64,000 nt of DNA from a candidate division FCPU426 bacterium (GTDB taxonomy: Bacteria; Oederibacteriota; Muellerivitia; Muellerivitales; DAHXKG01), in the NCBI GenBank assembly GCA_027366525.1, contig DAHXKG010000008.1:26556-90555 (forward strand), read 5' to 3'. The notes under the pieces were generated by a model. It did not search any database. It was not told the DNA's origin and was given only the letters and a program-made list of their open reading frames with translations. Below, piece by piece: positions 1 through 64,000 of the stretch (position 1 is its first letter; each line of letters begins with the position of its first letter). A program made the translations under genes and the position numbers.

Positions 1-236
1 TCATTAAAAATTTGATAAAAGCACTGGGTGATGCAGAACAAAAAGTGCTACAACTTTATTATTTAGAAACATTAACGTTTAAAGAAATTGGTCAAGTTTT
101 AAAATTAACGGAATCGAGGGTTTGCCAAATTCATCATACGGCAATTTTCCGGATTCAATCGATGATTGAAAGGGGTAATTATTATGGTAGTGCTCAAAGA
201 TATGAACGGGTACATCACCATTACAACCGAGAGTGA
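1..236 (+). CDS. fliA: RNA polymerase sigma-28 factor FliA, 3' end (5' end lies upstream of the window)
   Basis: The frame is open from base 3 with no upstream stop. The translation LIKALGDAEQKVLQLYYLETLTFKEIGQVLKLTESRVCQIHHTAIFRIQ is a sigma-70 region 4 helix-turn-helix typical of FliA. The gene context is flagellar. Confidence 0.8.
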   Translation, partial: IKNLIKALGDAEQKVLQLYYLETLTFKEIGQVLKLTESRVCQIHHTAIFRIQSMIERGNYYGSAQRYERVHHHYNRE

Positions 237-1875
237 TGGTATTTATGTTACAATTTTTCCTCCGGTCGGTAAGGGGAAAATGGTCACTCTTGCTGACCTC
301 AAACAGGAATTGGAAAAATCCAATGTTGGATCTATTAACAATACAATTTTAAGTCAATTAGTCAAACAACAAAATGGTCGACCCCAAAAAATATCCAATA
401 TTACTGCATCGCGTCCAGAAGCGACTCAATGTTTTGTGGAATTGAGTGATGATGCAATGGTTGCCAAAATAACAATTATTCCGCCACAATCCGACACTGA
501 AAAATTTCAAACCATTGGTGATGTGCGAAACGCATTAACGCAACATCAAGTGGTTTTTGGAATTGATGAAACCAAAATGAGCGAACTAGCAGCTCGATTG
601 GAAGAAATGGCTTCGTCCAAAAATATGATTGAATCCGTTGAAATGGAAGTTGCATTTGGAATGCCTGTTAAAGATGGCGTGGATGCATCGTTAGAGTTTT
701 TATACAAAAAAGAGACGGAGGCGGCAGCTTCAGAAGCTACCCCAGAAGGACTTCCTGAAGATGATGAGGGCCGAATTGATTATCGTGCAGTTCATCAAAT
801 TGACAACGTAACCAAAGGAACGGTTTTAGCTAGAAAAATTCCCGCACAACCCGGTATTCCCGGAAAAACAGTTCGTGGAGAAACGATTGAACCTAAAGTG
901 GGAAAAGATATTGAAGTGATTGCAAGCAAGGGCGTCATTGTCTCTCCTGAAAATCCGTCAGAATGGATTGCCGACTCAGAAGGACAGGTAATTGTAAAAG
1001 ATAACAAAATTTCAGTTTTGGCACTTTATGAAATTCCAGGCGACGTTGACTTTTCAACGGGAAACATTGATTTCATTGGCACTGTGATTATTCGTGGCGA
1101 CGTGAAGGATGGGTTTAAAGTTTTTGCAGGCGAAGATCTCGTAATTAATGGTGTTGTAGAAGCTGCGGAACTGAAATGTGGAGGTCGCTTGACGATTGCA
1201 GGAGGGCTGAGTGGAGGGGACCGTGCTCAAGTGACCTGCGAACGGGATGCAACGATTAAATATGTTCGTAATGCAGTAGTTAAAGTTGGGGGAAATTTGA
1301 CGGTGAATCAAGCGATTATGCATAGTAAAGTTACGGTTGGAAATAAGGTGGTGGTCGCTGGTAAAAAAGGTGTCATTGTGGGCGGACAAGTGGTAGCCGG
1401 TATTGAGATCATAGCGGCCTCGATGGGATCTAATTTTGCAACTCCGACAGAAGTGATTGTGGGTGAAATGTTGGGGCTTCGCGAAGAACTTCAGCAAGCG
1501 GAAAATGAATTGAAATTGGCTGTCGAAAATTTGGAAAAAACTAAAAAAGGCATTGTTTTTTTAAAAGATCTTCAAGCTAAATTGGGTGGAACATTACCTC
1601 CAGATAAAAAGGAACTATTTACAAAACTTACTCGAGCTCAATTTAAATTAATGGCGGATACGAAAACATTAACAGAGAAAAAACAGAAAATTGAAAAACA
1701 AGAAGCGGATGGAGCGGAAGATCGTCGGAAAAGAACCCGCGTGGCTTGTCTGGGCATTATTCATACCGGTGTTAAGATTACCATTAATCGTGCATCAAGA
1801 CAAATCTCTGAAGAAATTAAATATTGTACTTTAACCGAAATAGATGGAGAAATTAAGGTAGGACCTTATAAATAA
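184..1875 (+). CDS. FapA-like flagellar assembly protein (DUF342), beta-helix repeats with a C-terminal coiled coil
   Basis: The ORF track gives 166..1875. An ATG at 184 is preceded by AGGGG seven nt upstream. G-rich beta-solenoid repeats are present (GNIDFIGTVIIRGDVKDGFKVFAGEDLVINGVV...). The position immediately after fliA matches FapA/DUF342 in other flagellar loci. Confidence 0.6.
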   Translation: MVVLKDMNGYITITTESDGIYVTIFPPVGKGKMVTLADLKQELEKSNVGSINNTILSQLVKQQNGRPQKISNITASRPEATQCFVELSDDAMVAKITIIPPQSDTEKFQTIGDVRNALTQHQVVFGIDETKMSELAARLEEMASSKNMIESVEMEVAFGMPVKDGVDASLEFLYKKETEAAASEATPEGLPEDDEGRIDYRAVHQIDNVTKGTVLARKIPAQPGIPGKTVRGETIEPKVGKDIEVIASKGVIVSPENPSEWIADSEGQVIVKDNKISVLALYEIPGDVDFSTGNIDFIGTVIIRGDVKDGFKVFAGEDLVINGVVEAAELKCGGRLTIAGGLSGGDRAQVTCERDATIKYVRNAVVKVGGNLTVNQAIMHSKVTVGNKVVVAGKKGVIVGGQVVAGIEIIAASMGSNFATPTEVIVGEMLGLREELQQAENELKLAVENLEKTKKGIVFLKDLQAKLGGTLPPDKKELFTKLTRAQFKLMADTKTLTEKKQKIEKQEADGAEDRRKRTRVACLGIIHTGVKITINRASRQISEEIKYCTLTEIDGEIKVGPYK

Positions 1876-1899
1876 ATAAGTTATTCGAGGATAATACGC

Positions 1900-2244
1900 A
1901 TGATCGGGTTTGATGGAAATTTTTTAGCCATGCAATCGGGGGCAACGACAACCGTGCAATCGGCCCTTCAAGCAGAGATGATAGCTCAACAAGTCCAGGC
2001 TGAACGACGTGGATTGGAAGAAGTCCGAAAATTGAAAGAGCAGGTTAATGATTTGAATGAGATACCGTCTCAAATGAGTACAGGACGCGTTGGAGATTCG
2101 GAACAGGATAATCAGCCAGCTCCAGAAGATCAATTTTTACGGTCTTCGCCCAAATCGCCGGATGAATCAGATGATCCAAAGATCTCTTCAAAAAATATAT
2201 CCAAGTTATCGGAGCCGATTCATCATATTGATTTGCGAGTGTAA
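1900..2244 (+). CDS. hypothetical acidic protein in the flagellar operon
   Basis: 114-aa ORF tightly spaced after the FapA-like gene. No recognisable motif. Confidence 0.4.
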   Translation: MIGFDGNFLAMQSGATTTVQSALQAEMIAQQVQAERRGLEEVRKLKEQVNDLNEIPSQMSTGRVGDSEQDNQPAPEDQFLRSSPKSPDESDDPKISSKNISKLSEPIHHIDLRV

Positions 2245-2247
2245 ACG

Positions 2248-2913
2248 ATGACGATTTTTATTTTCTTACAAGTTTTTTTTGATGCCATTTTCATTTTTGG
2301 ATTTTTAGTCTTGATTTATTTTATGATCCATCGTTCTGATAAAAAAGAAGAGACGGATCTCATCCAAAACTTAAAAATTCATGATGTGAAGGAAGATTTA
2401 AAAGAAATGGTAAATACCATGACAGAACTAGGCCAAAAAACCTCTAATGAGCTTCAAGAAAAAGTGGAGCAGGCTCAACAATGGATGCATGAATTGAATT
2501 TTTTTATGAGGAAAAAATCAATATCAACACGTGGAAGTGATGCCCCAAGTTTTAATCGAGGTCGAGAGATACATAAAAAAATTAAGACAGTTAAGCCTAA
2601 AAAACGTTTTCCAAAGAAGCCCAAGCCGGTGGCTACGACTGCCGTGGACGATAAGTTGAAAACTTTATCCACTTCGAAACCCATAGAAAAACCGTCCTCA
2701 TCGATTTCTTCCTTTACAAAACCTGGAAAAATAGCGTATGATTTTCCTAGAGTGGATATGCTGGGTATCCCAATTAAAACGATTGAAACCATTTATCGAT
2801 TAGCCGATGAAAAAAAAGAAGTATTTCTTATTGCTAAGTCAGTGGATTTGAGTGTGGCAGAAGTCCAATTGATTTTAAATTTACGCAGCGGACATTTTAC
2901 AATATCAAACTAA
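2248..2913 (+). CDS. hypothetical membrane-anchored protein (N-terminal TM, Lys/Pro-rich middle)
   Basis: 221-aa ORF starting 4 nt after the previous stop. Has a hydrophobic N-terminus (IFIFLQVFFDAIFIFGFLVLIYF) and a coiled-coil/Lys-rich region. Confidence 0.45.
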   Translation: MTIFIFLQVFFDAIFIFGFLVLIYFMIHRSDKKEETDLIQNLKIHDVKEDLKEMVNTMTELGQKTSNELQEKVEQAQQWMHELNFFMRKKSISTRGSDAPSFNRGREIHKKIKTVKPKKRFPKKPKPVATTAVDDKLKTLSTSKPIEKPSSSISSFTKPGKIAYDFPRVDMLGIPIKTIETIYRLADEKKEVFLIAKSVDLSVAEVQLILNLRSGHFTISN

Positions 2914-2975
2914 TCTACAGGAGTTTAAAGAGAATCATTTGTGTTAAAATTCATGAATAACGTTTTTAGCTTGGC

Positions 2976-3521
2976 GTGTATGAACATGAGTTTTTAAAAA
3001 ATTCAGGAAGGGATTATGTGATTACAACAAATGAAGCGAATGTGATATTAAAAAAATCGCAAGAACTCGCTAAAAGCTACTCAACTCCTGCAATGGATCG
3101 GCACGATAATCTGTCCCCGGATACCAAGTCGACAAAAATATTGCCGGGGTCGTTGATTGAGTCTATGTTTCTTCCTTTGGACTTTGGTGGGAAGAACGCA
3201 CATATAAAAATCGAAGTTTATGGAAGTCAACGGCATTCAAACTGGGCAGATCCGATTATTCAAGAAAAGGCTTTTTATCTTGTTATCACGACTAAAACGG
3301 AATATCAAGGCACTATTCAGTGGAGTATTTATTTGAAAGGGAATGATTTAGCATTGCAAGTGTACAGTAATCAAGCGAAAATGTCGGATCAAGTTCAACA
3401 AGTAGTTCAGACTGCTGAAATCGCTTTGCGTCAACAAGGATACCGTATACTATATCCAACAGTATTTTTAAAATATCCATTTCAAGTACCTAAAAAGTTT
3501 ATAGTGGAATTGAGAGGCTAA
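2976..3521 (+). CDS. hypothetical protein, flagellar-locus associated
   Basis: 181-aa ORF. Its stop lies 1 nt before the flhB-C-like gene, which suggests translational coupling. Confidence 0.4.
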   Translation: MYEHEFLKNSGRDYVITTNEANVILKKSQELAKSYSTPAMDRHDNLSPDTKSTKILPGSLIESMFLPLDFGGKNAHIKIEVYGSQRHSNWADPIIQEKAFYLVITTKTEYQGTIQWSIYLKGNDLALQVYSNQAKMSDQVQQVVQTAEIALRQQGYRILYPTVFLKYPFQVPKKFIVELRG

Positions 3522-3522
3522 A

Positions 3523-3834
3523 ATGCCATTTATTAGAAGCCGTTTTAACAATCGAGGTAACCGAAAAATGGCGATTGCTTTGACTTACAAACGTGATTCG
3601 ATGGGCGCGCCACAAGTGGTTGCCAAGGGACGCGGTGTGATGGCCGATCGAATTTTAGAACTGGCTCAACAGCATCATGTTCCGGTAAAACAAGATAAGT
3701 TTTTGATGGAAACGTTGGATCAAGTTGGCTTGGGACAGCAAATTCCCGCTGAACTTTATCAAGCGGTGGCAGAGGTTTTAGTGGCTGTTTATCGAACAGA
3801 ATCTGGTTTTAAGAAGCAGAATCCAGGACTCTAG
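3523..3834 (+). CDS. FlhB C-terminal domain-like protein (EscU/YscU family small homolog, YlqH-like)
   Basis: The segment MAIALTYKRDSMGAPQVVAKGRGVMADRILELAQQHHVPVKQDKFLMETL matches the FlhB C-terminal domain pattern (KAAALKYD...APVVVAKG.G..A..I...A.EH.IPI.ED..LAR.L). Confidence 0.7.
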   Translation: MPFIRSRFNNRGNRKMAIALTYKRDSMGAPQVVAKGRGVMADRILELAQQHHVPVKQDKFLMETLDQVGLGQQIPAELYQAVAEVLVAVYRTESGFKKQNPGL

Positions 3835-3917
3835 ATCGTTAAAATTTAAAAAGGATGAATTTAAACTTGGAGAGAACTTGTTATGGTGAAAAGATTTTCT
3901 TGGAAAGTAATTTTTTA

Positions 3918-6020
3918 ATGAAAAAAATTATTTGGAGTTTAAGTTTAGGGTTGTTGCTTGTGAGTTGTCTTATAAGCCGTGGGTATGCCCAAAATACCAA
4001 TTCACTTATTTTTGATCAACCCAATTCGTCGGGAATAGGTCCACGAGCAATGGGCATGGGGAATGCCTTCAGCGCGGTAGCCGATGATACCTCAGCAGTT
4101 TACTGGAATCCGGCAGGTTTAGTTCAAATTCCAGCATATGCACTCTCACTTTCAAGTGCTCCAATCTATTTCCAACAAAAGCTTAATGGGGTTCCGCTGT
4201 TTGGAGAACCATATTATGCGTCAATCCAATTTGTAGCTCCTATTTCACAAGAAAATACATTAGCGATTTCTTTGTTTAGAAATTTTCATCCTCAAATCGA
4301 TTTTTTTACTGGAAATACATCATTGTCGCTAGCTCAACAGGATGAGGCCAGCTATCTTTTAAATCCATCTTTTCAGGCAGATGAGTTGGTTTTATCATAC
4401 GCGGCTGATTTTGCGTCGTTCCCGGATTTTTCAATCGGTGTTAATGTTAAAAGTATTACCAATGATCGATATTACATAAGTAACTTCCCAATTAATGCAG
4501 CAAGTGAACCGGGCGTTTATAATGCTCTTCAAAATCCCATTCGTGTTCGAGGGTTTGGAGTTGATCTGGGGTTTTTATATCGAATTCCTTTAACGAAATA
4601 CACGCAAGAGCTTCGAGCTGCTGTGGTATTAAAAAACTTGGTTAGTCGTGTGGATTTTTTAAATGGATTAATTTTCAATAGTACTTCTGGTGTTGCTTTT
4701 AATATTGGTCCTGGATTTGAAACCCAAGTTCCACCAGAAGCTATTATTGGCGTTGCATATAAAAACAATGCGTTTTTTGGGATTCGCAATATTACAGATA
4801 TCGATTTTGATCAAATTTCTGATCCACGATATAACAGCAATAATAATAAATATATTCGTGTGGGAACAGAATTTTGGTTATTCCATGACATTCTTGGAAT
4901 TCGCGGTGGATACGAGACACTTTTAAGCACGCCAGGAACCTTAACCTTAGGGGCGAGTGTACGGGCTTTAAATGGTGATTTTGAGACCGACATTGCATAT
5001 TTGAAGCCAATTTCACCGAATGTTCAAACTCAACCCAATTCTCAAATTGCGACTTTAACGTCTAATGGCGTTAATTTTGAAGATTTTTATATTGGTCTTT
5101 CATATTACTTCGGGCAAGCTCCGGCTATCCCGCCACCGACCGTACATGCTTCAGTGTTTCCCCAAGCTTTTCAACCTTCGCAAGGTCAAACAGCTGCCTT
5201 TGCTTTAGATACTTCCGAAGGCATTCCTATAAAGAATTGGAATGTATTTATTTATAATTCACAGAATCAACTGGTTCGAAATATTGGGGCGCAAGGCAAT
5301 CCGCCTACAACGATTTTATGGGGTGGCGAAAACAATCAGTTCCAGCCCTTGCCGCCAGGGGTATATACATGGGCATTTCAAGTCCGAGATCGATTAAATC
5401 ACGTTGGTGCTACACGAATTCATTCAGTTGAAATTTTGCCACCACCTATATCTCCTGTTGCACCTAACCCCGCAAAATTGTATACTATGAGACAACAACA
5501 AGTTGCGCTGCTGAATCAAGAACGTCAACAACTATCCAATTTAGCGCAAAAGGAAATGCAAAAATTGCTAGCTGCAGCTACGCCAAACACAGCTCCTGCT
5601 TATGCCGGTCCGGTTTCTTATGTGACAAATGCAGCCGGAAATACAACAGTACCTAGTGCGGGACCGGTACCGGTACTAGGGTTTACTAATTTACCACCGC
5701 AACAAGTACTCAATGTGCATTTCCGGCCAACTGCTACGGGTCAAACGAATGTAGTTATTAATTATCAATCCCGACTCGATTATGTCCCTTATATTTACCA
5801 AGAAGCAGGACAAGTAATTCGATCGGCAGCGAAGTCGTTGGGCACTTCAACCATCAATCAAGTAATTACCCATGTTTATTATGGGAAGAATGAAATGACA
5901 ATTCAAACGCCTTCTGCTGTTGCTTTGGAATATGCTCACCGAGCTATTCGGTTGCAACAAACATTAAATCTGTCCACGATTGTTATTGATGGACAAAAGG
6001 TAGCTCCAAATGGGATTTAA
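3918..6020 (+). CDS. FadL/PorV-family outer-membrane beta-barrel protein with a C-terminal FlgD-Ig-like domain, embedded in the flagellar operon
   Basis: The ORF track gives 3855..6020. A likely start is the ATG at 3918 (MKKIIWSLSLGLLLVSCLISRGYAQ signal peptide). The N-terminal hatch motif GPRAMGMGNAFSAVADDTSAVYWNPAGL is FadL/PorV-like. Roughly aa 435-520 (ILWGGENNQFQPLPPGVYTWAFQVRD) resembles FlgD Ig-like / Por C-terminal sorting domain folds. Confidence 0.6.
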   Translation: MKKIIWSLSLGLLLVSCLISRGYAQNTNSLIFDQPNSSGIGPRAMGMGNAFSAVADDTSAVYWNPAGLVQIPAYALSLSSAPIYFQQKLNGVPLFGEPYYASIQFVAPISQENTLAISLFRNFHPQIDFFTGNTSLSLAQQDEASYLLNPSFQADELVLSYAADFASFPDFSIGVNVKSITNDRYYISNFPINAASEPGVYNALQNPIRVRGFGVDLGFLYRIPLTKYTQELRAAVVLKNLVSRVDFLNGLIFNSTSGVAFNIGPGFETQVPPEAIIGVAYKNNAFFGIRNITDIDFDQISDPRYNSNNNKYIRVGTEFWLFHDILGIRGGYETLLSTPGTLTLGASVRALNGDFETDIAYLKPISPNVQTQPNSQIATLTSNGVNFEDFYIGLSYYFGQAPAIPPPTVHASVFPQAFQPSQGQTAAFALDTSEGIPIKNWNVFIYNSQNQLVRNIGAQGNPPTTILWGGENNQFQPLPPGVYTWAFQVRDRLNHVGATRIHSVEILPPPISPVAPNPAKLYTMRQQQVALLNQERQQLSNLAQKEMQKLLAAATPNTAPAYAGPVSYVTNAAGNTTVPSAGPVPVLGFTNLPPQQVLNVHFRPTATGQTNVVINYQSRLDYVPYIYQEAGQVIRSAAKSLGTSTINQVITHVYYGKNEMTIQTPSAVALEYAHRAIRLQQTLNLSTIVIDGQKVAPNGI

Positions 6021-7587
6021 AAAACTAATTCTTTTGACTGCATTAGTGCTTTTAACGGGAACGGCCTGGGGAAGTTATTTTACCCTTGGGGGTGTATCCG
6101 GATTTGGGGCTAGACCTATTGGAATGGGTGAAGCGTATGCGAGTGTGGCCGATGGCCCAAGTGCTATTTTTTATAACCCGGCAGGACTAGTTCAGGTACT
6201 TCGACCCACTATTTCAGGCATGGGAGCTGCACTTTTAAATGGAAAAGAATTTACGGGCGACTTGGAATATGTTCAGCCTTTTGGTGATCAGATGGCATGG
6301 GCGATTGCAAGCACGGAATTGTATCACACAGAAGGGGCTTTAACCGTCGAGCGAGTTTATTACGTGACTTTAGCAACGCCGTTATCCATCAATAAGTCAT
6401 TTTCATTTGGTGTTAATTTTAAATATTACACGGTGAGTTCTTCAGTTCTCCCTGATAGTGCAGGCGATGCATTTGGAATTGATTTAGGCTTTTTATATCA
6501 TATCCCCATTCCTAATCCAACTTATGGAAAGCAAATCAACTTGGGTTTGAGTGTTCAAAACTTGGATACAGTGCTCACCCAATCCAACGGAGCGAGCCAA
6601 CAACTTCCCACAGACGTTCATGTGGGATTAAGCTATCAAATTAATAATTCCTTAGAAGCTGCGTTCGAAACCGAATCGTTTAAAGATCCGGATACAAACG
6701 GAAAAGTAACCATCCTTCATGCCGGCATTGAGGCTTGGTTCTTTCAAGACCATTTGGGTTTAAGAACGGGTTATGATGGATTCCAAACATTAAATGGTGA
6801 ATTTACCGCTGGTATTAGTTACCGGGGGTCAAGCTGGGGAATTGACTATGCCTATATTGGGCATCCGCAGTTCTTGGGGTCATCACATCGTATTTCTGCC
6901 GAATGGCGTTTTGGAAGAAGTTTCTTGGGGAATTCAGAAACATTTGTTCCTCAAGATGTCGTGGCTTATGTTCGCGGCAACATTATTACCATTCAATGGA
7001 CAGGGTCGCGAAGTATTAACTTAGAAGGTTATAATGTTTATTTTACCAAAACGTCAGGTTCAAACTATGTCAAAATCAATCAAAAACCGATTCAAGAAAA
7101 TTACTATGCTGTTCGAGGTCTTGAAAAAAACACTACATATTATTTTGTTGTAACTTCGGTTATGAATACAAAGCCGCCGATGGAAAGCCAATATTCACGT
7201 GAGGTTCGAGCGATCACAACTTCGGCTCCAGTAGCGCCTGTTTTGGCTAAAGCGCAAGTAAGCCAAGAGGGGGCCATCGATGTGGCTCGGCAATTTGACA
7301 TGGTTTCCTTTGGAAGTCCAGCCAAGCAGGGCTTAAAAGGATATAACATTTATATGTCAGAGGTTCAGGGTGGGCGATTTATTAAGGTGAATGGGTTGCC
7401 AATTGGGAATGTGCCAACCTATGTTGTTCGTCACCTATCCATTGGACAAACCTATTATTTCCGCTTTACTTCAGTGGGGACCAATGGGGTGGAAAGTGCA
7501 CCTTCGAAAGAAGTTTCGGCGATTGCATTGCCTTATGCGACGGTGATTCAATCAACGCTTACATTGCCTAAAAAATCAAAACCTTAA
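6010..7587 (+). CDS. FadL/PorV-family outer-membrane beta-barrel protein with two C-terminal fibronectin type III-like domains
   Basis: Signal peptide present. The motif GARPIGMGEAYASVADGPSAIFYNPAGL is a paralog of the upstream gene's hatch motif. There are two FN3-like repeats (YNVYFTKTSGSNYVKIN...TTYYFVVTSV and YNIYMSEVQGGRFIKVN...TYYFRFTSV). The start overlaps the upstream gene and the stop lies 15 nt before flgF. Confidence 0.6.
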   Translation: MGFKKLILLTALVLLTGTAWGSYFTLGGVSGFGARPIGMGEAYASVADGPSAIFYNPAGLVQVLRPTISGMGAALLNGKEFTGDLEYVQPFGDQMAWAIASTELYHTEGALTVERVYYVTLATPLSINKSFSFGVNFKYYTVSSSVLPDSAGDAFGIDLGFLYHIPIPNPTYGKQINLGLSVQNLDTVLTQSNGASQQLPTDVHVGLSYQINNSLEAAFETESFKDPDTNGKVTILHAGIEAWFFQDHLGLRTGYDGFQTLNGEFTAGISYRGSSWGIDYAYIGHPQFLGSSHRISAEWRFGRSFLGNSETFVPQDVVAYVRGNIITIQWTGSRSINLEGYNVYFTKTSGSNYVKINQKPIQENYYAVRGLEKNTTYYFVVTSVMNTKPPMESQYSREVRAITTSAPVAPVLAKAQVSQEGAIDVARQFDMVSFGSPAKQGLKGYNIYMSEVQGGRFIKVNGLPIGNVPTYVVRHLSIGQTYYFRFTSVGTNGVESAPSKEVSAIALPYATVIQSTLTLPKKSKP

Positions 7588-7602
7588 ATTCAGGAGAAGT
7601 AG

Positions 7603-8394
7603 ATGCCAAGTGGACTTTATATAGCAGCATCAGGAATGAATGCAACCATTCAACAACAGAATGTTATTGCTAATAATTTGGCTAATCTTAATACGACAGG
7701 TTTCAAAGGAAGCAGCGCCGTTGATGTAGCATTTCCAACATATCTTTATACGCGATTAAACGATCAATATCTTAAATCGCTAAATGGCGTGCAAAATTTG
7801 ATACAACCCATTGGCTTGATGGGTGGCGGTGTGGACACTGAAGAAGTTGCAACTGATTTTGCGCAAGGCTCCATGCTTCAAACTAAAGCGCCGTTGGACT
7901 TTGCAATTAATGGGAAAGGCTTTTTTACCATTCAAGGACCCAATGGTCATTTATTGTATACCCGAGATGGAAGTTTTAACTTAAATTCCAATGGGGAACT
8001 CGTTACCAAAGATGGATATCCAGTTTTGGGACATGCGGGTACGATTTATATTAATAGCAATGGACATAAAATTGTTGTGGATTCTCAAGGAGATATTTCG
8101 GTTGATAATCAACCGATTGATCAATTGCAAATTTCAAATATCTCCAATTTAAATCGATTGGTGAAATTAGGTCATTCGCTTTATGAAGTACCTCAAGGTG
8201 ATTTTGTTAATTTTGAACCCAACCACGTTCAGGTTGAGCAAGGCTATTTGGAACAATCCAATGTGAATGGGATTCAAGAAATGGTTTCAATGATTGCGGC
8301 TTATCGTTCATATGAAACTAATGCAAAAGTTGTTTCCATGTATGATGAAATTATGGGTGATGCGGCCACGCAGGTGGGCGATATCAATGCTTGA
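7603..8394 (+). CDS. flgF: flagellar basal-body rod protein FlgF
   Basis: N-terminus SGLYIAASGMNATIQQQNVIANNLANLNTTGFK matches the rod-protein family. C-terminal rod motif QGYLEQSNVN...EMVSMIAAYRSYE is present. Confidence 0.85.
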   Translation: MPSGLYIAASGMNATIQQQNVIANNLANLNTTGFKGSSAVDVAFPTYLYTRLNDQYLKSLNGVQNLIQPIGLMGGGVDTEEVATDFAQGSMLQTKAPLDFAINGKGFFTIQGPNGHLLYTRDGSFNLNSNGELVTKDGYPVLGHAGTIYINSNGHKIVVDSQGDISVDNQPIDQLQISNISNLNRLVKLGHSLYEVPQGDFVNFEPNHVQVEQGYLEQSNVNGIQEMVSMIAAYRSYETNAKVVSMYDEIMGDAATQVGDINA

Positions 8395-8531
8395 AATACG
8401 AGGTGGAAGTCAGTAGAATTTTAATGTGTTTTAAAACGGCTGGACTGCTAGGCAGAAGCCGTTCTTCGTAATCGACTAATAACGAGGAAACACAAGTGGT
8501 TGTAGTTAAGCTTTGCTGAAAAGGAGGATTT

Positions 8532-9323
8532 ATGCAAGCGCTTTACACTGCCGCAACCGGCATGAATGCACAGCAGATGAATATTGATACGATTTCGAAC
8601 AATCTCGCCAACGAAAATACGGATGGGTTTAAGGAACAGCGCGTAGAATTTCAGGATTTGATGTATATCAATGTCAAAAAACCTGGAACGCCAACTACTC
8701 CAGATACAGTTCGTCCTGTTGGTATCCAAATTGGCGAAGGAGTCAAACCCGTTGCCACTCAGCGTATTTTTACAGAGGGAAGCATTCAAAATACAAATAA
8801 TCCGCTGGATCTCCTTATTCAAGGAAGCGGGTTTTTCCAACTTACAGACCCCAACGGCAATATCGTTTATACGCGCGATGGAGCATTTGAGCAAGACGCG
8901 AATGGAAATATCGTTAATGCCGAAGGATATAAACTTAATCCTCCTGTCCAAATTCCAGCGAATACGACGTCCATTTCAATTAACTCAGCGGGTGCGGTTT
9001 ATGTGCAAACCGTTGGATCAACTCAACAGCAACAAGTGGGACAAATTGAATTGGCTCAATTCGTTAATCCAGATGGTCTGGTGGCATTGGGTAACAATGA
9101 CTTTACTCCATCGGCAGCTTCAGGCAACCCAGAAGTGGGAATCCCAGGTCAAAATGGGTTTCCAACAATTCAAGAAGGGTCTTTAGAGTTGTCAAATGTC
9201 AACACTGTTGAGCAAATGGTCAATTTGATAGTGGCTCAAGAAGCGTATGACATGAACGCCAAAGCAGTTCAGACTGCAGATACTATGTTGAGTACGGTTG
9301 CCCAGCTGCCCATATTACCGTGA
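8532..9323 (+). CDS. flgG: flagellar distal rod protein FlgG
   Basis: N-terminus MQALYTAATGMNAQQMNIDTISNNLAN and C-terminus EGSLELSNVNTVEQMVNLIVAQEAYDMNAKAV are the canonical FlgG ends. Confidence 0.9.
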   Translation: MQALYTAATGMNAQQMNIDTISNNLANENTDGFKEQRVEFQDLMYINVKKPGTPTTPDTVRPVGIQIGEGVKPVATQRIFTEGSIQNTNNPLDLLIQGSGFFQLTDPNGNIVYTRDGAFEQDANGNIVNAEGYKLNPPVQIPANTTSISINSAGAVYVQTVGSTQQQQVGQIELAQFVNPDGLVALGNNDFTPSAASGNPEVGIPGQNGFPTIQEGSLELSNVNTVEQMVNLIVAQEAYDMNAKAVQTADTMLSTVAQLPILP

Positions 9324-9338
9324 TGTATTGAGAAATTT

Positions 9339-10316
9339 ATGGGAAAATTTTTTGGAATTTTTGGGATGCTGGGTTGGTTTCTCTTTTATGGAGTAAGTAA
9401 TAGTTGGGCGCAACAAAGCCCAGTTTTAATTTTGCTTCCTAAATTTGCAACGACAGTTGGTCCGAGAATTTTTTTGGGTGAAATTGCAAAAATAAAAGGG
9501 AAAAATACGACCTTAGTAGAACGAATTCGAGGGCTTGAAATAGGCAAAGCGGCCTTCCAAGGGAAACATCGACTGGTTTCGCGACAACAGGTAGAGGAAG
9601 TTTTGAATCAAATGGGATTTTTGGGGGGGCAATTTCAAGTTGTTGGAACGCAAACGCAAGTTCTGACAAAATCCCAACGATTTTCTCCAGATCAGATTCT
9701 TCCTCAATTAAGGAAGTTTGTTTTATCCAAAACCGGTATTGCTTCAAATAATTTGAAAGTGAGCCTTCCTTATCCTGAAAAATCTATTTCAGTGCCTTAT
9801 GGAACAATTGGGGTTCAATTTACGCCGCCAGTTTCAGGATTTTATGATGGAACAGTTTTAGTGGTTGTCAAGCTTCAAGTCGATGGACGAGAATTTAAAA
9901 AGATACCGTTGTGGGTGCGGGTCATGCAAGAAAAACGGGTGGTGGTTGCTTGCCGGAGAATTCCTCCAGGTTCCACCTTAACCCAACAGGATGTTCAAAT
10001 TCAAAAAATGGATGACGAAAAAATTCCACAGCAATCGCTGAGCAAATTAACGGGTGTTATAGGGAAAAAAACCACCGTTTTATTATTGCCAGGACAAGTG
10101 TTGACGATTGATTCGATATTTGATCCTCCCATCATTGTTCCTGGTGAAATCGTTCAAGCCGAAGTGAGTAGTGCTGGAGTTCGGTTGTATGCAACAGTGA
10201 AAGCTTTAGCAGGTGGGAAAATCGGGGATTCTATTTATGTTGAAAATACAGAATCTCATCGTGTTTTTCATGCAACAATTTTAAGTCCGCATTTAGTGAC
10301 GGCAAGAGTCCCGTAG
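9339..10316 (+). CDS. flgA: flagellar P-ring formation chaperone FlgA (SAF domain)
   Basis: Signal peptide present. A C-terminal SAF-like region (GEIVQAEVSSAGVRLYATVKALAGGKIGDSIYVENTESHRVFHATI) is present. Position between flgG and flgH. Confidence 0.75.
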   Translation: MGKFFGIFGMLGWFLFYGVSNSWAQQSPVLILLPKFATTVGPRIFLGEIAKIKGKNTTLVERIRGLEIGKAAFQGKHRLVSRQQVEEVLNQMGFLGGQFQVVGTQTQVLTKSQRFSPDQILPQLRKFVLSKTGIASNNLKVSLPYPEKSISVPYGTIGVQFTPPVSGFYDGTVLVVVKLQVDGREFKKIPLWVRVMQEKRVVVACRRIPPGSTLTQQDVQIQKMDDEKIPQQSLSKLTGVIGKKTTVLLLPGQVLTIDSIFDPPIIVPGEIVQAEVSSAGVRLYATVKALAGGKIGDSIYVENTESHRVFHATILSPHLVTARVP

Positions 10317-10329
10317 AGTAGGAGATAAA

Positions 10330-10944
10330 ATGAAAAAAAATATAGTTTTAATCGTATTAATACTGGCTTGGGGGCCGGGTTTGCTATTGGCCAATTCATT
10401 ATACCCCCAGTATCCTCAGGCAGGCGATGGGTCAATTTATACAGAAGTTCGGGCACATCGCGTGGGAGATTTAATTACCATTTTAATTGAAGAAACCAAT
10501 GCGGCAACGAATGCGGCAAGTAGTAATACTCAAAAAAATGCCAATGTTGCTGTGGGAGCGGGGTTTGGAATCTGGGGTCAAAGTAATTTTATACCTACGA
10601 ATACGAATAATGAATTAGGGGTAGGGGGGGAAGATTATAATGCAGGGCAGGGCACATCCAATCAAAGTACGACGGTTACAGGTGAAATGACGGCTAAAAT
10701 TACTGAAGTTTTGCCTGATGGAAATTTTTTAATTCACGGGACACGCGATGTAGAGGTAAATAAAGATATTCAACTTATGCAGGTTACGGGGGAAATTCGC
10801 CCTCAAGATATTGGCGCCGATAACACGATTCTGTCTTCAAGAATTGCCAATGCGAGAATTATTATTACTGGAAAAGGTCCGGATGCTGAAGTGGCACAAC
10901 CGGGAATACTGACCCGTATTTTCAGCTGGTTAGGTTTGTTTTAA
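10330..10944 (+). CDS. flgH: flagellar L-ring protein FlgH
   Basis: Signal peptide present. Motifs LYTEVRAHRVGDLITILIEE and GEIRPQDIGADNTILSSRIANARI match FlgH. Confidence 0.85.
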   Translation: MKKNIVLIVLILAWGPGLLLANSLYPQYPQAGDGSIYTEVRAHRVGDLITILIEETNAATNAASSNTQKNANVAVGAGFGIWGQSNFIPTNTNNELGVGGEDYNAGQGTSNQSTTVTGEMTAKITEVLPDGNFLIHGTRDVEVNKDIQLMQVTGEIRPQDIGADNTILSSRIANARIIITGKGPDAEVAQPGILTRIFSWLGLF

Positions 10945-12074
10945 TGCTAAGGAGCCGCGTATCTATGAAAAAAATTTTGTTTCTAATGATCAGTGTCGTG
11001 ATAATGACGGGGTTAACGAGAGCTCGTGCGGCTCAAGTTAGATTGAGTACAATTGCTCAGATTAAAGGAGCTCAAGATAATCAGTTGGTGGGTTATGGAT
11101 TGGTTGTTGGGTTACAACGTACAGGAGATACGCAATTAATGTATCCAACCTTAGAAAGCATTAGTAATATGCTTTCGCGATTTGGAGTAACGGTTAGTCC
11201 TGAAGAATTAAAAACTGAAAATGTTGCATCGGTTATGGTGACAGCACTTCTCCCTCCCATGTTGCATACCGGAACAAAAATTGATGTTACGGTTTCTGCG
11301 ATTGGGGATGCCATGAGCTTAAAGGGAGGAACGCTTTTAATGACGCCTTTAGAAGGACCTGATGGAGTGGTGTATGCGGTAGCTCAAGGATCGCTTTTAA
11401 CTTCAGGGTACAGCCACGACTCAAATGAATTTCCCATTGTTCAGTTTAATGAAACTAACGTAGGACGGATCCCTGATGGTGGTATTGTAGTGCGCTCAGT
11501 GCCAGCTTCTTTTGATGTAAACAACCAAATTGCGGTGTTATTGGACCAACCCGGATTTAGTCAAGCCTCCATTGTCGAGCAATCGATCAATAGACAATTT
11601 GGAGCTAATACGGCTAAAGCAGTGGATGGGGATGAAATAGATGTACAAGTTCCATATAATTATCAGAATAACATTGTTGATTTTATTGCGGCTGTTAAAA
11701 ATATTCCGGTTTTTACGGACTCTCCAGCTAACCGGGTGGTTGTTGATGAACGCACGGGGACCATTGTTATTGGTGCCGATGTTCAGGTCGATCCAGTGGC
11801 GATTGCTCATGGCAATCTTCGACTGGTTATTCAAAAAACGACACAACTTACGCATACCGCTTATTTTGGTTATAATCAACTTTCTAATACAACCACATTG
11901 AAAGTAACCAATACGGGGAAAAAAGGCAATTTAATTGTTTTGCCGGCCGGAACGAATATTGTTAATATTGTCAATGCCATTAATGCGGTGGGGGGAACTC
12001 CCCAGGATGTTATTGCTATTTTAGAGGCGATTAAAGCTGCCGGAGCACTTCATGCTCAACTTAAAATTATTTAA
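10944..12074 (+). CDS. flgI: flagellar P-ring protein FlgI
   Basis: RLSTIAQIKGAQDNQLVGYGLVVGLQRTGD is the canonical FlgI N-terminus. The start overlaps the flgH stop. Confidence 0.9.
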   Translation: MLRSRVSMKKILFLMISVVIMTGLTRARAAQVRLSTIAQIKGAQDNQLVGYGLVVGLQRTGDTQLMYPTLESISNMLSRFGVTVSPEELKTENVASVMVTALLPPMLHTGTKIDVTVSAIGDAMSLKGGTLLMTPLEGPDGVVYAVAQGSLLTSGYSHDSNEFPIVQFNETNVGRIPDGGIVVRSVPASFDVNNQIAVLLDQPGFSQASIVEQSINRQFGANTAKAVDGDEIDVQVPYNYQNNIVDFIAAVKNIPVFTDSPANRVVVDERTGTIVIGADVQVDPVAIAHGNLRLVIQKTTQLTHTAYFGYNQLSNTTTLKVTNTGKKGNLIVLPAGTNIVNIVNAINAVGGTPQDVIAILEAIKAAGALHAQLKII

Positions 12075-12090
12075 GCGTTAAGGAGATGAA

Positions 12091-12558
12091 ATGAATTCCG
12101 CTTTGAATGCAATTTCTTCTGTGGTGACCGGTGGACTTCCGGTATGGATGAGCGCGGCTTCGCCAACAGAGCTAAAGGGTATGTTTAATGCCAATCCTCA
12201 GCTATTAGCTTCGGCTGAATCCTCATTGACTTCTTCACCCGTGGCTCCCCAGCTTTTAAATAGCAAGGGACTTCCAGCTTTTCAGGCGCTGAGTCCTTCT
12301 CAACATTATTCAGATCAAGAACTCAGAAAAGTTTCACGGGAGTTTGAAGCCGTTTTTATTCGAATGATGTTTAAAGTGATGCGTCAGTCGGTTCCGCCCA
12401 ATCCTTTATTCGGGAAGCAATTGAGTATGAGTTTTTTCAATTCAATGTATGATTCTGATCTTTCCACCGAATTGTCTCACGATAGCGGGTTTGGAATTTC
12501 AAAAATGATTTATTCGCAATTAAAAACCAATGTTGAGAATCAGCAGAAAATTGTATGA
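12091..12558 (+). CDS. flgJ: FlgJ-like rod-binding protein (rod-binding domain only, no muramidase domain)
   Basis: FEAVFIRMMFKVMRQS is the Rod_binding motif. Only 155 aa long. Position after flgI. Confidence 0.75.
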   Translation: MNSALNAISSVVTGGLPVWMSAASPTELKGMFNANPQLLASAESSLTSSPVAPQLLNSKGLPAFQALSPSQHYSDQELRKVSREFEAVFIRMMFKVMRQSVPPNPLFGKQLSMSFFNSMYDSDLSTELSHDSGFGISKMIYSQLKTNVENQQKIV

Positions 12559-12998
12559 GTTGGAAGAATTGTTCTCGCTGTGGAAAAGCTTATAATTGGA
12601 TTCCCGGCAATCGTGAACTGTGTACAGCATGTATTAAGCTTGAAGAAGATAATTTTAAAAAGGTTTTTGATTTTTTAACTTCGAATCCTGCCGCAACAGC
12701 ACAAAAAATTTCCCAAGGTACCGGTGTTGAACTCAAAGATATTTATCGGTTTGTTCGGGAAAATCGACTTCGGCTGGTTAAAACCGATGCACTCCTTCGT
12801 TGTGAAAGTTGTGGCGTACCAATTTCAAAGGGTAAACTATGTGACAAGTGTATGAAAAACTTGGAAGATGAAATAAAAAAAGAACAAGACAAATATAGAA
12901 AAAATCATAATATTCCAAGTAATTCTGATAGAAATTATCGAATTCGTCGAAATAACCAAACCGGTAGCATTGAACGAGAGCGAAGAAAAAATAAGTAA
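12555..12998 (+). CDS. zinc-ribbon flagellar operon protein (YvyF-like)
   Basis: Two Cys-x2-Cys pairs (CSRCG...CTAC and CESCG...CDKC). It sits directly upstream of flgM-flgN-flgK, as yvyF does in Bacillus. The start overlaps flgJ by 4 nt. Confidence 0.55.
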   Translation: MSWKNCSRCGKAYNWIPGNRELCTACIKLEEDNFKKVFDFLTSNPAATAQKISQGTGVELKDIYRFVRENRLRLVKTDALLRCESCGVPISKGKLCDKCMKNLEDEIKKEQDKYRKNHNIPSNSDRNYRIRRNNQTGSIERERRKNK

Positions 12999-13074
12999 AT
13001 TGCACTAATTTTATTAAAGTTTTGAATATTCAAGGCGTTAGAGCTTGTAAGAAATTAATAATTGAGGTGCACAT

Positions 13075-13368
13075 ATGCGTATTAATGGGTTTCAAAATAT
13101 TCCTTCCGTTTTACAAACATTTGAAACTAAAGAACTCTCACAAGCTTCTACCCCGGCGTCGTCATCCAACACATCGGTCACATTAAGTCTATTTGCCGAA
13201 ACATTGAAGCAACTCCAGCGAGAAGCTGTTCAACAGTCAACAACCCACCAAACTAAAATTCAGCAAATGGCTCATCAAATTGAAACTGGAACCTTTCAAA
13301 TGCAATACGACAAGCTGGCCCAGCAATTGGATCAATTTCAATTATTTAATTGGGAGAATCCAGCATGA
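13075..13368 (+). CDS. flgM: anti-sigma-28 factor FlgM
   Basis: 97-aa protein. The C-terminus KIQQMAHQIETGTFQMQYDKLAQQL matches the FlgM sigma-28-binding region. Position upstream of flgN-flgK. Confidence 0.75.
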   Translation: MRINGFQNIPSVLQTFETKELSQASTPASSSNTSVTLSLFAETLKQLQREAVQQSTTHQTKIQQMAHQIETGTFQMQYDKLAQQLDQFQLFNWENPA

Positions 13369-13859
13369 CTGAGGCAAGCCACCGCCTATTTATGATTTTG
13401 AACGAGGAAAGGGAGCATTATGAGCTTTTATGTTTGTTGGCTGAAGAACAGAAGAAAATTTTAATTGCTGGACAAGTTGAAAAATTAACAGCCAATGTTC
13501 AATTGCAAGAAAAAGAAATTTTCAAAATCACACCATTAGCTCAAGAACGGAAAGAAATTTTGGATCGAATCGCAAAGCAACTTAAAAAAAGTAATTTTGC
13601 ACTTGAAAACTGCATGACGGATGAATGGGAAGAATCTTCATCGCAATTGAAGGAAGCCATACGAATGCTTGTTCAGCAGGTCCGACGTCTAGAAGTTTTG
13701 AATCGCGGCAATGAAAAATTGTTAAAAAATGCATTAGGGTATGTCCAGTTTACTTTGAAAGTGCTAAATGCCACTTCTTCAAAAGATCCAGTTCAATTGA
13801 AGGAAGCTTTACCGGCCTTTTCAAAGCCGTCTTCTAAATTTGTGAATCAAGTCGTTTAA
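13350..13859 (+). CDS. flgN: flagellar export chaperone FlgN
   Basis: 169-aa coiled-coil acidic protein between flgM and flgK. Confidence 0.65.
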   Translation: MGESSMTEASHRLFMILNEEREHYELLCLLAEEQKKILIAGQVEKLTANVQLQEKEIFKITPLAQERKEILDRIAKQLKKSNFALENCMTDEWEESSSQLKEAIRMLVQQVRRLEVLNRGNEKLLKNALGYVQFTLKVLNATSSKDPVQLKEALPAFSKPSSKFVNQVV

Positions 13860-13869
13860 GGAGGCTCAC

Positions 13870-16056
13870 GTGATTGGAAGTCTTTTGGGTTATGAAACCT
13901 CACTCAATGGAATGTATGTTAATCAGTTAAATATGGATACTGCGGCCTCCAATTTGGCTCAGAATTATATTGATTCCAATGGATATGTAATGTCGAGCTT
14001 ACAGATTGTCAATACGACGGGGGGGCCTTCTATTTTAGTCAATGAACCGGGTGGCATCTCCGCGGTAGGAACCGGTCCGATAGTTGAAAGTATAACAAGA
14101 TCTCGAAGTGCATTTCTAGATTCTCAAATTCAGAGTGAAAGCTCAATCGTTGGTATGCAGGAAGTTCTAAATAGTACCCTTAACCAAATCAATACAGTCT
14201 TAAATGGGTCAACGACCATTAATTCATCTTTGAATCAATTGGCAACAAGTTTCTCGACGTTAGCGGCGAATCCTACCAATGCGGCGGATTTACAAACGGT
14301 GGTTAATAATGGAGTAAGTTTTGCAAATTTAGCTAATAATCTTTATGATCAATTGCAAAATTTACAGAATGGCATCAATACGCAAGTTGGATCAACAGTT
14401 ACCCAAATTAATGGTTATTTACAGCAGTTGAATTCGATTAATAAGCAACTTTTAGCAAATCCTGGAACCGATGTAAACAATTTATTGGATGCGCGTGATT
14501 ATACCATTACGCTTTTATCTCGACTTGTTAATATTCAGGTAAGTTATGGCGTTCAAGGTACCGCTACGGTTTGGCTTCAAGGGCTACCACTGGTTAATTC
14601 TGCAGGTGCAGCTATTTTGAGTACTAATTTGATAGACGGTCACAATGATCAATTAGTGGCTGTTCAATATCAAACGCCGCAAGGATCGATAGATCCTCAA
14701 ACAGTTAATTCGCTCATTACGGGAGGAGTTTTGGGAGGCGAACTTCAATCAATGGGGCCGATTATTGATTCCTATGAAACAGCTTTAAATCAAGTGGTCA
14801 ACTCAGTGATTACAGTGACGAATATTCTTACAAGTGCTGGATACGCGGCTTCGAATGGGACGACGACGGGTATTAATTTCTTTACAGGAACTTCAGCACT
14901 AAATATTAATGTCAATGCAACTTTAATTGCTAATCCGTCATTGTTGGGCGTTTCAAGTCAATATGGAGTTCCAGCGAATGGACAAATTGCTGGATTTTTA
15001 GGGAATTTACCCAATTTGTTAGCCAATAATTATATGGTTAGTCAACCCCAGATGAATTCTGTATTTGGAAATATTGATCCAACCCAACCCATGAATTCAA
15101 CTGCCGCGACGGCCTTAAATGGCACAGGAAGCAATTCCACAAATTTTAATGGAACTATTACTCCCGGAACCTTTACGATTGATGGCACGACTATCAATTT
15201 TACGGCGAATGAAAGTCTTCAGACGATTATTAATCAGATCAATTCGCTAGTGCCAAATGTGGATGCGGTGTTTAACTATACGCAGCAAAAAATATATATT
15301 TTATCCGCACAACCGGTGGTTATGAACGATGGAACAGGGGATTTTAAAGCGGGGATTTCATATTTACAAAATGTTTTGACGAGTAGTTTTCAGATGAATA
15401 ATGGAGTAACAACCGCGGATCCAGCCATTAACTATTTTACGCCGATGAATACGCCGTATAATACGCAAGCATTTCAAGTCACCCCATCGTCCACAGGAAT
15501 CTTTACGATAAATGGAATTACGTTCACATTCTCTAATACGCAATCGTTACAACAACTCTTGGGAAATATTTCAGCGGGTTTGGGTGCAGGAGTTGCTGCA
15601 ACGTTTAATCCCTCGGCGGAAACCATTACGATTTATAATCCGAATACGCCGATGACCGTATCAGATACCGTGGGCAATTTTAGTCAATTCACGGGGTTAA
15701 ATGCCAATATTAGCGCGGGCAATGCATCGTCAGCACTGCTACAACAAGCTACCGACGCCTCTAATCAAGCTACAATGAATTTTCAAAATTCATCCAATGA
15801 ATTATCTCAATTGAATACCGCACAAGCCAATATTGCGGCAGTGAGTTTTCCCAATACGTCTGGATCAGGTTCCGCTACGATGGGGCCCGGGGTGCCCTAC
15901 ACAAGTATTGAAGCCGGTGCAATGCAGGATTTGATCGCATATAACGCGTCACTTGAAATGATACAAATTTTGGATCAGATGTATGCTAATTTAATTAATG
16001 CTGTTAGTGGCGGAACGATGGCGATTAGTCTTCCTGGAAAATTTCCAGCAGTTTGA
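13870..16056 (+). CDS. flgK: flagellar hook-associated protein 1 FlgK
   Basis: N-terminal flagellar rod/hook family motif (NGMYVNQLNMDTAASNLAQNYIDSNGY). 728 aa. The C-terminal helical domain is conserved. Confidence 0.85.
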   Translation: MIGSLLGYETSLNGMYVNQLNMDTAASNLAQNYIDSNGYVMSSLQIVNTTGGPSILVNEPGGISAVGTGPIVESITRSRSAFLDSQIQSESSIVGMQEVLNSTLNQINTVLNGSTTINSSLNQLATSFSTLAANPTNAADLQTVVNNGVSFANLANNLYDQLQNLQNGINTQVGSTVTQINGYLQQLNSINKQLLANPGTDVNNLLDARDYTITLLSRLVNIQVSYGVQGTATVWLQGLPLVNSAGAAILSTNLIDGHNDQLVAVQYQTPQGSIDPQTVNSLITGGVLGGELQSMGPIIDSYETALNQVVNSVITVTNILTSAGYAASNGTTTGINFFTGTSALNINVNATLIANPSLLGVSSQYGVPANGQIAGFLGNLPNLLANNYMVSQPQMNSVFGNIDPTQPMNSTAATALNGTGSNSTNFNGTITPGTFTIDGTTINFTANESLQTIINQINSLVPNVDAVFNYTQQKIYILSAQPVVMNDGTGDFKAGISYLQNVLTSSFQMNNGVTTADPAINYFTPMNTPYNTQAFQVTPSSTGIFTINGITFTFSNTQSLQQLLGNISAGLGAGVAATFNPSAETITIYNPNTPMTVSDTVGNFSQFTGLNANISAGNASSALLQQATDASNQATMNFQNSSNELSQLNTAQANIAAVSFPNTSGSGSATMGPGVPYTSIEAGAMQDLIAYNASLEMIQILDQMYANLINAVSGGTMAISLPGKFPAV

Positions 16057-16077
16057 AAAATTTCAAAAGAGGTTTTT

Positions 16078-18672
16078 TTGGATAACGTTACTAATATTTT
16101 AAATCAATTAAGTCACAGTTCAAAAACAACAATAATGGATTTATTGTCTGGGAAAAATTTGCCCAGTTCTACTTCCTCAAACAGTGAAAATTCCAATTTT
16201 CAGAAAGTATTAAAGGAATTATTAAGTTCAGCGGCCACGATACCCAATAATGAATCTTCGAGTTCTAATGTAGCTAGTCAAGTTTCAACTAGCCTTTTTG
16301 AAGAATCACTCACGCTACAAAATAATACCCCAACGCCAACAACGTTAAATACCCAATCCACGATATCAAGTTTGTCTTTAAATAGTCCCTCGACAAATAG
16401 CTCCTCGACAATTTTGGAATCTTCTAGTTTGCTTTTAAATCTGTTGTCGACTTTGCTGACAGTTAATTCCCAAAATAATGTTTCTCCCAATACCAGTGCA
16501 ACAGGTTTATCAAATTCTGAAAATAATATCGGAAATTTATTGAATTATCTTCAGAAGACGATGAATCAATTTTTAAATTTATTGTCAGATATTCAAACGC
16601 TGCCCATGTCTCAAATCCAAGCCACGTTGGAACAGATGACCCATCTCCAAGGTTCATCCGCCTCCATTACAACTTTTCTTAATAATTTACAATCTGATTT
16701 AAAAAATATATCCAAGCAAACGACACAAACGCCTAAACAAATTATGGGGAATGTGACCTTTCAACAAGTGGTTTTTCAAGCTATTTTGATTCAGGGAGTA
16801 GAACAATCAAATAATACTCAATCTTCGACAAGCAAGACTTTTTCAACATCGTCCACAATGGTTTTCTCAGGGATGATAAGTGTTGAGAGTTTAGATTTCG
16901 GGGTATTATTAAATCAAACGAATGGATCTACTCCGGTTAATAAGGGGATGACGGGTTCAGCGAGTACGCTACTTCAGTCAACCAATCCAAATTTACTATC
17001 AAACTCAGGCAAAAATTTGGGTGATTTGATTCAATTATTAGCTCAATCCAATGTTTCCCAAGCAATTTTAGAAATTGCAGTTCAAACTTGGAATGCGAGT
17101 GCTCAAATGAATTCAATGACCAATAAAGATTCATCCATACCCAACTCGCTATCCATTTCTTCCGCGAGTAGCATTAATGTTAATGAGAATTCTAAAAGCT
17201 TGGTTCGGGAAATTTTGAATTCCACACAAGGATCAAACTTAAAAACGAATGAGCTTTCTTCCAATTCAACTGTAATTACACCATCGTCGGTTCAAAATCC
17301 AACGCAAGAACAATTGGCTTCAAGTTTTAAAACTATTTTGACGGAACTAACCAGTTTAAGTCAAAAAATGGCCGACCAGACCCTCACTGCTTCTGAAGCA
17401 TTGCAACAGCTGCGCCCCATTATTGAAACTTTAAGTCATTTGGGAATTCAATTGAACAATTCCATTACGCCCGCGAATTTAATGAGTGAGGTTCAAACGA
17501 TTACTGAATTGGTAAAAAATTCGATTAATAGTATTAATATGACGAACTCCGTAAACACGAATTTGAAATCTTCCACCCTGCCGCTGAATCAGGAGAACAA
17601 GACTACGATATCCCTGACTGCGTCAGACCCGTCATCGACCCCAAACTTGAAATCTTCCACCCTGCCGCTGAATCAGGGGAACAATAGTACAATATCCCTG
17701 ACTGCGTCAGATCCGCCATCGACCCCAAATTTGAAGTCTTCCACCCTGCCGCTGAATCAAGAGAGCAACAGTACGCTTGCCATGAGTGTTCCAACTCCTT
17801 CATCCACGACTAATTTGAAACCCAGTATGGAAGTGCAAAACCTATCAGAAAACACTTCTAATACAGGACTTGAAACAGTTTATCCATTAAACGTATCAAA
17901 ATTGGTCGCTAATTCAGGATCCGATAAATTGAGTTCCAATAATCAAGAACTCTCGCTTACGACAGGGATCACGCTCAATGAATCTACGTTAGGTGTTGCT
18001 CCTAAAACCACATCCAGCACTTCAAATACACCAACAAACTTACTAAATCAAAATACTAATAAGGTGATTGAGCCGAGCCCTGTTGCTGAAAACGGAAAAT
18101 TAGTTTCTTCTGGTGCTAAAACAATATTAGGATCTGGGCATATAACTCCAAATATGGCTGAATCGGCCGCATCGTTGACCGCGGGATCGACAGCAGTTTT
18201 GGGTAACAATGAAAGTTTAGGTACTCTAAATCCTGCTATCTTGTCAACAATGATTATCAACCAAATTAGCACTCAAGTTTCCAGTCAATTACAGCAGTTA
18301 CATGTTCAATCACAGATTAACTTCCAGCTAATTCCTGAAAATTTGGGTAAGGTGGCTGTTCAACTGGTTTTAGTCGATCAGACTGTTTCCGCTAATATTG
18401 TAGTGACTAATGCGGATGTGCGCGATCTCCTGCAGCACCATCTGGTGGAGTTGAACTCAGCGCTAATTCAATCTGGCCTTCAAATCAGCAATCTTCAAGT
18501 TCATGTACAAACTGGCTCCTCGAATCTTTTGGGGCAATATTATCAATACCAACAAGAGTCGACGAAAAACAAAAAGTTGTCAACATTATTATCTGGTGGT
18601 GGTATTATATCAATGACTTCTGAAGTTGCGGGAATAGTTTATGATCAAGGAGCAGTAAATATATTGGCTTAA
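16078..18672 (+). CDS. fliK: flagellar hook-length control protein FliK (Ser/Thr-rich, with internal 27-aa tandem repeats)
   Basis: The C-terminal Flg_hook domain is present (INFQLIPENLGKVAVQLVLVDQTVSANIVVTNADVRDLLQHHLVELNSALIQSGLQISNLQVHVQ). The body is long, low-complexity and S/T/N-rich. TTG start. Confidence 0.8.
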   Translation: MDNVTNILNQLSHSSKTTIMDLLSGKNLPSSTSSNSENSNFQKVLKELLSSAATIPNNESSSSNVASQVSTSLFEESLTLQNNTPTPTTLNTQSTISSLSLNSPSTNSSSTILESSSLLLNLLSTLLTVNSQNNVSPNTSATGLSNSENNIGNLLNYLQKTMNQFLNLLSDIQTLPMSQIQATLEQMTHLQGSSASITTFLNNLQSDLKNISKQTTQTPKQIMGNVTFQQVVFQAILIQGVEQSNNTQSSTSKTFSTSSTMVFSGMISVESLDFGVLLNQTNGSTPVNKGMTGSASTLLQSTNPNLLSNSGKNLGDLIQLLAQSNVSQAILEIAVQTWNASAQMNSMTNKDSSIPNSLSISSASSINVNENSKSLVREILNSTQGSNLKTNELSSNSTVITPSSVQNPTQEQLASSFKTILTELTSLSQKMADQTLTASEALQQLRPIIETLSHLGIQLNNSITPANLMSEVQTITELVKNSINSINMTNSVNTNLKSSTLPLNQENKTTISLTASDPSSTPNLKSSTLPLNQGNNSTISLTASDPPSTPNLKSSTLPLNQESNSTLAMSVPTPSSTTNLKPSMEVQNLSENTSNTGLETVYPLNVSKLVANSGSDKLSSNNQELSLTTGITLNESTLGVAPKTTSSTSNTPTNLLNQNTNKVIEPSPVAENGKLVSSGAKTILGSGHITPNMAESAASLTAGSTAVLGNNESLGTLNPAILSTMIINQISTQVSSQLQQLHVQSQINFQLIPENLGKVAVQLVLVDQTVSANIVVTNADVRDLLQHHLVELNSALIQSGLQISNLQVHVQTGSSNLLGQYYQYQQESTKNKKLSTLLSGGGIISMTSEVAGIVYDQGAVNILA
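17560..17802 (+). repeat. three tandem copies of an 81-nt repeat inside fliK (NLKSSTLPLNQ-E/G-N-x-TTISLTASDPSSTP)
   Basis: Near-identical 81-nt units are read directly in the sequence. The protein-level repeats are visible in the ORF translation. Confidence 0.9.
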
Positions 18673-18735
18673 AGTTAAAGTTTTTGAAGAATATGACGTT
18701 AGGTTTATCAGTAAATCTGAAGAAAGAGGTGGCTT

Positions 18736-19143
18736 ATGATTTCAGGCGTTAATGGAAGCAATAGTAATATTGTTAATATGCCGGCAACGAGTTCACAAAC
18801 AACTGCGTCGGATATTGGTTCAGAACAAGCATTTTTGCAATTGCTCATTACTCAATTGAAAAATCAAGATCCAACTAATCCAGCCGATCCAACTCAATTC
18901 GTTGCTGAATTAGCTCAGTTTTCAAGTTTAGAGCAAATGACGAATATGAACTCAAATATCCAATCGTTGGAACAAATGTCGGTAGTGGGCTTAATTGGGA
19001 AAACTGCTACGGTAGCAGATTCAAGTGCACCAGGCGGATTTGTAACCGGAACCATCAATGGAATTACGTACTATGCGAATGGTCCAGCAGTCAATATTAA
19101 CGGCCAGGATTATGCATTTAGTGCAGTACAAAACATTCAATGA
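18736..19143 (+). CDS. flgD: flagellar hook assembly/capping protein FlgD
   Basis: EQAFLQLLITQLKNQDPTNPADPTQFVAELAQFSSLEQM is the canonical FlgD N-terminal motif. Confidence 0.9.
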   Translation: MISGVNGSNSNIVNMPATSSQTTASDIGSEQAFLQLLITQLKNQDPTNPADPTQFVAELAQFSSLEQMTNMNSNIQSLEQMSVVGLIGKTATVADSSAPGGFVTGTINGITYYANGPAVNINGQDYAFSAVQNIQ

Positions 19144-19159
19144 TCTAGGGGAGTAATCA

Positions 19160-19579
19160 GTGGTTCAGCCAGTTAGTTTTAATGGAAAAATTTTTAAAAC
19201 GCAGGATGTGAATGAGACTGCGGTCACTCATCCAACGAGTTTCCCTTCAGTTGCTGGGAAAACCTTGGATACAACTCAACCATTTGAATCCGTTTTGCAA
19301 GGCGTAGTTGGAAAAACAACGGAGTTGAAATTTTCAACACATGCCAAAGAGCGACTTCAGATGAGAAACATCCAACTGGGATCCTCGGATCTAGAAAAAA
19401 TATCAGATGCTGTGAATAAAGCGGCGGCCAAGGGTTCACAAGAATCCTTGTTGGTAATGCATAATAGTAATTTGGCTTTAATTGTTAGTATTAAAAATCG
19501 TACTGTCATTACGGCATTAGACGGATCAAGTATGAAAAATAATGTCTTTACTAATATTGACAGTGCAATCATTGTTTGA
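19160..19579 (+). CDS. small flagellar operon protein between flgD and flgE (Firmicutes-type flgD-flgE interposed family)
   Basis: 139-aa ORF between flgD and flgE, the same position as the small flagellar operon protein of many Firmicutes and Thermotogae. Confidence 0.5.
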   Translation: MVQPVSFNGKIFKTQDVNETAVTHPTSFPSVAGKTLDTTQPFESVLQGVVGKTTELKFSTHAKERLQMRNIQLGSSDLEKISDAVNKAAAKGSQESLLVMHNSNLALIVSIKNRTVITALDGSSMKNNVFTNIDSAIIV

Positions 19580-19653
19580 GGAGTAATATTTCGGGCTGGA
19601 CCTAAATAGGAAGCCTGAAATCAAAACTTTAAGAGTCTTATAGGGAGGCAAAT

Positions 19654-21483
19654 ATGTCTAATGAAGCGATGTTTAGTGCGGTTTCAGGCCTGCAAGCAGA
19701 CAGCACATGGCTGGATGTTATCGGAAATAATATTTCCAATCAAAATACCGTTGGTTATAAAGCCAGTCGTTTGGAATTTGCAAGCCAGCTCAGTCAAACC
19801 TTAAATGCGGGTAGTGGTCCAGATCCCGGACAAAATTTAGGTGGTGTGAACCCGATGCAAGTTGGATTGGGTACTCGGGTTGAATCGATTCAAACTCTTT
19901 TTACGGAAGGCCCATTACAGCAGACGGGTATTTCTACGGATATTGCGATTGTGGGAAATGGTTTTATTGTTGCCAAGCAAGGATCGCAAACCGTATACAC
20001 GCGAGCTGGAAATTTAACATTTGATGGAAATGGAAATTTGGTTACGGCAAATGGTGCCATTGTTCAAGGCTACACTGCGTCGGAACAATTTACACAACAA
20101 ACGATTAACGCGGGTGCGGCGCCTCTAGTAGTTACATATTCTTCAGAAACTTTAACGACGAATGGAGTGCCTCAAAACATTCAAATCAATCAAAGCTTAA
20201 CCATTCCAGCTAAAGCAACATCCCAGGTTAATTTCACCGGTAACCTTGATTCATTTCAACAAGCAGATCAGCCAGGTGGCGTGTTGAATCTTGCGGTGGG
20301 TGGTGTGGATCAGCTTCCCGTTGCCGCTGCTACTTTCGCAGCAACAGCCAATCTTGAAGCTAACCCTAATAATGCAGCGGATACCGTCTTGCATCAAGAT
20401 GGAAATTACGCATTAAACGGTGCTGCAGCAGGCGCACAACAAGCCAATCCTTTAGTAACGGGTGGTGGTGTGAGTATTGCTGCTGCAAACGCTGATGCAA
20501 ACTATGTTTGGAATCAGAATCCACCGGTACCACCTGCCAAAACGGTTGTGACGACGATTTATAATTCAGTTGGAGACCCAATTCAAGTTACAACGCTATT
20601 TTATCAAGTTAATGATTTGGGACAGGCTGGAATTAACACTCCAACATCGGCTCAACCAAGTCAGGTTGCTTATGCGTGGTATTCTTTTAATACAACCGGA
20701 GGAGTACAACCCTATACCGGAGCTACGACAGCAACTCAAACTCCAAATTTATTGGGTGGATCAGGTATTATTGAAGGGTACAGCAGAAATACAGGAAATC
20801 AGTATGAAGGGGATTTAATATATTTTAACACGGATGGTTCGTTGGCATCCATGGGAGGAGTCGATGTAACTACGGGAACTCAAGTGGCCCCAACACTTTA
20901 TATCCCTCCGGCTAATCCAGGGATTCCAGCCGCTTCTCCGTTACCCACTAACGGCGCTCAAATTGTCGCTGCACAGCTTAACTTTGGGACAGCTGGAACA
21001 CTGGGTTTTGGTCAAAGAAATGGTCTTTTCAGTGATGCAGAAGGCAGCTATCAAGTAGTCAATGGGGTGAACACGTATGTACCGAGCAGTACAGCGTATG
21101 TGTCATCACAGAATGGTTATGCCGATGGTACCTTGCAGAGTGTGAGTTTTGACCAAACAGGAACGATTCAGGGTGCGTTTAGCAATGGACAAACGGTAGC
21201 ACTGGGGCAAATTGTTATGGCCAATTTTGCCAATCCGGATGGATTGAACAATATTGGTGGTACAGATTTCACGCCATCTTCCAATTCGGGACCAGAGTAT
21301 GTTGGATTGGCTGGTACCAATGGGTTGGGGACGGTTCAAGGAAGCACATTGGAAATGTCTAATGTGGACTTGACAACGGAACTATCCAACATGATTATTG
21401 CTCAAAATGCATTTGATGCAAATGCAAGAGTTGTTACGGTAGTGAGTCAAGAAGATCAGACTCTAACTCAATTGGGCCTGTAA
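19654..21483 (+). CDS. flgE: flagellar hook protein FlgE (copy 1)
   Basis: N-terminus FSAVSGLQADSTWLDVIGNNISNQNTVGYKASR and C-terminus GSTLEMSNVDLTTELSNMIIAQNAFDANARVVT. 609 aa with no Cys. Confidence 0.9.
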   Translation: MSNEAMFSAVSGLQADSTWLDVIGNNISNQNTVGYKASRLEFASQLSQTLNAGSGPDPGQNLGGVNPMQVGLGTRVESIQTLFTEGPLQQTGISTDIAIVGNGFIVAKQGSQTVYTRAGNLTFDGNGNLVTANGAIVQGYTASEQFTQQTINAGAAPLVVTYSSETLTTNGVPQNIQINQSLTIPAKATSQVNFTGNLDSFQQADQPGGVLNLAVGGVDQLPVAAATFAATANLEANPNNAADTVLHQDGNYALNGAAAGAQQANPLVTGGGVSIAAANADANYVWNQNPPVPPAKTVVTTIYNSVGDPIQVTTLFYQVNDLGQAGINTPTSAQPSQVAYAWYSFNTTGGVQPYTGATTATQTPNLLGGSGIIEGYSRNTGNQYEGDLIYFNTDGSLASMGGVDVTTGTQVAPTLYIPPANPGIPAASPLPTNGAQIVAAQLNFGTAGTLGFGQRNGLFSDAEGSYQVVNGVNTYVPSSTAYVSSQNGYADGTLQSVSFDQTGTIQGAFSNGQTVALGQIVMANFANPDGLNNIGGTDFTPSSNSGPEYVGLAGTNGLGTVQGSTLEMSNVDLTTELSNMIIAQNAFDANARVVTVVSQEDQTLTQLGL

Positions 21484-21492
21484 GTTAATTAA

Positions 21493-21535
21493 GACATGGG
21501 GAACGAAGATAAATCGTTCCCCATGTCTGGTTTGA
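21493..21535 (+). terminator. rho-independent terminator after flgE
   Basis: Perfect 14-bp stem GACATGGGGAACGA / TCGTTCCCCATGTC with a 7-nt loop, followed by TGGTTTG. Confidence 0.7.
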
Positions 21536-21545
21536 AAGGAAATGC

Positions 21546-22568
21546 TTGTTTAGGATTAAATCAGTTTGTGATAATATCCAAGTGCTTAAGCCTTTTAAAA
21601 AAAACCAGTTATTCTACTGGTTAATAATGGGTTTTTTTTTTATTTCAGTTTGTTTAGCAGGTTGTAGTTCAAACCCAACTTCGAATCAAGTTTCAAATTT
21701 TACAGTTCTTGCATCATTTTCATCGAATCAGTCAGTAACCCTTCAAGCACCCTATGGGATCTATGTGGCTCCTTCTACTGGAAATGTGTATGTAACTAAT
21801 TGTAACCCATCGGCGAATGAACCGGCCATAGTTGAATTATCAAGTAATCTGACGTATATAGCGGGCTTTGGAAAAACTAGCGCTACGTTCGATCAAAATC
21901 AAGCAGGAACTTTTTTTCAACCACGTGGAATCACCTCAGATGGAACGAATTTCTACATTTCAGATTGGCAGAATAGTCAAGTGCAAGGTTACAATGGGTC
22001 ATCTTTTTTTATAGCTCCCGTATCACCCGTACAAGAAGATCCTTGGGGGATTGATTATGATCGTAGTGCGACCTCACTTTTAGTGGTTGAAAATGCTGAA
22101 TTCCAATCCAACTCCAACTCCAACTTGAGTCAAGTTTATTCTTTTAACATAGGCTTAAGCGCGTCAAGTCCTTTAGAAAATATCACTCAACCGATTGATT
22201 TAATCGGAGTAACGGCCGATTCAGCGGGCAATATCTATGTGACAGATAATAAGAATGAGCGAATTATCAAGTTTAATTCAGCTGGTGTTTCTTTGACTTC
22301 CTGGGGGTCTCGTGGAAGCCTGCCAGGACAGTTTTCGTCAGGCATTTCAGGCATTATGGCCGACAGTTCCAATAATATTTGGGTTACAGATATGGGAAGT
22401 GGTGCGGGTTCAATTCAGGAATTTTCGAATAGTGGAGCTTTTGAAGGGGAATGGAAGGCCCCGCCGAGTCTTTCTCTTTTTGCGCCGGCGGATATCCAAA
22501 TTGGCCCAAATGGCAATTTTTATGTATGTGATGCTGAAAATAGTGTAGTCTATGAGCTTAGTTTATAG
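21546..22568 (+). CDS. NHL-repeat beta-propeller lipoprotein
   Basis: Probable lipobox FFFISVCLAGC (alternative start near 21627). At least five NHL-like repeats (NVYVTNCN, NFYISDWQNSQVQGY, NIYVTDNKNERIIKFN, NIWVTDMGSGAGSIQEF, NFYVCDAENSVVYEL). Confidence 0.65.
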   Translation: MFRIKSVCDNIQVLKPFKKNQLFYWLIMGFFFISVCLAGCSSNPTSNQVSNFTVLASFSSNQSVTLQAPYGIYVAPSTGNVYVTNCNPSANEPAIVELSSNLTYIAGFGKTSATFDQNQAGTFFQPRGITSDGTNFYISDWQNSQVQGYNGSSFFIAPVSPVQEDPWGIDYDRSATSLLVVENAEFQSNSNSNLSQVYSFNIGLSASSPLENITQPIDLIGVTADSAGNIYVTDNKNERIIKFNSAGVSLTSWGSRGSLPGQFSSGISGIMADSSNNIWVTDMGSGAGSIQEFSNSGAFEGEWKAPPSLSLFAPADIQIGPNGNFYVCDAENSVVYELSL

Positions 22569-22628
22569 CCTATAAATGATGGTTCAAAAATTTAATTTTT
22601 AAAGTATTAGCTTGGAAATGGGTGATTT

Positions 22629-22850
22629 ATGATTAAAATAACTAGATTAAATGGTCAAGAAGTTTATGTTAATTGTGATTTGATTTTGTTTATTGAAAGC
22701 TCTCCAGAAACTATTTTAACACTCGAAAGCGGGAAAAAGATCACGGTTAAAGAAACGATTACAGAAGTTGTTAAAAGGATTGTCGAATTCAAAGCAAAGT
22801 GTTATCCTAAGGTAGTGGATGCAGTTGAAAAAAGCAGCGATCATTTATGA
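22629..22850 (+). CDS. flbD: flagellar protein FlbD
   Basis: 73-aa MIKITRLNGQEVYVNCDLILFIES..GKKITVKETITEVVKRI matches the FlbD family. Confidence 0.8.
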   Translation: MIKITRLNGQEVYVNCDLILFIESSPETILTLESGKKITVKETITEVVKRIVEFKAKCYPKVVDAVEKSSDHL

Positions 22851-22868
22851 TGATTAAAGAGGGAGTCA

Positions 22869-24059
22869 ATGTCAACACCGGTCACTTTTTATGCATCAAA
22901 TCCACTGTTGGCGACTTTACCAACTGCCAAGACCACAAACCTACCTTTTAAAAATACGATTCAATCGCCTCAATCGGAATCATCAAACAATCATGTTCCT
23001 TTAGAAATTCAAACTGCTCGCAATCAAGTATTGAAACGTTTTAAAATGGTTCCAGATATGATTCAAAGTGCCCTTTACCAAGTTTCAGCCATAAAAATAC
23101 AAACCACATCATTTAATAACGAATTTAGCAATCGCACTTTAACGTTAAATACCAAGAATGGTTTTTCGTCTCAAAATAATTCAGTTAAAAATACGTTAAC
23201 GGAAAACTCCCAAACTTTTTTAAATCCAATGAAGCCGGTTTCTTTGTCTCATCTAGCAACGACAGAAGTAAATACACCTGCGCGACCGACGGAAGCTCCA
23301 TCCTTAATACAAACTGAAGTGAAAAATAAAGTGCCTTCCTTGGGAACGCAAATCACAACGGGACAAATTCAAATGAAGGAAAAGCATCCATCATCATTAT
23401 CAACTGAATTAGAAACAAGGGCACTCTCACAAGGAGGAAATAAAAATCTGCTTTTAAATGCAGCGGTCAACATTTCAACACCCTTATCTACACGATTACA
23501 AAGCGCTCATCAAAAAATGGATGCGGTTCAAAGGCATGTAGTGACGGCAGAAGTTTTGCTCAATCGAGTTAATAATCAGCGTACGGCAACGGGTAATATT
23601 CATCCACCCCAACCAGGACCGATCACCCCATTTTCACATCCGGTATCACAGATTCAAAAAAATCGGAGAGAAACAATAATAACGAATCGTGCGATTGCAA
23701 TCCATGATTCAGTGATTAATCAAACCGTAACACAAACAACCCAATTGAAAAATAGAAGTATGCAATTAATTCAGACATTAGGGACTGGTTTTTTTACAGG
23801 CCAGAATATAACTAATATAACCAATTTAAAGCCAACCCCTTCTCAGACTCTTCCTCCCGTTTCAGCGACCTCAACCGTTCAAAATTTATCTCAAGTAAAT
23901 TCGCAAACTGAGTTTCCAAATTTATTTTTGTCTTCCCCCGTTCAAGCTACTTCAGCAAATTTAATACCTCAGGCGCCCAAAACTCCATATCAAGTTCTAG
24001 AATCAAGAATTCCATTGAGAGCGGGAATGACTTTGAATTTATTAAATCTGACGCTTTAA
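22869..24059 (+). CDS. hypothetical Ser/Thr/Gln-rich protein downstream of flbD
   Basis: 396-aa low-complexity ORF starting 18 nt after flbD. No recognisable domain. Confidence 0.4.
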   Translation: MSTPVTFYASNPLLATLPTAKTTNLPFKNTIQSPQSESSNNHVPLEIQTARNQVLKRFKMVPDMIQSALYQVSAIKIQTTSFNNEFSNRTLTLNTKNGFSSQNNSVKNTLTENSQTFLNPMKPVSLSHLATTEVNTPARPTEAPSLIQTEVKNKVPSLGTQITTGQIQMKEKHPSSLSTELETRALSQGGNKNLLLNAAVNISTPLSTRLQSAHQKMDAVQRHVVTAEVLLNRVNNQRTATGNIHPPQPGPITPFSHPVSQIQKNRRETIITNRAIAIHDSVINQTVTQTTQLKNRSMQLIQTLGTGFFTGQNITNITNLKPTPSQTLPPVSATSTVQNLSQVNSQTEFPNLFLSSPVQATSANLIPQAPKTPYQVLESRIPLRAGMTLNLLNLTL

Positions 24060-24075
24060 ATAAAAAGGAACAATA

Positions 24076-25191
24076 ATGGCCAAAAAATGCTTAGGATGGT
24101 TATTAATTCTTATTCTTTTACCAACGTTCGTATGGGCGAGTGGATTTTCCGATCCACAAAATGAATGGGAGTTTGGAAATGGGTATGGTCCTGTTACGGT
24201 TTTTCACCAATGGACATTAACGACTTCAAATTCAAATGCCAACATTGAACTTCAACAAGCTGTGAGCACAGTTTATCCTGGGGAAACGTATGCCGGAGCG
24301 GTAACATCAACATCCTCTTTAGCCTCAGACAATATCACGATGACTTATAGTGTGCCAAGTACAGTTACTGTTAGCGTTCCAAATTATTTACAAATTTATG
24401 TGAATTCATCCGTTTCATTAGCTTTTCATTTTATAGTTACGGACACTTCAGGAAATGCAGTTACACTAACGGCACAAATTATCAGTCCCGGGTGTGCGTC
24501 GTTGTCTTCTACGAGTGCAGATATATGGGATACAGTATTCGTTACCTTGACATCAGCACAAACCATTTTGAATAATATTTCAACGGTGCAAATTTCGACA
24601 AGCATGGGGAGTAATTCGCTTTCTTCAAGTCCAATTTATTTAGATAATTTAATAACCACTAGCCAAAATCCAGCTGCCGCATGTAATACGCCTACACCCA
24701 CACCGACACCAGTGCTCACAGCTATTCCAACGCCGACGGGAACTATTTTTACTCCTACATATACTCCCACGGGTTCAATTACTCCAACGCCGACTCCGAC
24801 TATTTTTATTACTCCGACACCAACGGCGACTGCAACGCCTATGTGTCCAATTTCGGTTTATCCAAATCCCATGAACTTTCAAGCAGGCCCAAATAGTTTT
24901 CCACCAGGCCCATACGTTAATCATTGTCCCAATGATCCATATGGATGCATTAAATTTGATTGTGTTCCATTTGGATCAACGTTAAAAATATATACCATTT
25001 CGTTAGAACTTGTGCAAACATTTGGACCGAATTCCATTATTCCAATGGGTAATGGAAATGGAAGAATTATTTGGGACGGCGACAATAGCAATCAGGATCC
25101 CGTTGCTGCGGGAATTTATTTTTATCTAATTACTAATCCTTTGGGGCATTGGACCGGTAAATTTGCAATTGAACAAGCGAGGCCCAATTAA
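24076..25191 (+). CDS. secreted protein with a Thr/Pro linker and a Por-type (T9SS-like) C-terminal sorting domain
   Basis: Signal peptide present. A TPTPTPTP...TPTPTATATP linker is followed by ISVYPNPMNF...GRIIWDGDNSNQDPVAAGIYFYLITN, which matches the Por_Secre_tail / FlgD-Ig-like consensus (vYPNPa...GvYfy). Confidence 0.55.
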   Translation: MAKKCLGWLLILILLPTFVWASGFSDPQNEWEFGNGYGPVTVFHQWTLTTSNSNANIELQQAVSTVYPGETYAGAVTSTSSLASDNITMTYSVPSTVTVSVPNYLQIYVNSSVSLAFHFIVTDTSGNAVTLTAQIISPGCASLSSTSADIWDTVFVTLTSAQTILNNISTVQISTSMGSNSLSSSPIYLDNLITTSQNPAAACNTPTPTPTPVLTAIPTPTGTIFTPTYTPTGSITPTPTPTIFITPTPTATATPMCPISVYPNPMNFQAGPNSFPPGPYVNHCPNDPYGCIKFDCVPFGSTLKIYTISLELVQTFGPNSIIPMGNGNGRIIWDGDNSNQDPVAAGIYFYLITNPLGHWTGKFAIEQARPN

Positions 25192-26153
25192 TGGTTCGGC
25201 AACGTTTTTTTTTGAAAATTCTTTTTTTCCTGATTTTTATTCCAACGATGGTTTGGGCCTCGTCAGGCTCGGCAGGAATAAGCGCATTTGATTTTTTGGA
25301 AATTTCACCCATTGCTCGAGCAACAGCCATGGGCGGTGCTTATGCGGCATTGGGGAATGATATAGGTTCTATTTATTATAACCCGGCCGGACTTGCGGAT
25401 ATTTTAACGACGCAAGTCGATGTTACATATCTGGATTTGTATCAAAATATTAGCGATGAATTTTTTGCATTTGCCTATCCTTTAAAACCCAAACTTTCTT
25501 CGATTGGAGGAACATTTGCTGCAGCATTGAATTTAATTCAAACCGGTTCATTCCCAAGATTAGATGATTTTGGAAATAATATTGGCAGTTTTACTAGTGG
25601 GATGGATGAATTTATGTTGGCGTATGCAAAATCGTTGGGTTCACGTGTGCAATTTGGATTGACCGCTAAATTCCTTAATCAACAGATTGATCAAATTTCA
25701 CAATCCGCTTTTGCTATGGATATCGGAACTTTAATTTTGCCGCCTGTATCTGGAATGCGCATTGGATTAGCGATCCAAAATCTGGGTGGAACAGTGAATA
25801 ATTTTAATTTGCCATGTATGCTTTTAGCAGCAGTGTCCTATCGCAAATATGATCTTTTCTCGTATCAAGATGATGGGGCTTTTACCGTTCAAACTACGGT
25901 TCCAATTCAACCTGTCGGGCAAACACCAGAAGTTCAAGTCGGTGCAGAATATAATTATAAGTTGGTGGGCCAACGGTTTAGTCTCCGCGGGGGCTATCAA
26001 TTTTTAAATAATTCTTTGCAAGGCATTGGAATGACGTTGGGGGCTGGTTATGGAGTCGATTTCAATGGAGCCGTCGTATTTATCGATTATGCCTTTGAAC
26101 CTGCAGGCGTTTTTGGAAATTCGAATCGTATTTCTTTGATTACTAAGTTTTAA
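25191..26153 (+). CDS. PorV/PorQ (FadL-like) family outer-membrane beta-barrel protein
   Basis: Signal peptide plus ARATAMGGAYAALGNDIGSIYYNPAGL hatch motif. 320 aa with a C-terminal aromatic residue (F). The start overlaps the stop of the sorting-domain protein. Confidence 0.6.
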   Translation: MVRQRFFLKILFFLIFIPTMVWASSGSAGISAFDFLEISPIARATAMGGAYAALGNDIGSIYYNPAGLADILTTQVDVTYLDLYQNISDEFFAFAYPLKPKLSSIGGTFAAALNLIQTGSFPRLDDFGNNIGSFTSGMDEFMLAYAKSLGSRVQFGLTAKFLNQQIDQISQSAFAMDIGTLILPPVSGMRIGLAIQNLGGTVNNFNLPCMLLAAVSYRKYDLFSYQDDGAFTVQTTVPIQPVGQTPEVQVGAEYNYKLVGQRFSLRGGYQFLNNSLQGIGMTLGAGYGVDFNGAVVFIDYAFEPAGVFGNSNRISLITKF

Positions 26154-26206
26154 TCATGTAAAATAGTTGATAATAATGAGCAACTTAATTTAGAGGGTAA
26201 TAAATT

Positions 26207-27154
26207 TTGAGAAAAATTTTTGTTATTTTGATGGTCTTTTTTTTAACAACAGGGGTTAGTTTAGCTGCCTCGCCTGGAACAACCGGAGGGAGCATTCTTC
26301 AAGTGGTGGAAGGCGCCATTCCAGCAGGTATGGGGGGGGCTTTTACCGCGATTGCAAGTGGTGATTATGCCATTGATTATAACCCGGCAGGATTGGTTTC
26401 CTTGGATGCTCCGGAAGCGGTGGCAATGTATCACTCTGAATTAGCAACTATTTCAGATGATTATTTTACCTTCGCGACTCCCATTAATACTACTCAAGCA
26501 ATTGCGTTGCATATTAGTTATGATTATATTCCGCCCATTAACAATGGAAATGGCAATCCGGCAGTTAATGCGTATGATATCTTATTTATGGGTACCTATG
26601 CATTTAAACTATCCAATTTTATTCAACTGGGTGCATCTTTAAAATATTTGAGGTCAGTTTTAGCTTATTATGGAACTTCAGCAATTGCTGTAGATTTAGG
26701 GGGACAAATTTCTCATCTGCCTTTTGGATTAAAGGGCGGCCTGGCCATTCAAAATCTGGGTGGACAGTTAAAATATTTGAGTGTGGGTGTGCCCTTACCT
26801 CTGATTATTCGCATTGGGCTTGGATGGGAAACATTGGTTGATCAAAAACGCAAATTAGAACTAGATTTAGATGTTGTGGATGATTCAAGTGAAGGCATGG
26901 GGATTCGATTGGGTGGGGAATATTGGGTGTTTCCAAGATTGTTTGCAATTCGAGCTGGAATCAATAAAATTTCGCAAAATGTTTATAATAGTGGATTCCC
27001 TCCAAGTCTTGGATTTACTTTGACAGATGAAGTTGACTCCAATAAGTATTCGTTAGATTTTGCCTACAACCCGGCTACTTTACCGGGATCCATTGTCGAT
27101 AATACGTATTTAGTGTCTTTGCGTTGTTCATTTGAAAACTGGACAATATTTTGA
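26207..27154 (+). CDS. PorV/PorQ (FadL-like) family outer-membrane beta-barrel protein, paralog
   Basis: Signal peptide plus AIPAGMGGAFTAIASGDYAIDYNPAGL motif. 315 aa, ends in F. TTG start. Confidence 0.55.
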   Translation: MRKIFVILMVFFLTTGVSLAASPGTTGGSILQVVEGAIPAGMGGAFTAIASGDYAIDYNPAGLVSLDAPEAVAMYHSELATISDDYFTFATPINTTQAIALHISYDYIPPINNGNGNPAVNAYDILFMGTYAFKLSNFIQLGASLKYLRSVLAYYGTSAIAVDLGGQISHLPFGLKGGLAIQNLGGQLKYLSVGVPLPLIIRIGLGWETLVDQKRKLELDLDVVDDSSEGMGIRLGGEYWVFPRLFAIRAGINKISQNVYNSGFPPSLGFTLTDEVDSNKYSLDFAYNPATLPGSIVDNTYLVSLRCSFENWTIF

Positions 27155-27221
27155 TAGTATTCTAGATCAAATATTGACAGGGTGAAGTTCTCTTGCTAGG
27201 CTTTTTTTCAAACACAATTAT

Positions 27222-27297
27222 GCCGAGGTAGCTCAGTTGGTAGAGCGACGGACTGAAAATCCGTGCGTCGCCGGTCCGATTCCGGCCCTCGGCACCA
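27222..27297 (+). tRNA. tRNA-Phe (anticodon GAA)
   Basis: Cloverleaf read from the sequence: acceptor GCCGAGG/CCTCGGC, D-arm GCTCAGTTGGTAGAGC, anticodon loop CTGAAAA, T-arm GCCGG-TCCGATT-CCGGC, discriminator A, encoded CCA. Confidence 0.9.
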
Positions 27298-27319
27298 TCT
27301 TGATATATAGTAGGGACTA

Positions 27320-28705
27320 ATGGTGATCGACTTTAAAGAAATTTTAAAATCGTGCGATATTCGTGGAGTTTATCCAACACCATTAGGCGAGCATCAAGCC
27401 GAACGTCTTGGCCAAGCTATTGGTTTCTTTTTAAAATCACAAAAGCATTTGTCAATTCGTGTAGTTGTGGGGCATGATATCCGTGCTTCCAGTGCGAATT
27501 TAAGCAATGCCCTAATTTTAGGTCTTAAGAAATCAGGATTGAAAATTTTTGATATGGGTTTGGTATCCACCCCAATGTTGGCATTTGGATCCCGATTTTT
27601 GAATACTCCGGTAGGAATTATGGTCACAGCATCCCATAATCCTCCAGAATATAACGGATTTAAATTTTTTAATTATGGAGACCCAAGTTCTCCAGATTGG
27701 ATTTCAAAAATTTATCAAATTTTTAAAACAGAACAAGCCTGTAAAGGGGCTGGTATTGTCGAAAACCAGGAGCTACTATTGACATATCGGAATGTTCTGC
27801 TTCGTGAACTGGGAAAAAGTTTTAGTGGATTCAAAGTAGTGGTGGATGTTGGAAATGGCATGGCAGCGATGACAGTTCCTCCAGTCCTCCAATCGCTAGG
27901 GTGTAGTGTCACGATTATGAATGGGCAAATGGATCCTTCTTTTGCTTCTAGGGGACCCGATAGCTCCTCATTTTTAGCATTGAAAAAACTAGGTGAGCAG
28001 GTAGTTGAACACCAAGCCCAGCTTGGACTTGCATTTGACGGAGATGCAGATCGAGTTAGTTTTGTGGATGACCAAGGTCGAATTTTTCCAAATGATTATA
28101 TACTTTGTTTATTTGCTGAAAATTTTTTGAAAAACAATAAAAACGCTAAGGTCGTATACGACAGTAAATGCTCAGAATGGGTTGCAGAAATTGTGCGACG
28201 CGAAGGCGGGAAGCCCATTTTGGAACGCTCAGGGCATTCGTTTATTTTTTCAAGAATGCAAGCCGAAAAAGCCTTTATGGGTGGCGAAGTCAGTGGTCAC
28301 TTTTTTTTACCGGGAGGATTTCCAGGCGACGCTCTTTATGCAGCACTGAAATTGATGGAAATTTTAAAATCCCAGAATAAATCGCTTGGTTTTTTTTATG
28401 ATATATACCCACGGCGATATTCCACCCAAGATGTTAAGGTTGAAATGAATGAGAATCTTTTTAATGAAATATCCGATCAGTTTAAAAAAGTAGCAATGGA
28501 ATTATCGGCTAAAATTTCAACGCAAGATGGAATCAGAGTAGTTTTAGAGGATTCATGGTGTTTGGTTCGACAGTCGGTCACGGAACCTAAAATTATTTTC
28601 CGATTTGAATCTACATCAAGAGAGGCATTGGTGAAAACAATCCATGTATTTTTAAATCAACATTCCATGCTAGAAAATCATGTGCTTGAGGCAATCGAAA
28701 GTTGA
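27320..28705 (+). CDS. phosphomannomutase/phosphoglucomutase (alpha-D-phosphohexomutase family)
   Basis: Active-site loop TASHNPPEYNGFKF. The metal-binding motif DGDADR is present. Confidence 0.85.
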   Translation: MVIDFKEILKSCDIRGVYPTPLGEHQAERLGQAIGFFLKSQKHLSIRVVVGHDIRASSANLSNALILGLKKSGLKIFDMGLVSTPMLAFGSRFLNTPVGIMVTASHNPPEYNGFKFFNYGDPSSPDWISKIYQIFKTEQACKGAGIVENQELLLTYRNVLLRELGKSFSGFKVVVDVGNGMAAMTVPPVLQSLGCSVTIMNGQMDPSFASRGPDSSSFLALKKLGEQVVEHQAQLGLAFDGDADRVSFVDDQGRIFPNDYILCLFAENFLKNNKNAKVVYDSKCSEWVAEIVRREGGKPILERSGHSFIFSRMQAEKAFMGGEVSGHFFLPGGFPGDALYAALKLMEILKSQNKSLGFFYDIYPRRYSTQDVKVEMNENLFNEISDQFKKVAMELSAKISTQDGIRVVLEDSWCLVRQSVTEPKIIFRFESTSREALVKTIHVFLNQHSMLENHVLEAIES

Positions 28706-29124
28706 TTACCTGCGTTTGGATTGGGAAAAGTCAAAATGCCAGTTGCAGTCTATTAATTAAAAACTATCAACAACAATTAAGAGCCTGGTGGCCTGTCAAA
28801 CTCATTGAGATCCCCGAAATCGAAAAAATGGTCATAAAATACATTCAATCGAGAAGTCGCCGATCCATTCTGGTTTCATTAGACGTCACTGGAGAACCAA
28901 TGGAATCTCAAAAATTTTCTCGATGGGTCAATCAAACTTCAGATGAAATATATTTTTTTGGATGGGGGAGCAATGGCCCCATTGAAACCGCCAAATCTTA
29001 TTTTCAAAAAACACTGAGCTTGTCGAAAATGACTTTTTCACATGAATTAGCCCGAGTGCTTTTATGGGAACAGCTTTATCGAGCAGGGTTATCGCTTAAA
29101 AATCATCCCTATGTGCTACACTAA
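28702..29124 (+). CDS. rlmH: 23S rRNA (pseudouridine1915-N3)-methyltransferase RlmH
   Basis: Aligns with E. coli RlmH along its length (WPVKLIEIPEIE ~ FELIEIP; LARVLLWEQLYRAGLSLKNHPY ~ [22 protein letters not shown]). TTG start overlapping the upstream stop. Confidence 0.75.
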   Translation: MITCVWIGKSQNASCSLLIKNYQQQLRAWWPVKLIEIPEIEKMVIKYIQSRSRRSILVSLDVTGEPMESQKFSRWVNQTSDEIYFFGWGSNGPIETAKSYFQKTLSLSKMTFSHELARVLLWEQLYRAGLSLKNHPYVLH

Positions 29125-29228
29125 GTCTGATTTTTATTTTAAAATGCTATGAAATGATAAATGAGTGACAAGAATGAATAATCGTCTTCAATCAAGATGT
29201 GATTGTTTGCAGACTTTGATTTTAAAAA

Positions 29229-29930
29229 ATGAGGAGTTATATGAAAAAAATAAGTATATTTTTAATAATTTTTGAAATCCTTACTGTATCTGCAATTTGG
29301 GCCTCCAACTTGATGCCGCCAGCGGATGTATATGTTTTAGGAGCGGTTCATGGATTTATTCAACGGCGTTCCCATAAAAATAGACAATGGCTTAAAATAG
29401 GTGAAGGCAAACAGATACGCGGAAATTCTGAAATTCAATCGGGCTTGCATACGCGAGCAATATTTTTATTACACATGAAAACTATGATGGAATTGGGAAG
29501 CTCAACTAAATTGGTGGTACATTTTCAAAAAGTTAAAAACCTATACAAATTTTGGGATAATCTAAAATCAGGCTCTCTCTGGATAAATTTTAAAAAATTC
29601 CAACATAGTCCAGAAATATATAAAATTACTTCAACGGGAATGGTATTTACCATCCTGTCAAAATTTGCCAATTTTCAGTTAAAACATGAAAAAAATAAAA
29701 ATGAACTTATAATGAACAATGGAGTGGTTCAAGTTGCGACACGCGGTGGTGAAAAAATATTGTCTGGCAAATACCTTTATGCTTTTGAGAATGGATATTT
29801 GGTACTCAAGCGTCGATGGGGACATGAAGAAAAGGTTCAACTTGAAAATTGGGAAAAATTCCAAAAAAAAACAGTTAAGAATTTCAAATGGATTTTACGA
29901 CGTTGGAGATCTTCTTTAAAACATCATTAA
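29229..29930 (+). CDS. hypothetical secreted protein
   Basis: N-terminal signal-like segment MKKISIFLIIFEILTVSAIWA (probable start 29241). Basic, with no clear domain. Confidence 0.4.
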   Translation: MRSYMKKISIFLIIFEILTVSAIWASNLMPPADVYVLGAVHGFIQRRSHKNRQWLKIGEGKQIRGNSEIQSGLHTRAIFLLHMKTMMELGSSTKLVVHFQKVKNLYKFWDNLKSGSLWINFKKFQHSPEIYKITSTGMVFTILSKFANFQLKHEKNKNELIMNNGVVQVATRGGEKILSGKYLYAFENGYLVLKRRWGHEEKVQLENWEKFQKKTVKNFKWILRRWRSSLKHH

Positions 29931-29997
29931 GCATGGACCGATCTAGTAGGAGTGCCTTTTCATGATTTCGATTCTTCTGATAATTGGAAAATAAACA

Positions 29998-31998
29998 ATG
30001 AGCATTTTTGAGCAGTTGAAAAAATTAAATTTAAAAGATCTTTTATTGGAAGAACGTGAACAACAAGAGCAATTAGTTCAATCCATTGGTGAAACATTGA
30101 ATGAGGGAGGTGTTCTATTAGCAGAAGCGGGTACGGGTGTCGGAAAGAGTTTTGCATATTTATTTGCAGCAGCTAAATATGCATTTCAAACACAATCCAC
30201 GGTGGTTATTTCGACTCATACATTACCGCTTCAAGAACAGTTATTTCAGAAAGATATCCCAATAGTTCTCAAAGCATTGGAGCTTCAAAAAATCGCGCCG
30301 ATTGAAGTGGTTTTACTCAAAGGACGTGGAAATTATTTGTCGAAGCGAAGATTGTACTTGGAATTTGAAAATTCACATCAATTGGAATTAAATGATTTAA
30401 ACTCTTCGTTGAGCCAAATTAATGAATGGGCTAATCGGACCTCTAGTGGACTTATTTCAGATGCTAAATTTCCAATTCCCAAAGAAATCTGGGGAAATGT
30501 TCAAAGTCATGCATATCATTGTTTGGGATCTAAATGTTCAAGTTATGAAACCTGTTTTTATCATTCCGTTCGTCGAAAATCTCATTCCGCTCATTTGATT
30601 TTGGTAAATCACGCATTGTTGTTGTCCGACTTATCCTTGAAAATTGACGGTGGAACTGGCGTATTACCGGAATATTCATCGGTAATTTTAGATGAAGCAC
30701 ATCATTTTGTCCCATTGGCATTAGACCACTTATCAACGTCAGTATCGGTTCAGGACTGTTTGGAAATTATTCGACATTTTATTTTTTCAGAAAAAAAATC
30801 ATGGATTCCAATTGAATCGATGCAACTTGCTGCAGAATTCAAACGTGCTGCGGAATCTTTTTTTGATCAATTAACGGTTGAAGGGTTTGATAAAAAAAAT
30901 GTCTCCCCGGGGACTCGAGCGGTTTTACTGCCTGAAAAATTCAATTCGTTTGCAATGGTTGAAAATTCAATTCGAAAAATTCAAAATTTTTTGAAACAAA
31001 TCCAAAGTGTAGCCCCCACGGAAGAACTAGCACTGGAGGTCGAAGGAACATTTGAAGAGTGTGACGAATTAATTAAAAAATTTTCTTATATTATTGATCG
31101 CGCTTGGGATGAGGAAGCCTGTTATATTATTGAGCCGGATTCCCAAGGGCTCAAGAAAAATGAGTTGAAAGCATTTGCGATTAAAGCAGTACCCCTGGAT
31201 CCTTCGGCATTAATTCGTGAACATTTTTTGACATCTGTAAAATCTGCCGTTTTTACAAGTGCTACGTTATCCATTGATGATGATTTTTCTTATTTTCAGC
31301 GCACACTCGGCTTGGAAGATGCGGTGTCAGTTAAAATGCTAAAAGTAGGATCACCCTTTGATTATCAAAATAATGTTACCTTATATTTTCCAGAAGTCAT
31401 GCCGCATCCGAGAACAGAAGAAAAGCAGTACATTGAAAAAATTTCACAATATATCTTAGCGTCGATCCAAAAATCTAATGGGAAAGCATTTGTTTTGTTT
31501 ACTAGTTTAAAAATGATGCAACAAACAGCCACCATTTTAAAAGGAAAAATTGAGCAATTAAATATTCGATTATTGATTCAAGGCGAAGAGGGATGGGATC
31601 GTTCTCAACTTTTGGCTATTTTTAAGAAGGATGTCAATTCGGTTTTATTTGGGGTTAACAGTTTTTGGGAAGGTGTCGATGTTCCAGGAGAAGCATTATC
31701 AAACCTCATTATAACCAAACTCCCATTCAAAGTTCCAGAGGGTCCAGTGGTTGAAGCAAGGCATCAACGGTTTAAAAAATCCGGCTTAAACCCTTTTAAA
31801 ATCGAAAGTTTACCAGAAGCCGCTTTGCAATTGAAGCAAGGATTTGGACGATTGATTCGCTCGAAGTCTGATCGGGGTACCGTTTTAATCTTAGATCCAC
31901 GTATTTTGACAGAATCTTGGGGGAAAACATTTATGAAAGTCTTGCCAAAATGTCAAATTGTTTATCTTAAAACACCGAATCAGTTATTAGAAAAATGA
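29998..31998 (+). CDS. dinG: DinG/Rad3-family ATP-dependent DNA helicase
   Basis: Walker A AEAGTGVGKSF. DEAH box VILDEAHHF. C-terminal helicase motifs GVNSFWEGVD and FGRLIRS are present. Confidence 0.75.
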   Translation: MSIFEQLKKLNLKDLLLEEREQQEQLVQSIGETLNEGGVLLAEAGTGVGKSFAYLFAAAKYAFQTQSTVVISTHTLPLQEQLFQKDIPIVLKALELQKIAPIEVVLLKGRGNYLSKRRLYLEFENSHQLELNDLNSSLSQINEWANRTSSGLISDAKFPIPKEIWGNVQSHAYHCLGSKCSSYETCFYHSVRRKSHSAHLILVNHALLLSDLSLKIDGGTGVLPEYSSVILDEAHHFVPLALDHLSTSVSVQDCLEIIRHFIFSEKKSWIPIESMQLAAEFKRAAESFFDQLTVEGFDKKNVSPGTRAVLLPEKFNSFAMVENSIRKIQNFLKQIQSVAPTEELALEVEGTFEECDELIKKFSYIIDRAWDEEACYIIEPDSQGLKKNELKAFAIKAVPLDPSALIREHFLTSVKSAVFTSATLSIDDDFSYFQRTLGLEDAVSVKMLKVGSPFDYQNNVTLYFPEVMPHPRTEEKQYIEKISQYILASIQKSNGKAFVLFTSLKMMQQTATILKGKIEQLNIRLLIQGEEGWDRSQLLAIFKKDVNSVLFGVNSFWEGVDVPGEALSNLIITKLPFKVPEGPVVEARHQRFKKSGLNPFKIESLPEAALQLKQGFGRLIRSKSDRGTVLILDPRILTESWGKTFMKVLPKCQIVYLKTPNQLLEK

Positions 31999-32106
31999 AC
32001 TATTTTTAAAATGGTCAAAATCATGTTAATATGCCATTTTTGAACCATATTTATTTCAAATAAAAATCAAAGTTGCACTCACAACAATTGCTTGTAAAAT
32101 AACTAT

Positions 32107-33186
32107 ATGTCGAGGAATAAAATTAAAACTAATCGCTCACAAGTTACTTCATCACCTGAATATGCGCAGTCGTCAGGAAGGTTGGTGGATAAAGAAAAAA
32201 AAATGGGAGATGATGAGGTTAATATTCGGCCTCAAACTTTGTCTGATTATATTGGACAAGATGCGATTCGAGATACAATTAATATATCTTTACTTGCAGC
32301 TAAGCGTAGGAATGAATCCTTGGATCATGTTTTATTATCTGGACCTCCGGGTCTTGGAAAAACAACATTGGCATACCTATTGGCCAAAGAAATGGGCGTT
32401 AATTTAAAAATTACTTCAGGACCAGTGATTGAACGCGCAGGCGACGTGGCTTCTTTACTTACCAACCTTCAGGTCAATGATATGCTTTTTATTGATGAAA
32501 TTCATCGGCTCCCAAGAGTGGTTGAGGAAGTACTCTACCCTGCATTAGAAGATTTTCAACTTGATATTATGATTGGCAAAGGTCCAATGGCACGATCTAT
32601 TCGGATTGATTTGCCACCGTTTACGTTAGTGGGTGCAACAACCCGTTCGGGAAAGGTAAGTGCTCCACTTCGAGATCGATTTGGAATAACATTGAGATTG
32701 GAATTTTATAACCCTTCTGAATTGACCAAAATCCTTTCCCGTTCTGCAAAAATTTTAAAAATAGAGATATCGGAATCCGGGTGTTTGGAAATAGCCAAAC
32801 GCTCTCGCGGAACTCCGCGTATTGCCAACCGCTTGCTTAAACGAGTCCGGGATTTTGCACAAGTTCAAGCCAAATCCGATTTTATTGATGAAAAAATTGC
32901 CAATGAAGCACTACAATTATTGGACGTAGATCAATTAGGGTTGGATCGAATGGATCATAAATTTTTAAACACAATTGTTACAAAATTTAATGGGGGACCG
33001 GTTGGTTTGGAAACAATTGCGATGGCCGTGGGTGAAGAAGCGGAAACATTAGAAGATGTTTACGAACCATATTTGGTGCAATTGGGTTTTTTACAAAGAA
33101 CTCCAACAGGTCGAAAAGCGACGCTCTTGGCATTTCAACATTTAAAAATACCCCCAAAATCAGAACTTCAAGAGAGACTTCTTTGA
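32107..33186 (+). CDS. ruvB: Holliday junction branch-migration helicase RuvB
   Basis: [14 protein letters not shown] (Walker A), DEIHRL (Walker B), and arginine finger / sensor regions. The true start is probably the internal M at 32203 ([19 protein letters not shown]). Confidence 0.9.
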
Positions 33187-33187
33187 T

Positions 33188-34474
33188 ATGGATTTAAATA
33201 TACAGAAAAGAAAACATGGATTCTCATTTGTTGTTTTTTATATTTGGATTTTCAGCTTTGGAATTGGGACAGGGATTGTTTTCTTTTATTTGTTACATAT
33301 AAAAAACTTAAAAAATTGGGTATCCCTAGGGATGTGCATTTTCGTTGGAATTCTTTTTGCCTTTTTAATTTTAGAAATTGTGCAAGTGTTTTTTTTAAAG
33401 CACTTACGATATTTTTCGGAATCCATTCGAAAATTGTCAAATAATTCTGATGCCATGAATCAATCGAGGAATCAATCTAGAAATTTTTTGGAACTACTAA
33501 TTGATTTTGATGTCCTGTTTGGGTACTTAAATGCTTCTTTATCACAATTGAAGTTAACTTCGGATGAAACTCTCAGCCTGGCAAAACAGTTAACGCAAAC
33601 GATTCAGCAGATGCATAGTGCTACGGAAGAAGTTTCTGAAACCGTGCAAAATATTTCTAAAGGTGCCGAGGATCAAGTTCAAAAAGTTCAAGAAGCTTTT
33701 TCAATTATTGACCATATGGCGGGGAGTATTCAAAATTCAACTGAACAATTAAAATCATCCGAAAAAGTTATTTCGCATGCTCGCGGGGCAACGGATTCGG
33801 GTAAACAAGCTGTTCAAAAGGCGATTGCCCAAATGAAAAGTATTTATGATGTTGTTCAATCGTCCTCTAAGGAAGTTAATGAATTGGGATCCCGATCTAT
33901 GGCGATTGGGCAGGTAGTAGACGTGATTACTAACATTGCGGATCAAACTAATTTATTGGCATTGAATGCGGCCATTGAAGCGGCTCGTGCGGGCGAAGCT
34001 GGTCAAGGATTTGCAGTTGTTGCTGATGAAGTAAAAAAACTTGCCGACGGTTCATCAGCGGCAGCCAGTCGAATTGGTCACATGGTTCGGGATATTCAAA
34101 AGGAAATTATTCAAGTTGTTCAGAGTATGAATATTGGGGCTGAAAAAGTTTCAGATGGCATGACAATCGTTGGGAAAGCGGGCGATGCATTATCTGAAAT
34201 ATATTCATCAACTGAAGAAGTGATTCGGCAGGTTCAGAATATTTCCGTGGCATTTGAAAATCAAGCCGAACAGGCTGGAAAAGTAGTGGAAGCCATTACC
34301 AATATTGTTGCTGTCTCTGAGGAGAATGCGGCCGCAACCGAACAAATTTCTGCTTCTACGGAAGAATTAACAGCATCCATGGAATCGGTTTTAGCAGCAG
34401 CGCGTCAATTAGAAGGTGTAGCCCAGCGACTCACCAATTCTTCCATTATTTTCAAAAAAAATACTCGTTTATAG
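33188..34474 (+). CDS. methyl-accepting chemotaxis protein (two TM helices, essentially no periplasmic sensor domain)
   Basis: Highly conserved MCP signalling motif [33 protein letters not shown]. Two N-terminal hydrophobic helices separated by about 10 residues. Confidence 0.85.
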
Positions 34475-34611
34475 TTTTTTGGAATTCGATATAATTCAAA
34501 TATGTAAAATATCATAATGACTTTGAATACACTTGTTTATAATTTTAAAAATTTATTGAGTAAGGGTGAAAGTCGATTTTTAGTATATTTTAAAAATTTA
34601 GCGGAAGAGCA

Positions 34612-35271
34612 GTGGACTTTATAAAATGGGAGTGTAAAATGAAAAAATATAATGAAATTCAAATTCCTGAAAGCATAACTGAAATTATAAAAAACGAGAA
34701 GTCATGTTTGGTTGTTTGGGATGTTCAAAATGCTTTGGTCAACCGTATTTTTAATAAACCTGTTTTTCTGGAAAAATTAAAAAAATTATTAGCAGTTGCT
34801 CGTGATCGAGTACCGATTTTTTATACGGTGATTACACCACTTCCAAAAGAATTTCAGTCATCTTGGAGCATTTATTCCATGATGAGACGATTTAAAGTCG
34901 ATGATCCAAATAAATTGCCAAATTTTATGGCGCCGGGTTCTAACGATCGAGAAATTCCAATGGAGGTTTTCCCACAAAAAATGGATGTCGTTATGGAAAA
35001 ATCAACTCCCAATATTTTCCTTGGAACCAATTTTGAGTCCATGCTTCGGAACCGGGGGATTGAAACCATTATTTTTACAGGGATTGCAACTGAAATGGGT
35101 ATTGAACATTCAGCGCGAGATGCGTCGGCTCGAGGCTTTTATCCAGTGGTTGTTTCCGATGCTGTTTCATCAATGGATCCCAATGGACATGAGCGATCAT
35201 TGATTACGATGCAGAACATGCTCATTGTAGAGGAATCTGAAAAAATTATGAAAATACTAAGTGAAAATTAG
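34612..35271 (+). CDS. isochorismatase-family cysteine hydrolase
   Basis: FTGIATEMGIEHSARDASARGFYPVVVSDAVSS matches the isochorismatase-like fold (catalytic Cys replaced; family-level call). Confidence 0.55.
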   Translation: MDFIKWECKMKKYNEIQIPESITEIIKNEKSCLVVWDVQNALVNRIFNKPVFLEKLKKLLAVARDRVPIFYTVITPLPKEFQSSWSIYSMMRRFKVDDPNKLPNFMAPGSNDREIPMEVFPQKMDVVMEKSTPNIFLGTNFESMLRNRGIETIIFTGIATEMGIEHSARDASARGFYPVVVSDAVSSMDPNGHERSLITMQNMLIVEESEKIMKILSEN

Positions 35272-35450
35272 CATGATGTTTTTTTATGGCTCAAAGGCTT
35301 GATTTTAATTAGTGCCTAAGAATTTAGAAAATGTTTAAGTTGATCGTTCTGAGTTTTATTGTTTCAAAGGCGGATGAGCCAATTTTCTAATATAAGTTTC
35401 TAGCCAAGATAAAAACGGGATTAAAATTTGGAAGACCTCGCCGAGGTGTG

Positions 35451-35483
35451 AGTTTACTCATTCACTTGAGTAAACTGGTTTTG
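35451..35483 (+). terminator. strong hairpin (10-bp perfect inverted repeat) in the intergenic region upstream of the GH5 gene
   Basis: AGTTTACTCA-ttcact-TGAGTAAACT followed by GGTTTTG. Could terminate the upstream + strand unit or act as a 5' regulatory hairpin. Confidence 0.45.
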
Positions 35484-35552
35484 AATTTAATATATAAATA
35501 CGAGTTTAACTACACGACAAATACCCATATCGTTAATAATATGCTATAATTT

Positions 35553-37364
35553 ATGAAAACGATTTTACATTGGATGGGTAATTTGCATTTGAATTTATCA
35601 AGTGAAGTTAAAAAAGTGATTATAAAAACAAGCATACTTTTTTGGGTATTGAGTGTTGGGTTGTTAACGCTTGGGACATCACAATCCTATGCTTCCCCAG
35701 ATCCATTATTCGTCAATGGAAATGAGGTTGTAACGAGTGCCGGCTGCACGGTTCATCTTCGTGGGGTCGATATTGATAGCATGGAATGGTATGATGGTAA
35801 TGGAGATCCTGGAGAAGGCCCTCCCGGTGGATATGGAGGAACCATTATTGGTTCGGTCCAAGAGGCGGTAACGGCTTGGCATGTGAGTATTATTCGTCTG
35901 CCACTGAATCAAGATTTTTGGTTTGGATGTGGAGGAGCGGGTGCAGTAACTTATCAAGACACTGTGGCTAATATTGTTAATTATTGCTCAACTAATAATG
36001 TCTATGTGATTCTCGATTTACATTGGTCAGGAACCTATGCAGGGCTTGCCACGGCAGGTGCAACCACGTACACCTCACCTTGTTCAGGAGCAGGATGGGG
36101 TACGGCAACGGGGCAGCAATCCATGGCGGACGGAAATGCGGTTACCTTTTGGAGTTCCGTGGCGGCAACGTATGCCAATAATCCTGCGGTTTTATTTGAT
36201 TTATATAATGAACCCTTTGTTTCCAGCTGGTCTGTTTGGCAATATGGTGGAACAACCGGTGGCATACCGGCTTGGACACCGGGGATGCAAGGACTCTTGA
36301 ATGCAGTAAGAGCTACTGGCGCTAATAATATTTGTTTAGCGGGTGGACTGAGTTATGCACACAATTTAACTCAAATTTGCGATTACCCATTAACAAATGT
36401 TGGAAATGGTATTGTTTTTTCTGCCCATATTTATGGAAATCAACTAGGCGATACTTCATCAGGATGGGGGCCTGATATTGATCCGGCAACTGTGTGTGGC
36501 CCAGTATTTATTGGTGAGATGGGACCTTCAACTAGTTGTAATACTAATAATAGTACTTTTGATAGCAATGTTTTTTCGTGGATTGATAACACGACTGGAA
36601 TTATAGGAGGCACAGCATGGTCGATGACTACCACGTCTTGCCCAAATCTTTTGACAAGCTATAGTAATTTTGTTCCAACTTCTTGGGGTATGGCTGTTTC
36701 TACATGGTTAACAACTCCAGTTCCAACATGTGTATCCTCCCCCATCCCCACAAATACGGTAACATCAACTCCAACCATTACGGCAACAGCAACAGTTACC
36801 AAAACACCCACAGTTACTCCCACGATTACACTTACTGGGACTTCAACCGCAACGCTGACGGTTACGAATACGCTAACAATAACACCAACAGCTACACCAA
36901 CGGCAACGTTAACACCAACGCTTACGCCAACATGGACTCCCACAGGAACGATTACTCCACAAGTAACCAATACGGCTACTCCTACAAAAACTCCTACGGT
37001 GACCCCAACCCAGACTCCGACCATAACTCCGACAATAACGTCAACGGTTACGATAACGGCTACTCCATCACTGGTTCAAGACTCTATATCTTATCCATAT
37101 CCGAATCCGCCCGAATTGGGTGGATCAATTTTTGTTCAGATTAAAACAAGTCAAATTTCAACAGTAACCTATTCAGTTTTTACAACGGCATATCGAAAAA
37201 TTTTTGAAAGAGAAGTAGCAATTGATGGAAATGGGATTATCAGTTGGAACTTGTTAGATCAAAATGGAGGCAAAGTTGCCAACGGAGTGTATTATTTAAA
37301 AATAGTTGTTAAAAATCTAAACGAAACATTACAAAGAATCGATAAAATTATTATTATTCAATAA
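35553..37364 (+). CDS. glycoside hydrolase family 5 endoglucanase with a Thr/Pro-rich linker and a Por-type C-terminal sorting domain
   Basis: GH5 catalytic motifs LYNEPF (acid/base) and FIGEMG (nucleophile). A roughly 110-aa TPT repeat linker is present. The C-terminus YPYPNPPELGGSIFVQIK...NGVYYLKIVVKNLNETLQRIDKIIIIQ matches the Por secretion tail consensus. Confidence 0.8.
   Translation: MKTILHWMGNLHLNLSSEVKKVIIKTSILFWVLSVGLLTLGTSQSYASPDPLFVNGNEVVTSAGCTVHLRGVDIDSMEWYDGNGDPGEGPPGGYGGTIIGSVQEAVTAWHVSIIRLPLNQDFWFGCGGAGAVTYQDTVANIVNYCSTNNVYVILDLHWSGTYAGLATAGATTYTSPCSGAGWGTATGQQSMADGNAVTFWSSVAATYANNPAVLFDLYNEPFVSSWSVWQYGGTTGGIPAWTPGMQGLLNAVRATGANNICLAGGLSYAHNLTQICDYPLTNVGNGIVFSAHIYGNQLGDTSSGWGPDIDPATVCGPVFIGEMGPSTSCNTNNSTFDSNVFSWIDNTTGIIGGTAWSMTTTSCPNLLTSYSNFVPTSWGMAVSTWLTTPVPTCVSSPIPTNTVTSTPTITATATVTKTPTVTPTITLTGTSTATLTVTNTLTITPTATPTATLTPTLTPTWTPTGTITPQVTNTATPTKTPTVTPTQTPTITPTITSTVTITATPSLVQDSISYPYPNPPELGGSIFVQIKTSQISTVTYSVFTTAYRKIFEREVAIDGNGIISWNLLDQNGGKVANGVYYLKIVVKNLNETLQRIDKIIIIQ
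36740..37070 (+). repeat. low-complexity ACN/CCN codon repeat encoding the Thr/Pro linker of the GH5 protein
   Basis: Read directly. Produces spurious alternate-frame ORFs (36659..37024 - and 36683..37144 +). Confidence 0.8.
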
Positions 37365-39403
37365 GCGAGTTTTTGGCGAATGTAATTTATTGCCTGTTGG
37401 GCTTGGATGTTATTAGGGTTTATCTGAAGCGTTTTGTGGAACCAATGGACCGATTGTAATAAATTATTTAATTGATAATTAATAACCCCCAAATAATAAT
37501 AAGCGTTTTCAAATTTTGAATTGATTTGAATAGTCTGATGAAGCCAAAATTTGGATTTCTGAAATTTTCCTAAAAAATAATAAGCAATTGCAATTTGAAA
37601 TGAATATTGTGGATTTTGTGGATTCCAATGGTGTGCCCATAGGAATTGGTGCATTCCTTTTTTTATGAGTGATTGGATTTTTAAAGCATTTTTTGGAAAA
37701 GAAGCTAACGCTTTTTTCAATTTCATTGCGCGTTGTATATAATAAGAGCCTAACCAAGTCCGGGCAATCGAATAGTCATTTAAAATAGTAATTCGCGTAC
37801 GATTATCTAAGGAATTATCTGGACTCCTGAAATTGGGAAGTTGCATGGTTTTCCAAATGGAAAGATCTATTTGGGGATTGAAATTTTTATCATCAGTGTT
37901 CAAAAACATTCGTTCCGTGATGCCATAGGGATAAGTTTTTGAATTTTGAAAGTAGGTATGCGGAGAAATATAAAAATTAAAAAAATAACGATGATTTGGA
38001 TTATGGGCAACCATCCAGTGAAATAAGTGTCCATGAATGTACTCTTTTCCATGATGATTAGTGGGATAAAATATTTTTAAATGTGGATGTAAGTGTAACT
38101 GGTCTAATCGATACCAGGCCATCGGTAAGCTTCCTGATCCAAGAACGACTAGATCTTTTCGTTGACCGCGAATTAATTGAAGGTACCAGCATGGGAATTC
38201 AACCGCATCACCTTTACAAAAAAAGAATGCATGACGGGGTAGACTTCTCCAGGCATTTAGAATGTAGTTATACGTATAGGTGTAAAAGGTTTGTTGATTT
38301 TTAATGGTTCGAATATTGATGAGTAAAAACACACAAAATAATGAAATTAAGGAAATTAATCTTTTTTTTCTTTTTAAATAGTTGAAAGAATCGATGAAAA
38401 AATCAAAACCCAAGGCAGAAAATACGACTAAAAAAAACAGAGAACTGATGGAAAAGTTTCGAAGTAAATAAAATTTTGATTTTGGGAGGTTAACATAAGT
38501 TATTAGTACGACGACGAAAGCAATCCAACTGATTGCGAGTCCGGTGATAAAAGTATTTTTTTTCTTCCAAATCCAATAGAGTCCTAAAAGACTAAAGACA
38601 CCTATTCCATAAAATTCTTGGATGCAAAGTTTAAAGTAGAATTCTAACTGTTGAATCCATTTTAATGGCGACCCAAAAATTTCTCGAGAATTTTGGTATT
38701 CCATTCTAAAAACATGGAATAGAAATTTTTTATAATTGCTAGGATCTCCCCAATTAATTAATGGATTTTGTATAGCACGAAGTGGTAAATAAAGATAAGT
38801 GGATAGGGCAATTAGTATGAAAGATAAACCCACAATAATTTTTTTAAAATCAAGTGTTCTTTTTTTATAGATTGAAACGATACTCCAAGTGATTCCAATC
38901 GAATATCCTAGGATGCTCATCCAATGATTGGTAAGCGAGAGTCCCCAAATAAAGCAAAACAGTAAAAATTTTCCTTGTGAAAGAAAATAAAATATTAAAA
39001 TTAAGAATAAGACAGTCAATACATAAATTCCGGTTTTGGCACTTAACGAGGCGGTATAGCTATCGATGCCGGTCATCCAAAGTAGTGAAAAAGTCAAACC
39101 ACAAGTCGTGGAAAGATTTAATCGGTTTTTTAAAAAAAGAAACAGTAACGCACAGACACAAGCAGTGAGAAATGCCGAGAGTAAATTGATCCGAAAACAA
39201 ACTTGTGAAAGGGGAAGTAGGGAGAATAAATGGGCAATGAGAATAAATAGAGGATATCCTGGAGGATGCGCAATGCCTAGAGTAGTGGAGGAAGAAATAA
39301 TTTCTGGGCTATCATCTAAATAAAAAGTTGGATTTAAACCGATTAGACTGTACAAGAATGCACAAAGAAAAATTCCAGAACTAATCCAAAGGTTTCGATT
39401 CAT
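37358..39403 (-). CDS. DUF2723-family polytopic membrane protein (protein O-mannosyltransferase / TMEM260-like) with C-terminal TPR repeats
   Basis: Hallmark N-terminal motif GIAHPPGYPLFILIAHLF. At least 10 predicted TM helices. C-terminal TPR-like repeats (AYYFLGKFQKS..., AYYYLGVINYQLNN...). Confidence 0.7.
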   Translation of the reverse strand: MNRNLWISSGIFLCAFLYSLIGLNPTFYLDDSPEIISSSTTLGIAHPPGYPLFILIAHLFSLLPLSQVCFRINLLSAFLTACVCALLFLFLKNRLNLSTTCGLTFSLLWMTGIDSYTASLSAKTGIYVLTVLFLILIFYFLSQGKFLLFCFIWGLSLTNHWMSILGYSIGITWSIVSIYKKRTLDFKKIIVGLSFILIALSTYLYLPLRAIQNPLINWGDPSNYKKFLFHVFRMEYQNSREIFGSPLKWIQQLEFYFKLCIQEFYGIGVFSLLGLYWIWKKKNTFITGLAISWIAFVVVLITYVNLPKSKFYLLRNFSISSLFFLVVFSALGFDFFIDSFNYLKRKKRLISLISLFCVFLLINIRTIKNQQTFYTYTYNYILNAWRSLPRHAFFFCKGDAVEFPCWYLQLIRGQRKDLVVLGSGSLPMAWYRLDQLHLHPHLKIFYPTNHHGKEYIHGHLFHWMVAHNPNHRYFFNFYISPHTYFQNSKTYPYGITERMFLNTDDKNFNPQIDLSIWKTMQLPNFRSPDNSLDNRTRITILNDYSIARTWLGSYYIQRAMKLKKALASFPKNALKIQSLIKKGMHQFLWAHHWNPQNPQYSFQIAIAYYFLGKFQKSKFWLHQTIQINSKFENAYYYLGVINYQLNNLLQSVHWFHKTLQINPNNIQAQQAINYIRQKLAY

Positions 39404-39538
39404 GCATTTATCAGGTCATTAGTAATTTGTATTTGTAATGCTTTGATTATTTTAATTAGCGGTATCCATCAAATCAAATAAATTCTCGTAATTCAAGGTA
39501 AAATGTAGCAGGTATAATCAAGTAAGGTAGGAGAAATT

Positions 39539-40834
39539 ATGAAAATAACCCAATTGGGAATTTTATCCGTCACTCTTATTTTAGGCCTTTTAAGTTTGGA
39601 AATAATTTTGGAACATAATCATGTTTTAATGGGGCCAATGTGGAATATTTTACGAGATGGACTAGAAGCCTCACTTGCTGGTGCATTAGCAGACTGGTAT
39701 GCAATTACAGTTTTGTTTCATCCGGCGCCAATCCCATTTCGATTTTTATGGCCGTTTTCAGCACATCAAGAGATTATTGTTAAAAATCGTGAAAAAATAA
39801 AAAATAATATTATTGATTTAATTCAAAATGAATGGCTTTCATCAAAATCCATTAAATATTATTTTGAAAAAATATCACCACTAGAAATGGTGGAGTCGTA
39901 TTGGAATGATCTTACCTACAAAAGGGAAATAATACAAAATATCAGAGAAATTTTAATCATGATCATCGATCAAGTGGATTTTAAATGGATAATCAGTCGT
40001 TCTCATCAGAAAATGATTCAACGCTGGGTTCAAAGTCCCAATATCAATGAAAAATTAATTCACGTCGTATCAAATATATTGGAGCAGATTCAGTTCGAAC
40101 AGGTTTGGAATATATGGGTTAGTCGATTTTATAAATTGATTTCAGAACCAGCGGTGAAACAAAAAATTGTTATGTACATCAAAAAAACATTGCGAGACTA
40201 TTCAAAATCGAATATTCATCGCTTTATGTTTTCAGTGATGGATTTATTAAGGTTGTTTCGATATGATGAATTTGTCGATGATATATTAGAAAAGACCTAT
40301 CAATCTTTAATGGACTCGAAAAAAAACAAACATTTTGGTTATTCTCAAGTGGAGAAATATTTTCAAAGGCTTAAAGAAAAGGTTAAAAGCTTGGATCCGA
40401 CTCTAATGAAAAAGGAATCGAAATTGGTTTCAAAAATTTTTTTACTGATTCGAAATGATGAAAAATTTGGATTGGAATTTTTGAAATTTAAAAGAAATAT
40501 TTTGGAATTGATTCGAAACGAAGCATTTTTTGATCATGGAATTGAAAATGGGTTCAATCAAATGTTGCTTTATGTTCGACAGGACACCAAAAAAGAGAAG
40601 CGAGTCGACAATTTTTTTAAAAAAATGATTCCCGCACTGGTCAAAAAAAGCCATAATTTAATTCAAAAAATTATTGAAACGGGGTTATCACAAGAGGTTT
40701 TGAGCAACTCAGAATTGATTGAACAACTTGAAGTTAAAGTTTTAAATGACATGCGCTGGATCCTCCTAAATGGAGCCTTGATGGGAGGATTAGTAGGATT
40801 AATAGCGGGATGGATAAATTATGTATTTCACTAA
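39539..40834 (+). CDS. DUF445-family membrane protein
   Basis: N-terminal TM helix. C-terminal MRWILLNGALMGGLVGLIAGW matches the DUF445 (YjiN-like) terminal motif IRxNGTLVGGL. Confidence 0.55.
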   Translation: MKITQLGILSVTLILGLLSLEIILEHNHVLMGPMWNILRDGLEASLAGALADWYAITVLFHPAPIPFRFLWPFSAHQEIIVKNREKIKNNIIDLIQNEWLSSKSIKYYFEKISPLEMVESYWNDLTYKREIIQNIREILIMIIDQVDFKWIISRSHQKMIQRWVQSPNINEKLIHVVSNILEQIQFEQVWNIWVSRFYKLISEPAVKQKIVMYIKKTLRDYSKSNIHRFMFSVMDLLRLFRYDEFVDDILEKTYQSLMDSKKNKHFGYSQVEKYFQRLKEKVKSLDPTLMKKESKLVSKIFLLIRNDEKFGLEFLKFKRNILELIRNEAFFDHGIENGFNQMLLYVRQDTKKEKRVDNFFKKMIPALVKKSHNLIQKIIETGLSQEVLSNSELIEQLEVKVLNDMRWILLNGALMGGLVGLIAGWINYVFH

Positions 40835-40840
40835 AATAAT

Positions 40841-41797
40841 TTGATATGGAAAATGATGAATAACCAACTAGTTCAAAAATATCAATGGATCAAAGAGAGT
40901 TTGGAAAAATACGGTTTACATGTTGAAAATTATCAAACGATTCAATATGGGATACAATTTAAAATTGTGGATAAGAATGGGGCATTCTTTTTGCGAATAT
41001 TTCAAAATAAAAAAAATGGGATCGTAATTGATTATTCCCAAATTCGCTCGGAATTTAAATTGGAAAAGATTAAAAACATTTTAGAGTCTACGCACAAGAG
41101 CGTTGAAACGAATGATGCCGATTTTCTAATTAATTTTCCCGTTATTGGAACCGATGAATCAGGCAAAGGGGATTATTTTGGGCCTTTAGTGGTTGCAGGA
41201 GTTAGTTTGACTGAATCCACAGAAAAAATGTTAAATAAAATAGGTGTTGTCGATTGTAAACGACTAAGTGATGAGATGAATATCAAACTTTCGGAAGCAA
41301 TCTACAAAATATGCGATGACCACGTATCGGTTGTATCGATTTCACCTGAGAAATACAATGAACTTTACGAACAATATCGCATGCGAAATGAAAAATTAAA
41401 TGAAATGCTTTCATCAGTTCATGTCGAAATTATAAAAAAATGCATGTCTCGAATCAACCCTTCAACGATCGTTGTTGATCAATTTGCAAACGAAAGACTT
41501 ATTTTAAGCCAGCTCCACAATGTTGTTCCGCCGGAAGCTCGCTTGATTCAAACGCATGAAGCCGAACGATTTATAGCGGTTGCTGCTGCTTCCGTGATTG
41601 CGCGAGCAAAATTTTTGAACGAATTGGAGTTGTTAAAGGACAAATATCAGTTCCCCTTTCCCAAAGGTGCTTCTCAGGAGGTGATTCATACGGGGATAAA
41701 GTTTGTAAAACAATTTGGGAAACCCTTACTGTCTCATGTCGCTAAGCTACATTTTAAAACAACCGATTTCGTTTTGAATGCTGGGGGCTCCGATTAG
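40841..41797 (+). CDS. rnhC: ribonuclease HIII
   Basis: Catalytic motif VIGTDESGKGDYFGPLVVAGV of the RNase HII/HIII family, plus a roughly 90-aa N-terminal extension characteristic of HIII. Confidence 0.75.
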   Translation: MIWKMMNNQLVQKYQWIKESLEKYGLHVENYQTIQYGIQFKIVDKNGAFFLRIFQNKKNGIVIDYSQIRSEFKLEKIKNILESTHKSVETNDADFLINFPVIGTDESGKGDYFGPLVVAGVSLTESTEKMLNKIGVVDCKRLSDEMNIKLSEAIYKICDDHVSVVSISPEKYNELYEQYRMRNEKLNEMLSSVHVEIIKKCMSRINPSTIVVDQFANERLILSQLHNVVPPEARLIQTHEAERFIAVAAASVIARAKFLNELELLKDKYQFPFPKGASQEVIHTGIKFVKQFGKPLLSHVAKLHFKTTDFVLNAGGSD

Positions 41798-43614
41798 AAG
41801 AAAATGGATGAGAAAAAATAAACATTGTTGGAAAATTGCGAGTAAAACGAAACGGTTGATAAGGTGTGCTGCAATTGATCTCCAATGCCAACATCCCAAA
41901 GATTAATCACCGGGAGCGATAATTCCAGTGTTCCACTTTGGATAATATCAATTCGTGATTGATGAGGTCCAAGAAAAAAAGGATAAATTTGTTTTTGGAT
42001 TGAATAATTTGCATTAATCCCGAATAGATTCCCACCTCCATATTGATAACCTAGGTTGATTGTTTGATCAGTATAATTAAAAGTTGAAGAAAGGGCGTGG
42101 TTATTTCGAAATGTATACGTTAAATTTAGAGCATGAGGACCTGGAAAATAAAAATCAATGGCAATGGAAGTTATCCAACTCTGGTCACTATATCCAGGAA
42201 AAGTCGGGTATCGTTCTTTTAGAAATTGGCCTTGAATTTGGATGAAATCAGGGTTTGTGAATATCCATTGGAAGCCGCCAGAAAATTGAGAATGTTGATA
42301 TTGTAATGTCAGAAACCGATTGTAATATCCAGTGGCTTCATCGAATGCACAGGGAATATAAACAGATGACGAAATTTTAGGTTTAAAATTAACTGCGAGA
42401 TCTTGATAGTAATTTTGAAACGCATGCTGTTGCAATTGTTCATTTAAAGATGCTACGGAACTATAATCAAGACTAAAAAATGAATTCCACCAAGAGGGAT
42501 TATAAATTAAAAATGTTTCAAGATATTCATTATAGGTCCCAGGTTGAACAAGCGGCGGAGTAGTTTGATATTGTTGACCTTGGGTTCTTCCTCCGGTTAA
42601 TCTTGCGTAGAAGTGGAATGCCGATGCTGAAAGTTGGGAAACGCGAACTTCGGCTGGCATTCGATAGGACCCCGCATTTGGAAACCCAATAACGGTATCA
42701 TAGGCCGTTTTAGCTTCTGTAGTATTTCCCGTCTTTTGGTATAAAACACCCAAAGCATAGTAAGCACCAACATAACTAGGTTGAATCGTTAAGCATCGTT
42801 CTAAGTTTTGATAACATTTTTGCCAGTTTTTGAGTTTTAAATAAACAAGCGCTAGATTGAAATATGCGTTGGCAGATTGTAAATCCAGATGGATGGCTTG
42901 ATGAAATAATAAGCTAGCTTTTGAATATTGTTTTGATCGAAAGGCAAGTACACCGGCACGTAATAAGGCTAATATTTGAAATTTCTTTATTTGAGTATTT
43001 TCAAGCTGAGTTTTAATCTGATGAAGAATGATTTGTGCAGGATGATAATTGGGATTTAAATAGATAGAGCGCTGAAGATAGGCCTGAGCAGTTTTAAGAT
43101 GTGTAAGCAGGTATTCACAAATTCCAACCCCGTAGTAGGCGTATGAATTTTTGGGATCATATTGGCAATCTTTGTAGTAAAATCCTGCGGCTTTAGAATA
43201 CTGACCTTGCAGGTAGAGCTGGTTGGCCCATTGCATTAATGAAAATGAGGCATAGGGAACAGATTTTTGATGCAAAAGAAACTTAACACGAAATAACATT
43301 TGTTTGGCATTGATATTTTGGGGATTTAGATGAATAGATTGATTGAGATAAAACAGGGCGCTTTTAAGATGATTTAAAAGATAAGCACAAATACCGATTC
43401 CATAATAAGCATTTGAATTCGAGGGTTCTTTTAAACTAGCGTGATAATAAAATTTTTCTGCTTGAACATAGTTCCCATCAAGGTAAGCCTGATTTCCTTC
43501 AGCCATCCATGAAATGGTTTGTGCACGAACGGAACGAATGTTTATGATTTCTAAAATTATACATACAAGGAAAAAGTATTTCTTATGGGGTATATTTAGA
43601 AAAGAGTATTTCAT
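41794..43614 (-). CDS. secreted TPR-repeat protein with a C-terminal aromatic/Asn-rich domain (putative outer-membrane beta-barrel)
   Basis: Signal-like N-terminus. About eight TPR units with paralogous blocks (AYYGIGICAYLLNHLKSALFYLNQSIHLNPQ / AYYGVGICEYLLTHLKTAQAYLQRSIYLNPN). A roughly 300-aa C-terminal region ends ...VYFFSSIFF (a terminal Phe is typical of OM barrels). Confidence 0.5.
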   Translation of the reverse strand: MKYSFLNIPHKKYFFLVCIILEIINIRSVRAQTISWMAEGNQAYLDGNYVQAEKFYYHASLKEPSNSNAYYGIGICAYLLNHLKSALFYLNQSIHLNPQNINAKQMLFRVKFLLHQKSVPYASFSLMQWANQLYLQGQYSKAAGFYYKDCQYDPKNSYAYYGVGICEYLLTHLKTAQAYLQRSIYLNPNYHPAQIILHQIKTQLENTQIKKFQILALLRAGVLAFRSKQYSKASLLFHQAIHLDLQSANAYFNLALVYLKLKNWQKCYQNLERCLTIQPSYVGAYYALGVLYQKTGNTTEAKTAYDTVIGFPNAGSYRMPAEVRVSQLSASAFHFYARLTGGRTQGQQYQTTPPLVQPGTYNEYLETFLIYNPSWWNSFFSLDYSSVASLNEQLQQHAFQNYYQDLAVNFKPKISSSVYIPCAFDEATGYYNRFLTLQYQHSQFSGGFQWIFTNPDFIQIQGQFLKERYPTFPGYSDQSWITSIAIDFYFPGPHALNLTYTFRNNHALSSTFNYTDQTINLGYQYGGGNLFGINANYSIQKQIYPFFLGPHQSRIDIIQSGTLELSLPVINLWDVGIGDQLQHTLSTVSFYSQFSNNVYFFSSIFF

Positions 43615-43738
43615 TAAAAGCGTTTTTGGGCAAGGATCAAAGTTTAAAAACCTTTCAAAATCACATAAGATGATTTAACAAATTATATCATTGATTAACA
43701 ATTTGATGTAGTTGAGCAGTGTTGTATGTAAATTAAAT

Positions 43739-44407
43739 CTAAGAGTGGTTAAATTTTAAAATTTTCAGACGTAAAACCATTAACTTGTGTTTGAGTGAAG
43801 AACTCGGTGAGCTTTGAAGTGATAAAGCAATTTCTCGTAAGGCCCGTCTTGTCCAATTTAGCTTTTTAAAAAATAAAAATGCTAATGCATAATGAGCTTT
43901 AGCTGAAATTTTAAATGAAAGTTTAATGGCTTTTCGAAATTCTTGAATGGCCGAATGAATATTTAATAATTTATAGTCAATCAATCCTAAATAATAGTGA
44001 ATTAAATAATTTTGAGAGTTGATTTTATTAGCCTGATTGAATTCCTCAAAGGCTGTCTTCAAATGGTTTGAGTCATAATACGTTCTTGCCAAATAGATGT
44101 GACTGAGGAGAAGATTGGGTGAAGCATCATTGACTCGATCAAAGCATTGTTCCGCTGTCTGAAATTGATGTAGGTAGTAAGCCGTCATACCCAAATAAAA
44201 TTGATCCTTTAAGCTGGTGTTGTTTTCTTGAAGAAGTTTTTTAAATACTTTTTCTGCACGATGAAAATGATACGCCTTAAGATATTGTAGGCCAGTTAGA
44301 GTATTGAGAGGTGGCGACATTAATTTTGAATAGGCCAAGTCGTATTTTGAAAAAATGAATAAAAATTCAATGATAAAAAAAAATTTTAAAAGTTTTTTAA
44401 AATTCAT
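43739..44407 (-). CDS. secreted TPR-repeat protein (cassette copy 1)
   Basis: The ORF track gives 43739..44437 with a TTG start. The ATG at 44407 is preceded by GGAG and yields signal peptide MNFKKLLKFFFIIEFLFIFS. Paralogous to 45738..46424 (YLARTYYDSNH.../YLGRTYYDSGH...). Confidence 0.6.
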   Translation of the reverse strand: MNFKKLLKFFFIIEFLFIFSKYDLAYSKLMSPPLNTLTGLQYLKAYHFHRAEKVFKKLLQENNTSLKDQFYLGMTAYYLHQFQTAEQCFDRVNDASPNLLLSHIYLARTYYDSNHLKTAFEEFNQANKINSQNYLIHYYLGLIDYKLLNIHSAIQEFRKAIKLSFKISAKAHYALAFLFFKKLNWTRRALREIALSLQSSPSSSLKHKLMVLRLKILKFNHS

Positions 44408-44419
44408 AATTGAATCTCC

Positions 44420-44459
44420 AAAATAAAAATGGAACAAGGGAGATTAAAAATAATCTCCC
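44420..44459 (-). terminator. rho-independent terminator after the Pro-rich gene (perfect 9-bp stem GGGAGATTA/TAATCTCCC, then a T-tract on the minus strand)
   Basis: Read directly. The minus-strand RNA would be GGGAGAUUAUUUUUAAUCUCCC followed by UUGUUCCAUUUUUAUUUU. Confidence 0.7.
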
Positions 44460-44501
44460 TTGCATACTACCCAAGATAGTAATTATGATGATGAAAAATC
44501 A

Positions 44502-44993
44502 TTAATTAATATCAGCAACCCCAAGCGTGGTGTCGAAAAGTGTTTCAATTTGCTCACCGACTGGAGTTCCAGAAATAGTGGCCTGTGCTTGGAGCGTTGG
44601 AATGATGGTGGGTATGCTTTGAACTAAAGCCTGCACAGTTGGCACTACGGTTAAGTTAACAGTGGGCATTGGTTGAGGTGTGAAGTTCGGATTAGGCGTA
44701 AATACGAACGTCGGGAATGGTTGAGGTGTGAAGTTCGGATTAGGCGTAAATACGAACGTAGGAAATGGTTGGGGTGTGAAGTTCGGATTAGGCGTAAATA
44801 CGAACGTTGGGAATGGTTGAGGCGTGAAGTTCGGATTGGGTGTCCAAACCGGCCTAAAATGATTCCAAAACATCGGATCAGCATTGGCTTTACGACTGTT
44901 TGCTAGCGTAGCTATACCAATGACGGCAATAGCAACCGCAACTAAGCCCACAGACGCTAAAAGCCTGAACAACGACTTTTTTTGACTCTTCAT
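44502..44993 (-). CDS. secreted Pro/Phe/Thr-rich protein with 4 tandem 16-aa repeats (FTPQPFPTFVFTPNPN) - cassette copy 1
   Basis: The ORF track gives 44502..45008 (GTG). The ATG at 44993 is preceded by GGGAGG at a 7-nt spacing. The signal peptide is MKSQKKSLFRLLASVGLVAVAIAVIGIATLA. The conserved C-terminus is PTVQALVQSIPTIIPTLQAQAT...LGVADIN. Confidence 0.65.
   Translation of the reverse strand: MKSQKKSLFRLLASVGLVAVAIAVIGIATLANSRKANADPMFWNHFRPVWTPNPNFTPQPFPTFVFTPNPNFTPQPFPTFVFTPNPNFTPQPFPTFVFTPNPNFTPQPMPTVNLTVVPTVQALVQSIPTIIPTLQAQATISGTPVGEQIETLFDTTLGVADIN
44669..44860 (-). repeat. four tandem 48-nt repeats within the Pro-rich gene
   Basis: GAAGTTCGGATTAGGCGTAAATACGAACGT(C/T/A)GG(G/A)AATGGTTG(A/G)GGTGT units read directly. 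Alternate frames give spurious Arg-rich ORFs (44651..44884 -, 44673..44906 +). Confidence 0.9.
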
Positions 44994-45059
44994 AATGGGT
45001 CCTCCCACTAAATTTTTATTTAATGCAAGATCTCTTCAAAGACCTTGATCGTGATATAG

Positions 45060-45074
45060 GCATGATTTATGCCA
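45060..45074 (-). promoter_or_regulatory. candidate sigma-54 (-24/-12) promoter for the Pro-rich gene copy 1: TGGCAT-AAATC-ATGC
   Basis: Minus-strand reading gives TGGCATAAATCATGC. GG and GC sit at the canonical 12-nt offset, about 55 nt upstream of the ATG at 44993. A sigma-54-dependent regulator is encoded 1.4 kb upstream on the same strand. Confidence 0.45.
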
Positions 45075-45167
45075 AAAGTTGATGGAAAATAGTGGAGAGG
45101 TTTTCGTTTAACTTTTTTAAAATATGATTAAATTTAGTTAATGCTGATTAAAATTGGGCGGCTTGTT

Positions 45168-45599
45168 TTATTTGCTATCAATGTCTTGAACGCCCAAAAC
45201 ATCTTGATTGGGCAAGTTTTTAGTTAAATCATGAATGGGAGTTGGGTTAGCGGTTGCTCGAGCTTCAAAAGTTGGAATCATCACTGGAATGAGTGTTGCC
45301 AACGCCTGAACAGTGGGGATTTCAGTTGGGTTTACAATAGGTTTATTAAATGACTCAATAGGGGGAACAGGCGTTACTTGAACTGTTATACAAGGCATGG
45401 GCGTTGGAAGAAGAGTCGGAATGGGTTGTGGAATCCAATATGGAATAAGATATGGTGTAGGAAATGGAGTCAGCATGAAGGGGTGCAAAGGAGAGTCTAA
45501 TTCTGGATAAAAAAACTGGGCTTTTAACGTTGATTTTAAGCCCAAAATAAGAACAATTGCTAAGAGACTTCCTAAAACTAATAATTTTAAATTTTTCAT
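45168..45599 (-). CDS. secreted Pro-rich protein - cassette copy 2 (paralog of 44502..44993)
   Basis: The ORF track gives 45168..45605 (TTG). The ATG at 45599 is preceded by GGAG. The signal peptide is MKNLKLLVLGSLLAIVLILGL. It is Pro-rich (PFPTPYLIPYWIPQPIPTLLPTPMP) and has the same conserved C-terminal block PTVQALATLIPVMIPTFEARAT...LGVQDID. Confidence 0.65.
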   Translation of the reverse strand: MKNLKLLVLGSLLAIVLILGLKSTLKAQFFYPELDSPLHPFMLTPFPTPYLIPYWIPQPIPTLLPTPMPCITVQVTPVPPIESFNKPIVNPTEIPTVQALATLIPVMIPTFEARATANPTPIHDLTKNLPNQDVLGVQDIDSK

Positions 45600-45650
45600 C
45601 TTCAAACTCCATCACATCCTTACATTACTTTATATGCAAACATGAAAATA

Positions 45651-45666
45651 TGCAATAATAATGCCA
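45651..45666 (-). promoter_or_regulatory. candidate sigma-54 (-24/-12) promoter for the Pro-rich gene copy 2: TGGCAT-TATTA-TTGCA
   Basis: Minus-strand reading gives TGGCATTATTATTGCA, one mismatch from the consensus TGGCAC-N5-TTGCA, about 40 nt upstream of the start. Confidence 0.5.
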
Positions 45667-45737
45667 AACGTTTTCCTAAATTGATTTTAGCTTGTAAATT
45701 TCATTGCAGAAAAACAGTTTAAAAAATTTATCAATGA

Positions 45738-46424
45738 TTATTGAATTTTTTTAAGTTTGTTTAAGATCTTAGCTCTTAATTTTAAAGCTTTCAAACGCAG
45801 AGGAGGGTCAATGAAACAGTGAAATATTTTGTTAAGTTCATATAAAGCAACAGAGATTTTTTTTTCTTTGTAATAAAATAAAAACGATAAGGCATAATAT
45901 GCTTTGGCCATGGTAGGATCAAGCTGAACAGCTTGCCGAAATTCATGAATCGAAACGGCTATTTTTTTAAACTTATAGTCAATCAGTCCTAAATAATAGT
46001 GAATAATTGAAATTTGAGCATCCAGTTTATCCGCAATCTCGAAATTTTTTTGTGCCAAATTAAAATGACCGGAGTCGTAATAAGTTCGACCTAAATAGAT
46101 ATAGTTCATCGGCATGGCTGGGGAATGAGCTTCAACCCAGAGAAAATTTGTTTCAGCTGTTAAATAGTTGTGGAGATAGTAGGACGAAACGCCAAGATAA
46201 AAATGCGCTCCTGTATTGGTTGAATTAAAGGTTAAGACTTTTTTAAAATCATTGGATGCTTTTAAAAAATGGTACTGTTTAAGATTTTTAATCCCAATCA
46301 GGAAATCCTTGCGAGCTGTTTTTTTAGAATAAGACGCCAAGGATAGGGATGGAATTATAGCGAGTATAAGGGATAGAAGGAAAATTTCTAAAGTGATGAA
46401 AAGTAATTTGGCTTTAAAGCTCAT
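45738..46424 (-). CDS. secreted TPR-repeat protein (cassette copy 2)
   Basis: Signal peptide MSFKAKLLFITLEIFLLSLILAIIPSLSLA. Paralog of 43739..44407. The start overlaps the stop of the response-regulator gene. Confidence 0.6.
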   Translation of the reverse strand: MSFKAKLLFITLEIFLLSLILAIIPSLSLASYSKKTARKDFLIGIKNLKQYHFLKASNDFKKVLTFNSTNTGAHFYLGVSSYYLHNYLTAETNFLWVEAHSPAMPMNYIYLGRTYYDSGHFNLAQKNFEIADKLDAQISIIHYYLGLIDYKFKKIAVSIHEFRQAVQLDPTMAKAYYALSFLFYYKEKKISVALYELNKIFHCFIDPPLRLKALKLRAKILNKLKKIQ

Positions 46425-47775
46425 GGCAATAATTTTCTAAGTGGTATTTTAAAATCTTGTATTGTAATGCTGAGCGAGAAAAACCCAAATCTTTTGCAGC
46501 ACGACTTTGATTACCATTGTTTTTCTGCAATGCTTGTAAAATAAAGGATTTTTCAATTTCTTCTAAAGTTTGGGTTAGCGTGCCCTTCCATAGCGTAGAG
46601 GTAGAAGTTGTCGGGGTGGTGGATGTGGGTTCGGGCGAAATATTTAACAGGGAAGTTCCATCAGAGAACACGACTGCGCGCTCCAGTGTATTTTGTAATT
46701 CTCGTATATTTCCAGGCCAGGAATAGTTTTGAAAGGCTAGAAGTGATTGAGGGTTCAATGGAATGCGTGATTTAGAGGTTTCTCGAAAAAACTTTTCCAG
46801 AAAATGATCAATGAGCAAGGGCAAATCTTCAAGACGTTCGCGAAGCGGGGGGAGGTTGATTTGAGCAACATTAAGACGATAAAAGAGGTCTTCGCGGAAT
46901 AAGCCTTTTTCAACTTGGAGCTTAAGATCTTTATTTGTTGCAGCTACGACACGCAAGTCGATCTTTATGAGGCGACTTCCACCAACCCGTTCAAATTCCT
47001 TTTCCTGAAGAACTCGCAGAAGTTTGACCTGAATTTCTGGAGAAATTTCACTGATTTCATCTAAAAATAATGTTCCGTTTTGAGCTAACTCAAATCGTCC
47101 TATTTTCGAGTAGTTGGCTCCGGTAAAGGCTCCTTTTTCATGCCCAAATAATTCTGATTCCAAAAGACTTGGGGCCAGTGCCGCACAATGCACGCGAATT
47201 AGCGGGTTTGTTTTCCATGGACTGGATTCGTGGAGTGCCTGAACAACCAGTTCTTTTCCAGTGCCACTTTCGCCAGTAACTAAAACCGTAGTCTTCGTTG
47301 AGCTTAGCTTGCGAATATTTTCATAAATTTGAAGCATGATAGGGCTATTGCCGATCATTTTTCCCTGATAATGTGAAAGTTCATCTTTGAGTCGACGATT
47401 TTCAATTTTAAGTGTTCGAACTTGAAGACTATTTTGGATTTTCAGGTGTAATTCATCCATTGAAAAAGGTTTGATGATAAAGTCAGAAGCACCTAAACGC
47501 ATCGACTGTACAGCATCATCAATGGTTCCATAGGCAGTCATGATCAAAACATTCAGTTCCGGATCAATTTCTTTGGAAGCTTTTAAAAGGTCAAGACCGG
47601 TAAAACTAGGCATTTTTAAATCAGTTAATAATAAATCAATATGATTTTTTTTTAAAATCTCTAAGGCTTGAGCTCCCGAAGTCGATATGGTTACTTGATA
47701 CCCTTGGTCGGTTAAATATTGTTCAATGACATCGCACATATCTGATTTGTCATCAACAACAAGGATGTTGCTCAT
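46414..47775 (-). CDS. sigma-54-dependent two-component response regulator (NtrC family: receiver + AAA+ + Fis-type HTH)
   Basis: Receiver ILVVDDKSDMCDVIEQYL...DLLLTDLKMP. Walker A VLVTGESGTGKE. GAFTGA motif. The C-terminal HTH is SRAAKDLGFSRSALQYKILKY. A Thr/Pro linker (PEPTSTTPTTSTST) precedes the HTH. Confidence 0.9.
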   Translation of the reverse strand: MSNILVVDDKSDMCDVIEQYLTDQGYQVTISTSGAQALEILKKNHIDLLLTDLKMPSFTGLDLLKASKEIDPELNVLIMTAYGTIDDAVQSMRLGASDFIIKPFSMDELHLKIQNSLQVRTLKIENRRLKDELSHYQGKMIGNSPIMLQIYENIRKLSSTKTTVLVTGESGTGKELVVQALHESSPWKTNPLIRVHCAALAPSLLESELFGHEKGAFTGANYSKIGRFELAQNGTLFLDEISEISPEIQVKLLRVLQEKEFERVGGSRLIKIDLRVVAATNKDLKLQVEKGLFREDLFYRLNVAQINLPPLRERLEDLPLLIDHFLEKFFRETSKSRIPLNPQSLLAFQNYSWPGNIRELQNTLERAVVFSDGTSLLNISPEPTSTTPTTSTSTLWKGTLTQTLEEIEKSFILQALQKNNGNQSRAAKDLGFSRSALQYKILKYHLENYCHEL

Positions 47776-49226
47776 TTTGAAAGATCCTTTTGATATGAAA
47801 AAATAAGTTGAAAAATGGCTCCACCTTCTGGTCGATTTAGTACATGGATAATGCCTTTGTGAGCACGGATTACTTTATCAACAAAAGCTAGTCCAAGTCC
47901 AGTCCCGGAAGATTTGGTACTAAAAAAGGGTTTAAATAAATTGGGACGTATGGCATTAGAAATTCCAGGCCCAGTATCTTCAACACTTAAAATGGCCTGT
48001 GAATTTTCTGATTGTAATCGCAAAGTCAACGTTCCGCCGGTGGGCATTGCTTGAAGTGCATTAATTCCTAGATTTAATAAGCCGCTGCTGACAAGCGTCG
48101 TGTCAACAAGAAGGGGAGCACAAGGTTCAATAGCAGTGATGATCGCCACATTTTGTTTTTGAGAGAGTTGGAGTAATGTCTCTTTGAGATTGAGTATTAA
48201 TTCATTTAAATTAACAAGCTTAAGTTGTAATTGAAGGGGACGGCTATATTCTAAAAATTGGGTTACTAAACTATTTAAAGCTTGAACTTGATTTTGAATT
48301 TTATGAGCTGCCATAGCAAGATCAGGAAGTGTTTCAATTTTTTTTTCAATCCACTCGGCTTGTCCACGAATAACACTTAATGGATTTCTTACTTCGTGTG
48401 CAATCCCAGCCGCAATTTCTTTTAAATCTTGAGCAAGGCGTTCTAATTCGGATTCTCGATTTTGAATGCGTGCAGACATAATATCGAGCGAGTGTATCAA
48501 GGTGCCCAGTTCGTCAATACGAGTAGTTTTAATTGAGGGGGGATAGTTGCCAGCAGCAATGGAGTGAGCGAGATGGGTAATCTCCTCAACCGGCTTTAAT
48601 ACCGTTTGCGCAATAAAAGTGTTAAGAAAAGTAATAATAATAAGTCCAATAATACCAAATAGGAAATAGATATTTCTAAATTGACGAAGGCTATCCAAAT
48701 AACGTGGATTTGCATCGACCTGTAGAATCCAGTGATGGATTTTTAATGGAATAAAAGCAGATTGGTGAAGTAATCCAAAACTACCCCGATGAATTGGAAG
48801 GCAAATAGCATGCCCATGTCTGAGTTGGGTCAGTGTTTGGTCATTTAAAACGTCACTTTTAAATCCTTCAATCGCTTCTCCGGTAGAGTCCTTTAAGACA
48901 ATTCCATGGGAATTTAAGATTAAAATATTTTCAAAAACTCCAGCTTTTAAAAGGGCTTTCAATTGTTTGGAAAAATGACGAACAGTTGGAGATGTATTTA
49001 AAACATCAGGTTGTAAATAGGGGGGTAATTGAGGAGAAATGCTTTGAGCAACAAGCCGACCCGCAGCAAGTAGCTGATTTCCCATTTTGGTTTCTAGCGT
49101 AGTTACGATCATGCGATAAATAACGATACCCGTAATTAGCGAAAATAATAACCAAAGTGAGGCATAGAGTAGAAGTAATTTGGTTTTGAAGGATTGTCTT
49201 AATCGTTGGATTAGGGACATGAACAA
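47772..49226 (-). CDS. membrane-bound sensor histidine kinase (two TM helices flanking a ~150-aa periplasmic domain, HAMP, HisKA, HATPase)
   Basis: H-box AAGIAHEVRNPLSVIRG. G-box GTGLGLAFV. TM helices LLLLYASLWLLFSLITGIVIY and IYFLFGIIGLIIITFL. Its stop overlaps the response-regulator start. Confidence 0.85.
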   Translation of the reverse strand: MFMSLIQRLRQSFKTKLLLLYASLWLLFSLITGIVIYRMIVTTLETKMGNQLLAAGRLVAQSISPQLPPYLQPDVLNTSPTVRHFSKQLKALLKAGVFENILILNSHGIVLKDSTGEAIEGFKSDVLNDQTLTQLRHGHAICLPIHRGSFGLLHQSAFIPLKIHHWILQVDANPRYLDSLRQFRNIYFLFGIIGLIIITFLNTFIAQTVLKPVEEITHLAHSIAAGNYPPSIKTTRIDELGTLIHSLDIMSARIQNRESELERLAQDLKEIAAGIAHEVRNPLSVIRGQAEWIEKKIETLPDLAMAAHKIQNQVQALNSLVTQFLEYSRPLQLQLKLVNLNELILNLKETLLQLSQKQNVAIITAIEPCAPLLVDTTLVSSGLLNLGINALQAMPTGGTLTLRLQSENSQAILSVEDTGPGISNAIRPNLFKPFFSTKSSGTGLGLAFVDKVIRAHKGIIHVLNRPEGGAIFQLIFSYQKDLSK

Positions 49227-49677
49227 GAACCTTTTTAAATGAGTCCCACTTAAATTTTATTGAGATTTCCAGTTGCCAATCTATACTCTATATGTTGAAA
49301 CAATTATTTTAAGTTTATATGGACTAAAACAACTTGTCAAGCTGTTGCACAGACACGCGATTGAATTCACAAGTTTTTAAAAATCGCATTGAAATTCGAT
49401 TACAAAAATGTCATAAGCATGGATTCGAATTTTTATCATTTGAAATGCTTAAAAATTTTAGATGTATATAAGGATACGATGTTGATGATTCAATGGAATC
49501 GATTCCAGACGGAGGATGAAAAATTTCCACTTCAGTATTATTTTGAGAGTAAAGCTGAGATGTTAAATCATAGCGGATAGGCAAACGTAAACGTTCAGGA
49601 TGCAAAAGATAGTCACCAAGGCATTGCCGGCATGGATAAAAAACAACGTACCTTAGAGTGTTACGGTACGATTGGAG

Positions 49678-50175
49678 CTATTCACTCAAGTTTAACAAGG
49701 GTAAACTAAATTGACTTAGAATATCATGCTTTTGATTGGACGAAATAATTCGATCAAGTTCGGGGAATAAGAAGTGATCTTCCCGTACGGAATGATGTTC
49801 AATCAGCTCTCGACATCGATATTCAATATCGAGGACATTCAAGGTATTTTGATCATGAACGTTAAATTGCAACCACGAATTTAAGAGCCCATTTATTTTA
49901 TCGAGAAATTGAAGGATTTTTTGGTGTTCACCTAAAAAAATTTTCACGGATCCACCTCGAATAGATTTCCCAATTTCTTCATAAAGAGGAAAAAGCCATT
50001 CTTCTTCTTCTGCAATATGCTTTTTGATAAATGCAAAATACGCATTAAAAAAATTCAAGGCTTGAGTGCGATTCCCATTGAGAACACAGAGTTGGTGCTG
50101 ATAAAAAATATTTTCCATATGAATATGGATAATATTTAAATCTTGAAAGCTTTTGAAAATACATTCTTTGGACAT
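49678..50175 (-). CDS. hemerythrin-like (HHE cation-binding) domain protein
   Basis: Repeated H..E...LFP motifs (HIAEEEEWLFPLYEE and EHHSVREDHFLFPELD). Confidence 0.55.
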   Translation of the reverse strand: MSKECIFKSFQDLNIIHIHMENIFYQHQLCVLNGNRTQALNFFNAYFAFIKKHIAEEEEWLFPLYEEIGKSIRGGSVKIFLGEHQKILQFLDKINGLLNSWLQFNVHDQNTLNVLDIEYRCRELIEHHSVREDHFLFPELDRIISSNQKHDILSQFSLPLLNLSE

Positions 50176-50284
50176 TAATAAAATTACCTTTCAATAAAAT
50201 AAGTCACCAACGCATGGCTAAGTTTAATAAAACAATAGGATTAATCTTTATGAGGATGATCATAAAATGGCTATTATTTTGATT

Positions 50285-51358
50285 CTATAAAATTTTGGTT
50301 TTAGAGTTTTCTTGAACTTTTTGATTGGCAATAGCGGTAGTCCATAATTGGTTTAACGCGCTCCAGAGACTTTTTTGGTTGGCTTGAAAATAAAAATGAT
50401 CTTTCGGGAGTTTTTGAGTTAAGCGTTCATGGGCTTTCCGGAGTTGATGATAAGGCATGTTTGAAAAAAGATGATGAGTGGCGTGAAATCGTAAACCGAC
50501 GGGTGCCCAAAGGGAAGTTAGTGCGCCACCGGGAATATTCACGGAATCTAAAAATTGCTGAATAAAGTTTAAGGAACGATTAGGAGGATTAAGATAGCGA
50601 TGTGCAGCTAAAGTTCGAATGGCATTCAGAAGTAAAATCATAGTGGCAGTGCAATACCAGAGAATAAGAACCTTAAAGGGTAAAATGTGGAAAATAACCA
50701 ATAAAACAGCTGTAATGGCATACGCAAAAGTTAAAAACTCTTGAATCCACCAAATGTGTTGTTGTTCAAGCGAGGCTAACGGACGCTGATAGCCTGATCC
50801 AACTGCTAAGGAAGATGCAAATTCCCAGAGTGGTTTTCTTAAGGATGGAATTAAATAGGAAAGTGGTGTTGCTACGAGAAATCGAATAATAAATAAGATG
50901 GGGGCAAGGAACATTAAGCTAATAAACTTAAGAATCTTGGTAGGGTTTTCTAAAGCAAATGGAGCATATTCTTTATCATCTTTGGTTCCATAATATTTGA
51001 GTTTATGATGATCTAAATGAACACTCATGTATAAGAATGAAGGAACCAAAAGCGGGAATCCGCATAGAAGGTTCCAGACGATATGAAACCAACGAAAGGT
51101 TCCTTTTTTTAAGTGAGTTAATTCATGAACAAAAATAACGGCACGATAAAGAGCAAGACTTGCAATAAGAAAAGTTAGAATCGAGATCCATGAAAATTTC
51201 ATATACACGGTGAAACTAAATGCGCCCCAGCCAATCAAAATGCTTCCAAGAAAATCAAGCCAGTATATTTGAGGGCTAGGTGTAAAAAGGTCATGAACGA
51301 TGGATTTTAGATGAGGAAGATGGGAAGTGGAACGATCATGAGTAATGGCAGTAGCCAT
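50285..51358 (-). CDS. membrane fatty-acid desaturase family protein
   Basis: Three histidine boxes (HELTH, HLDHH, HATHHLF) in a polytopic membrane protein. Confidence 0.65.
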   Translation of the reverse strand: MATAITHDRSTSHLPHLKSIVHDLFTPSPQIYWLDFLGSILIGWGAFSFTVYMKFSWISILTFLIASLALYRAVIFVHELTHLKKGTFRWFHIVWNLLCGFPLLVPSFLYMSVHLDHHKLKYYGTKDDKEYAPFALENPTKILKFISLMFLAPILFIIRFLVATPLSYLIPSLRKPLWEFASSLAVGSGYQRPLASLEQQHIWWIQEFLTFAYAITAVLLVIFHILPFKVLILWYCTATMILLLNAIRTLAAHRYLNPPNRSLNFIQQFLDSVNIPGGALTSLWAPVGLRFHATHHLFSNMPYHQLRKAHERLTQKLPKDHFYFQANQKSLWSALNQLWTTAIANQKVQENSKTKIL

Positions 51359-51461
51359 GCGCTAGCTTTCTTTATAACTGAGGTTTCTTAATTTTCTATA
51401 AAAAAGGTGAAGGAAGACTATGATTTTACTCATAGTCATTGAATGATTTGTCAATATGCAA

Positions 51462-52451
51462 TTATTCCGTAGAAATAGTTTTTAACGCGGACTCCGGGTA
51501 TCGCGCTCCCCCCACTGGAAATTCCGCGATTAATTTTTGTATGTGTTGTAAATCGCTTTCAGAGAGTGCAAAATGGGTCGCTTGAATATTTTCTTGCAAG
51601 TGAGCAAGTTGAGTAGTTCCCGGGATGGGAACAATATCAAGGCCTTGATGTAAAAGCCAAGCTAAGGCAATTTGAGTCGGGGTGGCATTTTTCAATGTAG
51701 CTATGGCTTTGATGGCTTCAACAAGTTTTAAGTTGTTATCAAAATTATGACCTTGAAATCGCGGATGCGTTCTCCGAAAATCATTTTCCATTAAGTCTTC
51801 TACTTTTTTGATTTTCCCAGTTAAAAAACCACGGCCAACAGGACTGTAGGCTACAAATCCGATGCCTAATTTTCGTAGCGTAGGAAGAACTTTTTTTTCA
51901 ACGTCGGTTTCCCAAAGCGAATATTCAGTTTGGAGCGCGCTTAATGGATGAACAGCATGGGCCCGGGTAATAGTCGAAGGGCCTACTTCGGATAATCCAA
52001 TATATTTAACTTTGCCTTCATGAACTAATTGAGACATCGCCTGAACGGTATCTTCAATGGGTGTTTGAGGATCTAAGCGGTGCTGGTAATATAAATCAAC
52101 ATAGGTTGTTTGTAATCGCTTTAAAGAACCCTCTAAAGCTCGGCGAATGTGTTGCGGGCTACTATTTAATAGTCGAGATCCATCCGATTTAAACTCCCAA
52201 CCAAATTTGGTGGCAAGAATGACCTTCTGACGAATGGATTTGAAAGCTTGACCTAAAAATTCCTCATTTTGAAATGGTCCATATAATTCTGCAGTATCAA
52301 AAAAAGTAATACCCAAGTCAACGGCTTGATTTAAAAATCGAACGGCCTCATTGAGCGTTATTCGGGGAGAGTATGCAAAGCTCATCCCCATGCATCCGAG
52401 ACCCATTTCACTGACTTCAAGTCCTTGTGTTCCTAATTTGCGTTTTTTCAT
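51462..52451 (-). CDS. aldo/keto reductase (Tas/YajO-like)
   Basis: N-terminus MKKRKLGTQGLEVSEMGLGCMGMSFAY and the AKR fold motifs. Confidence 0.85.
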   Translation of the reverse strand: MKKRKLGTQGLEVSEMGLGCMGMSFAYSPRITLNEAVRFLNQAVDLGITFFDTAELYGPFQNEEFLGQAFKSIRQKVILATKFGWEFKSDGSRLLNSSPQHIRRALEGSLKRLQTTYVDLYYQHRLDPQTPIEDTVQAMSQLVHEGKVKYIGLSEVGPSTITRAHAVHPLSALQTEYSLWETDVEKKVLPTLRKLGIGFVAYSPVGRGFLTGKIKKVEDLMENDFRRTHPRFQGHNFDNNLKLVEAIKAIATLKNATPTQIALAWLLHQGLDIVPIPGTTQLAHLQENIQATHFALSESDLQHIQKLIAEFPVGGARYPESALKTISTE

Positions 52452-52476
52452 CGGTCATTCTCCAAATTATTTAAAT

Positions 52477-55251
52477 TCATGTTAATTTTGCTGAAGTGTT
52501 CAAGAAAAGACAAGCCTTTAGGAAATTATTTTCTTGAGAATAGGCAAGTTCAAATCCAAGTTTCCGAACTAGGTTTTGCATTTTTATATTTTCAGGTAAA
52601 ATATGCCCAACAATAGTTTCTAATCCTTCTTGTTTCCCAATCATAATTAATTGTTGTAGTAACTCAAATCCAACGCCTTGATTTTGCCAGGCATCACTGA
52701 CAACAACGGAAAATTCACGTTCGAATGGCTTAGCAGAACGGCTAAGACGAGCCACCCCTAAAATAAAGTCTTCTTTCTGTGCATTACAATAGTGAGCTAC
52801 TAAGGCCATTTCTCGAGCATAATCAATAAAACAAAGACGTAATAAACGATCATGGGCAATGCGTTGATTCAAGTTTAATGCTTTAAAATATCGTTGATAA
52901 ACACTTTGTTCTGATAGTTCTTTGTGAAATTTGATTAAAAGGGGCTCGTCTTCAGGACTGATAGGACGAATGGTAATTAACTGATTGGTTTTGGAGTGAA
53001 TGGATTTTAAATATTGAATAGGATAAGGACGAATGGCAGGCTTGGGCAGTAATTTAGGATCTAAAGTCAATGGATGTAAAACCATTCGAGCATCTAGGGA
53101 TAAAATTTGATCGGGCGAAGCTAAGAGCGGGTTAATATCGACTTCTTTTAATAAGGGTTGCTCTACAATCATCTGGCAGAATCGAACAATAAGTTTTTCC
53201 AATGCTTCCATGGGAATAGGTGCTCTTCCTCGGACGCCTTTAAGGGCCGAGTGAATTTTAGTTTGTTCAATCATATTTCGCGCAAGAACGGTATTTAGCG
53301 GTGGAATTTCTAATGTAGTATCTTTAAAAACTTCAACTAATTGCCCGCCAAGTCCAAAAAGGACAATGGGCCCAAATTGCGGATCAAGACTGCTTCCTAA
53401 AATTAATTCGTAACCTTCTGTACGGATCATCGGTTGAACGGTCACTCCTTGGAAATGGGAGGCCCCAGCTTTTTGAGTAACAGTAGTTTTAATTAAGACA
53501 AAAGCTTGTTCAACGGCTTCAGGCGTTTTCAAGTTTAATTGCACGCCTCCAACATCGGTTTTATGTGAAAGAGTGGTTGAATTAAGCTTAAGAACAACAG
53601 GGAACCCAATTTGGCGTGCCGCTTGAACGGCTTCTTCAGGACTATTGGCAAGCAGGGAAGGAGTCACCGGAATGCCATAAAGACTTAAAATTTCTTTAGA
53701 CTCTTGCTCAGTTAAAAGAGTCCGATTTTCTTTCTGAATTTTTAAGAGCTTTTGAGAAACTTTTTCATAGCTCAGGCGAGAATTATTTTCTTGTATAGAA
53801 ATAGGTGTTTCATAAAGTCGGGATAGATTAAATTGATATTTCCACATGTAATTAAAAAGGTGAACGGCAGTGTCTGGATAGGAATAAGTGGGAATACCGG
53901 ATTGATTCAGAAATTGAATAATGGGATCAATTTCTAATCCACCCATAAAACTCGCAATGAGGGGTTTGGAAGGGTGTGACAGCGTCGATAATTTTTCAGC
54001 AACCTCTTTGGGATGTGTCATGGCTTGGGGGGTTAAAACGACTAAAACGCCATCAGTACTTTCACAATCAAGGGCAGTTTGAACTGCCTTAAGATATAGT
54101 TCAGGCGTTGCATCGCCTAAAATATCGATGGGATTGGAATGACTCCAATGGGGGGAAAGAAATTGGTTGAATTTATCTAAGGTTTGTTCAGAAAGGGGGG
54201 CGAGTTCGCCTCCTTCTTGAATTAAAAGATCAGTGGCAAGTACGCCAGGACCTCCCGCATTAGTTACAATGGCCAATTTTTTACCACGGGGTCTAGGTTG
54301 TTTGGAAAGAATTTCGGCAGTGTAAAAAAGATCTTCAATTTTTTCTACGCATAGAACGCCACAGCGCCGGAAAGCCGCGCGAAGAACTGCATCGCTGACA
54401 GTGAGTGATCCTGTATGTGAGGCGGCGGCTTTAGCAGCTGCTTCTGTACGTCCAGCTTTGATCACAATAATCGGTTTAGTTAAAGCCACTTCACGTGCTG
54501 AGGAAAGGAATGAATTTGCATTTCCAATACTCTCCATATAAATAATAATACTTTTGGTGTGGGCATCGTTCCCAAGATAATCAATGAGATCTCCCCAATC
54601 CAAATCGAGCATCGATCCAATGGAAACAAAAGAGCTAAACCCAACATTGGATTTGAAGCTCCAATCTAGAATGGCGGTCCCTAAGGCCCCGCTTTGACTT
54701 AGAAAGGCTACGCTTCCGGGATTGGCTATCGTGGTGGCAAAAGTTCCATTGAATTGACTATGAGGATTCATGACTCCAAGACAATTCGGTCCAATAATGC
54801 GAAAAGATTTATTATGAATGATTGTTTTGATTCGTTTCTCTAAAAGAATACCTTCATTGCCTTGCTCTTTGAATCCAGCAGAGATAACAATGGCTCCTTG
54901 AATATTACATTGGATGCATTCTTCAATAAGTTCCGGAACGGTGCGGGCAGGCGTTACAATGATTGCTAGTTCTGTGGGGTGAGGAATTTTTTGAATGCTC
55001 GGGTAACATTTTAAACCTAAAAGCTGTGAATGTTTAGGGTTAACGGGATAAAGGCCTGAATTTTTTAATGGACTTTGAAATAAATTGGTTAGGATGGAGT
55101 TCCCAACGCTTTCGGGGCGATCCGTGGCACCGATAATTGCAACCGATTGAGGTTTGAAAAAAATATCGAGTGCATGGGGTCGGGTAAGAAGTACATCACT
55201 GGATCGGTCTGGAAAGGATGGATTTACGGAAGTGGTCATAAAGTACCTCAT
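52477..55251 (-). CDS. Pat-like bifunctional ADP-forming acyl-CoA synthetase family protein with a C-terminal GNAT acetyltransferase
   Basis: N-terminal CoA-binding region ([17 protein letters not shown]), succinyl-CoA-ligase-like and ATP-grasp regions, and a C-terminal GNAT motif [15 protein letters not shown] probable alternative start is the ATG at 55239, preceded by GAGG. Confidence 0.75.
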
Positions 55252-55433
55252 TCGTTTTTAGTGGATTTAATGGTGTTTTTAAACTTATAAATTAATAATG
55301 GATCAATTAAAACAAAACTATTATGATAAAGACCATGCTTTTTTGAAATAAACGTTTCTAAACTAAATCCGATGTGACGTGTAAGATTACATGCAATTAA
55401 TTTGAACTCGAATTTAATTTGAGGAGTAAATAA

Positions 55434-56126
55434 ATGCTTACCATCAATTCTATGAAAAAAAAATCAATTCCGCTACAAAGTTTTTTAATAACGCTGGATA
55501 TATTTAAAGTTCTTCCCTCAGAAGAATTAAAACAACTCGAAAATCACTCGGTTCAAAAAGAATTTCTAAAAGGATATCCGATCCTTTGGGAAGGCGATTC
55601 TGCCGACTATGTTTGGTTTGTCAAAGAAGGACATGTAAAATCTGTAGTGCATATGCCGAATGGAAAAATTTTTACCACATGCTGGCTTCAATCTAAAAGT
55701 ATGTTTGGTACCTGCTGTGATTTAAAAGGAAATCGATATGGTTGTCATGCAATTGCCGCAAGTCATGTAACGGTTGTCGGTTTTCCTCGACAAGAATTTT
55801 TAAATTTAATGGAACGATTTCCTAAAATGACACAGGCCATTGTGGGACTGCTTTCAAAAAAACTGAAAGTTTCCAAAGAACGATTGGCATTAGATCAAGA
55901 AAAGGTCGAACGAAAAATATTGCGGCTCTTAATTGAGCTTTCGGATGAATTTGGAACAACGATTCCATTAACCCGAAGGGAAATTTCGGAAATTTTAGGA
56001 GTGACAGTAGAGACGTGCATCCGCGTATTTTCAAAATTAGAGAAACAAGAATTACTGACGAGTTCTAGAGGTAAAATCCATATTATTGATTTAAGTAAGT
56101 TAAATGGTTTTTTAACAACTGTTTAA
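55434..56126 (+). CDS. Crp/Fnr-family transcriptional regulator
   Basis: cNMP-binding beta-roll followed by C-terminal HTH RREISEILGVTVETCIRVFSKLEK. Confidence 0.8.
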   Translation: MLTINSMKKKSIPLQSFLITLDIFKVLPSEELKQLENHSVQKEFLKGYPILWEGDSADYVWFVKEGHVKSVVHMPNGKIFTTCWLQSKSMFGTCCDLKGNRYGCHAIAASHVTVVGFPRQEFLNLMERFPKMTQAIVGLLSKKLKVSKERLALDQEKVERKILRLLIELSDEFGTTIPLTRREISEILGVTVETCIRVFSKLEKQELLTSSRGKIHIIDLSKLNGFLTTV

Positions 56127-56221
56127 GACAACCAGAAGCCTTAACTCAAATAAAAAATTCCTCGCAACACCACTAAAGCAACAATTGATTTTTAAAAAAT
56201 GATTATATAAAATGCCTTTCC

Positions 56222-56704
56222 ATGGGACGGACTCAATCACATGAAAGGGCCTTATTGGCGTTAGGATGTTTTTGGGGACCTGAATTTAAGTTTAGGAAAA
56301 TTCAAGGAGTAATCTCAGTCACAGTGGGATATTGTGGAGGACATGTTCCTAATCCGACCTATGAAATGGTTTGTTCAGGCCAAACCGGCCATGCCGAATC
56401 CGTTGAAGTTGTTTTCGATCCAAACATAATTGCGTATGTGCAGCTTTTGGATATTTTTTTTACCATGCATGATCCGACTACCCGAAACCGCCAAGGGCCG
56501 GATATTGGTTCACAATATCGATCCATTATTTTCTATGACAATGATTTTCAATGGGAAATCGCAGAACAAACCAAACAAAAATATGAAACAATGAAAATGT
56601 TCAAAAATGCAATTGTAACAGAAATACGGGCAGCGACCACTTTTTATCCCGCTGAAGAATATCACCAACGTTATTTGGAAAAACAGGGTAAATTTCATTG
56701 TTAA
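56222..56704 (+). CDS. msrA: peptide methionine sulfoxide reductase MsrA
   Basis: Active-site motif GCFWGPE. 160 aa. Confidence 0.9.
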   Translation: MGRTQSHERALLALGCFWGPEFKFRKIQGVISVTVGYCGGHVPNPTYEMVCSGQTGHAESVEVVFDPNIIAYVQLLDIFFTMHDPTTRNRQGPDIGSQYRSIIFYDNDFQWEIAEQTKQKYETMKMFKNAIVTEIRAATTFYPAEEYHQRYLEKQGKFHC

Positions 56705-56835
56705 ATAAGGTTTTTTGATTGGCGGAAGAGCGGAATAATTTATCATGAAAGTTTAAGTGCATCTTTTGTTGATTTTGTTTAAAATAAGCACAATGCATAA
56801 AAATTATTCAACGGATGGGAATGGTGAACTGAAAA

Positions 56836-57318
56836 ATGAAACTTAAACCATGGATAAGTCCAAAGGTCGAAGTCCGATTAAGTCCAACGGAAGGCAAAGG
56901 AGTTTTTACAAATCAAAAAATTTTATCGGGTGAAGTTGTGGGAGTATTTGGAGGTATTGTTACTCCTGAAAAAGATTTACCTGAATTGAGAAAAAAAGTT
57001 TCAGAAGACAAGCTTTGTTTAGATCATGCCATGTATATTTATCCTGGATTTTTACTTCTCCATGATTATGAGAACGGTTGTGACCCGCTTTGTTTTGTGA
57101 ATCATTCCTGTGATGCCAATGCGCAAGTAGTGAATGGTATTGTCCTAGTAGCTAAGCGTAATATCGAACTCGGAGCGGAAGTGAATTGGAACTATAAAGA
57201 AACAGATGACATCGGTGATTGGAACTATGAATTTAAGTGTAATTGCGGTTCTAAAAATTGCACTGGATTTGTTCGGGTCGGCCCGAAGTATCGTCAGGTG
57301 ATTGTCCAAACAGTATGA
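56836..57318 (+). CDS. SET-domain protein (putative protein-lysine N-methyltransferase)
   Basis: SET signature NHSCDANA..., catalytic Tyr context ELGAEVNWNY, and post-SET cysteine cluster CNCGSKNC. 160 aa. Confidence 0.7.
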   Translation: MKLKPWISPKVEVRLSPTEGKGVFTNQKILSGEVVGVFGGIVTPEKDLPELRKKVSEDKLCLDHAMYIYPGFLLLHDYENGCDPLCFVNHSCDANAQVVNGIVLVAKRNIELGAEVNWNYKETDDIGDWNYEFKCNCGSKNCTGFVRVGPKYRQVIVQTV

Positions 57319-57344
57319 AAGATTAACCACTTAGGAAGGTACGA

Positions 57345-59225
57345 ATGAGTTTAGAAGCCTTATATACAGGAGTTTCAGGCCTTCAAGCTACAAGTACTTG
57401 GATGGATATCATTGGGAATAATATTGCCAATAGCAATACTGTTGGATTTAAAAGCAGTCGTGCTATGTTTTCAGAACAGCTAACTCAATTTTTACAATAT
57501 GGAACCAGTCCAAATAATCAATCAGGTAATGGGGGGACGGATTCAGAAGTAATTGGTCTGGGAACGAAACTTCAGGATATTCAAACATTGTTTGTTCAAG
57601 GCCCTACCTTGGAAACGGGTATTTCAACCGACATATCCATTCAAGGCAATGGATTTTTAATTGCTAAGCAAGGCAATCAGACCTATTTAACTCGGGATGG
57701 GCAACTGTCATTTGATGCGAATGGCAATTTGGTAAATGCCTCAGGGGAGCTCATACAGGGATATACAGCGGTGCCTCAGTTTCTAAAAACAGGCCTAAAT
57801 ACCTATTCCAATATTCCAGGACAACCTGCTTTGATTACGGATGCCTCTCTAACGCTCAATACCACAGGAACCATTGGCAATATTCAGATTCCTCAAGATT
57901 TAACCATGCCGCCTAAAGCCACTTCGGAGATTAATTTTAGTGGCAACTTGGATGCATTGCAGCAAGCTAATCAACCTGGTGGAATCGTTGATTTATTTCC
58001 GGGCTTTCCGGCTCCCAATGCTTCGCCGTCCTTGCCATTAGGTTTGGATTTAGCTTATTTTGGGCCTGTAGGCTTAAATCCCCAAAAGGCCCAACCTATT
58101 ATTTTGCCGGGGGGAGGAATTGCAATTCAACAAGTGGGAAATTTAGCAGGTCCAGCCGCTCCAGGATCCTCAACGGTGGAGCCAGTAGTATTGGGTGCGG
58201 TAAATTTAGGGTTCGTTAAAGCCTTTAATAATTTTGCGTGGGATCAAAATCCGCCGATTCCACCTGCCGATGAAACCTCAACCACGGTCTATGATTCGTT
58301 GGGTAACCCGCATCAAATTACCTTTCTCTTCTACCAAGTCAATGATTTAGGTTCCGCAGGTGTCAATAACCCCAATGGGCCTAATCAAGTCGCATATGCG
58401 TGGTATGCGTTTGATACCACGGGGGGCCAAAAACCGACAACAGCAAATTTGTTGGGTGGAACTGGCATTTGGGAAGGTAATTTGTCCAATCCAGGTGGGT
58501 TGACGTTTTATGACCGAAACCAAAATAATTTTTATTTTGGAGATTTGCTCTATTTCAATACGGATGGTTCTTTGGCATCTACCGGTGGTACAGAAGGAAT
58601 TGGAGGACCGGGAGGACTAGCATATCCATCAATTCCTGAAATTTATCTTCCTCCATTCAATTCCAATCCTCCCGTGTCACCGATTCCAACGGATGGTGCG
58701 GAAATTATGGGGATCCAAATTAATTTTGGGACGCCCGGGGTTTTAACACAAGGACAACGAAATGGGTTAATTAGTGATGCGGAAGGCAGCTATCAGGTAA
58801 AAAATGGACAGCAAGTTTATATTCCACAACAAACCGCGTACGTTTCATCACAAAATGGATATCCCGATGGGCAATTAGAGAGCTTGAGTTTTAATCAGAC
58901 TGGTGTAATTCAAGGTGCATTTTCGAATGGTCAAAATGTAAGCTTGGGGCAAGTTGCTTTAGCCAATGTTGAAAATACGGGTGGCCTTAATGCAAATGGA
59001 AACAACCAGTTTACTACCTCGACCAATTCAGGAGCAACTTTTGAAGGGTTGGCAGGACAAAATGGATTGGGGCTAGTCCAGGGAGGAACTCTGGAAGGCT
59101 CTAATGTGAATTTAGCAACGGAACTTTCGAATATGATTATAGCCCAAGAAGCCTTTAATTCAAATGCTCGGACAGTTACAACTGTTAACCAAGTCCTAAA
59201 GGTTTTAGATCAACTCGGTCAATGA
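57345..59225 (+). CDS. flgE: flagellar hook protein FlgE (copy 2, paralog of 19654..21483)
   Basis: N-terminus YTGVSGLQATSTWMDIIGNNIANSNTVGFKSSR and C-terminus GGTLEGSNVNLATELSNMIIAQEAFNSNARTVT. Shares long internal blocks with copy 1 (LFYQVNDLG.AG.N.P......QVAYAWY.F.TTGG). 626 aa with no Cys. Confidence 0.85.
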   Translation: MSLEALYTGVSGLQATSTWMDIIGNNIANSNTVGFKSSRAMFSEQLTQFLQYGTSPNNQSGNGGTDSEVIGLGTKLQDIQTLFVQGPTLETGISTDISIQGNGFLIAKQGNQTYLTRDGQLSFDANGNLVNASGELIQGYTAVPQFLKTGLNTYSNIPGQPALITDASLTLNTTGTIGNIQIPQDLTMPPKATSEINFSGNLDALQQANQPGGIVDLFPGFPAPNASPSLPLGLDLAYFGPVGLNPQKAQPIILPGGGIAIQQVGNLAGPAAPGSSTVEPVVLGAVNLGFVKAFNNFAWDQNPPIPPADETSTTVYDSLGNPHQITFLFYQVNDLGSAGVNNPNGPNQVAYAWYAFDTTGGQKPTTANLLGGTGIWEGNLSNPGGLTFYDRNQNNFYFGDLLYFNTDGSLASTGGTEGIGGPGGLAYPSIPEIYLPPFNSNPPVSPIPTDGAEIMGIQINFGTPGVLTQGQRNGLISDAEGSYQVKNGQQVYIPQQTAYVSSQNGYPDGQLESLSFNQTGVIQGAFSNGQNVSLGQVALANVENTGGLNANGNNQFTTSTNSGATFEGLAGQNGLGLVQGGTLEGSNVNLATELSNMIIAQEAFNSNARTVTTVNQVLKVLDQLGQ

Positions 59226-59340
59226 GTATTCTTGAGTCATTGAATATTTATCAGATAAACCTTAAGTTGACTTTCAAAAATGAAGTAATCATAATACTAG
59301 CTATGTTTTAAAATAAAACTTAGAGAAAACTTGGGGGAAG

Positions 59341-60006
59341 GTGGTTGATATAATGAAATTTTTTTTAGATACAGCGAGTCTTCAGGAAATCCGTGAGGGC
59401 GTAGCTTGGGGCATTGTAGATGGCGTGACCACGAATCCATCATTAGTTGCAAAAGAAGGCGTTGATTTTCATTCGCGGATTAAAGAAATTTGTGAACTAG
59501 TTCCCGATGTTTCGGCAGAAGTAACCGCGACGAATTATGAGGGTATGATTCAAGAAGGTCGCATTTTAGCAAAGTTGCATAATCATGTTACCGTAAAAAT
59601 CCCTTTAATCTCAGAGGGAATCAAAGCTTGTAAAACCTTAAGTCAAGAAAGAATTAAAGTCAATGTAACCCTTTGCTTTTCGGTTTCTCAAGCACTTCTG
59701 GCCGCTAAAGCTGGCGCAACCTATGTTAGTCCTTTTGTGGGTCGGTTGGATGATATCTCCGAAGATGGGATGGAATTAGTGGCAAATATTTTTCAAGTCT
59801 ATCGGAACTATGGATATAAAACACAGATTCTCGCAGCCTCGCTTCGTCATCCCCAACATGTGGTTCAAGCGGCTTTAATCGGTGCGGATGTTGCAACAAT
59901 GCCTTTTAAAGTAATGGAAATGCTCTTTAAGCATCCCTTAACCGACATTGGTTTGAAGAAATTTTTGGAAGATTGGGAAAATAGTAAAAAAAACACCAAG
60001 CGCTAA
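59341..60006 (+). CDS. tal: transaldolase (fructose-6-phosphate aldolase-type, short form)
   Basis: [31 protein letters not shown] is the canonical short-transaldolase/FSA N-terminus (probable start 59353). Confidence 0.85.
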
Positions 60007-60020
60007 AATAGGTTTTTAAA

Positions 60021-60056
60021 AAGCCCAAGAGAGCAGTTCTCTTGGGCTTTTTTATT
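60021..60056 (+). terminator. rho-independent terminator after the transaldolase gene
   Basis: AAGCCCAAGAGA-gcagt-TCTCTTGGGCTT followed by TTTTTTATT. Confidence 0.85.
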
Positions 60057-60087
60057 GAGAGCCAAGGATTGAGGGAAGTCAGAGATC

Positions 60088-60309
60088 ATGTTATCGTCAC
60101 TGGGAAAATTATTAATAGGAGCCGGTCTTGTACTAGTCGGGATTGGACTTTTAATGAGCTTGGGCGGGAAAATACCTTTCTTCGGTAAATTGCCGGGTGA
60201 TTTTAAATTTCAAAATCGGAATATGATTATTTATTTCCCGTTTACAACAATGCTTTTGCTCTCCGTACTCGTATCGATTGTATTTTGGATCATTTCTAAA
60301 TTAAAGTAA
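60088..60309 (+). CDS. DUF2905-family small membrane protein
   Basis: 73-aa protein with two TM helices. GKIPFFGKLPGDFKFQ.RN..IYFP matches DUF2905. Confidence 0.6.
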   Translation: MLSSLGKLLIGAGLVLVGIGLLMSLGGKIPFFGKLPGDFKFQNRNMIIYFPFTTMLLLSVLVSIVFWIISKLK

Positions 60310-60405
60310 GTTTCAAAACGGCAGAATAAGTTAGGTCTTTGAGAAAAAAATGAATTGAAGTCAATTCTCGTGATTTTTTGAATTCGCAACGAGGAGCCGA
60401 GAGTA

Positions 60406-61587
60406 TTGTTAAATAATAGACATCAGCTTAAATGGAGGATATTTTTTTTTATTTTTTTATTTGGGGTAACTGGGTGTGTCCCAATTCGGATAAAAATTCC
60501 GGCACGAACATTCACGTATTATCCAGTAAAATCCAAAAAGAACATTCCCAAGATTCAAGTGGCAATTGCCGAACATCAGCATTCAGTTTACTTAACTAGT
60601 CCAAGTGGATTTAAAGTGATCGTTTACCCACACCATCAAATAAATTCAGAAACAGTGGATTATCGGTTGAAGGTAACCTTTAATTTGAAAAGCGCACAAG
60701 AGATGAAAATAATCCCCTTGGGTCCCCTGCCGATTCAAGTGGGCAATCATGCATATCAAGGTAGCATAAAAATAATTCCAGAGCAGGGCAATTCATTTTT
60801 GGTCATCAATAAAATCAATTTGGAATCGTATATTATGGGTGTAGTATCCAAGGAAGTACCGGGAGATTGGCCATTGGCAGCTTTGGAAGCTCAAGCGATT
60901 GCGGCACGCACGTATGCAATTTATGAAAAAGATCAAAATCGTCAACAACAATTGCCTTATGATTTGAAAAACACATCACTATACCAAATGTATTCAGGCG
61001 AAAATCATGTAAATATAAAAATTCATGATGCGGTTATAAAAACCCAAGGTGAAATTATGGAATATCAGGGGTTTCCCATTATGGCGGTTTTCCATGCCAA
61101 TTGTGGAGGTCATACGGATAGTGCATTCAATGTTTGGGGTGAGCATATGGCCTATTTAAAGTCGGTCAATTGTCCTTTTTCTAAAAAAGGAAAACATTTT
61201 TTTTGGGAAACATCAATCCCTATTTCAAAGATTATTCGGAGTTTGAACAGCCACACGGGAATATATATTGCCGGTATTACCTCCATTTATCCATTGAAGG
61301 TCGATCCAACAGGTCGGATTCAGTTATTAGGCATCCGAGATGCTCAAGGGCACTTGAAAGTGATTTCGGGCAATACGTTTCGTATGAGCATCGGGCCGAA
61401 TATTATCCGCAGCACTTTATTTCATGCATATGTGCATGGAAATTCTATAATGTTTAAAGGATATGGATGGGGACACGGTGTGGGATTATGTCAAGAAGGT
61501 GCAATGGAGATGGCTAAAGAAGGATATAGCGATTATCAAATTTTGAAGTATTTTTATCACGACATTACATTTTCAAATGTAGATTGA
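60406..61587 (+). CDS. SpoIID/LytB domain protein (peptidoglycan remodelling, lytic-transglycosylase/amidase-enhancer family)
   Basis: LEAQAIAARTYAIYEKD motif and the conserved downstream HANCGGHT / GHGVGLCQ.GA motifs of the SpoIID/LytB family. Confidence 0.75.
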   Translation: MLNNRHQLKWRIFFFIFLFGVTGCVPIRIKIPARTFTYYPVKSKKNIPKIQVAIAEHQHSVYLTSPSGFKVIVYPHHQINSETVDYRLKVTFNLKSAQEMKIIPLGPLPIQVGNHAYQGSIKIIPEQGNSFLVINKINLESYIMGVVSKEVPGDWPLAALEAQAIAARTYAIYEKDQNRQQQLPYDLKNTSLYQMYSGENHVNIKIHDAVIKTQGEIMEYQGFPIMAVFHANCGGHTDSAFNVWGEHMAYLKSVNCPFSKKGKHFFWETSIPISKIIRSLNSHTGIYIAGITSIYPLKVDPTGRIQLLGIRDAQGHLKVISGNTFRMSIGPNIIRSTLFHAYVHGNSIMFKGYGWGHGVGLCQEGAMEMAKEGYSDYQILKYFYHDITFSNVD

Positions 61588-61597
61588 TTAGGAATTC

Positions 61598-62635
61598 ATG
61601 GAAACTAATTTATTCGATTATTATTTACCCCCGGAATTAGTGGCACAATATCCTCGGAAAAAACGGGAAGATTCACGTATGTTAGTTCTCGATAGACATA
61701 CGGGTCATGTGAGTCATAGTTGGATTCAGGATCTTCCACAATGGTTGCTTCCAGGCGACCGTTTAGTTTTTAATCAAACCCGGGTTATTCCTGCAAGAAT
61801 TTTTGCACGCAAACACACCGGAGCTAAACTTGAAATTTTGCTTTTGCGACCTGTATTTGAAAAGGATAATCAAGATTGGGAAGTACTCATTCAACCCGCA
61901 AAGCGTATCAAGGGAGCATTGGAATTAACTTTAGAAAATGGGAAAAAGATTCAAGTGATAGATAGTTTAGGTGAAGGACATTTTATTGTGAATTTTAATC
62001 AAGTGGGGTCGCTTAAAAAATTTTTAAATCAATATGGGCATGTGCCTCTACCGCCATATATTCGACGATCAGATAATGTCGAAGATCGTGAACGATATCA
62101 AAGCGTGTTTGCAAAACAAGAAGGTTCCTTGGCGGCCCCGACCGCCAGTCTCCATTTTTCAAAAGGACTTTTAAGTCATTTGAACCGCGCTGGAATTAAA
62201 AGCACTCGATTAACGTTGCATGTGGGATTAGGGACATTTTTGCCAGTGATGGCGGAAAATATTGAAGATCATTTGATGCATCCTGAGTGGTTCGAATTAT
62301 CACTCAAAACCGTTTCTGATATTCAAAAGACCCAAAAAGCGCATCAACGGATTGTTGCCGTGGGGACGACGGTAGTACGGGCTTTGGAATCTGCTTGTAT
62401 CGTTGGGAATGGAACGTTAGTTCCTTATATGGGGGAAACCCGTATTTTTATCACACCTGGATTTAATTTTAAAATCACAGAGGCTTTAATAACAAATTTT
62501 CATCAGCCAGCATCAACACTTTTAATGCTAGTTTCAGCATTGGCGGGGCGAGAAAGGATATTAGCTGTTTATGAACAGGCAATGAAAGAAAAATATCGAT
62601 TTTTATCATATGGTGATTGCATGTTGATTCTTTAA
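61598..62635 (+). CDS. queA: S-adenosylmethionine:tRNA ribosyltransferase-isomerase QueA
   Basis: FDYYLPPELVAQYP...SRMLVLDR and VAVGTTVVRALES. Confidence 0.9.
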   Translation: METNLFDYYLPPELVAQYPRKKREDSRMLVLDRHTGHVSHSWIQDLPQWLLPGDRLVFNQTRVIPARIFARKHTGAKLEILLLRPVFEKDNQDWEVLIQPAKRIKGALELTLENGKKIQVIDSLGEGHFIVNFNQVGSLKKFLNQYGHVPLPPYIRRSDNVEDRERYQSVFAKQEGSLAAPTASLHFSKGLLSHLNRAGIKSTRLTLHVGLGTFLPVMAENIEDHLMHPEWFELSLKTVSDIQKTQKAHQRIVAVGTTVVRALESACIVGNGTLVPYMGETRIFITPGFNFKITEALITNFHQPASTLLMLVSALAGRERILAVYEQAMKEKYRFLSYGDCMLIL

Positions 62636-62688
62636 GTTCAGTTGGGAGATCAATGCTTAATTCAGGAATGAATGAAGGATATTTGAAA

Positions 62689-63810
62689 ATGGCACCGTCG
62701 GTTTTTGAAATTGTTTCCCAAGACGCACAGACACAAGCTCGATGTGGAATTTTGAATCTTTCACATGGAGTAGTGGAAACGCCCTGTTATATGCCCGTGG
62801 GCACGCAGGCTTCGGTGAAGGCGTTATCGCCGGAGGATGTCCGGCTATCCGGTGGAGAAATTATTTTAGCCAATACGTATCATTTGTTTTTGCGCCCGGG
62901 GATTAGTGTAATAAAAAAATCGGGCGGGCTTCATAAATTTATGCATTGGAATCATCCAATTTTAACCGATAGTGGGGGTTTTCAAGTATTTAGTCTTTCC
63001 AAATTTAGAAAAATTACAGACGAAGGCGTGGAATTTAAATCACCGTTGAATGGTCAACTGATATTTTTAACTCCCGAAAATGTAATTAGTTATCAACAAC
63101 AATTGAATTCTGATATTATGATGATGTTTGATGAATGTATCCCATATCCGTCTGAAAAAAAATATGTGGAAGAATCCGTTGATCGCACGAATAAATGGGC
63201 TAAACGTTGCTGGGATGCTTATTTGGAAAATGAAACGGATCAATTGTTGTTTGGAATTGTGCAAGGTTCTGAATTTTTTGACTTGAGAGAAAAAAGTGCC
63301 CAAGAACTTTTAAAAATTGGGTTTCAAGGCTACGCGATTGGCGGTGTTTCGGTCGGCGAAACAAAAGAAAAAATTTATGAAGTAGTTCAAAGAACGATTA
63401 ATTTTTTACCAAACCATCAGCCACGATATTTGATGGGGGTGGGAACACCGGAAGATTTGTGGGAATGTGTGCAATTCGGCATTGATATGTTTGATTGTGT
63501 GATGCCCACGCGCGTGGCTCGCAATGGAACGGCTTTAACCCGCAATGGTCGCATGCTTTTAAAAAATGCTTGTTTTAAAGAGGATTTTTTGCCCTTGGAT
63601 GAAGACTGTAGTTGTGAATGTTGTCGAAATTATTCACGGGCATATTTACATCATCTTTTTATGGCTGAAGAATTACTGGTTTTACGGTTGATTAGTTTGC
63701 ATAATCTTCATTTTATGATTGAAGTAATAGGCCAAATTCGAGATTCAATAAAGAAAAATCGTTTTTTAGAAGAGAAAAAAAATTTTTTAGCTCGTTATTT
63801 TTTGCGTTAG
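62689..63810 (+). CDS. tgt: queuine tRNA-ribosyltransferase Tgt
   Basis: The ORF track gives 62617..63810. The ATG at 62689 is preceded by GAAGGA. CGILNLSHGVVETPCYMPVGTQASVKAL and the zinc site CSCECC...H are present. Confidence 0.9.
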   Translation: MAPSVFEIVSQDAQTQARCGILNLSHGVVETPCYMPVGTQASVKALSPEDVRLSGGEIILANTYHLFLRPGISVIKKSGGLHKFMHWNHPILTDSGGFQVFSLSKFRKITDEGVEFKSPLNGQLIFLTPENVISYQQQLNSDIMMMFDECIPYPSEKKYVEESVDRTNKWAKRCWDAYLENETDQLLFGIVQGSEFFDLREKSAQELLKIGFQGYAIGGVSVGETKEKIYEVVQRTINFLPNHQPRYLMGVGTPEDLWECVQFGIDMFDCVMPTRVARNGTALTRNGRMLLKNACFKEDFLPLDEDCSCECCRNYSRAYLHHLFMAEELLVLRLISLHNLHFMIEVIGQIRDSIKKNRFLEEKKNFLARYFLR

Positions 63811-63905
63811 TCTTGTTTTCTTGAAAAACAGTTTAATTTGTAGTAATTTGACTAGTTAATATGATGACTTTTACCTTAACATCAGTGGGGGAGAGGAAAT
63901 AGTTA

Positions 63906-64000
63906 ATGACAGTGGAAACATATTCAAGCACTTGGGCCTCGGATGGCCAGTCGGATATTGGTAAAGATTCCTGTGGAGTTGGGTTCGTTACTCAAATAAA
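63906..64000 (+). CDS. gltB: glutamate synthase large subunit, 5' end (continues beyond the window)
   Basis: MTVETYSSTWASDGQSDIGKDSCGVGFVTQI contains the Ntn-amidotransferase catalytic Cys in the CGVGF context. GGGGAGAGG RBS upstream. Truncated by the window edge. Confidence 0.5.
   Translation, partial: MTVETYSSTWASDGQSDIGKDSCGVGFVTQI

Follow-up and report, generated by a model that had tools for sequence, protein, structure and literature searches.

In type 11 secretion, an outer-membrane protein that combines TPR repeats with a 14-stranded barrel is encoded next to the gene for its Sec-dependent cargo, whose N-terminal part varies and whose C-terminal part is conserved and serves in targeting (PMC8406197; PMC12282271). 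The 64,000-nucleotide stretch of DNA analyzed here (the window) comes from an uncultured relative of candidate division FCPU426. It contains a conserved and hitherto unannotated group of genes in which a two-component system of the sigma-54 type switches on small secreted proteins, most of them rich in proline, that adjoin a new TPR/14-strand barrel family; the group looks like a dedicated surface-export pathway. To our knowledge, work on type 11 secretion has to date dealt essentially with Proteobacteria and folded-barrel cargo, and the crossing of the outer membrane by unfolded or disordered proteins, with no energy source at hand, is not yet well understood. The module would extend the design of TPR plus 14-strand barrel to a candidate phylum, to a new class of cargo and to a linear C-terminal signal that is easily tested and transplanted. 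It would also offer a first functional handle on the envelope biology of the uncultured FCPU426/Goldbacteria-related lineage, and three new protein families come with it: the barrel, the small TPR protein and the tailed cargo, all of them unannotated in current databases.

Gene content and recurrence of the module

The initial annotation of this DNA had proposed eight parts for the locus, and ORF and domain searches found every one of them in its place on the minus strand (Table 1). The module consists, in order, of a kinase, a sigma-54 activator, a periplasmic TPR protein, a secreted low-complexity protein and a TPR/barrel protein. Further copies of it lie in two candidate division FCPU426 genomes and in contigs from metagenomes, with proteins that are orthologous across loci at 35-63% identity. 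The full five-gene order is identical in loci L007/L008, L010 and L011, and is retained from the activator gene on in L012 and L014, which are shorter contigs that start within that gene. In L018 no sigma-54 system adjoins the barrel gene. GC content is 38% in the window versus 49-57% in the related loci. The module of L007/L008 contains an inserted PilZ gene. Within the window, the module is about 4 kb away from a GH5 cellulase gene; such a gene is absent from the module at L007/L008, L010 and L011. No synthase, glycosyltransferase or deacetylase gene was found in the window locus or in the conserved loci examined, and no RpoN box was found within the 64-kb window.

Table 1. Positions of the genes, domains and sequence elements of the module in the window
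Feature	Coordinates	Strand	Remarks
Sensor histidine kinase	47772..49226	-	Pfam: HAMP, HisKA, HATPase_c
NtrC-family sigma-54 activator	46414..47775	-	Receiver, AAA+ with GAFTGA, HTH_8
TPR2, small periplasmic TPR protein copy 2	45738..46424	-	228 aa, signal peptide, no lipobox
Weak candidate activator-binding site of Pro2	45717..45752	-	AT-rich, AAATTT half-site at -63
Sigma-54 -24/-12 promoter of Pro2 (TGGCATTATTATTGC)	45652..45666	-	Pattern match
Pro2, cargo subtype A	45168..45599	-	143 aa from ATG, Sec signal peptide (predicted)
Candidate activator-binding dyad of Pro1 (CCCAATTTT-N-AAATTTAATCAT)	45124..45158	-	Sequence comparison
Sigma-54 -24/-12 promoter of Pro1 (TGGCATAAATCATGC)	45060..45074	-	Pattern match
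Pro1, cargo subtype B	44502..44993	-	163 aa from ATG, signal peptide (predicted)
48-nt tandem repeat within Pro1	44670..44837	-	3.5 copies, 94% matches
Intrinsic terminator	44434..44463	-	13-bp stem, then T run; after cargo genes
TPR1, small periplasmic TPR protein copy 1	43739..44407	-	222 aa
Extended -10-like element (TGATATAAT) upstream of barrel gene	43682..43690	-	Consensus match only
606-aa protein	41794..43614	-	TPRs, ending ...SSIFF
Periplasmic TPR domain of 606-aa protein	42685..43518	-	Pfam; N-terminal TPR module internally duplicated
14-stranded outer-membrane beta-barrel domain	41797..42618	-	Aromatic beta-signal ...VYFFSSIFF at end

The kinase has a periplasmic region of about 145 aa between two transmembrane segments, followed by HAMP, HisKA and HATPase_c domains; its orthologs in L007, L010 and L011 are 49-53% identical, and a sigma-70-like promoter (TTGACA-17-TAAACT, 49312-49340) is located upstream of the gene. 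The activator gene overlaps the kinase gene by 4 nt (ATGA), in keeping with the translational coupling proposed earlier. Its product matches the Pfam models Response_reg (E 1.5e-29), Sigma54_activat (E 2.4e-68), AAA_lid_14 and HTH_8 (E 8e-14), and both the GAFTGA loop and the Walker A sequence GESGTGKE can be read in it. With a receiver, an AAA+ sigma-54 interaction domain and a DNA-binding HTH all present, it belongs to the NtrC family by domain criteria; its orthologs are 61-63% identical. The top NCBIfam match is AtoC, whose score of 483 bits falls short of the cut-off of 714; the activator therefore does not count as an equivalog of any regulator with a name.

The start of the TPR2 gene overlaps the activator stop, as had been noticed, the two genes sharing 11 nt. 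TPR2 is the ortholog of the single small TPR gene at the related loci, a family whose signature comprises HYYLG, KAHYALA and a basic C-terminal helix. TPR1 is 45% identical to TPR2 (E 6e-46) and looks like a lineage-specific paralog. The initial annotation had described a duplicated cassette; this appears to hold for the small TPR gene but not for Pro1 and Pro2 (37% identity, E 8e-14), which by sequence comparison are ancient subtypes and not a recent duplicate, since each has closer relatives in other organisms.

Cargo proteins and their regulatory sequences

Every complete cargo protein has a Sec-type signal peptide with AXA-type cleavage sites. No membrane anchor, lipobox or peptidoglycan-binding domain was found in the cargo with Pfam and NCBIfam, and its C-terminus has no transmembrane helix. 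The mature part of Pro2 contains 21% Pro and ends in ...PTVQALATLIPVMIPTFEARATANPTP...VLGVQDIDSK; Pro1 ends in ...PTVQALVQSIPTIIPTLQAQAT...TLGVADIN. When Pro2 was compared with 5.8 billion proteins, the sole match was Pro2 itself. Neither protein matches a Pfam or NCBIfam model, and the earlier view that both lie outside any described family was borne out by these and the protein-database searches. Translation starts had first been placed at upstream TTG or GTG codons; ATGs at 45599, 44993 and 44407 are likelier and agree with the gene calls of near-identical contigs, and the Pro1 ATG is preceded by a GGGAGG ribosome-binding site. The four perfect 16-aa repeats reported for Pro1 are actually three perfect FTPQPFPTFVFTPNPN units and one partial unit, with degenerate flanks. 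Comparison of repeat number, as had been suggested, gave 4.5 and 5.5 copies of the 48-nt repeat in two assemblies that are 99.9% identical elsewhere, versus the 3.5 copies found here. Pro/Phe-richness does not define the family, since the repeats of the subtype-B relatives in L009 and L015 are built of Ala/Thr/Gln/Glu.

The conserved feature of the cargo is the C-terminal block already recognized in the two proteins, together with the tail that follows it. The block, of about 45 aa and rich in Pro, Thr and Ala, is conserved in seven cargos; in those of L010 and L011 it has shrunk to the tail alone. The tail reads L-x-[VAI]-x-D-I-[DN], with 0-2 further residues before the C-terminus. Each locus has exactly one ORF that ends in DI[DN]-x0-2, and this is invariably the neighbor of the barrel gene. 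The L018 barrel is just 22-28% identical to the others, yet its neighbor ends in ...ELTADDIDR, and the co-occurrence of tail and barrel is strict across 22-40% barrel identity. The more distant barrels of L016 and L017 have neighbors without the tail.

The pattern TGGCAT-N5-WTGC has exactly two matches in the 64 kb, both correctly oriented and located 52-66 nt upstream of the starts of the Pro-rich genes; 0.34 matches are expected in shuffled sequence, and at least two were found in 5 of 100 shuffles. TGGCA[CT]-N5-TTGC is present upstream of the orthologous cargo gene in L007, L010, L011 and L012, and in the first three of these the strict sigma-54 pattern has a single match each, at the cargo gene. 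In L014 the same position is occupied by CGGCAC-N5-TTGC, which has one mismatch. Retention of the promoter in four other distinct loci, and of its one-mismatch form in a fifth, argues for the sigma-54 control of the Pro-rich genes that had been proposed.

Further upstream, an element that may bind the activator is found at a distance from the -24 box that is fixed across loci. The candidate dyad of Pro1 has its right half at position -61 relative to the -24 box, a spacing shared with L010, L011 and L012; the candidate site of Pro2 overlaps the end of the TPR2 gene and fits the element conserved at the other loci less well. A terminator is present 3' of every cargo gene, and its position is conserved in all related loci. 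Before the barrel gene, TGnTATA(A/T)T-like elements, identified by consensus match only, occur in L007, L010, L011, L012 and L014.

The TPR/barrel protein and possible roles of the module

The 606-aa protein has a signal peptide and matches TPR_2 (E 2e-23) and other TPR models over residues 33-310; the internal duplication of its TPRs is also seen in a relative, P0011. Its C-terminal domain had been put forward as a candidate outer-membrane barrel, and structure prediction (AF2, pLDDT 85.7) confidently modeled it with 14 strands. The barrel family has only 13 cluster representatives among 1.84 billion proteins, none with a Pfam match.

We give about an even chance to the reading in which the module is a self-contained, signal-inducible pathway that brings disordered proteins of low complexity onto the outer membrane or past it. 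The kinase would sense a periplasmic cue and phosphorylate the activator, which would bind the AT-rich dyad that precedes the -24 box by about 60-85 nt and would open the sigma-54 promoters of the cargo genes. Each cargo transcript would be ended by a strong terminator, so that cargo could be produced in large excess; the barrel gene, with its own sigma-70-like promoter, would probably be constitutive. Sec would carry the cargo across the inner membrane. In the periplasm, the conserved C-terminal block and acidic tail (...L-x-V-x-D-I-D-x-COOH) would be bound by the small TPR protein, the TPR domain of the barrel protein, or both, and the 14-stranded barrel would translocate the cargo or anchor it at the cell surface, where the length-variable Pro/Thr/hydrophobic repeats may form a coat or act as an adhesive. 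Counted against this pathway are the missing 45-aa block in L010/L011, the missing tail next to the L016/L017 barrels, the L018 barrel gene with no sigma-54 system beside it, a window that lacks rpoN, a barrel family that gives no DUF560 match, a cargo devoid of the 8-stranded barrel typical of type 11 cargo, and a 14-stranded barrel that would equally fit a solute channel. Only tentatively, as a possibility well short of even, do we suggest that the module represents a new system for exporting proteins across the outer membrane, one that shares no ancestry with DUF560 and in which TPR domains read the acidic tail and disordered Pro-rich proteins are threaded through the barrel.

Uncharged, extended Pro-rich segments are typical periplasm-spanning spacers, as in TonB and TolA. 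The Pro-rich proteins might accordingly stay in the periplasm as polyproline spacers, with their acidic tails docked on the barrel TPRs; in this way they would tie the outer membrane to a further layer of the envelope and remodel the envelope under stress sensed through the sigma-54 system. Such a tether or scaffold would be compatible with periplasmic TPR domains and with the co-occurrence of tail and barrel, and would require no translocation, a step that we infer for the module. However, the cargo lacks any of the anchors searched for, and its excess expression, from its own promoter and with its own terminator, together with its strain-variable repeat number, would better fit a surface or matrix product; we consider the tether unlikely.

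The closest structural matches of the barrel are the 14-stranded outer-membrane channels CymA and OmpG, at 8-10% identity, and the likeness is one of fold only. Together with the nearby GH5 cellulase gene, these sugar channels might suggest that the barrel takes up solutes, perhaps oligosaccharides if the host degrades cellulose, and that its neighbors are accessory or unrelated. A fold match among 14-strand barrels says nothing on function, however; the cellulase is outside the module at other loci, the strict co-occurrence with tailed secreted proteins would go unexplained, and we know of no porin fused to a large periplasmic TPR domain, so that this reading is improbable. Export of a polysaccharide, as by PgaA, BcsC or PelB, with the Pro-rich proteins as matrix partners, would suit the TPR-plus-barrel architecture and the PilZ gene of L007/L008, but is very improbable given 14 strands instead of 16, a BcsC NCBIfam score of 15.6 bits against a cut-off of 858, and conserved loci devoid of synthase, glycosyltransferase and deacetylase genes.

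Comparison with known systems

Two families of secreted proteins were considered and rejected. At its N-terminus the cargo has an ordinary Sec signal peptide and not the class III (G/FTLIE) leader, followed by a hydrophobic helix, of type IV pilins. For the PEP-CTERM/exosortase system (PrsK/PrsR/PrsT), matches were below the cut-offs (PrsR 388 bits versus 503; PrsT about 40-52 versus 312), the cargo has no C-terminal transmembrane helix, and there is no exosortase gene nearby. The control of the module resembles PilS/PilR, in which a kinase and an NtrC-family activator act on a sigma-54 promoter before the gene of a secreted structural protein that is small and highly expressed, with a terminator after that gene; the TPR accessory protein may likewise be compared with PilW/PilF of pili. 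Unlike the pilus system, the module has no secretin, ATPase or platform gene.

PgaA, BcsC, PelB and AlgK/AlgE also join periplasmic TPRs to an outer-membrane barrel and handle an extended, unfolded polymer. Their barrels have 16-18 strands, however, and their substrate is a polysaccharide made by neighboring synthases, genes that are absent from the module. The analogy to PgaA and BcsC drawn in the initial annotation is therefore poor, and by its design the module appears closer to type 11 secretion (Slam1/2, NilB, HrpB, HsmA; DUF560). In both, a TPR domain in the periplasm precedes the 14-stranded barrel within one protein, and the barrel gene adjoins that of a Sec-dependent cargo with a variable N-terminal and a conserved C-terminal part. 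PF04575 (DUF560/SlipAM) gave no match even at E<=10 in 12 members of the barrel family or in the full 606-aa protein, so that homology to Slam is a possibility only. The host also differs, the closest genomes being those of candidate division FCPU426 and not of proteobacteria. An 8-stranded C-terminal barrel is the unifying feature of known type 11 cargo; the cargo of the module, in contrast, is disordered and of low complexity, with a short linear acidic tail, and is neither a lipoprotein nor equipped with such a barrel (TbpBBD-type). The module further differs in its additional free periplasmic TPR protein and in the dedicated sigma-54 two-component switch over its cargo genes.

TPR domains are known to read C-terminal peptides, the carboxylate clamp of Hop and CHIP binding acidic EEVD and PEX5 recognizing SKL. 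By analogy, the short conserved C-terminal motif of the cargo (...D-I-D/N-x-COOH), encoded alongside TPR proteins, may be read in a similar way.

Genes of the module and their conservation

All of the genes listed in the initial annotation were recovered on the minus strand between positions 41794 and 49226. Pfam searches assigned HAMP, HisKA and HATPase_c domains to the kinase, and receiver, Sigma54_activat (E 2e-68), AAA lid and HTH_8 domains to the NtrC-family activator, in whose sequence GAFTGA and Walker A motifs are readable. The kinase and activator genes share an ATGA overlap, and an 11-nt overlap joins the activator gene to that for TPR2, one of two small periplasmic TPR proteins (228 and 222 aa). 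Since these genes are conserved at GC contents from 38% to 63%, the possibility that they are spurious ORFs was dropped.

Locations of features in the window and in related loci
Feature	Locus	Position	Strand	Remarks
721-aa ORF	window	3855-6020	+	no Pfam match
525-aa ORF	window	6010-7587	+	single fn3 domain; adjoins 721-aa ORF
Flagellar rod-like ORF	window	7603-8394	+	ends ...ATQVGDINA, fitting the DI[DN] tail pattern
Flagellar genes	window	13870-21483, 57345-59225		FlgK-like, FliK-like, two long FlgE/hook-like (609, 626 aa)
MCP gene	window	33188-34474
681-aa multi-pass membrane protein	window	37358-39403	-	TMEM260_N/DUF2723 domain, C-terminal TPRs
606-aa TPR/barrel protein	window	41794-43614	-	N-terminal TPR module internally duplicated (residues 33-115 and 124-205)
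TPR1	window	43739-44407	-
Pro1	window	44502-44993	-
48-nt tandem repeat	window	44670-44837		3.5 copies within Pro1 (tandem-repeat detection)
Pro2	window	45168-45599	-
TPR2	window	45738-46424	-
Activator	window	46414-47775	-
Kinase	window	47772-49226	-
Hemerythrin-domain protein	window	49678-50175	-	directly upstream of kinase gene
PilZ (c-di-GMP receptor) gene	L007	5028-5414
PilZ gene	L008	4596-4982
273-aa and 523-aa proteins	L010	2151-4540		directly upstream of kinase gene
Second sigma-54-like element	L012	648-662		TGGTATAAGAATTGC
149-aa protein and second HAMP/HisKA kinase	L014	3906-5713		after barrel gene

An exhaustive HMMER search of 1.84 billion cluster representatives with the C-terminal 293 residues of the 606-aa protein (the "barrel") defined a family of only 13 proteins, all with N-terminal TPRs, the same C-terminal domain and an aromatic last residue. 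The family was detected in this way only; word-index homology searches gave no match for the domain and a single match for its profile, and tblastn against plasmids gave none. The duplicated TPR module is also found in one relative of 662 aa (P0011), while the majority, of about 490-530 aa, carry a single module. The profile matched no PDB sequence, and the family matched neither DUF560 nor other Pfam barrels even at E<=10. An AlphaFold2 model built from a 12-sequence alignment has 14 antiparallel strands (pLDDT 85.7, pTM 0.80); for the full 606-aa protein as a single sequence, pLDDT was only 39. Because the model is a 14-strand barrel, the domain is predicted to be the outer-membrane barrel proposed earlier rather than a soluble domain.

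The 606-aa protein also occurs on metagenome contigs 99.9% identical to the window. In the more distant loci L007/L008, L010 and L011 the gene order is kinase, sigma-54 activator, small TPR protein, secreted low-complexity protein and TPR/barrel protein; the shorter contigs L012 and L014 start within the activator gene and have the identical order onward. Identity to the window orthologs is about 50% for the kinase, 61-63% for the activator, 35-42% for the small TPR protein and 37-40% for the barrel, and orthology holds despite GC contents of 49-57% in these loci against 38% in the window. Of 185,579 species-representative genomes, a set that did not include the window itself, two had a match, both of them MAGs bearing the label candidate division FCPU426, a lineage that has been connected with Goldbacteria, rare-biosphere cellulose degraders (PMC7031533). 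A literature search found no description of the module.

Individual loci carry additional genes. The PilZ genes of L007 and L008 lie between the small TPR and cargo genes and have their own upstream sigma-54-like element, TGGTACAAGAGTTGC; this insertion hints at a link to a motile/attached switch. The window's flagellar and MCP genes indicate a motile host. L014 has a second HAMP/HisKA kinase, and thus a second sensor, beside the module. In L010, a secreted 273-aa protein whose N-terminal part is rich in Pro and Thr overlaps the beginning of a second protein, 523 aa long, which has the C-terminus ...LQFDVAF and resembles an outer-membrane barrel; the two may be a further cargo/barrel pair.

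The secreted cargo proteins

As the initial annotation had supposed of Pro1 and Pro2, the small secreted proteins (cargo) lie outside recognised families: no member matched Pfam or NCBIfam, a word-index search of 5.8 billion proteins with Pro2 returned only itself, and the tail-block profile matched no PDB sequence. All complete cargos carry a Sec signal peptide, and their low-complexity bodies are variable. Seven share a 45-aa C-terminal block, PT[VL][QE]A[LI]...P...PT[FL][QE]A.AT, and the extreme C-terminus is L-x-[VAI]-x-D-I-[DN] plus 0-2 residues; the L010 and L011 cargos retain the tail alone (...LPNEKLGAKDIDE). Exactly one ORF per locus has the DI[DN]-x0-2 ending, and it is always the barrel's neighbor (L007, L010, L011, L012, L014 and L018). 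This includes L018, whose barrel is only 22-28% identical and adjoins no sigma-54 system; the product of the gene downstream is nevertheless a secreted protein, Pro-rich in its N-terminal part, that ends ...ELTADDIDR. Scanning the window and the related loci retrieved with the C-terminal profile gave no additional cargo-like ORF. The flagellar rod-like ORF was judged a chance match to the tail, because it has neither the block preceding the tail nor the genomic surroundings of a cargo gene.

Pro-rich bodies contain 21-34% Pro and 10-17% Thr and are nearly without charge. Pro-richness is common but not defining, since the partial cargos of L009 and L015 carry Ala/Thr/Gln/Glu repeats. C-terminal identity separates subtype A (Pro2 and the L007, L012 and L014 cargos) from subtype B (Pro1 and those of L009 and L015). 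Pro1 and Pro2 (37% identity, E 8e-14) thus represent one of each ancient subtype rather than a recent duplicate; within the duplicated cassette originally proposed, only the small TPR gene looks like a duplicate, TPR1 and TPR2 being each other's closest relatives (45% identity, E 6e-46). The Pro1 repeat encodes three perfect FTPQPFPTFVFTPNPN units and one partial unit, not the four perfect repeats first reported. Three assemblies that otherwise agree at 99.94-99.99% identity differ in its copy number (3.5, 4.5 or 5.5); as two other contigs break within it, this variation may be real or may reflect assembly ambiguity.

Other readings of the cargo were discarded. A dockerin/EF-hand calcium loop (D-x-N-x-D-G-x-L-x-x-x-D) fits the tails of L007 and L012 only and is not general, and the defining motifs of type IV pilins and of PEP-CTERM proteins are absent.

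Promoters and regulation

TGGCAT-N5-WTGC occurs at only two sites in the 64 kb, 52-66 nt upstream of the two Pro-rich start codons (0.34 matches expected from shuffles), in agreement with the sigma-54 elements initially noted before both genes. L007, L010, L011 and L012 have a near-consensus TGGCAC/T-N5-TTGCT 50-65 nt upstream of the cargo gene, the sole strict-pattern match within each of the first three, and L014 has CGGCAC-N5-TTGCT at the equivalent position. No strict motif was found at the window's flagellar or MCP genes. Alignment of the upstream regions revealed a second conserved element, approximately CC.AATTT..GGCA.CC...CC.AAAATTTG.ACAT, whose right half lies 60-61 nt upstream of the -24 box in Pro1, L010, L011 and L012; it has one mismatch in L007 and is at -63 in Pro2. 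This element is presumably the activator's binding site.

A canonical intrinsic terminator follows every cargo gene, with a strong hairpin after Pro1, and an extended -10-like TGnTATA(A/T)T precedes the barrel genes. This arrangement suggests that cargo transcripts are inducible, high-level and largely monocistronic, with export components expressed separately. The second element in L012 precedes the small TPR gene, which may therefore also be sigma-54-dependent in some lineages. The window's hemerythrin-domain protein could act as a sensor of O2, NO or iron that provides input to the system; at the matching position L007 has a small Cys-rich protein instead.

Proposed pathway and comparison with known systems

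The gene-level features are direct observations, and the best-supported reading of them is an export pathway. Sigma-54 would induce the cargo genes, the cargo would cross the inner membrane via Sec, and periplasmic TPR domains would capture its C-terminal block and tail; it would then be translocated through, or anchored at, the 14-strand barrel, giving a variable-length surface coat or adhesive. We infer the binding, translocation and surface role from tail-barrel co-occurrence, from the architecture and from the precedent of type 11 secretion (T11SS; PMC8406197, PMC12282271). Rival explanations are that the module forms a periplasmic tether or a solute channel. A third rival, a polysaccharide porin, is the least likely of them, because the strand number does not fit and synthase genes are absent from the loci.

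The barrel gene and the gene for the 681-aa protein are about 2.4 kb apart; no homolog of this protein was found within the examined parts of related loci. TMEM260_N/DUF2723 is a GT-C-type protein O-glycosyltransferase family. The protein could glycosylate the Pro/Thr-rich cargo.

It is possible, though less likely than not, that the module represents a new export system, independent of known ones, that uses a linear acidic C-terminal signal. Among known systems it works most like T11SS (Slam). Unlike T11SS, its barrel has no PF04575 match (Pfam, E<=10), and its cargo has no barrel domain and is not a lipoprotein. The module also has two extra components, a free TPR protein and a dedicated sigma-54 switch.

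Follow-up and report, generated by a model that had tools for sequence, protein, structure and literature searches.

A SET-domain methyltransferase gene kept beside a paralogous flagellar hook gene in candidate division FCPU426

Background

What does a small bacterial SET-domain methyltransferase act on when its gene lies directly upstream of a second flagellar hook gene? The question is posed by a locus in the window (the whole 64,000-nucleotide stretch of DNA analysed here, from a candidate division FCPU426 bacterium), where the genes msrA, SET and flgE2 follow one another (Table 1). The gene for the Salmonella methyltransferase FliB adjoins the flagellin gene. The lysines that FliB methylates lie on the flagellin surface, and expression of FliB does not depend on completion of the hook (PMC7181671); the role proposed below for the SET protein would resemble it in being a cytoplasmic lysine methylation of an exported flagellar structural protein by an enzyme encoded beside its substrate. 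This is a functional analogy only, since FliB is not a SET-fold protein and the window enzyme has no FliB homology. The two cases also differ in that the FliB substrate is a lysine-rich flagellin while FlgE2 is a lysine-poor hook protein, and in that methylation is proven for FliB and hypothetical for the window SET protein. Most of the bacterial SET proteins that have been studied are effectors aimed at host histones (PMC3980110). Our literature search found no paper tying a SET domain to the flagellar hook and no methyltransferase partner described for the second hook paralogues of other bacteria; the msrA-SET-flgE gene association is previously undescribed.

Table 1. Features of the window discussed in the text
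Feature	Coordinates	Strand	Description	Basis
Crp/Fnr-family regulator gene	55434..56126	+	neighbour in this genome only	Pfam cNMP_binding, HTH_Crp_2
msrA	56222..56704	+	peptide methionine-S-sulfoxide reductase; conserved neighbour upstream of SET	Pfam PMSR 3e-63, TIGR00401
msrA-SET intergenic region	56705..56835	+	likely promoter of SET (here also of flgE2), inferred	alignment and promoter scan
SET/post-SET methyltransferase gene	56836..57318	+	160 aa, predicted cytoplasmic	Pfam, motifs, fold
SET-flgE2 junction	57319..57344	+	26 nt; AGGAAGG ribosome-binding site at 57333-57339	sequence
flgE2	57345..59225	+	paralogous flagellar hook protein gene, 626 aa; in the SET-linked clade of FlgE	
flgE1	19654..21483	+	canonical hook gene, comparison copy, 609 aa; fliK-flgD-flbD-like-flgE block	

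The SET protein

The 160-amino-acid SET protein with NHSCDANA and post-SET CNCGSKNC motifs that the earlier note had reported is confirmed by its open reading frame, the motif positions (residues 89–96 and 135–142, respectively), Pfam and predicted fold. Its sole Pfam match is to SET (PF00856; E 6e-10, residues 20–121, 39.9 bits where the cut-off is 22.4), and an NCBIfam search gave no family. The protein has the GxG of SET-N, the NHxC and catalytic tyrosine of SET-C, and a post-SET CxCx4C zinc cluster in a region that aligns with the MLL1 post-SET; G22, N89, H90, C92, Y120, C135, C137 and C142 are invariant across 22 homologues. Its AF2 model (pLDDT 92) is a confident SET fold whose best Foldseek matches in the PDB are the SET domains of NSD1, MLL1 and ASH1L (E about 3e-9, TM 0.65–0.71), and the SET profile finds the MLL1 SET domain with E 1e-20. 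As judged from sequence and model, the gene encodes an intact SET/post-SET enzyme with all catalytic and zinc-binding motifs present, and its activity is predicted.

These motifs and the fold are common to MLL1/KMT2A, NSD1, ASH1L and the Chlamydia protein NUE. Identity to the MLL1 and NSD1 SET domains is 26–30%, and the alignment places a conserved tryptophan where MLL1 has the tyrosine of ELTYDY. Unlike all four, the window protein is a bare catalytic domain from a free-living uncultured lineage, encoded beside msrA and a hook gene. The notion that it is a secreted effector methylating eukaryotic histones, in the manner of NUE or of Legionella RomA, draws on the fact that its best solved relatives are eukaryotic histone methyltransferases and that bacterial SET effectors are known (PMC2904774, PMC3980110), but we consider it extremely improbable: SET-bearing relatives come from soil, peat and groundwater MAGs, the protein has no signal, targeting region or partner domain, and its gene is held in conserved chromosomal synteny with the housekeeping gene msrA.

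The subfamily is limited to the FCPU426-like lineage (identity at least 48% inside and at most 37% outside), and its nearest homologues beyond it, with 27–36% identity, are from CPR bacteria, Chloroflexi and archaea and have no flgE nearby. The exact SET protein occurs on at least seven contigs.

FlgE2 and FlgE1

The second flgE paralogue, encoding 626 amino acids, is likewise real. FlgE2 has the Pfam domains Flg_bb_rod (PF00460), FlgE/F/G D1 (PF22692), FlgE_D2 (PF07559) and Flg_bbr_C (PF06429), all above cut-off, and is 53% identical to FlgE1 over its full length. The best PDB match of its AF2 model (pLDDT 80) is the polar-flagellum hook FlgE 8z5y (E 7e-29, TM normalised to target 0.49), and Salmonella hook FlgE is matched with E values to 8e-28 and TM normalised to target of 0.72–0.77. 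A neighbour-joining tree of 143 sequences places FlgE2 and all SET-adjacent FlgEs in one clade of 53, apart from FlgE1, whose orthologues (57–60% identity) form a clade of their own; one subclade within the FlgE2 clade has no SET nearby. Sequence and model show FlgE2 to be a hook-type protein of full length, and a different one from the flgD-linked FlgE1.

The flgE1 gene is in the main flagellar cluster, after flgK, fliK, flgD and a flbD-like gene. Open reading frames and Pfam agree with the earlier note that flgE2 stands outside this cluster, downstream of msrA and a Crp-family regulator gene; SET is on one side of it and transaldolase (tal) on the other. No flgD or fliK (hook cap, length control) is found beside flgE2, and both are present beside flgE1, a linkage that we take as context and not as a strict criterion for the FlgE family. 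A second flagellar system, one of the meanings suggested for the two paralogues, is not supported here: nothing nearby points to one, and no flgD or fliK accompanies FlgE2. Helicobacter pylori FlgE2 (PDB 5npy) is also encoded by a second FlgE-type gene away from the main hook operon, but it shows just 12% identity to the window FlgE2 in the structural match.

Conservation of the gene association

The relatives compared are MAGs of candidate division FCPU426, with 4–6 kb of flank on each side of the related loci. Of 27 testable genome loci there, 21 have flgE downstream of SET and in the same orientation (22 if L026, with a 2.2-kb insert, is counted), so the adjacency whose conservation had been named as a check is kept; msrA precedes SET in the same orientation in 24 of 28 genome loci. 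The flanks come in at least four arrangements, which have only msrA-SET-flgE in common. The SET tree includes deep lineages with identity as low as 44%, and in the three deep lineages with flgE nearby SET is always upstream, at distances from 26 nt to 3.6 kb, even where genes have been inserted. Tandem flgE duplicates remain downstream of SET, and SET and flgE are still together in L089 and L090, from which msrA is absent. An independent metagenome scan gave msrA-SET-linked flgE at 19 loci with a full SET gene and at five with SET cut by the contig end, fliK-flgD-flbD-linked flgE at 19–21 loci, and just four flgE loci with at least 2 kb upstream in neither context; non-canonical flgE paralogues occur behind SET far more often than anywhere else. 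The association of SET upstream of flgE2 is ancestral and largely reciprocal across the FCPU426-like lineage.

Much of the main clade shares a synteny block of about 10 kb, so many of the adjacency loci are not independent, and at least four lineages (L006/L013, L007, L021 and L023) have SET but no flgE next to it. Moreover, msrA is conserved in the block with no obvious link to the hook, so genes in this block can keep their order without being enzyme and substrate.

The flanks of the window (the Crp gene, transaldolase and a Pat-like gene) do not recur at any of the related loci, and none of the 28 has a Crp homologue flanking SET. The order Crp-msrA-SET-flgE2-tal is no assembly artefact, since a public contig of a different assembly has it too, with identical spacing of the genes, and the exact SET protein is encoded on at least seven contigs. 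The idea of a stress-regulated alternative hook had rested on the Crp gene, and is weakened by the finding that this gene is not conserved beside the msrA-SET-flgE block.

The usual presence of msrA raises the question of whether SET works with it instead, as a BurB-like S-methyltransferase of free methionine or a derivative, or as a partner of MsrA for oxidised or modified proteins. BurB of Burkholderia thailandensis (PDB 9l4t), a 172-aa SET-domain methionine S-methyltransferase that acts on free methionine and whose methionine-binding residues act through their main chain (PMC12542666), is like the window protein a small stand-alone bacterial SET protein, and its activity is suggestive given the msrA neighbour. 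It matches the SET model (TM 0.62) and the SET profile (E 4e-11), and in an Elusimicrobia-like locus (L029) msrA copies lie beside a 35%-identical SET gene with no flgE. The BurB match is, however, weaker than that to MLL1, covering residues 87–151 (the C-terminal half only) at 20% identity, and the SET protein is closer to the MLL/NSD type. No DMSP or malleicyprol pathway genes, and none like burI, burD or burE, are found near the window SET gene; L089 and L090 keep SET and flgE together without msrA, and msrA in the relatives seems to be transcribed with the gene before it (below). A functional pairing with msrA is in our view very unlikely.

Transcription of SET and flgE2

The two genes are as close as had been reported, although the gap measures 26 nt and not 27. 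Folding of the junction is less stable than that of shuffled sequence (z = +2.1), no terminator is predicted in it, and the GCCGTTAG promoter motif of the relatives is not found there. In front of SET, TAAAAT at 56780–56785 corresponds in the alignment to a TAnAAT that does not vary among the upstream regions of SET in 22 relatives, and the promoter scan gave a second sigma-70-like candidate at 56719–56746; around msrA, SET and flgE2 the window has no canonical sigma-28 or sigma-54 motif. Since this genome lacks both the terminator and the separate flgE promoter of the relatives, its SET and flgE2 genes probably form one bicistronic mRNA that starts at a sigma-70-like promoter upstream of SET.

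The relatives are arranged otherwise. Their SET-flgE gap is 184–540 nt (26 nt occurs only in this genome), a strong intrinsic terminator follows SET in 19 of 21, and flgE has its own sigma-28/ECF-like promoter motif upstream, of the form TCA(A/T)GTTT-N11-GCCGTTAG. The SET and flgE promoters there differ in type with the terminator between them, and SET and the hook gene appear to be separate transcription units that have stayed adjacent. The co-transcription proposed earlier would therefore apply to this genome and not to the relatives, and operon logic has to be rejected as a general argument for a SET-flgE link. RNAalifold on the alignment of the SET leader gave no consensus pairs, single-sequence hairpins being visible, and an Rfam search of the window and six loci gave just one tRNA (27222–27294).

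In the relatives a large gene with a FlgD_ig tail precedes msrA, which is apparently co-transcribed with it and not with SET, and this unit and flgE carry the same alternative-sigma promoter motif, with SET between them. Genes for an ECF sigma factor and a FlgD_ig-domain protein come downstream of flgE. That the motif is the target of this neighbouring ECF sigma is unsupported; the promoter of the ECF gene is of TGTATAAT type and does not carry the motif. The setting nevertheless allows that SET modifies some other product of the late neighbourhood or flagellar regulon (for instance flagellin or another axial protein, the secreted proteins with a FlgD_ig tail, or the ECF sigma/anti-sigma pair), FlgE2 being only a marker of that regulon. 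This we think quite unlikely, given that none of these extra genes is beside SET in the window and that the upstream region of SET itself is without the motif common to its neighbours.

Lysines and cysteines of the hook proteins

An alignment search of the SET-linked FlgE clade found no conserved lysine that is peculiar to it. The only invariant lysine is K36, K191 being about 80% conserved, and FlgE1 has both; the one basic position specific to the SET-linked clade, 248, is mostly arginine. Individual FlgE2 proteins have 3–19 lysines (in the window FlgE2 has 10 and FlgE1 four), and the SET-linked clade is not enriched in them, with 8.1 per protein versus 7.2 and 7.7 in the other clades; all FlgE clades are similarly poor in lysine, at about 8 per protein. 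A clade-specific cysteine is present at FlgE2 position 350 in 39 of the 53 SET-linked members. The lysinoalanine cross-link of spirochaete FlgE (PDB 6ndx) is also a covalent chemistry of hook lysines, but it depends on cysteine. The residue count bears out the earlier statement that neither window FlgE has any cysteine, which rules out a cross-link of that type for these hooks; a sequence search with the FlgE2 D1/D2 fragment, made to map the Treponema lysinoalanine site, gave no usable match.

The substrate of the SET protein

Tentatively, we favour the possibility that SET is a cytoplasmic lysine methyltransferase acting on FlgE2 before export, in analogy with FliB and flagellin; the hook paralogue is a candidate substrate because relatives across the uncultured phylum keep the gene pairing. 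In such a scheme the SET protein would be a SAM-dependent protein-lysine methyltransferase functionally tied to FlgE2, whose lysines would receive their methyl groups in the cytoplasm, ahead of secretion by the flagellar export apparatus. With 3–19 lysines per protein and none clade-specific, the enzyme would be aimed at K36 or K191, which are widely conserved, or else, if it is site-tolerant as FliB is, at surface lysines that vary.

Almost as likely is that SET is a lysine methyltransferase with a non-flagellar substrate, for example a nucleoid-associated or translation protein, and that its adjacency to flgE2 is inherited gene order. This would fit the lack of flgE near the outside homologues, the conserved promoter region and terminator that SET has to itself in the relatives, its retention in four or more lineages that have lost flgE from the site, the want of a FlgE2-specific lysine, and the inflation of adjacency counts by the main-clade synteny block. 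Against it, SET stays upstream of flgE both in the window and in the L026/L089 group although their flanks are otherwise unrelated, non-canonical flgE paralogues are concentrated behind SET, and SET and flgE2 have become an operon-like pair in this genome. The fuller form of the FlgE2 proposal, a SET lysine methyltransferase dedicated to a lineage-specific hook paralogue, the gene pair being kept across the candidate phylum and fused into an operon here, we regard as doubtful.

Native SET substrates in free-living bacteria are largely unknown, and the gene association names one concrete candidate. Even if FlgE2 is not a substrate, the locus documents for an uncultured phylum a stable neighbourhood of msrA, SET and flgE, and a hook gene with an unusual promoter of alternative-sigma type. 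If it is, FlgE2 would be the first hook protein found to be methylated, and the first structural protein to be a native substrate of a SET enzyme in a free-living bacterium. Confirmation would extend flagellar lysine methylation from the filament (FliB) to the hook, would mean that a second, unrelated enzyme fold has been recruited for flagellar modification, and would give the conserved second hook gene a function.

The SET gene and its hook gene neighbour

Our analysis of the window confirms the reading frames described in the earlier note, including the NHSCDANA and CNCGSKNC motifs of the SET protein and the absence of cysteine from both FlgE proteins. FlgE2 is 53% identical to FlgE1 over its full length and has 10 lysines to the 4 of FlgE1. 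The main cluster that holds flgE1 runs flgF, flgG, flgA, flgH, flgI, rod-binding protein, flgN, flgK, fliK, flgD, flbD-like, flgE1. SET is preceded by msrA and a Crp/Fnr-type regulator gene, and a transaldolase gene (tal) lies downstream of flgE2; the order Crp-msrA-SET-flgE2-tal, with identical gene spacing, is also present on a public contig of another assembly, and seven contigs were found to encode an identical SET protein. Divergent from the Crp gene lies a gene for a 924-amino-acid protein whose domain architecture we take to be that of the Pat/YfiQ-type protein lysine acetyltransferases, and a span of 5 kb thus holds genes for MsrA, the SET methyltransferase and a putative lysine acetyltransferase; the adjacency of this Pat-like gene to SET is not kept in relatives.

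Features of the window and of related loci (L numbers)
Feature	Location	Remarks
SET gene, 160 aa	window 56836-57318	NHSCDANA, residues 89-96; CNCGSKNC, residues 135-142
SET-flgE2 spacer, 26 nt		contains AGGAAGG
flgE2, 626 aa	window 57345-59225	N-terminal rod motif, D1, D2 and C-terminal motif of hook proteins
flgE1, 609 aa	window 19654-21483	main flagellar cluster
FlgE2 residue 350	window 58392-58394	Ala
Conserved region upstream of SET	window 56696-56838	TAAAAT at 56780-56785
Pat-like gene, 924 aa	window 52477-55251 (-)	CoA-binding, succinyl-CoA-ligase-like, ATP-grasp and GNAT domains
NHL-repeat protein gene	window 21546-22568 (+)	follows flgE1
PorV-like protein	window 26207-27154	weak match
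TTATCCACA	window 40966-40974	single copy, far from flgE2
TTATCCACA in relatives	L025:6651-6659, L016:6625, L002:6662, L005:6637, L009:2844, L017:6648, L028:5887, L004:2944, L010:2063 and 4128, L018:6600 (-)	
TCA(A/T)GTTT-N11-GCCGTTAG	L025:6695-6721, L025:2652-2678	also L016, L017, L028, L014, L005, L002
ECF sigma and FlgD Ig-like domain protein	L025:8802-10333, L083:7130-7951	3' of flgE
ECF sigma and FlgD Ig-like gene	L007:6789-8167	adjoin SET although flgE is gone
NHL-repeat protein with T9SS-type C-terminal sorting domain	L003:10380-11996, L019:5688-7481	end of flgE2 block
Bufferin-like RiPP cluster (BufA1, MbnB/TglH/ChrH, HvfC_N)	L085:1731-3634	directly upstream of msrA-SET; also L018, L020, L021, L024
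Distant SET and msrA-like genes	L029:2373-6405	Elulimicrobium MAG

The SET domain is the sole Pfam match of the SET protein; an NCBIfam search gave no family, and neither a signal peptide nor an extra domain was found. Invariant in 22 homologues are G22, N89, H90, C92, Y120, C135, C137 and C142, which are the GxG, NHxC, catalytic tyrosine and post-SET zinc ligand positions. The match of the family profile to the MLL1 SET domain spans its full length (E 1e-20), and the best solved neighbours of the AlphaFold model (pLDDT 92) are the SET domains of NSD1, MLL1 and ASH1L. By every sequence and fold criterion tested the protein is thus a member of the SET family, with lysine chemistry predicted. 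It is unlikely to be a histone-directed effector, since its hosts are soil and peat MAGs and it is a bare catalytic domain. For FlgE2 the model reaches pLDDT 80 if the disordered D0 linker is left aside, and the structures most like it are hook FlgE proteins from a polar flagellum and from Salmonella. The conserved motifs and fold matches of the two proteins thus point to an active enzyme and an intact hook paralog.

Conservation of the msrA-SET-flgE order

There are about 40 close SET homologues (48-68% identity), and the next matches are at 37% or less; distant homologues (27-36%) occur in CPR bacteria, Chloroflexi, archaea and others. The 28 best loci, from a one-genome-per-species collection without the window's own genome (closest relatives there, 67-68% identity in SET), are mostly from MAGs named candidate division FCPU426, with one Firestonebacteria. 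When these were searched by tblastn with the window proteins, flgE came next after SET, in the same orientation, at 21 of the 27 loci with room to test, and L026, with an inserted gene and flgE 2.2 kb downstream, brings the count to 22. MsrA is upstream of SET in 24 of the 28; Crp, transaldolase and the Pat-like gene were absent from the SET flanks in all 28.

Clustering of all ORFs shows that most loci of the main clade of the SET tree share a longer block (unknown gene, large FlgD_ig-tailed protein, msrA, SET, flgE, ECF sigma, FlgD_ig-domain protein, NHL/T9SS-tail protein), so many of these loci are not independent. The FlgD Ig-like domain protein that with the ECF sigma follows flgE in most of them is possibly its anti-sigma. 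Elsewhere the flanks are quite unlike this; examples are a bufferin-like cluster upstream, seen in a single subgroup of relatives, an ABC transporter downstream, and the Crp and transaldolase genes of the window. What loci with such different flanks share is msrA-SET-flgE alone.

Rooted on the distant homologue of L029, the SET tree has deep lineages in which identity falls as low as 44%. SET stands upstream of flgE in three of these: the window, at a distance of 26 nt, the main clade, at 184-540 nt, and the group L026/L027/L089/L090, at 259 nt to 3.6 kb. In that group one to three opposite-strand genes are inserted in L026, L089 and L090, and msrA is missing in two loci. The association has been lost in L023, the pair L006/L013, L007 and L021. 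In L029 the SET gene (35% identity) adjoins three msrA-like genes and there is no flgE nearby, so msrA and SET may have been linked earlier, or more widely, than SET and flgE.

In the reciprocal scan, metagenome contigs were searched with FlgE2-clade patterns and the genes upstream of each FlgE were noted. The msrA-SET-flgE order was found at 19 loci, with 5 more in which SET is cut by the contig end, and fliK-flgD-flbD-like-flgE at 19-21; of the loci whose upstream sequence reached 2 kb or more, only 4 had neither context. The SET-class FlgEs match FlgE2 better than FlgE1, and the flgD-class usually the reverse. Conservation of the adjacency in relatives, a check proposed in the earlier note, therefore holds in both directions.

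A neighbor-joining tree of 143 FlgE sequences, whose split is indicative because it is midpoint-rooted and lacks bootstrap values, places all SET-adjacent FlgEs and the window FlgE2 in one clade of 53, and FlgE1 and its 57-60% identical orthologues in another. The two kinds occur together in one genome, that of the 1.44-Mb contig on which L015 lies: besides its SET-linked flgE it encodes a FlgE1 orthologue (P0063). In one subclade of the FlgE2 clade (P0154, P0165) the gene upstream encodes an aldo-keto reductase, and no SET lies within 5-6 kb. Second hook genes are already known, for example H. pylori FlgE2 (PDB 5npy).

Tandem flgE duplicates remain downstream of SET, in two or three copies (L010, L022, L028, L085, L095, L096, L098), and are also found after flgD-flbD (L116, L118, L129); duplication is frequent in both contexts, more like flagellin gene families than typical hook genes. 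A cysteine in the strand QV-C-YAWYAFDTTGG (FlgE2 position 350) is present in 39 of the 53 members of the SET-linked clade (L003, L014 and L025, for example), in none of 14 FlgE1-clade proteins and in 1 of 76 other FlgEs; such a lone clade-specific cysteine might bond neighbouring subunits of the exported hook protein.

Transcription of SET and flgE

The SET-flgE spacer is 184-540 nt long in 21 relatives, 19 of which have a strong intrinsic terminator in it (10-14 bp GC-rich stem plus T-run), usually 17-90 nt past the SET stop. About 45-70 nt before the flgE start stands a conserved motif, TCATGTTT-N11-GCCGTTAG, and CCGTTA is invariant in 15 aligned spacers. Its layout is shared with the sigma-28 consensus, which in E. 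coli is TAAAGTTT-N11-GCCGATAA; at two or fewer mismatches per element, 9 of 25 flgE starts score, with about one match per 8.7 kb elsewhere. The motif fits the ECF sigma promoter pattern AAC-N16-CGT as well as the sigma-28 spacing, and the neighbouring ECF sigma gene carries a TGTATAAT-type promoter instead, so we call it a candidate alternative-sigma promoter motif; such a promoter would be unusual for a hook gene. The same motif also precedes the large FlgD_ig-tailed gene by 20-40 nt (msrA follows that gene after 34-61 nt), and TCA(A/T)GTTT-N11-GCCGTTAG also stands 45-70 nt upstream of second tandem flgE copies. About 60 nt upstream of the flgE motif, 10 relatives conserve a perfect DnaA-box 9-mer, TTATCCACA, which may be a regulator site.

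The sequence before SET is conserved in its own right. It includes an invariant TAnAAT, and the TAAAAT of the window aligns with it. Strong conservation extends over about 140 nt (alignment A4 of this region, L001-L028): ATGAAC-N17-TAnAAT, a GC-rich stretch, then AAACTGTTAAAAGGA(T/C)GGTT before the ATG. The GC-rich stretch forms hairpins in single loci, differing in sequence between loci, and RNAalifold found no consensus pairs in the alignment.

In the window none of the relatives' flgE promoter motifs is present, no terminator is predicted from msrA to the end of flgE2, and the SET-flgE2 junction is unstructured. The simplest reading is that both the terminator and the flgE promoter disappeared in the window lineage, which would place flgE2 on the SET transcript. 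The co-transcription proposed in the earlier note is thus predicted for this genome only, and the relatives, with their terminators and separate promoter-like motif, speak against it there; the accompanying idea of a stress-regulated alternative hook found no support.

Is FlgE2 the substrate?

The closest system in working logic is that of FliB and flagellin in Salmonella, in which lysines of an exported flagellin are methylated in the cytoplasm by an enzyme expressed independently of late assembly (PMC7181671); for SET this is a proposed analogy, and it is not a member of the FliB family, since its fold differs. By that analogy SET would methylate FlgE2 lysines in the cytoplasm, prior to export, a tentative reading drawn solely from the gene neighbourhood. 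Lysine is scarce in every FlgE clade, at about 8 per 630 residues. In SET-adjacent FlgEs the sole invariant lysine is K36, in the universal N-terminal axial motif, and K108 and K191 are frequent; all three are present in FlgE1 too. The only clade-specific basic position is 248, mostly Arg, which a SET enzyme would not use. This comparison of FlgE clades gave no positive sign of FlgE2 as substrate, and with no SET-clade-specific lysine, site-specific and paralog-specific methylation is not suggested; a tolerant methylation of the FliB kind, acting on any surface lysine that FlgE2 happens to have, is possible.

Nearly as likely as methylation of FlgE2 before export is that SET acts on an unrelated substrate and the gene order is inherited, because SET and flgE have independent promoters, at least four lineages keep SET after flgE has gone, and msrA is equally conserved and functionally unexplained. 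All other readings are unlikely even when taken jointly; among them are a substrate that is another product of the same late-gene neighbourhood, and a pairing of SET with msrA. BurB, a 172-aa bacterial SET protein that S-methylates free methionine (PMC12542666), matches the C-terminal half of the SET profile and also the SET model (TM 0.62, 20% identity), and the distant SET of L029, from an Elusimicrobia-like MAG, lies beside several msrA copies, both of which favour the msrA pairing; against it, SET is clearly closer to the MLL/NSD enzymes than to BurB, the neighbourhood has no pathway genes, and msrA is missing from two loci in which SET and flgE stay together.

Full-text literature searches turned up no paper that connects hook proteins with SET domains or with lysine methylation, and none on FCPU426 flagella; the conserved msrA-SET-flgE association appears to be undescribed. 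On the hook reading, which is drawn from gene neighbourhood, SET and flgE2 would pair a lysine methyltransferase with a structural protein of the flagellum, and the pair offers a cheap and concrete test of what a bacterial SET enzyme methylates in its own cell.
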